A DNA stretch of 43,329 nt, from the NCBI GenBank assembly GCA_032718475.1, contig JAUCBJ010007983.1, positions 1 to 43,329 on the forward strand, written 5' to 3'. Numbering within the stretch: the first letter of the stretch is position 1; every line of letters begins with the position of its first letter. Positions 1 through 43,329 of this stretch are shown here, piece by piece. The DNA comes from Nemertoderma westbladi (taxonomy: Eukaryota; Animalia; Xenacoelomorpha). The notes under the pieces were generated by a model. That model saw only the letters and a program-made list of their open reading frames with translations, ran no database searches and was not told where the DNA came from. Position numbers and translations under genes: made by a program.

Positions 1-165
1 CTTCTGAGGTCCATGGACCCGTAACTGGACTACAGGAAATTCTCGGATTCCTACATTGGAAGTTGGTGCTTTCCACGATGGTTGTCGCTCAGAAGTAGTT
101 AGAGTGAAGTCGCTGTCTGTATCTTTTTCATATGTGAGTGCTCGATACACTGCGGTATTTATCAT
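1..165 (-). CDS. pol: N-terminal part of BEL/Pao pol (start of aspartic protease region), partial
   Basis: Frame open from 216 to 1. From ATG 165 it reads MINTAVYRALTYEKDTDSDFTLTTSERQPSWKAPTSNVGIREFPVVQLRVHGPQK; the PVVxLxVxG strand resembles the segment preceding the catalytic motif of BEL proteases. It is in the -1 frame relative to gag. Confidence 0.6.
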   Translation of the reverse strand, partial: MINTAVYRALTYEKDTDSDFTLTTSERQPSWKAPTSNVGIREFPVVQLRVHGPQK

Positions 166-1958
166 GTACAGGATTCGTTTTCGTCGGAGAACTCGTCCGT
201 ATAGAATCCTTCCATCTCAGATTGATCAGTGTCGTTCACATCACTGAATTGGACATGTAGTTCGGAATCACTTACCTGATTAGGACTATTTCGATCGAAT
301 TCAGCGTGCAACAAGATATGATGTTTCGCACCACACTTTGCACACCTTATGTCTGAGTAACAGGTTCGCCGTTGATGTCCTTGTCTGAGGCAATTATAAC
401 ACAACCGCTTGTCCCACATGACTTCACGTCTCTCAGTTAATGATTTCTTTAGAAATTCATCACACATATTCAAGCGATGGGTCCCATCACATAGCGCACA
501 TTTTGGTTTGATGTTACTCACCTTAATCTGAGTCACATTGTGTACACTTGCCTTTTCTTCGGGCTTTCTCACCTGAATTCTCTTGGGAGACGTAGGAGGA
601 GTTTTTCTTACCTGTTCTCTCCTGTCATTTGTTCGAGACTTGAATTTACTTACCTGATCTTTAGGCATTTTATTTACGTAATAAGATCTCTCAGTGTCTT
701 TCCCGCTATCTTCTCCTTGAGAAGTCTGGCTTTCACCGTCGTCTGTATAACACACTGGTGTTACCTTTCTCCTAGAGACGGGTTTTTCACTTACCTTGTT
801 TTCCGGTGTCTTCTCTCTGGACAGTTTCAGGAGCTGTAATTTCACTTCTCCATCTAGGAATGACATGAGATCAGCCATGGTAGGGTCTCGTCGTTGTTGT
901 TCCATCATATATAACACTTTCTTATCCCAGCGTGTACCTACTCCACCTTTCGGTAAAGTAGAAGCCACTGCTCTAATAACCATAGTGTTCTGATACTCAT
1001 GAGACTTACCTAGCCAATCTAATTGTCTGCAGATCTCCTGGATCTCATCGGAAAACTCGATAATCCCGCTGCTAATAAACTTTCGGGGCGCTACCAACTT
1101 TGCATACAAATACCCAGCGATGTTATTCCTATTACCATACCTGATGTTTAGTGTATCCCAAACTTGTCTTAATCCGTCTGGATGTCCAATAAACTTTAAC
1201 GCCATTAACTTGGGAGATCCTTCCAAGCACTCGATGAGGTATCTAAGTTTTTCTCCATTAGATAGTACAGAGTTCTGTATGTTATCTTTGTAATATTCAT
1301 TAAAAGGTAACCATTTCATCTCATCTCCATTGAACTTGACGATCTCTCCCACCTTTACCGCTTGCCGGGCTTCGGTTCTAGCCATTTGATGCGTAAAACT
1401 TTCTTGGGCCATCGTGTTATTTAATATCGAGTTATCGGTATATAAATTTCTCGGATTATGATCAGGTCTATAGGGAATGTCATTATCAACAGGTCTATAA
1501 TTACCCTTAATAGGGTTCACTATAGGAGTTTCTACTTCGCTAGCAGTATAGATGCGTGTAGGCTCCACACCTTGCGCATGAGATACTTCAGACCTAACAG
1601 GTTGACACATTGTTACAGGGGGTGGTGGTATACCCCTTTGTGTATTTACTAATTTATCGCGTTCTAGCGCGATACTTTGCTGCACTTCTTGCAACTCAAG
1701 CCTACTTTCCCTTACTGTGCCCTTGAATTGCTGAACCGTCTCCTGCATCTGCCCGAGCAGGAGATCCATCCCCCGCCGTCTCTCGTCCACCCATTCGACC
1801 GCCAAAGCGGGAGTCGCCAACGTTGTAGCGGGCGGACGAGGGACCACGGGCGACAAATCAGGAATATTTCGCTCGGGGTCCAGGACCTGAACTGTCTCCT
1901 GGGCAGTTCTACTGGGCACAGGTAGCTTAGTGCTATGTAGAGGGAATTTAGGGTAGCT
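162..1958 (-). CDS. gag: BEL/Pao Gag core (DUF1759-like capsid + three zinc knuckles)
   Basis: KFNGDEMKWLPF...LSNGEKLRYLIECLEG...WDTLNIRYG; knuckles CALCDGTHRLNMC, CYNCLRQGHQRRTC and CAKCGAKHHILLH. The frame is open from 1958 (TAA at 1961-1959) with no ATG at its start, so it is probably joined to the upstream ORF. Confidence 0.9.
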   Translation of the reverse strand, partial: SYPKFPLHSTKLPVPSRTAQETVQVLDPERNIPDLSPVVPRPPATTLATPALAVEWVDERRRGMDLLLGQMQETVQQFKGTVRESRLELQEVQQSIALERDKLVNTQRGIPPPPVTMCQPVRSEVSHAQGVEPTRIYTASEVETPIVNPIKGNYRPVDNDIPYRPDHNPRNLYTDNSILNNTMAQESFTHQMARTEARQAVKVGEIVKFNGDEMKWLPFNEYYKDNIQNSVLSNGEKLRYLIECLEGSPKLMALKFIGHPDGLRQVWDTLNIRYGNRNNIAGYLYAKLVAPRKFISSGIIEFSDEIQEICRQLDWLGKSHEYQNTMVIRAVASTLPKGGVGTRWDKKVLYMMEQQRRDPTMADLMSFLDGEVKLQLLKLSREKTPENKVSEKPVSRRKVTPVCYTDDGESQTSQGEDSGKDTERSYYVNKMPKDQVSKFKSRTNDRREQVRKTPPTSPKRIQVRKPEEKASVHNVTQIKVSNIKPKCALCDGTHRLNMCDEFLKKSLTERREVMWDKRLCYNCLRQGHQRRTCYSDIRCAKCGAKHHILLHAEFDRNSPNQVSDSELHVQFSDVNDTDQSEMEGFYTDEFSDENESCT

Positions 1959-3646
1959 TTAGGGAGCACAGGTGTGTCTATCACCGAAGGGGTGATTTCA
2001 AAAACAGGCCTAATTATTTCAGGCTCATCTACTATAGTAGGGAGTCTTTCTATTTTAATTATTTGGTCTGTGGGCTCTGTACTACCTAAGTTGGTGTTAT
2101 TTAGTTGCCTTCTAACAGCTGGAGGCAAATCAGGCAATTTCTGACGGTGGAATGTTCTTTTACGTCTGCTTAGACGAGATCTATTTCCTTTGCCTTCAGT
2201 GTCGGTGGTATCGCCTTCCTCAGATGATGTATATCCCTGTCTTTTGGGAGTAGATCGATTCATCATCTGCATATTGCTAGCTGTTAACTGTTTATTTATG
2301 CAGTCTTGATTCTCCTGAATGTTTTCCAATTCTAACTGGGTGATTTCTTCAGTCGCTCTCCTTTCTGCTTCTGCTACTGCCTCTGCCACTTTTCTTTCCG
2401 CTTCGGCCTCTGCCGCTGCCGCCTTTCTTTCCGCTTCTGCCGATGCCACTGCTGCTGCTACTGCCGCTGCCTTTCTGTCTTCTATACGTTTTTTCTTAAC
2501 CCTTTCCTCTTGATCTCTAGCGATGCGTAGTTGTTCATCGAATTTAGCTTGGTTCGCCGCTAATCTATCCACATCAATTGCATCCAACACACGCTGGGCT
2601 CCTTCACTATTAGGGCTAAGTCCATCTAGCCTTCTCCTCAACTCTTCATCTCCCAAAAAACGCTGATAGTCTGACAGATAGATGTCAATGGCATCCCTCT
2701 TATGCGGTTTCTCTGCCGTCGCTTCACTTTCCACTTGGGAAAAAGTAGCGTCCGTTGATTCTCCATGGGTTGAGCGCTCCTCCAGCTGAGCTTTCCACTG
2801 AGCTGTTCCTTGAACCTGGCGACTCACTCGTTGAAACCAAGTCTTTACGGCAACTTGCAACGACGTGTCTTGTCTTCTTTTAGAAGCCTCTTCAAAGGCT
2901 GATAATATTAGCCTGATTCGCAGAATTCTTTCTCTAACTTGATAAAGCAGTTGTCCCTGCTCTTGAGGTCCTTTAGGTTGTTGAAACAGTTGTTTTTCTA
3001 CTCGCTCCATAGAGCTGAAGAATCCCTGTGCGTATCCGGCTGCGGACCTCTTCCACACAGCTGGATCGATGGTTTCTTTGGCTACTCCCATCCGGTGTAT
3101 GTCTTCCCAGGCAGCTTCTGATAAATCAAACGGAAGTCCGGGTCCGGGGAAGTTCCATTGCGACTCGACCATAGATTTCAGTTCTTCCTTTGTGTATCCC
3201 GCATAACTATCTTTAGTTGAGCGCTTACTTCTCGCCCAATCGATCTGGTGTTCTTCCACCGCGATCAATAGCCTAGTGAGTACGGCTGCAGGAAGGATGA
3301 GAAGGGGATCCGAATAAACCGCATCCGTCATCCTTGCTCCGCGTTCGGGTGTCAGTTCTACAGTATCTTCACTACTGGAGCTGTCGGGCCGCTGAGAAAT
3401 AAGTTCTTGGCTCGCGGGTTGTTGCTGTTCCGCTGCTTCTTGGTCCCGCTTGACCTGAGCTCGAGTGCCTATGATAGACCTACGATGTTGGACCAGCCTA
3501 GGTTCTGTTATTACTACTGGAGGGATGACCTTCCTCACAGTGGGAGGTGAACTGAACTTAGGTGTAGACGGTTCTACACCTTTATCTGAGTCGCAGATAG
3601 TTACATCTAATAAACTGTCTGACAGGTTCTGCTTAGTATCAGACAT
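1712..3646 (-). CDS. Long N-terminal ORF of the retroelement (probable Gag N-terminal extension, coiled-coil/low complexity)
   Basis: 644-aa ORF with AAAC-ATG context and an E/R/K/A-rich helical segment (KAAAVAAAVASAEAERKAAAAEAEAERK). It overlaps the gag core in another frame; the last ~80 aa look like out-of-frame read-through. Confidence 0.7.
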   Translation of the reverse strand: MSDTKQNLSDSLLDVTICDSDKGVEPSTPKFSSPPTVRKVIPPVVITEPRLVQHRRSIIGTRAQVKRDQEAAEQQQPASQELISQRPDSSSSEDTVELTPERGARMTDAVYSDPLLILPAAVLTRLLIAVEEHQIDWARSKRSTKDSYAGYTKEELKSMVESQWNFPGPGLPFDLSEAAWEDIHRMGVAKETIDPAVWKRSAAGYAQGFFSSMERVEKQLFQQPKGPQEQGQLLYQVRERILRIRLILSAFEEASKRRQDTSLQVAVKTWFQRVSRQVQGTAQWKAQLEERSTHGESTDATFSQVESEATAEKPHKRDAIDIYLSDYQRFLGDEELRRRLDGLSPNSEGAQRVLDAIDVDRLAANQAKFDEQLRIARDQEERVKKKRIEDRKAAAVAAAVASAEAERKAAAAEAEAERKVAEAVAEAERRATEEITQLELENIQENQDCINKQLTASNMQMMNRSTPKRQGYTSSEEGDTTDTEGKGNRSRLSRRKRTFHRQKLPDLPPAVRRQLNNTNLGSTEPTDQIIKIERLPTIVDEPEIIRPVFEITPSVIDTPVLPKATLNSLYIALSYLCPVELPRRQFRSWTPSEIFLICRPWSLVRPLQRWRLPLWRSNGWTRDGGGWISCSGRCRRRFSNSRAQ

Positions 3647-5022
3647 GTTTGTTTACACAGTTGAATGTCTACCGCTATATTACAGTCTAAGCAAGTCTAG
3701 TAATTCAGTGTTAACTGCTAGCCTAGTAATTAATTACCGATACTGCTACTCAGTGTAGCGTGATATATATATAATATATTAGAATACCGGTATGCTTATA
3801 GTATATATAACTATATAAGTATTATTACAGACTAGGTTTATCACAGAATACCGGTATAATTTTAGCACAAATATATATAAATATATAATAGGCCTATCGG
3901 GAATACCGGTATACAGCTTACAGTTTGCAGTATATATAATTCTGGACTAGAATTAATTACAAGTACCGGTATAATTTCAGCCTAAATTTATAGAAATAAA
4001 GATAATAGGCCTATCGTAAATACCGGTATATCAATTATTTTAAATAATTGAATTTCTGAATTTTAGGGTTACTTGGTTACTTTACTTACTTGGTTACCGT
4101 TATTTGAGCAGTAGTCCAACTGATATTGAGACCTAATTGTTGTATGGCAGGCCTACTATTTATAAATCGTTAGATTTGATTTATAAGATATATATACCCG
4201 TTTTAATGGGTTTTGTCAATGTTTGAAATAAATGTTATTATTTCTGGGGAGTAATCACTACACAAAGCGGTGCGCTTTCAGTGAAGTGTTACTTATAGGA
4301 CACTAAAACAAATAATTCTAATTTACCTAAGTTACTTAATACTACAAATTACGTACAATTCGGGTGAGATTACAATCTCTAAATAAACACAAAAATTTAC
4401 AAAAAACACAAAATACAAATTTTCAGGGTAATTTTACAAGGAGTCTACAAACCAGCCTAACAAAGGGTTAGAAATCTGGTTATTACAACGGACAGGGTAC
4501 TGCGGTATTTGAAAATAATACGTAGTAGTAAATACACTGCGTTGTCCAGATAGGAAAATACCACCGCCTGACGACCTATAGCCGTATCGCTATAGGTACT
4601 ACGTTATGTATCACGGAGTGTTCCTACCTAGAAGTTAATAGAGCTAATCGAACGTGCCTATCAACCACTTTACAACACAAATATAATGTCTACACTAATT
4701 ACTTTCGGAAAGCACTGTACACTAAACCCTAAATTACGTACGAGTACTTGTACAACATATAATCAGTAGTTAAATATACTTGAACAGTTAAAAGAACCAC
4801 GGCATCTGCTGGAGTGACCGGTGCACAAAATCACCAGTCTTTACCTACGCCAAGCAGCCCGTGTAGTACCGGGGTTAGTTTAACTATAACGGTATGTATA
4901 ACAAACACAATTATTGTAGGAACAAACTTGGGGAATGAATGTTGCGAATAATCGCATAAACTCTGAATAATAAATATTACGCTACGCGTACAAACCACTC
5001 AAACAAAATGCAGACCAAATAC

Positions 5023-5541
5023 TGACAGACTACCATCAAGCCTAAACAAACTACGGTATATGCAGACTCCGAAATGATTAGGTAGTATGCGTTCTAACTC
5101 AGTAGTACGACTTATTCTTTAGTTGGGGGTTTACCTTACAGCAATGGCTGCCCCTACTTCCTAACCGTTCTTTATCGGACAGATGCTTTACACACACCGA
5201 AATCCGTTCAGACCTAATAACAGCCAGACAACTATCCAGCCTACAAATTATCTAAATAAATATTATACGCTACCTGTACAGACTACACAAACAAAGTACA
5301 GACTAAACGATGGCAGACTACTCTCAAGCCTAAATAAACTACAGGACATGCAGACTCCGAAATGATTAGGTAGTATGCGTTCTAACCCAGTAGTACGACT
5401 TATTCTTTAGTTGGGGGTTTACCTTACAGCTTTGGCTGCCCCTACTTCCTAACCGTTCTTTATCGGACAGGTGACCTACACACACTGCAATCCGTTCAGA
5501 CTTAACAGCAATCAGACAACAGTTCAACCTACAAATTGTCT
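5023..5541. repeat. Two-copy ~288-bp tandem duplication in the retroelement leader
   Basis: TGCAGACTCCGAAATGATTAGGTAGTATGCGTTCTAAC...CCTAACCGTTCTTTATCGGACAG occurs at ~5061 and ~5349, with a near-identical ~120-bp core and diverged flanks. Confidence 0.9.
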
Positions 5542-7106
5542 GTACAATCTGATCAGGCTTACACGCCTTCTGTTCAATACTAGCCTACAAACAAATAAAA
5601 CTGACAGAAATAAGTAAGCTCCAAAAGAAACAAGGGGTGTACAGTCCCTAATCTCTTAAACAGCCTACCGGTATACAATAATCAAATCGAATAATACTAA
5701 TGTACTTATACGGGAAGTACCGGTTAGGACAGTTAGGCCTACGGACCTACAGAAGTACCGGTTCTGGCAGTTGGACCTACGGCAGTACCGGTTCTGGCAG
5801 TTGGGCCTACTGACCTACAGATGTACCGTTTAGGTTTACCGGTTGACCGGTACTTTCAACTTTATTGCTTACTGCAATAAAGAAGATATATCCGTTATTG
5901 TTCGCGCTTTCAGACCCTTGGCAGTTTAACCCGCCAAATTAGGATGTCTTTTAGATAATAAATCACTTTTAGCCTATGACAAGTATTTGATTCACTACAC
6001 TAGTCGAAACCAATCTGTGCGCGATCATTCACCCGCTGGATATACCCGGGAGATTGGGTTCGACGGCTTAATCTTATTGCTATGTAAGCCTAATGTATTA
6101 TTCGACTGACAGTATTATATAATCTCTGACAATATTATTCACCTTCGGGAAATATGAACAGTTCCTTTAGGACGTGGCGCTCTATCTATATAAACAGAGT
6201 TATGACTTAAACTACTCACAACGATATGGCTTAGTTATAATTCACATATATGGCGCATTCTTTAGGAAATGCTTCGTTATCAGTCTCACTCATACACAAT
6301 GCTGCACAATACTGCACACTAATCTGCCGATCTTCACTGATTTTAGTTACATATAAAAGGAACACGGACCGACTCATGTAGGGTCTATCAAATAACATTA
6401 GATTCACTTCAAACCACTTTAACATAAGTCACAATCGTTATATATAACCTTTCTCTCTTACCTTCGGTATATCAAGAATATTGGGTTTCGGGGTTATTTA
6501 TCGTTATTCCAAATATAATAATTCATCAACCATATTATGAAGGACCGACAGTAAATAGCAGTATAACAATATAAAGTATGCACAGTGTTTGATTAGGTAT
6601 GGTATGTTATGATTTGAGTTGAGTTGAGTTGCACAGTGATTCAGTGTGATAACGGATATATGTCCTTATAATTAAGCCTACTAGTGTTAGGCTAAAACAG
6701 AAAAGCACAAAATATTTCCAAGCCGCTCTCTCCTGGCTCAGGACTGAATGTAAACACTGCACATAAAGCATTACGTGATTTCTAGGAAATTTCTCTACAA
6801 GAGCCATAAAAATGCTCTGATTGGCTGACTGAACTGAGAGACGCCGTAGAACAAAGAAAATCAACACCTATGAATATCAGTTGTTAACCGTAGTCATAGT
6901 AACTACTGTTCAAGAGTAGCTATCACCCTTTGCGTCATGGAATTGCCATAGAATCATCAACTATGCCTTTCACAGTACACATACGGAGGAAATAGGTCTT
7001 AGATCCTCTAAAAAACACCGATACAGCAATAATACGGTCTCTTACACCTATTAAATCAACTACAGAGTATTTTAATGTAAAAGATAATAAAAATAACGGG
7101 GCAATT

Positions 7107-10100
7107 CAGCAAAGGCTTTTACAATGGTTATCAAAGGCTTTTAGAGGGATGGTTGGTTATCAAAGGCTTTTAGAGGGGTGGTTATCAAAGGCTTTTAGAG
7201 GGATGGTCATCAAAGGCTTTTAGAGGGATGGTCATCAAATGCTTTTAGAGGGATGGTTATCAAAGGCTTTTATATAGGGATGGTCATCAAAGGCTTTTAG
7301 AGGGATGGTCATCAAAGGATTTTATATAGGGATGGTCATCAAAGGATTTTATATAGGGATGGTCATCAAAGGCTTTTAGAGGGATGGTCATCAAAGGCTT
7401 TTAGAGGGATGTTCATCAAAGGATTTTATATAGGGATGGTCATCAAAGGATTTTATATAGGGATGGTCATCAAAGGCTTTTAGAGGGATGGTCATCAAAG
7501 GCTTTTAGAGGGATGGTCATCAAAGGCTTTTATATAGGGATGTTCATCAAAGGATTTTATATAGGGATGGTCATCAAAGGCTTTTAGAGGGATGGTCATC
7601 AAAGGCTTTTAGAGGGATGGTCATCAAAGGCTTTTAGAGGGATGGTCATCAAAGGCTTTTAGAGGGATGGTCATCAAAGGCTTTTAGAGGGATGGTCATC
7701 AAAGGCTTTTAGAGGGATGGTCATCAAAGGCTTTTATATAGGGATGTTCATCAAAGGATTTTATATAGGGATGGTCATCAAAGGATTTTATATAGGGATG
7801 GTCATCAAAGGCTTTTAGAGGGGTGGTCATCAAAGGCGTTTAGAGGGATGGTTGGTTATCAAAGGCTTTTATATAGGGATGGTCATCAAAGGCTTTTAGA
7901 GGGATGGTCATCAAAGGATTTTATATAGGGATGGTCATCAAAGGATTTTATATAGGGATGGTCATCAAAGGCTTTTAGAGGGATGGTCATCAAAGGCTTT
8001 TAGAGGGATGTTCATCAAAGGATTTTATATAGGGATGGTCATCAAAGGCTTTTAGAGGGATGTTTATCAAAGGATTTTATATAGGGATGGTCATCAAAGG
8101 ATTTTATATAGGGATGGTCATCAAAGGCTTTTAGAGGGATGGTCATCAAAGGCGTTTAGAGGGATGGTCATCAAAGGCTTTTAGAGGGGTGGTCATCAAA
8201 GGCTTTTATATAGGGATGTTCATCAAAGGATTTTATATAGGGATGGTCATCAAAGGCGTTTAGAGGGATGGTCATCAAAGGCTTTTAGAGGGATGGTCAT
8301 CAAAGGCTTTTAGAGGGACGGTCATCAAAGGCTTTTAGAGGGATGTTCATCAAAGGATTTTATATAGGGATGGTCATCAAAGGATTTTATATAGGGATGG
8401 TCATCAAAGGCTTTTAGAGGGATGGTCATCAAAGGCGTTTAGAGGGATGGTCATCAAAGGCTTTTAGAGGGATGTTCATCAAAGGATTTTATATAGGGAT
8501 GGTCATCAAAGGATTTTATATAGGGATGGTCATCAAAGGCTTTTAGAGGGATGGTCATCAAAGGCGTTTAGAGGGATGGTCATCAAAGGCTTTTATATAG
8601 GGATGTTCATCAAAGGATTTTATATAGGGATGGTCATCAAAGGCGTTTAGAGGGATGGTCATCAAAGGCTTTTAGAGGGGTGGTCATCAAAGGCTTTTAT
8701 ATAGGGATGTTTATCAAAGGATTTTATATAGGGATGGTCATCAAAGGCGTTTAGAGGGATGGTCATCAAAGGCTTTTAGAGGGGTGGTCATCAAAGGATT
8801 TTATATAGGGATGGTCATCAAAGGATTTTACCGGTATGGTCATCAAAGGCTTTTAGAGGGATGTTCATCAAAGGATTTTATATAGGGATGGTCATCAAAG
8901 GATTTTATATAGGGATGTTCATCAAAGGCTTTTAGAGGGATGGTCATCAAAGGCTTTTAGAGGGGTGGTCATCAAAGGCTTTTAGAGGGATGGTCATCAA
9001 AGGCTTTTAGAGGGATGTTCATCAAAGGATTTTATATAGGGATGGTCATCAAAGGATTTTATATAGGGATGGTCATCAAAGGCTTTTAGAGGGATGGTCA
9101 TCAAAGGCTTTTAGAGGGGTGGTCATCAAAGGCTTTTAGAGGGATGGTCATCAAAGGCTTTTAGAGGGATGGTCATCAAAGGCGTTTAGAGGGATGGTCA
9201 TCAAAGGCTTTTATATAGGGATGTTCATCAAAGGATTTTATATAGGGATGGTCATCAAAGGCTTTTAGAGGGATGGTCATCAAAGGCTTTTAGAGGGATG
9301 GTAGGCGTTTAGAGGGGTGGTCATCAAAGGCGTTTAGAGGGATGGTCATCAAAGGCTTTTAGAGGGATGGTCATCAAAGGCTTTTATATAGGGATGTTCA
9401 TCAAAGGATTTTATATAGGGATGGTCATCAAAGGATTTTATATAGGGATGGTCATCAAAGGCTTTTAGAGGGATGGTCATCAAAGGCGTTTAGAGGGATG
9501 GTTATCAAAGGCTTTTAGAGGGGTGGTCATCAAAGGCGTTTAGAGGGATGGTCATCAAAGGCTTTTAGAGGGGTGGTCATCAAAGGCGTTTAGAGGGATG
9601 GTCATCAAAGGCTTTTAGAGGGATGGTCATCAAAGGCTTTTAGAGGGATGGTCATCAAAGGCTTTTAGAGGGATGGTCATCAAAGGCGTTTAGAGGGATG
9701 GTCATCAAAGGCTTTTAGAGGGGTGGTCATCAAAGGCTTTTATATAGGGATGTTCATCAAAGGATTTTATATAGGGATGGTCATCAAAGGCTTTTACCGG
9801 TATGGTCATCAAAGGCTTTTAGAGGGATGGTCATCAAAGGCTTTTAGAGGGATGGTCATCAAAGGCTTTTAGAGGGATGTTCATCAAAGGATTTTATATA
9901 GGGATGGTCATCAAAGGATTTTATATAGGGATGGTCATCAAAGGCTTTTAGAGGGATGGTCATCAAAGGCGTTTAGAGGGATGGTCATCAAAGGCTTTTA
10001 TATAGGGATGTTCATCAAAGGATTTTATATAGGGATGGTCATCAAAGGCTTTTAGAGGGATGGTCATCAAAGGCGTTTAGAGGGATGGTCATCAAAGGCT

Positions 10101-13100
10101 TTTACCGGTATGGTCATCAAAAGCTTTTAGAGGGATGGTCATCAAAGGCGTTTAGAGGGATGGTCATCAAAGGCTTTTAGAGGGGTGGTCATCAAAGGCT
10201 TTTAGAGGGATGGTCATCAAAGGCTTTTATATAGGGATGTTCATCAAAGGATTTTATATAGGGATGGTCATCAAAGGCTTTTACCGGTATGGTCATCAAA
10301 GGCTTTTAGAGGGATGGTCATCAAAGGCGTTTAGAGGGATGGTCATCAAAGGCTTTTAGAGGGATGGTCATCAAAGGCGTTTAGAGGGATGGTCATCAAA
10401 GGCTTTTATATAGGGATGGTCATCAAAGGATTTTATATAGGGATGGTCATCAAACGCTTTTAGAGGGATGGTCATCAAAGGCTTTTAGAGGGATGGTCAT
10501 CAAAGGCTTTTAGAGGGATGTTCATCAAAGGCGTTTAGAGGGATGGTCATCAAAGGCGTTTAGAGGGATGGTCATCAAAGGCTTTTATATAGGGATGTTC
10601 ATCAAAGGATTTTATATAGGGATGGTCATCAAAGGCTTTTAGAGGGATGGTCATCAAAGGCGTTTAGAGGGATGGTCATCAAAGGCTTTTACCGGTATGG
10701 TCATCAAAAGCTTTTAGAGGGATGGTCATCAAAGGCGTTTAGAGGGATGGTCATCAAAGGCTTTTAGAGGGGTGGTCATCAAAGGCTTTTAGAGGGATGG
10801 TCATCAAAGGCTTTTATATAGGGATGTTCATCAAAGGATTTTATATAGGGATGGTCATCAAAGGCTTTTACCGGTATGGTCATCAAAGGCTTTTAGAGGG
10901 ATGGTCATCAAAGGCGTTTAGAGGGATGGTCATCAAAGGCTTTTATATAGGGATGTTCATCAAAGGATTTTATATAGGGATGGTCATCAAAGGCGTTTAG
11001 AGGGATGGTCATCAAAGGCTTTTAGAGGGGTGGTCATCAAAGGCTTTTATATAGGGATGTTTATCAAAGGATTTTATATAGGGATGGTCATCAAAGGCGT
11101 TTAGAGGGATGGTCATCAAAGGCTTTTAGAGGGGTGGTCATCAAAGGATTTTATATAGGGATGGTCATCAAAGGATTTTACCGGTATGGTCATCAAAGGC
11201 TTTTAGAGGGATGTTCATCAAAGGATTTTATATAGGGATGGTCATCAAAGGATTTTATATAGGGATGTTCATCAAAGGCTTTTAGAGGGATGGTCATCAA
11301 AGGCTTTTAGAGGGGTGGTCATCAAAGGCTTTTAGAGGGATGGTCATCAAAGGCTTTTAGAGGGATGTTCATCAAAGGATTTTATATAGGGATGGTCATC
11401 AAAGGATTTTATATAGGGATGGTCATCAAAGGCTTTTAGAGGGATGGTCATCAAAGGCTTTTAGAGGGGTGGTCATCAAAGGCTTTTAGAGGGATGGTCA
11501 TCAAAGGCTTTTAGAGGGATGATCATCAAAGGCGTTTAGAGGGATGGTCATCAAAGGCTTTTATATAGGGATGTTCATCAAAGGATTTTATATAGGGATG
11601 GATGGTCATCAAAGGCTTTTAGAGGGATGGTCATCAAAGGCTTTTAGAGGGATGGTCATCAAAGGCGTTTAGAGGGGTGGTCATCAAAGGCGTTTAGAGG
11701 GATGGTCATCAAAGGCTTTTAGAGGGATGGTCATCAAAGGCTTTTATATAGGGATGTTCATCAAAGGATTTTATATAGGGATGGTCATCAAAGGATTTTA
11801 TATAGGGATGGTCATCAAAGGCTTTTAGAGGGATGGTCATCAAAGGCGTTTAGAGGGATGGTTATCAAAGGCTTTTAGAGGGGTGGTCATCAAAGGCGTT
11901 TAGAGGGATGGTCATCAAAGGCTTTTAGAGGGGTGGTCATCAAAGGCGTTTAGAGGGATGGTCATCAAAGGCTTTTAGAGGGATGGTCATCAAAGGCTTT
12001 TAGAGGGATGGTCATCAAAGGCTTTTAGAGGGATGGTCATCAAAGGCGTTTAGAGGGATGGTCATCAAAGGCTTTTAGAGGGGTGGTCATCAAAGGCTTT
12101 TATATAGGGATGTTCATCAAAGGATTTTATATAGGGATGGTCATCAAAGGCTTTTACCGGTATGGTCATCAAAGGCTTTTAGAGGGATGGTCATCAAAGG
12201 CTTTTAGAGGGATGGTCATCAAAGGCTTTTAGAGGGATGTTCATCAAAGGATTTTATATAGGGATGGTCATCAAAGGATTTTATATAGGGATGGTCATCA
12301 AAGGCTTTTAGAGGGATGGTCATCAAAGGCGTTTAGAGGGATGGTCATCAAAGGCTTTTATATAGGGATGTTCATCAAAGGATTTTATATAGGGATGGTC
12401 ATCAAAGGCTTTTAGAGGGATGGTCATCAAAGGCGTTTAGAGGGATGGTCATCAAAGGCTTTTACCGGTATGGTCATCAAAAGCTTTTAGAGGGATGGTC
12501 ATCAAAGGCGTTTAGAGGGATGGTCATCAAAGGCTTTTAGAGGGGTGGTCATCAAAGGCTTTTAGAGGGATGGTTATCAAAGGCTTTTATATAGGGATGT
12601 TCATCAAAGGATTTTATATAGGGATGGTCATCAAAGGCTTTTACCGGTATGGTCATCAAAGGCTTTTAGAGGGATGGTCATCAAAGGCGTTTAGAGGGAT
12701 GGTCATCAAAGGCTTTTAGAGGGATGGTCATCAAAGGCGTTTAGAGGGATGGTCATCAAAGGCTTTTATATAGGGATGGTCATCAAAGGATTTTATATAG
12801 GGATGGTCATCAAACGCTTTTAGAGGGATGGTCATCAAAGGCTTTTAGAGGGATGGTCATCAAAGGCTTTTAGAGGGATGTTCATCAAAGGCGTTTAGAG
12901 GGATGGTCATCAAAGGCGTTTAGAGGGATGGTCATCAAAGGCTTTTATATAGGGATGGTCATCAAAGGATTTTATATAGGGATGGTCATCAAAGGCTTTT
13001 AGAGGGATGTTCATCAAAGGCGTTTAGAGGGATGGTCATCAAAGGCGTTTAGAGGGATGGTCATCAAAGGCTTTTATATAGGGATGGTCATCAAACGATT

Positions 13101-14467
13101 TTATATAGGGATGTTCATCAAAGGCTTTTAGAGGGATGGTCATCAAAGGCGTTTAGAGGGATGGTCATCAAAGGCTTTTATATAGGGATGGTCATCAAAG
13201 GATTTTATATAGGGATGGTCATCAAAGGCTTTTAGAGGGATGGTCATCAAAGGCTTTTAGAGGGATGTTCATCAAAGGATTTTATATAGGGATGGTCATC
13301 AAAGGATTTTATATAGGGATGGTCATCAAAGGCTTTTAGAGGGATGGTCATCAAAGGCTTTTAGAGGGATGTTCATCAAAGGATTTTAGAGGGATGTTCA
13401 TCAAAGGATTTTATATAGGGATGGTCATCAAAGGCTTTTAGAGGGATGGTCATCAAAGGCTTTTAGAGGGATGTTCATCAAAGGATTTTATATAGGGATG
13501 GTCATCAAAGGCTTTTAGAGGGATGGTCATCAAAGGATTTTAGAGGGATGTTCATCAAAGGATTTTATATAGGGATGGTCATCAAAGGCTTTTAGAGGGA
13601 TGGTCATCAAAGGCTTTTAGAGGGATGTTCATCAAAGGATTTTATATAGGGATGGTCATCAAAGGCTTTTAGAGGGATGGTCATCAAAGGATTTTAGAGG
13701 GATGTTCATCAAAGGATTTTATATAGGGATGGTCATCAAAGGCTTTTAGAGGGATGGTCATCAAAGGCTTTTAGAGGGATGTTCATCAAAGGATTTTATA
13801 TAGGGATGGTCATCAAAAGATTTTATATAGGGATGTTCATCAAAGGATTTTATATAGGGATGGTCATCAAAGGCTTTTAGAGGGATGGTCATCAAAGGCT
13901 TTTAGAGGGATGTTCATCAAAGGATTTTATATAGGGATGGTCATCAAAGGATTTTATATAGGGATGTTCATCAAAGGATTTTATATAGGGATGGTCATCA
14001 AAGGATTTTATATAGGGATGGTCATCAAAGGCTTTTAGAGGGATGGTCATCAAAGGCTTTTAGAGGGATGTTCATCAAAGGATTTTATATAGGGATGGTC
14101 ATCAAAAGATTTTATATAGGGATGGTCATCAAAGGCTTTTAGAGGGATGGTCATCAAAGGCGTTTAGAGGGATGGTCATCAAAGGCTTTTATATAGGGAT
14201 GTTCATCAAAGGATTTTATATAGGGATGGTCATCAAAGGCTTTTAGAGGGATGGTCATCAAAGGCGTTTAGAGGGATGGTCATCAAAGGATTTTATATAG
14301 GGATGTTCATCAAAGGATTTTATATAGGGATGGTCATCAAAGGCTTTTACCGGTATGGTCATCAAAGGCTTTTAGAGGGATGGTCATCAAAGGCTTTTAG
14401 AGGGATGGTTATCAAAGGCTTTTATATAGGGATGTTCATCAAAGGATTTTATATAGGGATGGTCATC
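7107..14467. repeat. 25/27-bp minisatellite, left part (ATGGTCATCAAAGGCTTTTAGAGGG / ATGGTCATCAAAGGATTTTATATAGGG)
   Basis: Directly visible tandem array of roughly 285 units with a small set of interspersed variants. Confidence 0.98.
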
Positions 14468-14483
14468 AGGGATGGTCATATAG

Positions 14484-15834
14484 GGGTAGTCATTAGCAAA
14501 TCGCTGTCTACTGTACAAGAGATTACCTGTGGTGTACCGCAAGGTAGTATATTAGGTCCTCTGCTTTTTGTATGCTATGTAAATGATATGATAAGTAGTA
14601 TAGATCCCGATTTTAAACTCATTTTATATGCCGACGACAGTGCTCTTATTTTCTCTCATAAAGATCCTATCCATATTTCCCAAAAGTTAAGTGCAGTTCT
14701 AGAATCCTGTAATGAGTGGTTGGTTGATAATAAGCTATCCATTCACTACGGTAAAACTGAAAGTATTTTGTTTGGTTCCAAAAGAAAGTTAAAGAAGGTA
14801 ACTAAGTTTGAAGTCACTAGTAATGGACATAAGATTGAAAATAAAAAGGAAGTTAAATATTTAGGCGCCACATTGGATAACTGCTTATCAGGAGAAAGTA
14901 CAGTGAAAAATATTTTCTCGAAAGTTAACAGTAGGCTTAGGTTTCTATACAGAAATAAAAATAGTTTGAACACCGACTCCCGCAAGTTACTTTGCTCTTC
15001 TTTAATACAGTGTCACATGGACTATGCGTGCTCTTCTTGGTATGAAGGCTTAACCAAACAGTTTAAATGTAAATTACAAGTAGCTCAGAATAAAGTAGTA
15101 CGATTTATTAAAGACTACAAACCTAGGCACCACCTAACTCCAGATGACTTTTCTGAATCTGGACTACTTAACTTAGATAGTAGAGTTAAGCAGCTACGCC
15201 TTAACCATGTGCATAAAGTGTATAATGGTAAATGTCCCAATTACCTAAAACAAAAATTCAACAGAGTACGCGATACACACTCTTACAGTACCAGAGCTAG
15301 TGCTTCAAACTTCTACCTCCCGAATTGTAAATCCTTCGAATCTGATACTTTCTTTTTTAACGGCATTAAAAATTGGAACGCTCTGCCTAATGAAATTAAA
15401 AACCTAAATAATCAACATTCTTTTAAATCTGCAGTTAAATCTCACATCCGTGTGCAATGTAAAAATAGGTACAATAGTCCTACAGTAAGTTATTAGCTTA
15501 TTAATTATTTACTATTTATACTGTAATTACGTTTTATAATAAATTGTTCTGTACATTACATCTTTATCGTTGAGTCGGGCATTGTCACGCTCTCGGTAAA
15601 GTTGTACATGTACATAGTGTAATTACGTTTTATATTGGTTTTAGGTTAGCGTAGTGTAATATTGTATTTGTAACCAAGTAACATAAAGGACCCCCTTGGA
15701 AATAAGCTGCAAAGCTTTAGGGGTAATCCTATATGTTATGTTGGACAATACCTTTATACCGGTACATTGTTTGGTGTATTTGTTATTGTTTTTACATAAT
15801 GTATAAATAAATCTATCTATCTATCTATCTATCT
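14484..15834 (+). mobile_element. 5'-truncated non-LTR retrotransposon, L2/Crack (CR1 group) type, inserted in the satellite
   Basis: RT C-terminal half, then a 3' UTR with a GGACCCCCTTGGAAATAAG...GGGGTAATCC stem-loop (15688-15729), AATAAA and an (ATCT)6 tail. The satellite resumes at 15835. Confidence 0.92.
14486..15496 (+). pseudogene. Reverse transcriptase fragment (ORF2 C-terminus) of the LINE; uninterrupted but lacking its 5' part
   Basis: CGVPQGSILGPLLF, LYADDS, KYLG, DYACSSW and HSYSTR...WNALP motifs. The first ~70 aa of the ORF-track call (14276 start) are translated satellite. Confidence 0.92.
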
Positions 15835-17495
15835 AAAGGCGTTTAGAGGGATGGTCAACAAAGGCTTTTAGAGGGATGGTCATCAAAGGCTTTTACCGGT
15901 ATGGTCATCAAAGGCTTTTAGAGGGATGGTCATCAAAGGCTTTTAGAGGGATGTTTATCAAAGGATTTTATATAGGGATGGTCATCAAAGGATTTTATAT
16001 AGGGATGGTCATCAACGGCTTTTAGAGGGATGGTCATCAAAGGCTTTTAGAGGGATGGTCATCAAAGGCGTTTAGAGGGATGGTCATCAAAGGCTTTTAG
16101 AGGGGTGGTCATCAAAGGCGTTTAGAGGGATGGTCATCAAAGGCTTTTAGAGGGATGGTCATCAAAGGCTTTTAGAGGGATGGTCATCAAAGGCTTTTAG
16201 AGGGATGGTCATCAAAGGCTTTTAGAGGGATGGTCATCAAAGGCGTTTAGAGGGATGGTCATCAAAGGCTTTTAGAGGGATGGTCATCAAAGGCTTTTAC
16301 CGGTATGGTCATCAAAGGCTTTTAGAGGGATGGTCATCAAAGGCTTTTAGAGGGATGTTCATCAAAGGATTTTATATAGGGATGGTCATCAAAGGATTTT
16401 ATATAGGGATGGTCATCAACGGCTTTTAGAGGGATGGTCATCAAAGGCTTTTAGAGGGATGGTCATCAAAGGCGTTTAGAGGGATGGTCATCAAAGGCTT
16501 TTAGAGGGGTGGTCATCAAAGGCGTTTAGAGGGATGGTCATCAAAGGCTTTTAGAGGGATGGTCATCAAAGGCTTTTATATAGGGATGTTCATCAAAGGA
16601 TTTTATATAGGGATGGTCATCAAAGGATTTTATATAGGGATGGTCATCAAAGGCTTTTAGAGGGATGGTCATCAAAGGCGTTTAGAGGGATGGTTATCAA
16701 AGGCTTTTAGAGGGGTGGTCATCAAAGGCGTTTAGAGGGATGGTCATCAAAGGCTTTTAGAGGGGTGGTCATCAAAGGCGTTTAGAGGGATGGTCATCAA
16801 AGGCTTTTAGAGGGATGGTCATCAAAGGCTTTTAGAGGGATGGTCATCAAAGGCTTTTAGAGGGATGGTTATCAAAGGCTTTTATATAGGGATGGTCATC
16901 AAAGGCTTTTATATAGGGATGGTCATCAAAGGCTTTTAGAGGGATGGTCATCAAAGGCTGTTAGAGGGATGGTCATCAAAGGCTTTTATTTAGGGATGTT
17001 CATCAAAGGATTTTATATAGGGATGGTCATCAAAGGATTTTATATAGGGATGGTCATCAAAGGCTTTTAGAGGGATGGTCATCAAAGGCGTTTAGAGGGA
17101 TGGTTATCAAAGGCTTTTAGAGGGGTGGTCATCAAAGGCGTTTAAAGGGATGGTCATCAAAGGCTTTTAGAGGGGTGGTCATCAAAGGCGTTTAGAGGGA
17201 TGGTCATCAAAGGCTTTTAGAGGGATGGTCATCAAAGGCTTTTAGAGGGATGGTCATCAAAGGCTTTTAGAGGGATGGTCATCAAAGGCTTTTATATAGG
17301 GATGGTCATCAAAGGCTTTTATATAGGGATGGTCATCAAAGGCTTTTAGAGGGATGGTCATCAAAGGCTTTTAGAGGGATGGTCATCAAAGGCTTTTAGA
17401 GGGATGGTCATCAAAGGCTTTTAGAGGGATGGTTGGTCATCAAAGGCTTTTATATAGGGATGGTCATCAAAGGCTTTTAGAGGGATGGTCATCAA
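15835..17495. repeat. 25/27-bp minisatellite, right part
   Basis: Same unit as 7107-14467, roughly 65 units. Confidence 0.98.
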
Positions 17496-17869
17496 GTTCT
17501 CAAAATTTCACCATTTGCGCACAATGACATCTTGAATCGATCATATTACCAGAATTTTGATAAATACTTTTGTTCAAAACTTATATAAAAAAACCTATTT
17601 TTTGCCGGATTTTCGATAGATTTCTCCATTTTTTGGCTAAAAATTGCAACATTTTGTTAAATATTTCAGCTATAACAAAGAATATTAAAAAAGTGGTAAT
17701 AGGAGGAGCATCACCCAGTCATCATTCGTGCCAAATTTCACAAGAATTTGTTCATTTTTGGTAAAAGTCTTTGCATTTCGAAATTTAAAATTTGCATTCT
17801 TCAGAAAACATTTTTAAAGTTTATCGTTAGGTTAATTTAATTAATGCAAATGTTAGAATGCACACAACA

Positions 17870-18600
17870 CAGTTTTCCGGGTCGCTTTCAGGGTTTTCCG
17901 GGTCGCTGATTTCATTTCTGAAGTCAGTTTTCTCATTTGACTGCGTCATATCTGTCTAAAATGATGTCGGTCTGTCCGTCAAAATATGACCGATAGCTTA
18001 ACAGACAAACAGACAATGTTGATTCCGTAATACATAAAAACTGACATCGGAAATGAAATCACCAACCATTAAAACCCCCATAACATGATTTTTAGCTAGT
18101 TGGTATGCTTTCCTATTGCTATTACTTTGACGGACAGATCGCTGGACAGACAGAAAAACCGACAGATAGACATATTAGGTTTGGTTAAAAGAGAAAACTG
18201 ACGTCGGAAACTAAATCAGCAGCCAGGATAACCTCCATAACAAAACTTTTAGCTTGGTGGAATGCTTTCCTAAATTTAGACAGACATACAGACGGACATA
18301 CAAACAGACAGACATAATATACTTTTCTAAATATGAAAACTGACATCGGAATTGAAATCAGAGACCAGGAAAAACACAACAAAAAAAGTTTTAGCTTGAT
18401 GGTATGATGTCCTTATATTTAGACAGACATAAAGTCATAATAGTTTTTGTTAAAAAGTGAAAACTAACGTTTGGAATGAAATTAGCGACCATGAAAACTC
18501 TCATTACAAAACTTTTCTCCAGGATAAATGCTTTTGTTACATGTTGACAGACAAACTGTCAGAAACACAATTCCAGACAGACACTTTTCACAGACATTTA
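17870..18600. repeat. Diverged ~120-157-bp repeat family (GAAAACTGACATCGGAAATGAAATCAG.. + CAGA runs), probable non-autonomous DNA element remnant
   Basis: Direct copies at ~18037, 18194, 18336 and 18459; one inverted copy at ~17891-17935; same family at 32760-33500. Confidence 0.75.
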
Positions 18601-18634
18601 CGCAGAGTAAGGTTAACATTATCACTCATAACTT

Positions 18635-19460
18635 CATACTAACTATAACTCCACAGAGTGTGTCTAAGGTGTCGTAGCACGCCATACTAACTGTAACTCC
18701 AGACAGTGTGTCTAAGGTGTTACAGCACGCCATACTAACTATAACTCCAGACAGTGTGTCTAAGGTGTCACAGCACGCCATACTAACTATAACTCCACAG
18801 AGTGTGTCTAAGTTGTCACAGCACGCCATACTAACTATAACTCCAGACAGTGTGTCTAAGGTGTCACAGCACGCCATACTAACTATAACTCCACAGAGTG
18901 TGTCTAAGGTGTCGTAGCACGCCATACTAACTGTAACTCCAGACAGTGTGTCTAAGGTGTCACAGCACGCCATACTAACTATAACTCCACAGAGTGTGTC
19001 TAAGGTGTCACAGCACGCCATACTAACTATAACTCCAGACAGTGTGTCTAAGGTGTCACAGCACGCCATACTAACTATAACTCCACAGAGTGTGTCTAAG
19101 GTGTCACAACACGCCATATTAACTATAACTCCAGACAGTGTGTCTAAGGTGTTACAGCACGCCATACTAACTATAACTCCACACAGTGTGTCTAAGGTGT
19201 CACAGCACGCCATACTAACTATAACTCCAGACAGTGTGTCTAAGGTGTTACAGCACGCCATACTAACTGTAACTCCTCACAGTATGTCTAAGGTGTCACA
19301 GCACGCCATACTAACTGTAACTCCAGACAGTGTGTCTAAGGTGTCACAGCACGCCATACTAACTATAACTCCAGACAGTGTGTCTAAGGTGTCACAGCAC
19401 GCCATACTAACTATAACTCCAGACAGTGTGTCTAAGGTGTCACAGCACGCCATACTAACT
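18635..19460. repeat. 48-bp minisatellite (CATACTAACTATAACTCCAGACAGTGTGTCTAAGGTGTCACAGCACGC), ~17 copies
   Basis: Visible tandem array; 16-aa periodicity in the ORF track. Confidence 0.97.
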
Positions 19461-19660
19461 ACTGTGTAACTCTAAATAGCGGTTTTGTTTTAGGTATTAC
19501 TAAATTAGTACATTTTGTTTAGTTAAGTAAAATATTTTATAAATTAACCCAGATTATCTGTTTAATGTCCCAAAAAACATGACGTCTAATGGCACTAAAT
19601 CTAATTATTTCATTGTCCAGCTCTGTCTTCACTTCACCATCTTATACTTTTTTCATTTAG

Positions 19661-19873
19661 AAATTTGCCGTGGTCCGTCGTTATTTGTTATCCAGCAACC
19701 TCCAACGTAACTCGGACTTGTCGTCGTTCAACTTAGCCGACGCGACTCGCATAATATCCGGGACGCCTTCCAGTAATCTTATAGCGACGCCGATTACAGA
19801 AGTTATTCGTAAAGAATTCGCAGAACCCGAATTGCAACTACAATATACTCAACTTAGCATTATATTAGCAGGG
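19661..19873 (+). CDS. Internal exon A of mesothelin/otoancorin/stereocilin-like host gene
   Basis: TTTTTTCATTTAG acceptor; open frame KFAVVRRYLL...QLSIILAG; GTTAG donor followed by AT-rich intron; phase 0/0. Confidence 0.7.
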
Positions 19874-20000
19874 GTTAGCTTATTTATATTTATATTTATT
19901 ACATTACAATGTAATATTAATAGTTCTAATAATTGGTTTTAGTTTTTAGCTTATTACTGTCATATTTATTTAAATGTAGTTGTTTATTAATATTTTTTAG

Positions 20001-20141
20001 TTCGATGATTCAAATGGTATGTTAACCTTGGGAAGGACTATGCCAACTCATCTTCCTTTGAAAACCTTCCTTGACTTTGATCCGGGGACCTTAAAGGATC
20101 TAAGTAGTGACCTCGGCAAAATTGATTTACAACCTTTTCAG
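20001..20141 (+). CDS. Internal exon B of host gene
   Basis: TATTTTTTAG acceptor; 47 codons FDDSNGMLTLGRTMPTHLPLKTFLDFDPGTLKDLSSDLGKIDLQPFQ; CAG|GTAAGT donor; phase 0/0; not in the ORF track. Confidence 0.85.
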
Positions 20142-21444
20142 GTAAGTCTCGATTGGTAAGTCTCGGTTGGTAAGTCAGGTAAGTCTCGGTTGGTAAGTCA
20201 GGTAAGTCTCGGTTGGTAAGTCAGGTAAGTCTCGAATGGTAAGTCAGGTAAGTCTCGGTTGGTAAGTCAGGTAAGTCAGGTAAGTCTCGGTTGGTAAGTC
20301 AGGTAATTCTCGGTTGGTAAGTCAGGTAAGTCTCGGTTGGTAAGTCTCGGTTGGTAAGTCAGGTAAGTCTCGGTTGGTAAGTCAGGTGAGTCTCGGTTGG
20401 TAAGTCAGGTGAGTCTCGGTTGGTTCTCGGTTGGTAAGTCTCGGTTGGTAAGTCAGGTAAGTCTCGGTTGGTTCGCGGTTGGTAAGTCTCGGTTGGTTCG
20501 CGGTTGGTAAGTCTCGGTTGGTAAGTCAGGTAAGTCTCGGTTGGTAAGTCAGGTAAGTCTCAGTTGGTAAGTCAGGTAAGTCTCGGTTGGTAAGTCAGGT
20601 AAGTCTCGGTTGGTAAGTCAGGTGAGTCTCGGTTGGTTCTCGGTTGGTAAGTCTCGGTTGGTAAGTCAGGTAAGTCTCGGTTGGTAAGTCAGGTGAGTCT
20701 CGGTTGGTTCGCGGTTGGTAAGTCAGGTAAGTCTCGGTTGGTAAGTCAGGTAAGTCTCGGTTGGTAAGTCAGGTAAGTCTCGGTTGGTAAGTCAGGTAAG
20801 TCTCGGTTGGTAAGTTTCGGTTGGTAAGTTGGTTATCGGTTGGTAAGTCTCGGTTGGTAAGTCAGGTAAGTCTCGGTTGGTAAGTCAGGTAAGTCTCGGT
20901 TGGTAAGTCAGGTGAGTCTCGGTTGGTTCGCGGTTGGTAAGTCAGGTAAGTCTCGGTTGGTAAGTCAGGTAAGTCTCGGTTGGTAAGTCAGGTAAGTCTC
21001 GGTTGGTAAGTCTCGGTTGGTAAGTCAGGTAAGTCTCGGTTGGTAAGTCATGTAAGTCTCGGTTGGTAAGTCAGGTGAGTCTCGGTTGGTTCTCGGTTGG
21101 TAAGTCTCGGTTGTTAAGTCAGGTAAGTCTCGGTTGGCAAGTCAGGTAAGTCTCGGTTGGTAAGTCAGGTATGTCTCGGTTGGTAAGTCAGGTGAGTCTC
21201 GGTTGGTTCGCGGTTGGTAAGTCAGGTAAGTCTCGGTTGGTTCTCGGTTGGTAAGTCAGGTAAGTCTCGGTTGGTTCTCGGTTGGTAAGTCAGGTAAGTC
21301 TCGGTTGGTTCTCGGTTGGTAAGTCAGGTAAGTCTCGGTTGGTTCTCGGTTGGTAAGTCAGGTAAGTCTCGGTTGGTTCTCGGTTGGTAAGTCAGGTAAG
21401 TCTCGGTTGGTTCTCGGTTGGTAAGTCAGGTAAGTCTCGGTTGG
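20139..21444 (+). repeat. ~23-bp tandem repeat made of 5' splice-site consensus (CAGGTAAGTCTCGGTTGGTAAGT)
   Basis: The array starts exactly at the exon B donor and is built from modules CAG/GTRAGT/CTCGGTTG. Confidence 0.97.
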
Positions 21445-21532
21445 TTTTATTTCTCTATATAGGCTCGGTTGGTTTTATTTCTCTATATACGCTCGGTTGG
21501 TTTTATTTCTCTATATAGGCTCGGTTGGTTTT
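21436..21532 (+). repeat. 28-bp triplication of the 3' splice site (GCTCGGTTGGTTTTATTTCTCTATATAG)
   Basis: Copies end in AG (21462), AC (21490) and AG (21518). Confidence 0.92.
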
Positions 21533-21653
21533 TGAGAAGTTACTTATTTCCGCGAAAACCGAAGACCCCAATTATGTGCTGAATTACAAAACAATTCGAA
21601 AACTTGGGAAGTTAGTCGACGGTTTGACTGGGAAACACTTTAAACCAGACAAG
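21519..21653 (+). CDS. Internal exon C of host gene
   Basis: TTTCTCTATATAG acceptor; ARLVFEKLLISAKTEDPNYVLNYKTIRKLGKLVDGLTGKHFKPDK; AAG|GTGAGT donor; phase 0/0; the IxxLGxLxxGL motif fits the family's helical repeat. Confidence 0.85.
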
Positions 21654-21753
21654 GTGAGTGGGAATGTAAGTTATGGAGCAATCGGATCTGGCAATACTGT
21701 AGAAGAATCAGTTAAATGTATTAGATTGGCTTAGGGTTCGGGTTACAGGCCAA

Positions 21754-22805
21754 TCCTAACCCACCCCGTACCCAATGGGAGGACGGCCTACCAGTAACTA
21801 TAACTCCTAACCCACCCCGTACACAATGGGAGGACGGCCTACCGGTAACTATAACTCCTAACCCACCCCGTACCCAATGGGAGGACGGCCTACCGGTAAC
21901 TATAACTCCTAACTCCACCCCGTACACAATGGGAGGACGGCCTACCGGTAACTATAACTCCTAACCCACCCCGTACACAATGGGAGGACGGCCAACCAGT
22001 AACTATAACTCCTAACCCACCCCGAACCCAATGGGAGGACGGCCTACCGGTAACTATAACTCCTAACCCACCCCGTACCCAATGGGAGGACGGCCTACCG
22101 GTAACTATAACTCCTAACCCACCCCGTACCCAATGGGAGGACGGCCTACCAGTAACTATAACTCCTAACCCACCCCGTACCCAATGGGAGGACGGCCTAC
22201 CGGTAACTATAACTCCTAACCCACCCCGTACCCAATGGGAGGACGGCCTACCGGTAACTATAACTCCTAACCCACCCCGTACCCAATGGGAGGACGGCCT
22301 ACCGGTAACTATAACTCCTAACCCACCCCGTACCCAATGGGAGGACGGCCTACCGGTAACTATAACTCCTAACCCACCCTGTGCCCAATGGGAGGACGGC
22401 CTACCGGTAACTATAACTCCTAACCCGTACCCAATGGGAGGACGGCCTACCGGTAACTATAACTCCTAACCCGTACCCAATGGGAGGACGGCCTACCGGT
22501 AACTATAACTCCTAACCCACCCCGTACCCAATGGGAGGACGGCCTACCGGTAACTATAACTCCTAACCCACCCTGTGCCCAATGGGATGACGGCCTACCG
22601 GTAACTATAACTCCTAACCCGTACCCAATGGGAGGACGGCCTACCGGTATCTATAACTCCTAACCCGTACCCAATGGGAGGACGGCCTACCAGTAACTAT
22701 AACTCCTAACCCACCCCGTACACAATGGGAGGACGGCCTACCGGTAATATAACTCCTAACCCACCCCGTACCCAATGGGAGGACGGCCTACCAGTAACTA
22801 TAACT
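21754..22805. repeat. 51-bp minisatellite (TAACTATAACTCCTAACCCACCCCGTACCCAATGGGAGGACGGCCTACCGG), ~21 copies, some 46-bp variants
   Basis: Visible tandem array filling the intron between exons C and D. Confidence 0.97.
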
Positions 22806-22945
22806 GCTGCTTTTCGGCGGGATTTAAATTCCCCCAGCTGATCTAATAAACCCACTGCCTGAGATGGAGAACCAGTTGGTTCCGCTGCCCCTCTAAAGGG
22901 AAGCGACATGAATCTCTGGATTATCTCCCTTATTGTCCCCCTTAG

Positions 22946-23136
22946 ATGTCGCCTCTAGACGTTACCAGCTCGGTTTCTGCCATCGTATCATCCCAACGAA
23001 CCTCCCTCGATATGGATCGCACCCTAACCGAAGCTGTGCGACAGGCCATGTTGTTCATCTACGGAGACTCCTATATGGAACAACTGACTGACCTCGATAT
23101 GGAGGCCCTGGGCCCCAGAATTCTGTCGCAGTTCAG
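22946..23136 (+). CDS. Internal exon D of host gene
   Basis: CCCCCTTAG acceptor; MSPLDVTSSVS...LTDLDMEALGPRILSQF; CAG|GTAAGT donor; phase 0/2. Confidence 0.87.
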
Positions 23137-23241
23137 GTAAGTTTAGCTAATAACTAGCGTCGGTGGGTGAATCAATATTATTTACGGAGTGACTCTTTAT
23201 GAGTTATTTACGTTGTTACTTGGTTACTTTATTTACTATAG

Positions 23242-23371
23242 CGACTCAGAAGTGAACCAACTGAGTTCCGAGCAATGCCAGCAGTTTATGGGACGTCTGG
23301 GGAGCCATTCCGATCTAAATGTCGTCCGTTCTAGAAAGCAACGATTCGCTAATAAGATGTTGGATTGTATG
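23242..23371 (+). CDS. Internal exon E of host gene
   Basis: TTTACTATAG acceptor, phase 2 matching exon D. DSEVNQLSSEQCQQFMGRLGSHSDLNVVRSRKQRFANKMLDCM resembles the CxxFxxRI...R..L...AL.C disulfide segment of mesothelin-family proteins. ATG|GTAAGT donor. Confidence 0.87.
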
Positions 23372-23442
23372 GTAAGTTTCTTTGGATCTTTATCGGTTTT
23401 GAAGGTTAAGAATTTGGTTAAACATACTCCATACATGGAGCA

Positions 23443-26400
23443 GTGCTGTATATAACACTTATTCTTACCTTTGCTGTGGTGGATCTGTGCTGTATATAAC
23501 ACGTATTCTTTTATTTGCTGTGGTGGAACTGTGATGTATATAACACCTATTCTTACCTTTGCTGTGGTGGAACTGTGCCGTATATAACACTTATTCTTAG
23601 ATTTGCTGTGAAGGATCTGTGCTGTATATAACACTTATTCTTACATTTGCTGTGGTGGAACTGTGCTGTATATAACACTTATTCTTACCTTTGCTGTGGT
23701 GGAACTGTGCTGTATATAACACTTATTCTTACCTTTGCTGTGGTGGAACTGTGCTGTATATAACACTTATTCTTACCTTTGCTGTGGTGGAACTGTGCTG
23801 TATATAACACTTATTCTTAGCTTTTGCTGTGGTGGATCTGTGCTGTATATAACACGTATTCTTTTATTTGCTGTGGTGGAACTGTGATGTATATAACACC
23901 TATTCATACCTTTGCTGTGGTGGAACTGTGCCGTATATAACACTTATTCTTACCTTTGCTGTGAAGGATCTGTGCTGTATATAACACTTATTCTTACATT
24001 TGCTGTGGTGGAAATGTGCTGTATATAACACTTATTCTTACCTTTTGCTGTGGTGGAACTGTGCTGTATATAACACGTATTCTTATATTTGCTGTGGTGG
24101 AACTGTGATGTATATAACACTTATTCTTACCTTTGCTGTGGTGGAACTGTGCTGTATATAACACTTATTCTTACCTTTGCTGTGGTGAAACTGTGCGGTA
24201 TATAACTGTTATTCTTACCTTTGCTGTGATGGAACTGTGCTGTATATAACACTTAATATTACATTTGCTGTGGTGGAACTGTGCTGTATATAACACTTAT
24301 TCTTACCTTTGCTGTGGCGGAACTGTGCTGTATATAAAACACTTATTCTTACCTTTGCTGTGGTGGAACTGTGCTGTATATAACACTTATTCTTACCTTT
24401 GCTGTGGTGGAACTGTGCTGTATATAACACTTATTCTTCTTACATTTGCTGTGGTGGAACTGTGCTGTATATAACACTTATTCTTACCTTTGCTGTGGTG
24501 AAACTGTGCGGTATATAACTGTTATTCTTACCTTTGCTGTAATGGAACTGTGCTGTATATAACACTTAATATTACATTTGCTGTGGTGGAACTGTGCTGT
24601 ATATAACACTTATTCTTACCTTTGCAGTGGTGGAACTGTGCTGTATATAAAACACTTATTCTTACCTTTGCTGTGGTGGAACTGTGCTGTATATAACACT
24701 TATTCTTACCTTTGCTGTGGTGGAACTGTGCTGTATATAACACTTATTCTTCTTACCTTTGCTGTGGTGGAACTGTGCTGTATATAACACTTATTCTTAC
24801 CTTTGCTGTGGTGGAACTGTGCTGTATATAAAACACTTATTCTTACCTTTGCTGTGGTGGAACTGTGCTGTATATAACACTTATTCTTACATTTGCTGTG
24901 GTGGAACTGTGCTGTATATAACACTTATTCTTCTTACCTTTGCTGTGGTGGAACTGTGCTGTATATAAAACTTATTCTTACCTTTGCTGTGGTGGAACTG
25001 TGCCGTATATAACACTTATTCTTACCTTTGCTGTGAAGGATCTGTGCTGTATATAACACTTATTCTTACATTTGCTGTGGTGGAACTGTGCTGTATATAA
25101 CACTTATTCTTACCTTTGCTGTGGTGGATCTGTGCTGTATATAACACGTATTCTTTTATTTGCTGTGGTGGAACTGTGATGTATATAACACCTATTCTTA
25201 CCTTTGCTGTGGTGGAACTGTGCCGTATATAACACTTATTCTTACCTTTGCTGTGAAGGATCTGTGCTGTATATAACACTTATTCTTACATTTGCTGTGG
25301 TGGAACTGTGCTGTATATAACACTTATTCTTACCTTTTGCTGTGGTGGAACTGTGCTGTATATAACACGTATTCTTATATTTGCTGTGGTGGAACTGTGA
25401 TGTATATAACACTTATTCTTACCTTTGCTGTGGTGGACCTGTGCTGTATATAACACTTATTCTTACCTTTGCTGTGGTGAAACTGTGCGGTATATAACTG
25501 TTATTCTTACCTTTGCTGTGATGGAACTGTGCTGTATATAACACTTAATATTACATTTGCTGTGGTGGAACTGTGCTGTATATAACACTTATTCTTACCT
25601 TTGCTGTGGTGGAACTGTGCTGTATATAAAACACTTATTCTTACCTTTGCTGTGGTGGAACTGTGCTGTATATAACACTTATTCTTACCTTTGCTGTGGT
25701 GGAACTGTGCTGTATATAACACTTATTCTTCTTACCTTTGCTGTGGTGGAACTGTGCTGTATATAACACTTATTCTTACCTTTGCTGTGGTGGAACTGTG
25801 CTGTATATAACACTTATTCTTACCTTTTGCTGTGGTGGAACTGTGCTGTATATAACACGTATTCTTATATTTGCTGTGGTGGAACTGTGATGTATATAAC
25901 ACTTATTCTTACCTTTGCTGTGGTGGAACTGTGCTGTATATAACACTTATTCTTACCTTTGCTGTGGTGAAACTGTGCGGTATATAACTGTTATTCTTAC
26001 TTTTGCTGTGATGGAACTGTGCTGTATATAACACTTAATATTACATTTGCTGTGGTGGAACTGTGCTGTATATAACACTTATTCTTACCTTTGCTGTGGT
26101 GGAACTGTGCTGTATATAAAACACTTATTCTTACCTTTGCTGTGGTGGAACTGTGCTGTATATAACACTTATTCTTACCTTTGCTGTGGTGGAACTGTGC
26201 TGTATATAACACTTATTCTTACCTTTGCAGTGGTGGAACTGTGCTGTATATAAAACACTTATTCTTACCTTTGCTGTGGTGGAACTGTGCTGTATATAAC
26301 ACTTATTCTTACCTTTGCTGTGGTGGAACTGTGCTGTATATAACACTTATTCTTCTTACCTTTGCTGTGGTGGAACTGTGCTGTATATAACACTTATTCT

Positions 26401-29400
26401 TACCTTTGCTGTGGTGGAACTGTGCTGTATATAAAACACTTATTCTTACCTTTGCTGTGGTGGAACTGTGCTGTATATAACACTTATTCTTACCTTTGCT
26501 GTGGTGGAACTGTGCTGTATATAACACTTATTCTTCTTACCTTTGCTGTGGTGGAACTGTGCTGTATATAACACTTATTCTTACCTTTGCTGTGGTGGAA
26601 CTGTGCTGTATATAAAACACTTATTCTTTTACCTTTGCTGTGGTGGAACTGTGCTGTATATAACACTTATTCTTACCTTTGCTGTGGTGGAACTGTGCTG
26701 TATGTAACACTTATTCTTCTTACCTTTGCTGTGGTGGAACTGTGCTGTATATAACACTTATTCTTACCTTTGCTGTGCTGGAACTGTGCCGTATATAACA
26801 CTTATTCTTACCTTTGCTGTGAAGGATCTGTGCTGTATATAACACTTATTCTTACATTTGCTGTGGTGGAACTGTGCTGTATATAACACTTATTCTTACC
26901 TTTGCTGTGGTGGATCTGTGCTGTATATAACACGTATTCTTTTATTTGCTGTGGTGGAACTGTGATGTATATAACACCTATTCTTACCTTTGCTGTGGTG
27001 GAACTGTGCCGTATATAACACTTATTCTTACCTTTGCTGTGAAGGATCTGTGCTGTATATAACACTTATTCTTACATTTGCTGTGGTGGAACTGTGCTGT
27101 ATATAACACTTATTCTTACCTTTTGCTGTGGTGGAACTGTGCTGTATATAACACGTATTCTTATATTTGCTGTGGTGGAACTGTGATGTATATAACACTT
27201 ATTCTTACCTTTGCTGTGGTGGAACTGTGCTGTATATAACACTTATTCTTACCTTTGCTGTGGTGAAACTGTGCGGTATATAACTGTTATTCTTACCTTT
27301 GCTGTGATGGAACTGTGCTGTATATAACACTTAATATTACATTTGCTGTGGTGGAACTGTGCTGTATATAACACTTTCTTACCTTTGCTGTGGTGGAACT
27401 GTGCTGTATATAAAACATTTATTCTTACCTTTGCTGTGGTGGAACTGTGCTGTATATAACACTTATTCTTACCTTTGCTGTGGTGGAACAGTGCTGTATA
27501 TAACACTTATTCTTCTTACCTTTGCTGTGGTGGAACTGTGCTGTATATAACACTTATTCTTACCTTTGCTGTGGTGGAACTGTGCTGTATATAAATAACA
27601 CTTATTCTTACCTTTGCTGTGGTGGAACTGCGCTGTATATAAATAACACTTATTCTTACCTTTGCTGTGGTGGAACTGTGCTGTATATAACACTTATTCT
27701 TCTTACCTTTGTTGTGGTGGAACTGTGCTGTATATAACACTTATTCTTACCTTTGCTGTGGTGGAACTGTGCTGTATATAACACTTATTCTTCTTACCTT
27801 TGCTGTGGTGGAACTGTGTTGTATATAAATAACACTTATTCTTACCTTTGCTGTGGTGGAACTGTGCTGTATATAACACTTATTCTTACCTTTGCTGTGG
27901 TGGAACTGTGCTGTATATAACACTTATTCTTCTTACCTTTGCTGTGGTGGAACTGTGCTGTATATAACACTTATTCTTACCTTTGCTGTGGTGGAACTGT
28001 GCTGTATATAACACTTATTCTTACCTTTGCTGTGGTGGAACTGTGCTGTATATAACACTTATTCTTCTTACCTTTGCTGTGGTGGAACTGTGCTGTATAT
28101 AACACTTATTCTTACCTTTGCTGTGGTGGAACTGTGCTGTATATAACACTTATTCTTACCTTTGCTGAGGTGGAACTGTGCTGTATATAAATAACACTTA
28201 TTCTTCTTACCTTTGCTGTGGTGGAACTGTGCTGTATATAACACTTATTCTTACCTTTGCTGTGGTGGAACTGTGCTGTATATAACACTTATTCTTCTTA
28301 CCTTTGCTGTGGTGGAACTGTGTTGTATATAAATAACACTTATTCTTACCTTTGCTGTGGTGGAACTGTGCTGTATATAACACTTATTCTTCTTACCTTT
28401 GCTGTGGTGGAACTGTGCTGTATATAACACTTATTCTTACCTTTGCTGTGGTGGAACTGTGCTGTATATAACACTTTCTTACCTTTGCTGTGGTGGAACT
28501 GTGCTGTATATAAAACACTTATTCTTACCTTTGCTGTGGTGGAACTGTGCTGTATATAACACTTATTCTTACCTTTGCTGTGGTGGAACAGTGCTGTATA
28601 TAACACTTATTCTTCTTACCTTTGCTGTGGTGGAACTGTGCTGTATATAACACTTATTCTTACCTTTGCTGTGGTGGAACTGTGCTGTATATAAATAACA
28701 CTTATTCTTACCTTTGCTGTGGTGGAACTGCGCTGTATATAAATAACACTTATTCTTACCTTTGCTGTGGTGGAACTGTGCTGTATATAACACTTATTCT
28801 TCTTACCTTTGCTGTGGTGGAACTGTGCTGTATATAACACTTATTCTTACCTTTGCTGTGGTGGAACTGTGCTGTATATAACACTTATTCTTCTTACCTT
28901 TGCTGTGGTGGAACTGTGTTGTATATAAATAACACTTATTCTTACCTTTGCTGTGGTGGAACTGTGCTGTATATAACACTTATTCTTACCTTTGCTGTGG
29001 TGGAACTGTGCTGTATATAACACTTATTCTTCTTACCTTTGCTGTGGTGGAACTGTGCTGTATATAACACTTATTCTTACCTTTGCTGTGGTGGAACTGT
29101 GCTGTATATAACACTTATTCTTACCTTTGCTGTGGTGGAACTGTGCTGTATATAACACTTATTCTTCTTACCTTTGCTGTGGTGGAACTGTGCTGTATAT
29201 AACACTTATTCTTACCTTTGCTGTGGTGGAACTGTGCTGTATATAACACTTATTCTTACCTTTGCTGAGGTGGAACTGTGCTGTATATAAATAACACTTA
29301 TTCTTCTTACCTTTGCTGTGGTGGAACTGTGCTGTATATAACACTTATTCTTACCTTTGCTGTGGTGGAACTGTGCTGTATATAACACTTATTCTTCTTA

Positions 29401-30083
29401 CCTTTGCTGTGGTGGAACTGTGTTGTATATAAATAACACTTATTCTTACCTTTGCTGTGGTGGAACTGTGCTGTATATAACACTTATTCTTCTTACCTTT
29501 GCTGTGGTGGAACTGTGCTGTATATAACACTTATTCTTACCTTTGCTGTGGTGGAACTGTGCTGTATATAACACTTATTCTTACCTTTGCTGTGGTGGAA
29601 CTGTGCTGTATATAAATCACACTTATTCTTCTTACCTTTGCTGTGGTGGAACTGTGCTGTATATAACACTTATTCTTACCTTTGCTGTGGTGGAACTGTG
29701 CTGTATATAACACTTATTCTTCTTACCTTTGCTGTGGTGGAACTGTGCTGTATATAACACTTATTCTTACATTTGCTGTGGTGGAACTGTGCTGTATATA
29801 AATCACACTTATTCTTCTTCCCTTTGCTGTGGTGGAACTGTGCTGTATATAACACTTATTCTTCTTACCTTTGCTGTGGTGGAACTGTGCTGTATATAAC
29901 ACTTATTCTTCTTACCTTTGCTGTGGTGGAACTGTGCTGTATATAAATAACACTTATTCTTCTTACCTTTGCTGTGGTGGAACTGTGCTGTATATAACAC
30001 TTATTCTTACATTTGCTGTGGTGGAACTGTGATGTGTATAACACATAGTTTTACCTCCTTTGCTGCGGTGGAATGTGCTGTAT
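23443..30083. repeat. 44-bp minisatellite (CACTTATTCTTACCTTTGCTGTGGTGGAACTGTGCTGTATATAA), ~150 copies
   Basis: Visible tandem array with 42-51-bp length variants and higher-order blocks. Confidence 0.98.
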
Positions 30084-30239
30084 CTGTGGTTCTTCGGTCA
30101 CTATTAGATTCATTATTGGTTGAGGTATAACCTATTTGGTTATAAATTGTGGTACTAATCTTATATTTACTGTTACAATAATTACTTACTGAACTATTTT
30201 ATTTTTAATATTACAAACTGTTTTATTTGTTTTCTACAG

Positions 30240-30251
30240 TTTAAAAACGCG
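30240..30251 (+). CDS. Candidate 12-nt microexon (FKNA) of host gene
   Basis: TGTTTTATTTGTTTTCTACAG|TTTAAAAACGCG|GTATGT; frame-preserving, phase 0/0 after exon E. Confidence 0.5.
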
Positions 30252-30432
30252 GTATGTATAATTAATATTTACTATACCAGCCAGACAAGGAGGTTAATAA
30301 ATTGGCGTGGACTGTCTTCTGTTGTGTGTTGTTTGATTGGATGGTCTAGAAACGACTGTATGGGCGGTCAGTTACACCCAATCAGTGCATGCCTTGATCA
30401 TCCATCAGAAATAACACGTAATTGTCTTACAG

Positions 30433-30658
30433 TCAGTATGAATGCTTACTTTATTCTAAAGAAACGTGTTTGGTGCTGGGAGTTTGTACTTTTTTGTAAA
30501 ATCTTATTAAAAACTTTTTAGTAAAATCAATGGCCTAATCAAGTGGCCATTGATTTTACTTAGTAAAGTGCTTATCTACAACCTACGATTCATACAAAAA
30601 AGTACAAACTCCCAGCACCAAACACGTTTCTTTAGAATAAAGTAAGCATTCATACTGA
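30433..30658. mobile_element. Foldback/MITE-like palindrome
   Basis: ~66-bp perfect inverted arms (30433-30498 / 30593-30658) plus an inner 16-bp inverted pair (30520-30535 / 30545-30560). Confidence 0.8.
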
Positions 30659-30835
30659 ATGTTACGAATGTCATGATAAACAGCTAAACAGATCAATTTA
30701 GTGGAACTCCCGGTTGCTTTTTATTCACAAACTCCTTCAGTCTTTACAACGAGATTAATTCGATAATTTATTCGATTCAACTTTCAGCCAAATTCATTCA
30801 ATAAATGTAAACAAATTCCTTCCTTCTCACTGACT

Positions 30836-30935
30836 ATATGTGGGGCGAGCCACGAAGTTGGCGGAGCCTTAGCGAGTTGACACTGCTAGGGGGTGGGTCA
30901 ATTTATGCAAATAGTTGTCGTCGTCGTCGTTGTCG

Positions 30936-30967
<32 letters not shown>

Positions 30968-31820
30968 GTCGTCGTCGTCGTTACGATTTTGACATGCTAA
31001 TAACTTTGTCGGATTTAAAGCTGCCAAGTTGAAAATTTGTAGGTATCAATATGAGCAAAAGTTGAGATTTTTGAGAGACTTTCAGACACCATCAGTGCAA
31101 TGGTCTCCCGCTAGAGGGCCACATGTCTAAACATTAAATGGCCACCCATTTCTTTGCTTTTAATCCGTTTAAGCTGAAACTTGGGAAGTATGTACTAGAC
31201 CATTAGCTGTAAATTTCAAAGGAGGCTAATCTGTCTGCAGTTCTCCAGTCTGCCGCTAGAGGGCGAAATGTCCCGAATGTGAAATTATTCTTCCATTTAG
31301 TTGTTTATGATCTGATTACGCTGAAACTTGTCATATATGTACTAGAAGACATCCTAAGTCTTTGTGTGGACAGTAATCGGTCCGGAGTTTTCGAGTCTGC
31401 CGCTAGAGGGCGAAATGTAGGAAAGTGATAACCTTCGCGAATTCCTTGATCTTAATCTATTTAAGCTGAATTTTGGAATATACAGTACCGGTATGTACTA
31501 GACCACATGCCTCGTCTTTGTGAGGAAGGTGATCGATCCGTAGTTCTTTAATATGCCGCTAGAGGGCTAAATGTATGAAAGTGAAAACCTTCCAACATTT
31601 CGTTATTTATGATCCGTCAATCGGAAACTTGGTAGATATGTAATAGACCATAGGCTGTGGCGTTGTAGGGAAACTAATCCTTCCTTCTTCAGTTACCCAG
31701 TCTCCCGCTAGAGGGTTAACGTTTTCCGGGAAAATCTTCTCCTATGTTTTTATAATCCTTTCGAGTTGATACTTAGCATTAACTCATTTCACGTGCTGCG
31801 CGAAGGCCCCACTTCGTGTA
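30836..31820. mobile_element. Non-autonomous element with subterminal inverted repeats, microsatellite and ~148-bp internal tandem repeats (Helentron/HINE-like architecture)
   Basis: CACGAAGT (30851) / ACTTCGTG (31811) and GTGGGGC / GCCCCAC inverted motifs; (GTC)n near the left end; five internal units marked by CCGCTAGAGGG. Confidence 0.65.
30916..30981. repeat. (GTC)n microsatellite
   Basis: Directly visible, with two GTT interruptions. Confidence 0.97.
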
Positions 31821-31829
31821 TATATATGT

Positions 31830-32225
31830 ATCTCACATGCAGCCATAATGCCGGTTTTACCCGATTGGGTGAAGTCTTATGGCTGCATCATATATAAGAC
31901 AATGGCCTTATGGTCACAAAAATGGCCTTATGGTCACATGCAGCCATATGAAATAGACCGGCCTTATGGCTTCATATTTCCAGATAGGGAATTGGAGGAA
32001 CCATATATCTGGCACAATAATTGGCTATATAAATTATGTTATATTATATATTTAGCTGAAACTTTTTTTTTTAATAAATGACTTATGATGGCTGCATGGA
32101 AATAATTTACCCTGCAGCCATAAGGCCATTTGCGCCCACTGTGGGCTTGGCTGCAAATTAAATAGTAAAATAAAACATGCAGCCATAAGCAATCAGGTAA
32201 TATATGGACTTTATAGCTGGCTGTA
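31830..32225. repeat. Degenerate cluster of GCAGCCATA / TATGGC motifs in both orientations; probable DNA-transposon end remnant
   Basis: CATGCAGCCATA at ~31836, 31937 and 32176; TATGGCTGCA at 31878; several TTATGG copies. Confidence 0.45.
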
Positions 32226-32759
32226 TGATTTATTTTATCTTTGTTCGTGTCTCTTAAGATTTTAATGTAAAATTTGACAAAATATTTCTACAATCATATT
32301 TCGAACAAATTGAAAGATAATTGAAATTATGGGTTTCTATGCCAATTTTTTTTGCTTAAGAGGCTTAACCTTTTTAGACAAATAAATGTTCTCTTTGATT
32401 TACCTAGATGGCTAGATTTAATCATTAATGACAATGTCATAGGTAGTTGAAAATGGCCTCACCACATATCTTTTATTTCTCGATTTATAATACTGTAGCT
32501 AGGTAGCTGGCTGTCTTTTCATGTCCATCATGTTGGTTTGTCCATCAAAAAGTTAGACGGCATACCAACAATCTAAAATAGAACAACGACGACGTTGTTC
32601 TAAAATATTCGCCATTATTTGGGATTTCCTGGACGACGACTTCATTTCTAGTGTCAGATATCAAATTTGGCGGAATCTAGTCTCTTTCTATTTGTTTGAC
32701 TGTCTCCACATCAATACTGACATAACATACAAACAGTTTCATTGCTGCCAATCAATAAT

Positions 32760-33500
32760 GCTAACATCGGAAATGAAATCGGAGACCAGGTAAACCTCAT
32801 AAGATTTTAACTATGTGGTGCGATATAGTATAATTTAACATACGGATTGACAGACAAACGGACAGACAGACAGACAGTTTAGATGCCACCAAATATGAAA
32901 ACTGATATCGAAAATAAGACGGACACCAAGAAAACGGAATCAGGACAATTCAATCACGGTCAATTAATTCGGTCCCATTAATTTAATGTTTTGGGACCGA
33001 ATTGACCGGATACTTGATATGGAATGAAATCAGAGAACAATAAAAAGCACACATCGAATATTTTTGCATTGCGGTATGTTAAAATATATTTTGACAGACA
33101 GAACGAACGACTGACAAACGGACAGACATACAAACTTTACAAATGCTGCCAAACATGAAAACTGATTCTGTAAATTAAGTCAGAGTCCAAGAAAGCAGAC
33201 ATTCCCAGGATTTTAGCTTTGTAGGGTGTCATATTGTATTTTGACAGACAGATCGACTGACAAACGGACAGACGTATACAAACTGTACAAATGCTGCTAA
33301 ACATGAAAACTGATATCGTAAATGAAGTCAGGGTCCAAGAAAACAGAGGATTTTAGCATTTGTAGGGTTTATATTATATTTTGACGGACAGATCCACTGA
33401 CAAACGAACAGATACAAACTGTACAAAATGCCGCCAAACTTGAAAACTGATATGGGAAATGAAATCAGTGATGAAAATCTACATATGGAAGATTTTAGCT
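32760..33500. repeat. Diverged ~115-148-bp tandem repeat, same family as 17870-18600
   Basis: TGAAAACTGAT...GAAAT/GTCAG...TTTTAGC...GACAGACAGA units at ~32760, 32897, 33012, 33156, 33304 and 33441. Confidence 0.8.
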
Positions 33501-33646
33501 GTCTGGTCTAATATATTGTATATGGATATGAGCCCCAGCAAATGTCGGTACACATATAGGATAATTGCTACAAGCAGATAATAATTGATGAAACTTTTTT
33601 ACCCAATATTTCTTCAACCTCTATTGGTATCAACAAACATCTATAA

Positions 33647-33990
33647 CTACTACTACTACTATCGGCATGTTGCATTGCGGCTGCATTAATTATATCAAAT
33701 ATATTAAGAAAGATGTGTCGGCTTGTCGATAAAATTGCTCCACCTCAACTCCCTAATCACCCGCATGACATTTGCTAGATCATCCGCATCTTCAAGTCCA
33801 GTGTCCTTTAAAATGCGTCTCAAGAAAATCATGGGCTTACCACCATACATAGTCGTTCCATGAGGCCACCAAAGCTCAAGATTATGCACTGGCTGGTCCA
33901 CACGGTGAAAGCAATGCCCTACAAGGCGGGGTACAGCACCGTTCAAGTAAAAGCTTGCGTAGACTAATGAAACACTTCCGATGTTGTTCA
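33647..33990 (-). mobile_element. Decayed 3' end of an RTE/RTEX-like LINE
   Basis: GHCFHR...P...LWWPHG...G.P...ILKDTGL...L...M...W resembles the RTE-group ORF2 C-terminus; (AGT)n tail at 33647-33660 on the - strand. Confidence 0.65.
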
Positions 33991-34099
33991 GAGTCTGGTT
34001 ATGGAGATGTATTCATTATTCTTGACACAATGACCCCGGCGTAGCATTATTGTGAATGTGCCATCCAGAGGTTTTTTATACTATGGACTCACATCTAAG

Positions 34100-34725
34100 A
34101 ACGCTGTCTCTACTGCTGCCTTAAATAACCTCTAAAAGGTTCACGTGCGATATCAACAATTGGTACATTTGCAAATATATTATGCCAACTTTTCAGCGTT
34201 CTGGTGTTTTACTCTTAACGCAGTAAAGTACCTAAAAATGTTATTTACGTGGTGACTTGCATTAAATGTAACTTATTTGGTATCGGTTCAACAGAGTACT
34301 TAAAGCCTAGGATAGCCAACTACAAGACAAAGATAATTAACGACAAACCATTGACTTCCAACGACAGACATTTTACTACCTCGGGTCATTCTTACAATAC
34401 ACACTTCAGAATTACACCATTTGATTGTCTACCGATCTCAGCAAACAAAAAACTGAACCGACAAAAACTCAGAATTAAAGAGGGAGAATGGCAGTGCCGG
34501 TTGGAAACTTTACAACCAATAGGTTTGAATGTTCTCAACGAGGCGGTGATCAATAACTTTGGACTTGATGTTTTCAATCCTTAAGAATTATAAAGATTAA
34601 AGATTCACAGATTTAACAAACTCATTAGTTGCCAGGGTAGTATTATTATTTGTAGTGCATTAATTCTAGAATATCGTTTATTTGAAAAAGATAGAGAGCT
34701 ATCGAAAGCTAATAATAAAAAATTT
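34100..34725 (+). mobile_element. Penelope-like retroelement 3' remnant with GIY-YIG endonuclease
   Basis: From 34231: PKNVIYVVTCIKCNLFGIGSTEYLKPRIANYK...HF...H...KEGEWQCRLETLQPIGLN; a frameshifted Cys-rich linker upstream; hammerhead-like motif and AATAAA downstream. Confidence 0.85.
34681..34712 (+). ncRNA. Minimal/variant hammerhead-ribozyme-like motif of the Penelope element (probably degenerate)
   Basis: TTGAAAAA-GATAG-AGAG-CTATC-GAAA-GCT: variant core box, 5-bp stem II and GAAA box, ~100 nt after the PLE ORF. Confidence 0.45.
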
Positions 34726-35330
34726 AATTTTTAGTGATTGATCATATAAGTTGTCAACTTTTGAATTCTTAAAATATTATTATACTAAAACAACTTGATC
34801 TCACACCCTACAGTCATATTCCCTAACTTTCTTTACTTTATTTAAACTTATATATAGATATCTATACTATATATATATCTATGGGGTTATTTTTTACCCA
34901 CCGGGACTAAAATCTGATATTTCCATATTATAATCTTATAAACCTAAGGCCCTTAAACCGATATTAATTTATTTTGATCTGTTTGGCTATTTTTTCATGT
35001 TATATGTATTGTTGTTTTCATCTTGCATCCAATTTAATGTCAACTCTCCCTATTTTTCATTATTTCGTTTTGCACAGCTAATTTAACAATAATTTAGTCT
35101 GAATAAAGTATGTTTCAAATTAAACTACCCATATATCTATTTTTTATTTGTTTCTTTATGAGACAGAGATTTATGAGATATTATGTAAGGGAAGAAACCA
35201 CATTGTATTGTAATTAATTAATTAATTAATTGTAATTATCATTAAAGTTAAATATTGTAAATTTAATTGCCATCCTTGTAATTGTAACCTAATGTTGCAT
35301 GTTATTCGTTGAATGTGCGTTCATTGCAAC

Positions 35331-38300
35331 TAACTCGACGTCACTAATAGACTCTTCCACTGTAGATTCCTATATCGCGGTAGTCTAACTCGACGTCACT
35401 AATAGACTCTTCAACTGTAGATTCCTATATCGCGGTAGTCTAACTCGACGTCACTAATAGACTCTTCCACTGTAGATTCCTATATCGCGGTAGTCTAACT
35501 CGACGTCACTAATAGACTCTTCCACTGTAGATTCCTATATCGCGGTAGTCTAACTCGACGTCACTAATAGACTCTTCCACTGTAGATTCCTATATCGCGG
35601 TAGTCTAACTCGACGTCACTAATAGACTCTTCAACTGTAGATTCCTATATCGCGGTAGTCTAACTCGACGTCACTAATAGACTCTTCCACTGTAGATTCC
35701 TATATCGCGGTAGTCTAACTCGACGTCACTAATAGACTCTTCCACTGTAGATTCCTATATCGCGGTAGTCTAACTCGACGTCACTAATAGACTCTTCCAC
35801 TGTAGATTCCTATATCGCGGTAGTCTAACTCGACGTCACTAATAGACTCTTCCACTGTAGATTCCTATATCGCGGTAGTCTAACTCGACGTCACTAATAG
35901 ACTCTTCCACTGTAGATTCCTATATCGCGGTAGTCTAACTCGACGTCACTAATAGACTCTTCCAATGTAGATTCCTATATCGCGGTAGTCTAACTCGTCG
36001 TCACTAATAGACTCTTCCACTGTAGATTCCTATATCGCGGTAGTCTAACTCGTCGTCACTAATAGACTCTTCCACTGTAGATTCCTATATCGCGGTAGTC
36101 TAACTCGACGTCACTAATAGACTCTTCCACTGTAGATTCCTATATCGCGGTAGTCTAACTCGACGTCACTAATAGACTCTTCCACTGTAGATTCCTATAT
36201 CGCGGTAGTCTAACTCGACGTCACTAATAGACTCTTCCACTGTAGATTCCTATATCGCGGTAGTCTAACTCGACGTCACTAATAGACTCTTCCACTGTAG
36301 ATTCCTATATCGCGGTAGTCTAACTCGACGTCACTAATAGACTCTTCCACTGTAGATTCCTATATCGCGGTAGTCTAACTCGTCGTCACTAATAGACTCT
36401 TCCACTGTAGATTCCTATATCGCGGTAGTCTAACTCGACGTCACTAATAGACTCTTCCACTGTAGATTCCTATATCGCGGTAGTCTAACTCGTCGTCACT
36501 AATAGACTCTTCCACTGTAGATTCCTATATCGCGGTAGTCTAACTCGACGTCACTAATAGACTCTTCCACTGTAGATTCCTATATCGCGGTAGTCTAACT
36601 CGACGTCACTAATAGACTCTTCCACTGTAGATTCCTATATCGCGGTAGTCTAACTCGACGTCACTAATAGACTCTTCCACTGTAGATTCCTATATCGCGG
36701 TAGTCTAACTCGACGTCACTAATAGACTCTTCCACTGTAGATTCCTATATCGCGGTAGTCTAACTCGACGTCACTAATAGACTCTTCCACTGTAGATTCC
36801 TATATCGCGGTAGTCTAACTCGACGTCACTAATAGACTCTTCCACTGTAGATTCCTATATCGCGGTAGTCTAACTCGTCGTCACTAATAGACTCTTCCAC
36901 TGTAGATTCCTATATCGCGGTAGTCTAACTCGACGTCACTAATAGACTCTTCCACTGTAGATTCCTATATCGCGGTAGTCTAACTCGACGTCACTAATAG
37001 ACTCTTCCACTGTAGATTCCTATATCGCGGTAGTCTAACTCGTCGTCACTAATAGACTCTTCCACTGTAGATTCCTATATCGCGGTAGTCTAACTCGACG
37101 TCACTAATAGACTCTTCCACTGTAGATTCCTATATCGCGGTAGTCTAACTCGACGTCACTAATAGACTCTTCCACTGTAGATTCCTATATCGCGGTAGTC
37201 TAACTCGACGTCACTAATAGACTCTTCCACTGTAGATTCCTATATCGCGGTAGTCTAACTCGACGTCACTAATAGACTCTTCCACTGTAGATTCCTATAT
37301 CGCGGTAGTCTAACTCGACGTCACTAATAGACTCTTCCACTGTAGATTCCTATATCGCGGTAGTCTAACTCGACGTCACTAATAGACTCTTCCACTGTAG
37401 ATTCCTATATCGCGGTAGTCTAACTCGACGTCACTAATAGACTCTTCCACTGTAGATTCCTATATCGCGGTAGTCTAACTCGACGTCACTAATAGACTCT
37501 TCCACTGTAGATTCCTATATCGCGGTAGTCTAACTCGACGTCACTAATAGACTCTTCCACTGTAGATTCCTATATCGCGGTAGTCTAACTCGACGTCACT
37601 AATAGACTCTTCCACTGTAGATTCCTATATCGCGGTAGTCTAACTCGACGTCACTAATAGACTCTTCCACTGTAGATTCCTATATCGCGGTAGTCTAACT
37701 CGACGTCACTAATAGACTCTTCCACTGTAGATTCCTATATCGCGGTAGTCTAACTCGACGTCACTAATAGACTCTTCCACTGTAGATTCCTATATCGCGG
37801 TAGTCTAACTCGACGTCACTAATAGACTCTTCCACTGTAGATTCCTATATCGCGGTAGTCTAACTCGACGTCACTAATAGACTCTTCCACTGTAGATTCC
37901 TATATCGCGGTAGTCTAACTCGACGTCACTAATAGACTCTTCCACTGTAGATTCCTATATCGCGGTAGTCTAACTCGACGTCACTAATAGACTCTTCCAC
38001 TGTAGATTCCTATATCGCGGTAGTCTAACTCGACGTCACTAATAGACTCTTCCACTGTAGATTCCTATATCGCGGTAGTCTAACTCGACGTCACTAATAG
38101 ACTCTTCCACTGTAGATTCCTATATCGCGGTAGTCTAACTCGACGTCACTAATAGACTCTTCCACTGTAGATTCCTATATCGCGGTAGTCTAACTCGACG
38201 TCACTAATAGACTCTTCCACTGTAGATTCCTATATCGCGGTAGTCTAACTCGACGTCACTAATAGACTCTTCCACTGTAGATTCCTATATCGCGGTAGTC

Positions 38301-41300
38301 TAACTCGACGTCACTAATAGACTCTTCCACTGTAGATTCCTATATCGCGGTAGTCTAACTCGACGTCACTAATAGACTCTTCCACTGTAGATTCCTATAT
38401 CGCGGTAGTCTAACTCGACGTCACTAATAGACTCTTCCACTGTAGATTCCTATATCGCGGTAGTCTAACTCGACGTCACTAATAGACTCTTCCACTGTAG
38501 ATTCCTATATCGCGGTAGTCTAACTCGACGTCACTAATAGACTCTTCCACTGTAGATTCCTATATCGCGGTAGTCTAACTCGACGTCACTAATAGACTCT
38601 TCCACTGTAGATTCCTATATCGCGGTAGTCTAACTCGACGTCACTAATAGACTCTTCCACTGTAGATTCCTATATCGCGGTAGTCTAACTCGACGTCACT
38701 AATAGACTCTTCCACTGTAGATTCCTATATCGCGGTAGTCTAACTCGACGTCACTAATAGACTCTTCCACTGTAGATTCCTATATCGCGGTAGTCTAACT
38801 CGACGTCACTAATAGACTCTTCCACTGTAGATTCCTATATCGCGGTAGTCTAACTCGACGTCACTAATAGACTCTTCCACTGTAGATTCCTATATCGCGG
38901 TAGTCTAACTCGACGTCACTAATAGACTCTTCCACTGTAGATTCCTATATCGCGGTAGTCTAACTCGACGTCACTAATAGACTCTTCCACTGTAGATTCC
39001 TATATCGCGGTAGTCTAACTCGACGTCACTAATAGACTCTTCCACTGTAGATTCCTATATCGCGGTAGTCTAACTCGACGTCACTAATAGACTCTTCCAC
39101 TGTAGATTCCTATATCGCGGTAGTCTAACTCGACGTCACTAATAGACTCTTCCACTGTAGATTCCTATATCGCGGTAGTCTAACTCGACGTCACTAATAG
39201 ACTCTTCCACTGTAGATTCCTATATCGCGGTAGTCTAACTCGACGTCACTAATAGACTCTTCCACTGTAGATTCCTATATCGCGGTAGTCTAACTCGACG
39301 TCACTAATAGACTCTTCCACTGTAGATTCCTATATCGCGGTAGTCTAACTCGACGTCACTAATAGACTCTTCCACTGTAGATTCCTATATCGCGGTAGTC
39401 TAACTCGACGTCACTAATAGACTCTTCCACTGTAGATTCCTATATCGCGGTAGTCTAACTCGACGTCACTAATAGACTCTTCCACTGTAGATTCCTATAT
39501 CGCGGTAGTCTAACTCGACGTCACTAATAGACTCTTCCACTGTAGATTCCTATATCGCGGTAGTCTAACTCGACGTCACTAATAGACTCTTCCACTGTAG
39601 ATTCCTATATCGCGGTAGTCTAACTCGACGTCACTAATAGACTCTTCCACTGTAGATTCCTATATCGCGGTAGTCTAACTCGACGTCACTAATAGACTCT
39701 TCCACTGTAGATTCCTATATCGCGGTAGTCTAACTCGACGTCACTAATAGACTCTTCCACTGTAGATTCCTATATCGCGGTAGTCTAACTCGACGTCACT
39801 AATAGACTCTTCCACTGTAGATTCCTATATCGCGGTAGTCTAACTCGACGTCACTAATAGACTCTTCCACTGTAGATTCCTATATCGCGGTAGTCTAACT
39901 CGACGTCACTAATAGACTCTTCCACTGTAGATTCCTATATCGCGGTAGTCTAACTCGACGTCACTAATAGACTCTTCCACTGTAGATTCCTATATCGCGG
40001 TAGTCTAACTCGACGTCACTAATAGACTCTTCCACTGTAGATTCCTATATCGCGGTAGTCTAACTCGACGTCACTAATAGACTCTTCCACTGTAGATTCC
40101 TATATCGCGGTAGTCTAACTCGACGTCACTAATAGACTCTTCCACTGTAGATTCCTATATCGCGGTAGTCTAACTCGACGTCACTAATAGACTCTTCCAC
40201 TGTAGATTCCTATATCGCGGTAGTCTAACTCGACGTCACTAATAGACTCTTCCACTGTAGATTCCTATATCGCGGTAGTCTAACTCGACGTCACTAATAG
40301 ACTCTTCCACTGTAGATTCCTATATCGCGGTAGTCTAACTCGACGTCACTAATAGACTCTTCCACTGTAGATTCCTATATCGCGGTAGTCTAACTCGACG
40401 TCACTAATAGACTCTTCCACTGTAGATTCCTATATCGCGGTAGTCTAACTCGACGTCACTAATAGACTCTTCCACTGTAGATTCCTATATCGCGGTAGTC
40501 TAACTCGACGTCACTAATAGACTCTTCCACTGTAGATTCCTATATCGCGGTAGTCTAACTCGACGTCACTAATAGACTCTTCCACTGTAGATTCCTATAT
40601 CGCGGTAGTCTAACTCGACGTCACTAATAGACTCTTCCACTGTAGATTCCTATATCGCGGTAGTCTAACTCGACGTCACTAATAGACTCTTCCACTGTAG
40701 ATTCCTATATCGCGGTAGTCTAACTCGACGTCACTAATAGACTCTTCCACTGTAGATTCCTATATCGCGGTAGTCTAACTCGACGTCACTAATAGACTCT
40801 TCCACTGTAGATTCCTATATCGCGGTAGTCTAACTCGACGTCACTAATAGACTCTTCCACTGTAGATTCCTATATCGCGGTAGTCTAACTCGACGTCACT
40901 AATAGACTCTTCCACTGTAGATTCCTATATCGCGGTAGTCTAACTCGACGTCACTAATAGACTCTTCCACTGTAGATTCCTATATCGCGGTAGTCTAACT
41001 CGACGTCACTAATAGACTCTTCCACTGTAGATTCCTATATCGCGGTAGTCTAACTCGACGTCACTAATAGACTCTTCCACTGTAGATTCCTATATCGCGG
41101 TAGTCTAACTCGACGTCACTAATAGACTCTTCCACTGTAGATTCCTATATCGCGGTAGTCTAACTCGACGTCACTAATAGACTCTTCCACTGTAGATTCC
41201 TATATCGCGGTAGTCTAACTCGACGTCACTAATAGACTCTTCCACTGTAGATTCCTATATCGCGGTAGTCTAACTCGACGTCACTAATAGACTCTTCCAC

Positions 41301-43329
41301 TGTAGATTCCTATATCGCGGTAGTCTAACTCGACGTCACTAATAGACTCTTCCACTGTAGATTCCTATATCGCGGTAGTCTAACTCGACGTCACTAATAG
41401 ACTCTTCCACTGTAGATTCCTATATCGCGGTAGTCTAACTCGACGTCACTAATAGACTCTTCCACTGTAGATTCCTATATCGCGGTAGTCTAACTCGACG
41501 TCACTAATAGACTCTTCCACTGTAGATTCCTATATCGCGGTAGTCTAACTCGACGTCACTAATAGACTCTTCCACTGTAGATTCCTATATCGCGGTAGTC
41601 TAACTCGACGTCACTAATAGACTCTTCCACTGTAGATTCCTATATCGCGGTAGTCTAACTCGACGTCACTAATAGACTCTTCCACTGTAGATTCCTATAT
41701 CGCGGTAGTCTAACTCGACGTCACTAATAGACTCTTCCACTGTAGATTCCTATATCGCGGTAGTCTAACTCGACGTCACTAATAGACTCTTCCACTGTAG
41801 ATTCCTATATCGCGGTAGTCTAACTCGACGTCACTAATAGACTCTTCCACTGTAGATTCCTATATCGCGGTAGTCTAACTCGACGTCACTAATAGACTCT
41901 TCCACTGTAGATTCCTATATCGCGGTAGTCTAACTCGACGTCACTAATAGACTCTTCCACTGTAGATTCCTATATCGCGGTAGTCTAACTCGACGTCACT
42001 AATAGACTCTTCCACTGTAGATTCCTATATCGCGGTAGTCTAACTCGACGTCACTAATAGACTCTTCCACTGTAGATTCCTATATCGCGGTAGTCTAACT
42101 CGACGTCACTAATAGACTCTTCCACTGTAGATTCCTATATCGCGGTAGTCTAACTCGACGTCACTAATAGACTCTTCCACTGTAGATTCCTATATCGCGG
42201 TAGTCTAACTCGACGTCACTAATAGACTCTTCCACTGTAGATTCCTATATCGCGGTAGTCTAACTCGACGTCACTAATAGACTCTTCCACTGTAGATTCC
42301 TATATCGCGGTAGTCTAACTCGACGTCACTAATAGACTCTTCCACTGTAGATTCCTATATCGCGGTAGTCTAACTCGACGTCACTAATAGACTCTTCCAC
42401 TGTAGATTCCTATATCGCGGTAGTCTAACTCGTCGTCACTAATAGACTCTTCCACTGTAGATTCCTATATCGCGGTAGTCTAACTCGACGTCACTAATAG
42501 ACTCTTCCACTGTAGATTCCTATATCGCGGTAGTCTAACTCGACGTCACTAATAGACTCTTCCACTGTAGATTCCTATATCGCGGTAGTCTAACTCGTCG
42601 TCACTAATAGACTCTTCCACTGTAGATTCCTATATCGCGGTAGTCTAACTCGACGTCACTAATAGACTCTTCCACTGTAGATTCCTATATCGCGGTAGTC
42701 TAACTCGACGTCACTAATAGACTCTTCCACTGTAGATTCCTATATCGCGGTAGTCTAACTCGACGTCACTAATAGACTCTTCCACTGTAGATTCCTATAT
42801 CGCGGTAGTCTAACTCGACGTCACTAATAGACTCTTCCACTGTAGATTCCTATATCGCGGTAGTCTAACTCGACGTCACTAATAGACTCTTCCACTGTAG
42901 ATTCCTATATCGCGGTAGTCTAACTCGACGTCACTAATAGACTCTTCCACTGTAGATTCCTATATCGCGGTAGTCTAACTCGACGTCACTAATAGACTCT
43001 TCCACTGTAGATTCCTATATCGCGGTAGTCTAACTCGACGTCACTAATAGACTCTTCCACTGTAGATTCCTATATCGCGGTAGTCTAACTCGTCGTCACT
43101 AATAGACTCTTCCACTGTAGATTCCTATATCGCGGTAGTCTAACTCGACGTCACTAATAGACTCTTCCACTGTAGATTCCTATATCGCGGTAGTCTAACT
43201 CGCGTCACTAATAGACTCTTCCACTGTAGATTCCTATATCGCGGTAGTCTAACTCGACGTCACTAATAGACTCTTCCACTGTAGATTCCTATATCGCGGT
43301 AGTCTAACTCGTCGTCACTAATAGACTCT
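35331..43329. repeat. 55-bp satellite (TAACTCGACGTCACTAATAGACTCTTCCACTGTAGATTCCTATATCGCGGTAGTC), ~145 copies, runs off window
   Basis: Near-perfect tandem array with no spacers. Confidence 0.99.

What the first reader, a model, noticed from the sequence alone, without database searches (positions are those of the whole stretch)
20139..21444. An intron that is a polymer of ~100 consensus 5' splice sites
Seen: from the true donor onward nearly the whole intron is (CAG GTAAGT CTCGGTTG GTAAGT)n in the sense orientation, about two GTRAGT per 23 bp; a common variant, GTGAGT, still fits consensus. Any downstream donor frameshifts the message or includes TAA at 20157. Known: CAG|GTAAGT is perfectly complementary to the U1 snRNA 5' end, and AG|GT motifs define recursive splice sites. 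Inference: the cell must choose the first of ~100 strong donors; the array could act as a U1 sponge or telescripting element, a stepwise re-splicing ladder, or an NMD-coupled rheostat.
Basis: partly seen in the sequence, partly recalled or inferred. Interest (0 to 1): 0.85.

Follow-up and report, generated by a model that had tools for sequence, protein, structure and literature searches.

The report
Intron built from own splice borders
One intron of an unidentified animal gene consists almost wholly of short copies of its own start signal and of the next exon's first bases, giving 93 look-alike splice donors, yet the one spliced transcript assembly seen uses the first donor, so it is likely a tolerated example of the "mirage" repeats known from lancelets and human genes and likely not a control device.

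Summary
The array is real: intron 20142-21518 holds 93 GTRAGT (shuffles: mean 1.7, maximum 7), but only 41 follow CAG. It is a mosaic of three short words plus three 28-bp acceptor copies. With repeats removed, 33 nt remain. A spliced contig from a public run joins 20141 to 21519, first donor to last acceptor. Genomic contigs from two samples carry both ends of the array; its full length is unchecked. All 92 downstream donors would give a premature stop. Donor positions vary as often as other positions (5 vs 7 events), and 0 of 42 internal YAG|GT sites have the pyrimidine tract of a recursive site. Verdict: a 'mirage'/F7-type splice-junction minisatellite, likely grown by slippage and tolerated because the most upstream donor wins. 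Sponge, ladder and rheostat roles have no support. The unusual points are words that fuse both borders and the loss of all unique interior. The scan's earlier, unchecked notes report similar arrays in six other genes of this genome and in other animals. The host gene is unidentified.

The parts
19661..19873 (+). Exon A of the host gene (71 codons, open)
   Evidence: Spliced contig of run X4 covers 19659-19872 and skips 127 nt GT..AG to 20000; frame open
20001..20141 (+). Exon B, upstream exon of the array intron (47 codons, ends CAG, phase 0)
20139..20147 (+). True donor CAG|GTAAGT; also the 9-bp word A of the array
   Evidence: X4 contig leaves the genomic sequence here and goes on into the exon at 21519
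20142..21518 (+). The intron, 1377 nt; 93.5% of its bases are covered by 8-mers of a 33-nt collapsed intron plus the adjoining exon ends
20148..21435 (+). Mosaic minisatellite of word A (9 bp, exon-B end + donor, 43 further copies), word B (14 bp, exon-C start fused to the donor hexamer, 53 copies) and word C (11 bp, exon-C start, 14 copies); holds 92 extra GTRAGT
20157..20159 (+). In-frame TAA included by 91 of the 92 downstream donors
21436..21519 (+). Three 28-bp units spanning the acceptor (13 nt of exon-C start + pyrimidine tract + AG + G); copy 1 has an intact AG at 21461-21462, copy 2 has lost it (C at 21490), copy 3 is the acceptor used
   Evidence: X1 contig identical over 21447-21532, depth ratio 1.19 vs 1.196 predicted for this allele
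21477..21477 (+). Candidate branch-point A (YTNAY) 41 nt before the used acceptor; the donor array has no YTNAY. Inferred, untested
21519..21653 (+). Exon C (45 codons); its first bases match words B, C and the 28-bp unit
   Evidence: X4 contig covers 21517-21653, preceded by the exon-B end and followed by the exon-D start
22946..23136 (+). Exon D
   Evidence: Its first 30 bases are the loose end of the X4 contig after 21653; frame open
23242..23371 (+).

Best explanation
The intron is filled by a minisatellite made of copies of its own two borders, which likely grew by replication slippage and is likely tolerated because the spliceosome takes the most upstream donor; the one spliced contig seen joins the first donor to the last acceptor. 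Likely order of events (inferred): a 28-bp duplication across the acceptor put the next exon's first 13 bases inside the intron. The donor hexamer came to lie directly against such a copy, with the old interior lost. Slippage between short direct repeats in this stretch (TC 9 bp apart at 20138/20147, GGT 14 bp apart at 20141/20155, seen in the sequence) then made the 9-, 14- and 11-bp words, which were amplified and mixed in blocks. Splicing likely stays correct because exon definition or 5'-to-3' scanning picks the first donor, as shown for human F7. The last acceptor likely wins because only it has a branch motif upstream. Any leak to a later donor would carry a premature stop and would likely be removed by NMD, as noise and not as regulation.
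For: Shown: words B and C and the 28-bp unit start with exon C's first 10, 11 and 13 bases (chance about 1e-3 for the 10-mer and 6e-5 for the 13-mer in an intron of this size). 93.5% of the intron is covered by 8-mers of the collapsed template. The longest word shared with exon C is 11 nt, against 5-8 nt in the other 34 array-exon comparisons. X4 contig (1070 nt) joins 19873/20001, 20141/21519 and 21653/22946, and X4 has no cover in the introns laid. DNA contigs of two samples run into the array and stop where 31-mers become repeated (predicted 20182; about 20184 from record lengths); X3 holds multi-copy array pieces. Distinct variant types are 5 in donor vs 7 in non-donor positions, expected share 0.45, p=1.0; copy-weighted 11/576 vs 12/707, p=0.83; four variants damage a donor hexamer. 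30 internal donors match the true one over 4 nt upstream and 10 nt downstream, and the true donor ranks 11th of 93 in predicted accessibility, so position, not sequence or fold, likely decides. Tandem arrays make up 62% of the window. Precedent: PMC3087553, PMC3902484, PMC1557585.
Against: RNA evidence is one assembled contig from one run whose kind is only guessed (listed 'DNA?'). Contigs drop rare forms, and NMD would hide leak products, so accuracy of donor choice is not measured. In F7 minigenes, perfect-consensus pseudo-sites did compete, taking about 70-90% of splicing from a weak true site (PMC1557585 section 9); the CAG copies here are perfect consensus, although the true donor is too. 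In 6-16 and CBS the next one or two copies are used (PMC1557585 introduction). The selection test rests on 12 events and has little power. The branch-point argument is weak: exon D's acceptor also has no YTNAY in the range scanned. The order of events cannot be tested without a relative's intron. The array's interior and length were not checked against reads.
Confidence: 0.82

Rival explanations
1. NMD-coupled rheostat: a share of transcripts is spliced at later donors and destroyed, and array length or U1 level tunes the gene's output.
For: All 92 downstream donors, and the first acceptor copy, give a premature stop. Perfect-consensus pseudo-sites can compete in F7 minigenes, and neighbouring copies are used in 6-16 and CBS. 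NMD would hide such forms from the contig seen.
Against: One TAA 15 nt into the intron accounts for 91 of the 92 outcomes, so one or two extra donors would serve as well as 92. No sign of selection on donor positions. Only the correct form was laid in X4, although contigs show presence only.
Confidence: 0.06
2. Recursive ladder: the intron is removed in steps at internal CAG|GTRAGT sites, each step regenerating the same donor.
For: 42 internal YAG|GT sites. A jump from the first donor to any of them would restore an identical donor and leave no trace in mRNA, so the contig cannot exclude it. [quoted passage not shown]
Against: 0 of 42 sites meet the published minimal motif of 5 or more pyrimidines, 0-4 N, YAG, GT (PMC10156609 passage; count). 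The array has no YTNAY. Donors lie 9-25 nt apart, too close for unit-by-unit removal (own knowledge of minimal intron size). A 1.4-kb intron needs no ladder.
Confidence: 0.04
3. U1 sponge or telescripting element: the array binds many U1 snRNPs to titrate them or to shield the nascent RNA from early polyadenylation.
For: 34 nine-mers are fully complementary to the U1 5' end (U1 sequence from own knowledge), so U1 probably does bind the nascent RNA. One AATAAA lies downstream at 22845.
Against: A few nascent transcripts of one locus cannot titrate the most abundant snRNP (own knowledge). The intron holds no AATAAA/ATTAAA, and the one at 22845 has exon C's own donor nearer. A 44-bp array in the same region carries 128 GTRAG on the opposite strand, 117 of them AAG|GTAAGA, so donor-rich arrays also occur here where this transcript cannot use them. 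No selection signal.
Confidence: 0.02
4. The array's length or word order in the window is partly an assembly artefact, or the locus is dead.
For: No read or contig spanning the array was examined; X1 may be the window's own source. No homologue of the protein was found.
Against: Both ends and multi-copy internal words are present in a second sample that differs by a SNP at 20135. The array has block-wise variants (7 GTGAGT, 5 CGCGG), which looks like real turnover. Five exons keep one open frame, and three junctions are seen spliced.
Confidence: 0.06

Closest known systems
Amphioxus 'mirage' minisatellites (Adh3, globins BflGb6/BflGb9, troponin C, PGBD5). Seen: matching passages of PMC3087553 and PMC3902484; the Adh3 paper only as cited there
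   Same: Tandem copies spanning an exon-intron border, at 5' or 3' borders; units carry AG/GT signals; regular splicing reported unaffected; unit sizes 10-72 bp (Adh3) overlap the 11-, 14- and 28-bp words here.
   Different: The globin examples have 2-6 units of 150-160 bp at one border; here about 110 words fill the whole intron, both borders are copied, and word B fuses the downstream exon's start to the upstream donor. Host is an unidentified animal, not shown to be a lancelet.
Human F7 IVS7 37-bp VNTR (PMC1557585; seen: abstract, introduction passages, section 9, discussion)
   Same: First unit spans the exon/intron border, so identical pseudo-donors follow the true one; only the most upstream is used, by position and not by sequence or fold.
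   Different: F7 has 5-9 copies of a weak donor (consensus value 74) 37 bp apart; here 92 extra donors average 14 bp apart, 40 of them CAG|GTRAGT, the class that did compete in F7 minigenes.
Human 6-16 (IFI6), CBS, lamin B2 and PDGF donor VNTRs (seen only as described and cited in PMC1557585; the 6-16 paper was not held)
   Same: [quoted passage not shown]
   Different: In 6-16 and CBS the next two copies are used as well; no such forms were seen here (one contig). None is described as carrying the downstream exon's start.
Recursive splice sites (PMC10156609; seen: abstract and passages)
   Same: YAG|GT core present 42 times.
   Different: No pyrimidine tract or branch motif before any of them; spacing 9-25 nt.

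Membership tests
Mirage minisatellite | Tandem unit spans an exon-intron boundary of the host gene | tested here: met
   Word A = 20139-20147 across the donor; 28-bp unit across the acceptor; both borders confirmed by a spliced contig. Words B and C are derived from the borders but do not span a native one.
Mirage minisatellite | Units duplicate AG/GT splice signals | tested here: met
   92 extra GTRAGT and 1 extra intact acceptor
Mirage minisatellite | Regular mRNA is still made | tested here: met
   X4 contig joins 20141 to 21519; minor forms not measurable from contigs
Mirage minisatellite | Length instability between alleles or cells | tested here: inconclusive
   Sample S2 has a 58-nt contig with one mismatch at the acceptor repeat, as an all-AG allele would give; depth ratios 0.93-1.26 lie nearest 2 copies (1.39) and far from 3 (2.39), but the changed letter was not listed and contig depth is a poor copy count. 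Donor array length not measured in any sample.
F7-type donor VNTR (oriented scanning) | Pseudo-donors identical in sequence to the true donor | tested here: met
   30 of 40 internal CAG donors match over 4 nt upstream and 10 nt downstream
F7-type donor VNTR (oriented scanning) | Next copy takes over when the first donor is mutated | not testable with these tools
   needs minigenes
Recursive splice site | YAG|GT core | tested here: met
   42 sites
Recursive splice site | Pyrimidine tract (Y5+ N0-4) before the YAG | tested here: not met
   0 of 42 (motif from PMC10156609)
Recursive splice site | Lariats or sawtooth coverage at the site | not testable with these tools
   only contigs were offered
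NMD-coupled (unproductive) splicing switch | Alternative form carries a premature stop | tested here: met
   92 of 92 downstream donors
NMD-coupled (unproductive) splicing switch | Signal under purifying selection or conserved | tested here: inconclusive
   No excess conservation of donor positions within the array, 5 vs 7 events, low power; no orthologue available
NMD-coupled (unproductive) splicing switch | Regulated use of the alternative site | not testable with these tools
   needs RNA reads with and without NMD block

The most novel reading that the evidence does not exclude
The repeat has replaced the whole ancestral interior of the intron. Collapsed, the intron is 33 nt, against 105 and 127 nt for the gene's two repeat-free introns, so the gene may now depend on the minisatellite as spacer and on the duplicated acceptor units for its branch point. 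That would be a trapped, unlosable repeat whose allele length also sets how much transcript leaks to perfect decoy donors and into NMD.
Probability: 0.15. Interest if true: 0.5.

Novelty: new member of a known kind. Interest (0 to 1): 0.25.

Why it matters
As it stands it is one more, unusually dense, case of a known oddity. Its use is as a natural test substrate: 30 decoys identical to the true donor over 14 nt, among donor hexamers 9-25 nt apart, are a harder test of 'first donor wins' than the F7 array, whose donors are weak. If the intron can no longer lose the array, it would show how a neutral repeat becomes required without doing anything new. Together with the scan's unchecked notes on six other genes of this genome, it suggests that such arrays are common enough here for a genome-wide test of whether splice borders seed minisatellites more often than chance.

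Tried and rejected
No whole genome is held for this window, so no genome-wide count or strand-bias test was possible. No RNA holder was listed by the run search; X4 is treated as RNA because of its spliced contig and lack of intron cover, not its label. Host protein identity: no hit for exon A or exon E among longer proteins up to 2000 aa; no Pfam family for 5 of 5 exons; the 2 phmmer hits for exon D are repeat proteins whose scores are sums of weak stretches (Bactrocera futsch-like and an unnamed TPR protein; best tblastn E 0.45), rejected; ESM Atlas leads under 0.9 for exon D (dynein lid) and none for exon E; PDB gave one chance hit, E 1.5. A likeness of exon E to the mesothelin/otoancorin/stereocilin family is recalled from memory and supported by no call. 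The LINE reverse transcriptase did not fix the animal group (nearest named hit a bivalve at 58%). De novo intron gain by duplication of an AG|GT proto-site was rejected: the spliced junction is CAG|GC and the intron's 3' end does not resemble exon B's end. Masking of decoys by RNA structure was rejected: true donor ranks 11 of 93. The other six arrays in the window are not copies of these five exons' borders (6-8 nt shared). Literature searches that found no description of a repeat fusing a donor to the next exon's start: (open-licence library only; the original Adh3, 6-16, CBS and lamin B2 papers and all supplements were not seen, and supplement 4 of PMC3087553 holds mirage alignments that might bear on this). 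One search returned nothing. Word-order statistics of the array were not computed.

Full report
Observation. The stretch 20139-21446 holds 93 GTRAGT on the + strand (86 GTAAGT, 7 GTGAGT) and none on the - strand; the rest of the window has 7 on +. Base shuffles give a mean of 1.7 and at most 7 in 2000. Mean spacing is 14 nt. Only 41 follow CAG (34 CAG|GTAAGT, true donor included) and 50 follow TTG. Tandem Repeats Finder reports overlapping periods of 9, 14, 23, 34, 46 and 102 because the array is a mosaic: word A (9 bp) 44 times, word B (14 bp) 53 times, word C (11 bp) 14 times, 5 unassigned bases inside it, then a 28-bp unit three times at 21436-21519.

The gene. Exons at 19661-19873, 20001-20141, 21519-21653, 22946-23136 and 23242-23371 keep one open frame (exon A's end). 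The run search listed 6 runs, 4 holding the stretch, none on record as RNA. I laid 4 of the 6 on the two flanks of the array. Run X4 has one 1070-nt contig that skips 19874-20000 (GT..AG), leaves the genome after 20141 into the first bases of the exon at 21519, and leaves 21653 into the exon at 22946; record positions 664-806 and 530-666 adjoin, and X4 has no cover in the introns laid. A DNA run would also have shown the intron-bearing locus, so X4 behaves as a transcriptome (inference). The message is therefore spliced from the first donor to the last acceptor. This is one contig; rare forms would not show. The protein could not be named. The host is an animal: spliceosomal introns, a LINE whose nearest named relative is from a bivalve at 58% and a gag-like frame.

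Is the array real? X1, X2 and X3 each have a genomic contig that runs past the donor into the array and ends about 19 bases beyond 20165, where 31-mers start to repeat in the window allele (predicted end 20182). X1 may be the window's source; its 86-nt contig over the acceptor units is identical, with a depth ratio of 1.19 against 1.196 predicted. X2 and X3 are one other sample, differing at 20135; X3 holds array pieces at about 3 and 7 times unique depth, and both hold a 58-nt contig with one mismatch that fits an allele with about two all-AG acceptor units (rough). Existence is thus supported in two samples; length and word order of the interior were not checked against reads.

What it is made of. 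Word A is the last three bases of exon B plus the donor hexamer. Words B and C and the 28-bp unit begin with the first 10, 11 and 13 bases after the first base of exon C; the chance of the 10-mer or 13-mer anywhere in an intron of this size is about 1e-3 or 6e-5. The 28-bp unit is exon C's start plus the intron's pyrimidine tract and AG. One donor hexamer plus one such unit makes a 33-nt intron, and 8-mers of that template with its exon ends cover 93.5% of the 1377 bases (80% with 9-mers). None of the six other arrays of the window shares more than 8 nt with these exons. The sequence itself shows short direct repeats at the right distances for slippage: TC at 20138 and 20147 (9 bp) and GGT at 20141 and 20155 (14 bp). 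So the donors are not an enrichment that needs explaining by selection: they are copies of the local donor, which also fixes their strand and starting point.

Selection. Among 110 internal words, distinct variant types number 5 in donor hexamers (576 nt) and 7 elsewhere (707 nt), p=1.0; weighted by copies 11 and 12, p=0.83. The test is weak (12 events) but gives no hint of selection.

How splicing copes. Thirty of 40 internal CAG donors match the true one over 4 upstream and 10 downstream bases, and the true donor ranks 11th of 93 in predicted accessibility, so position must matter (inference). For human F7, whose intron 7 VNTR reiterates the donor, minigenes showed functional but silent pseudo-sites and choice of the most upstream one (PMC1557585 abstract and discussion). 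Against a clean picture: perfect-consensus pseudo-sites took about 70-90% of splicing from the weak F7 donor (section 9), and 6-16 and CBS use the next copies (introduction). Some leak is therefore plausible here. All 92 downstream donors give a premature stop, 91 through the TAA at 20157, and the first acceptor copy adds 56 nt and also stops, so leak would likely be cleared by NMD and be invisible in X4. The last acceptor has a YTNAY 41 nt upstream, the first has none, and the middle copy has lost its AG; exon D's acceptor also lacks YTNAY in the same range, so this argument is weak.

Rivals. Recursive ladder: 42 internal YAG|GT, none with the minimal tract used by PMC10156609 (passage; count), and no YTNAY in the array; silent multi-unit jumps cannot be excluded from contigs. 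U1 sponge or telescripting: no poly(A) signal in the intron, one at 22845; one locus cannot titrate U1 (own knowledge); a 44-bp array downstream carries 128 GTRAG on the opposite strand. Rheostat: the premature stop is real but needs no 92 copies. Artefact: see above.

Comparison. Tandem repeats spanning exon-intron borders at either end, carrying AG/GT signals, unstable in length and apparently not disturbing splicing are the amphioxus 'mirages' (passages of PMC3087553 and PMC3902484); human F7, 6-16, CBS, lamin B2 and PDGF are donor examples. This array meets the border, signal and regular-mRNA features; instability is inconclusive. I reached this reading before looking at the scan's notes; those notes, unchecked, report the same kind of array in six other genes of this genome (2; 4 of the 8 shown of 19) and introns filled from both ends in two other genomes. 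What I did not find in print (open library only, supplements not seen) is a word that fuses the downstream exon's start to the upstream donor, with no unique interior left.

Verdict. Real feature, known kind, likely neutral: best explanation 0.82, interest 0.25. The boldest reading left open (0.15) is that the gene now needs the repeat as spacer, since 33 nt is far below its other short introns (127 and 105 nt), and that allele length tunes leak into NMD.

Noticed in passing
window 23436-30083: 44-bp array (147 copies) carries 128 GTRAG on the - strand, 117 as AAG|GTAAGA, antisense to the host gene. It could be a donor mirage of an unseen antisense gene or a chance likeness.
   Followed up: partly
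window 18635-19461 and 21754-22805: A 48-bp and a 51-bp array in different introns share an identical 13-nt core, TAACTATAACTCC, suggesting a common seed such as a dispersed element.
   Followed up: partly
window 14498-15835, between 7106-14468 and 15835-17495: A 5'-truncated LINE (reverse transcriptase, Pfam PF00078 in its relatives; ends in an (ATCT)n tail) is inserted into a 25-bp satellite, splitting it in two.
   Followed up: partly
window 162-3652 (- strand): Two overlapping long frames (646 and 598 aa) in different frames, ending in cysteine/histidine knuckles; looks like the gag region of a BEL/Pao-type LTR retrotransposon (label recalled).
   Followed up: no
window 35330-43329: Very homogeneous 55-bp array (99% matches, 145+ copies, runs off the window). 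Each unit has a CACTAAT motif and a pyrimidine-rich stretch before TAG, but it misses my acceptor threshold (0 sites with 10 of 14 pyrimidines); a possible acceptor mirage of a later exon.
   Followed up: partly
window 30240-30251: Candidate 12-nt micro-exon: long pyrimidine tract and CAG before it, GTATGT after it. The X4 contig has about 210 nt beyond exon E that were not placed.
   Followed up: no
window 1-19660: The X4 contig has 50 nt upstream of exon A; an 18-nt piece of it has no match in the window with up to 2 mismatches, so the intron before exon A is likely over 19 kb and holds the transposons and satellites above.
   Followed up: partly
window 20142-21518: The sense strand has 22 GGTTGG-N3-8-GGTTGG motifs, like two-tier G-quadruplex aptamers (recalled); might add to the array's instability.
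   Followed up: no
whole window: Seven tandem arrays make up 62% of the 43.3 kb.
   Followed up: yes
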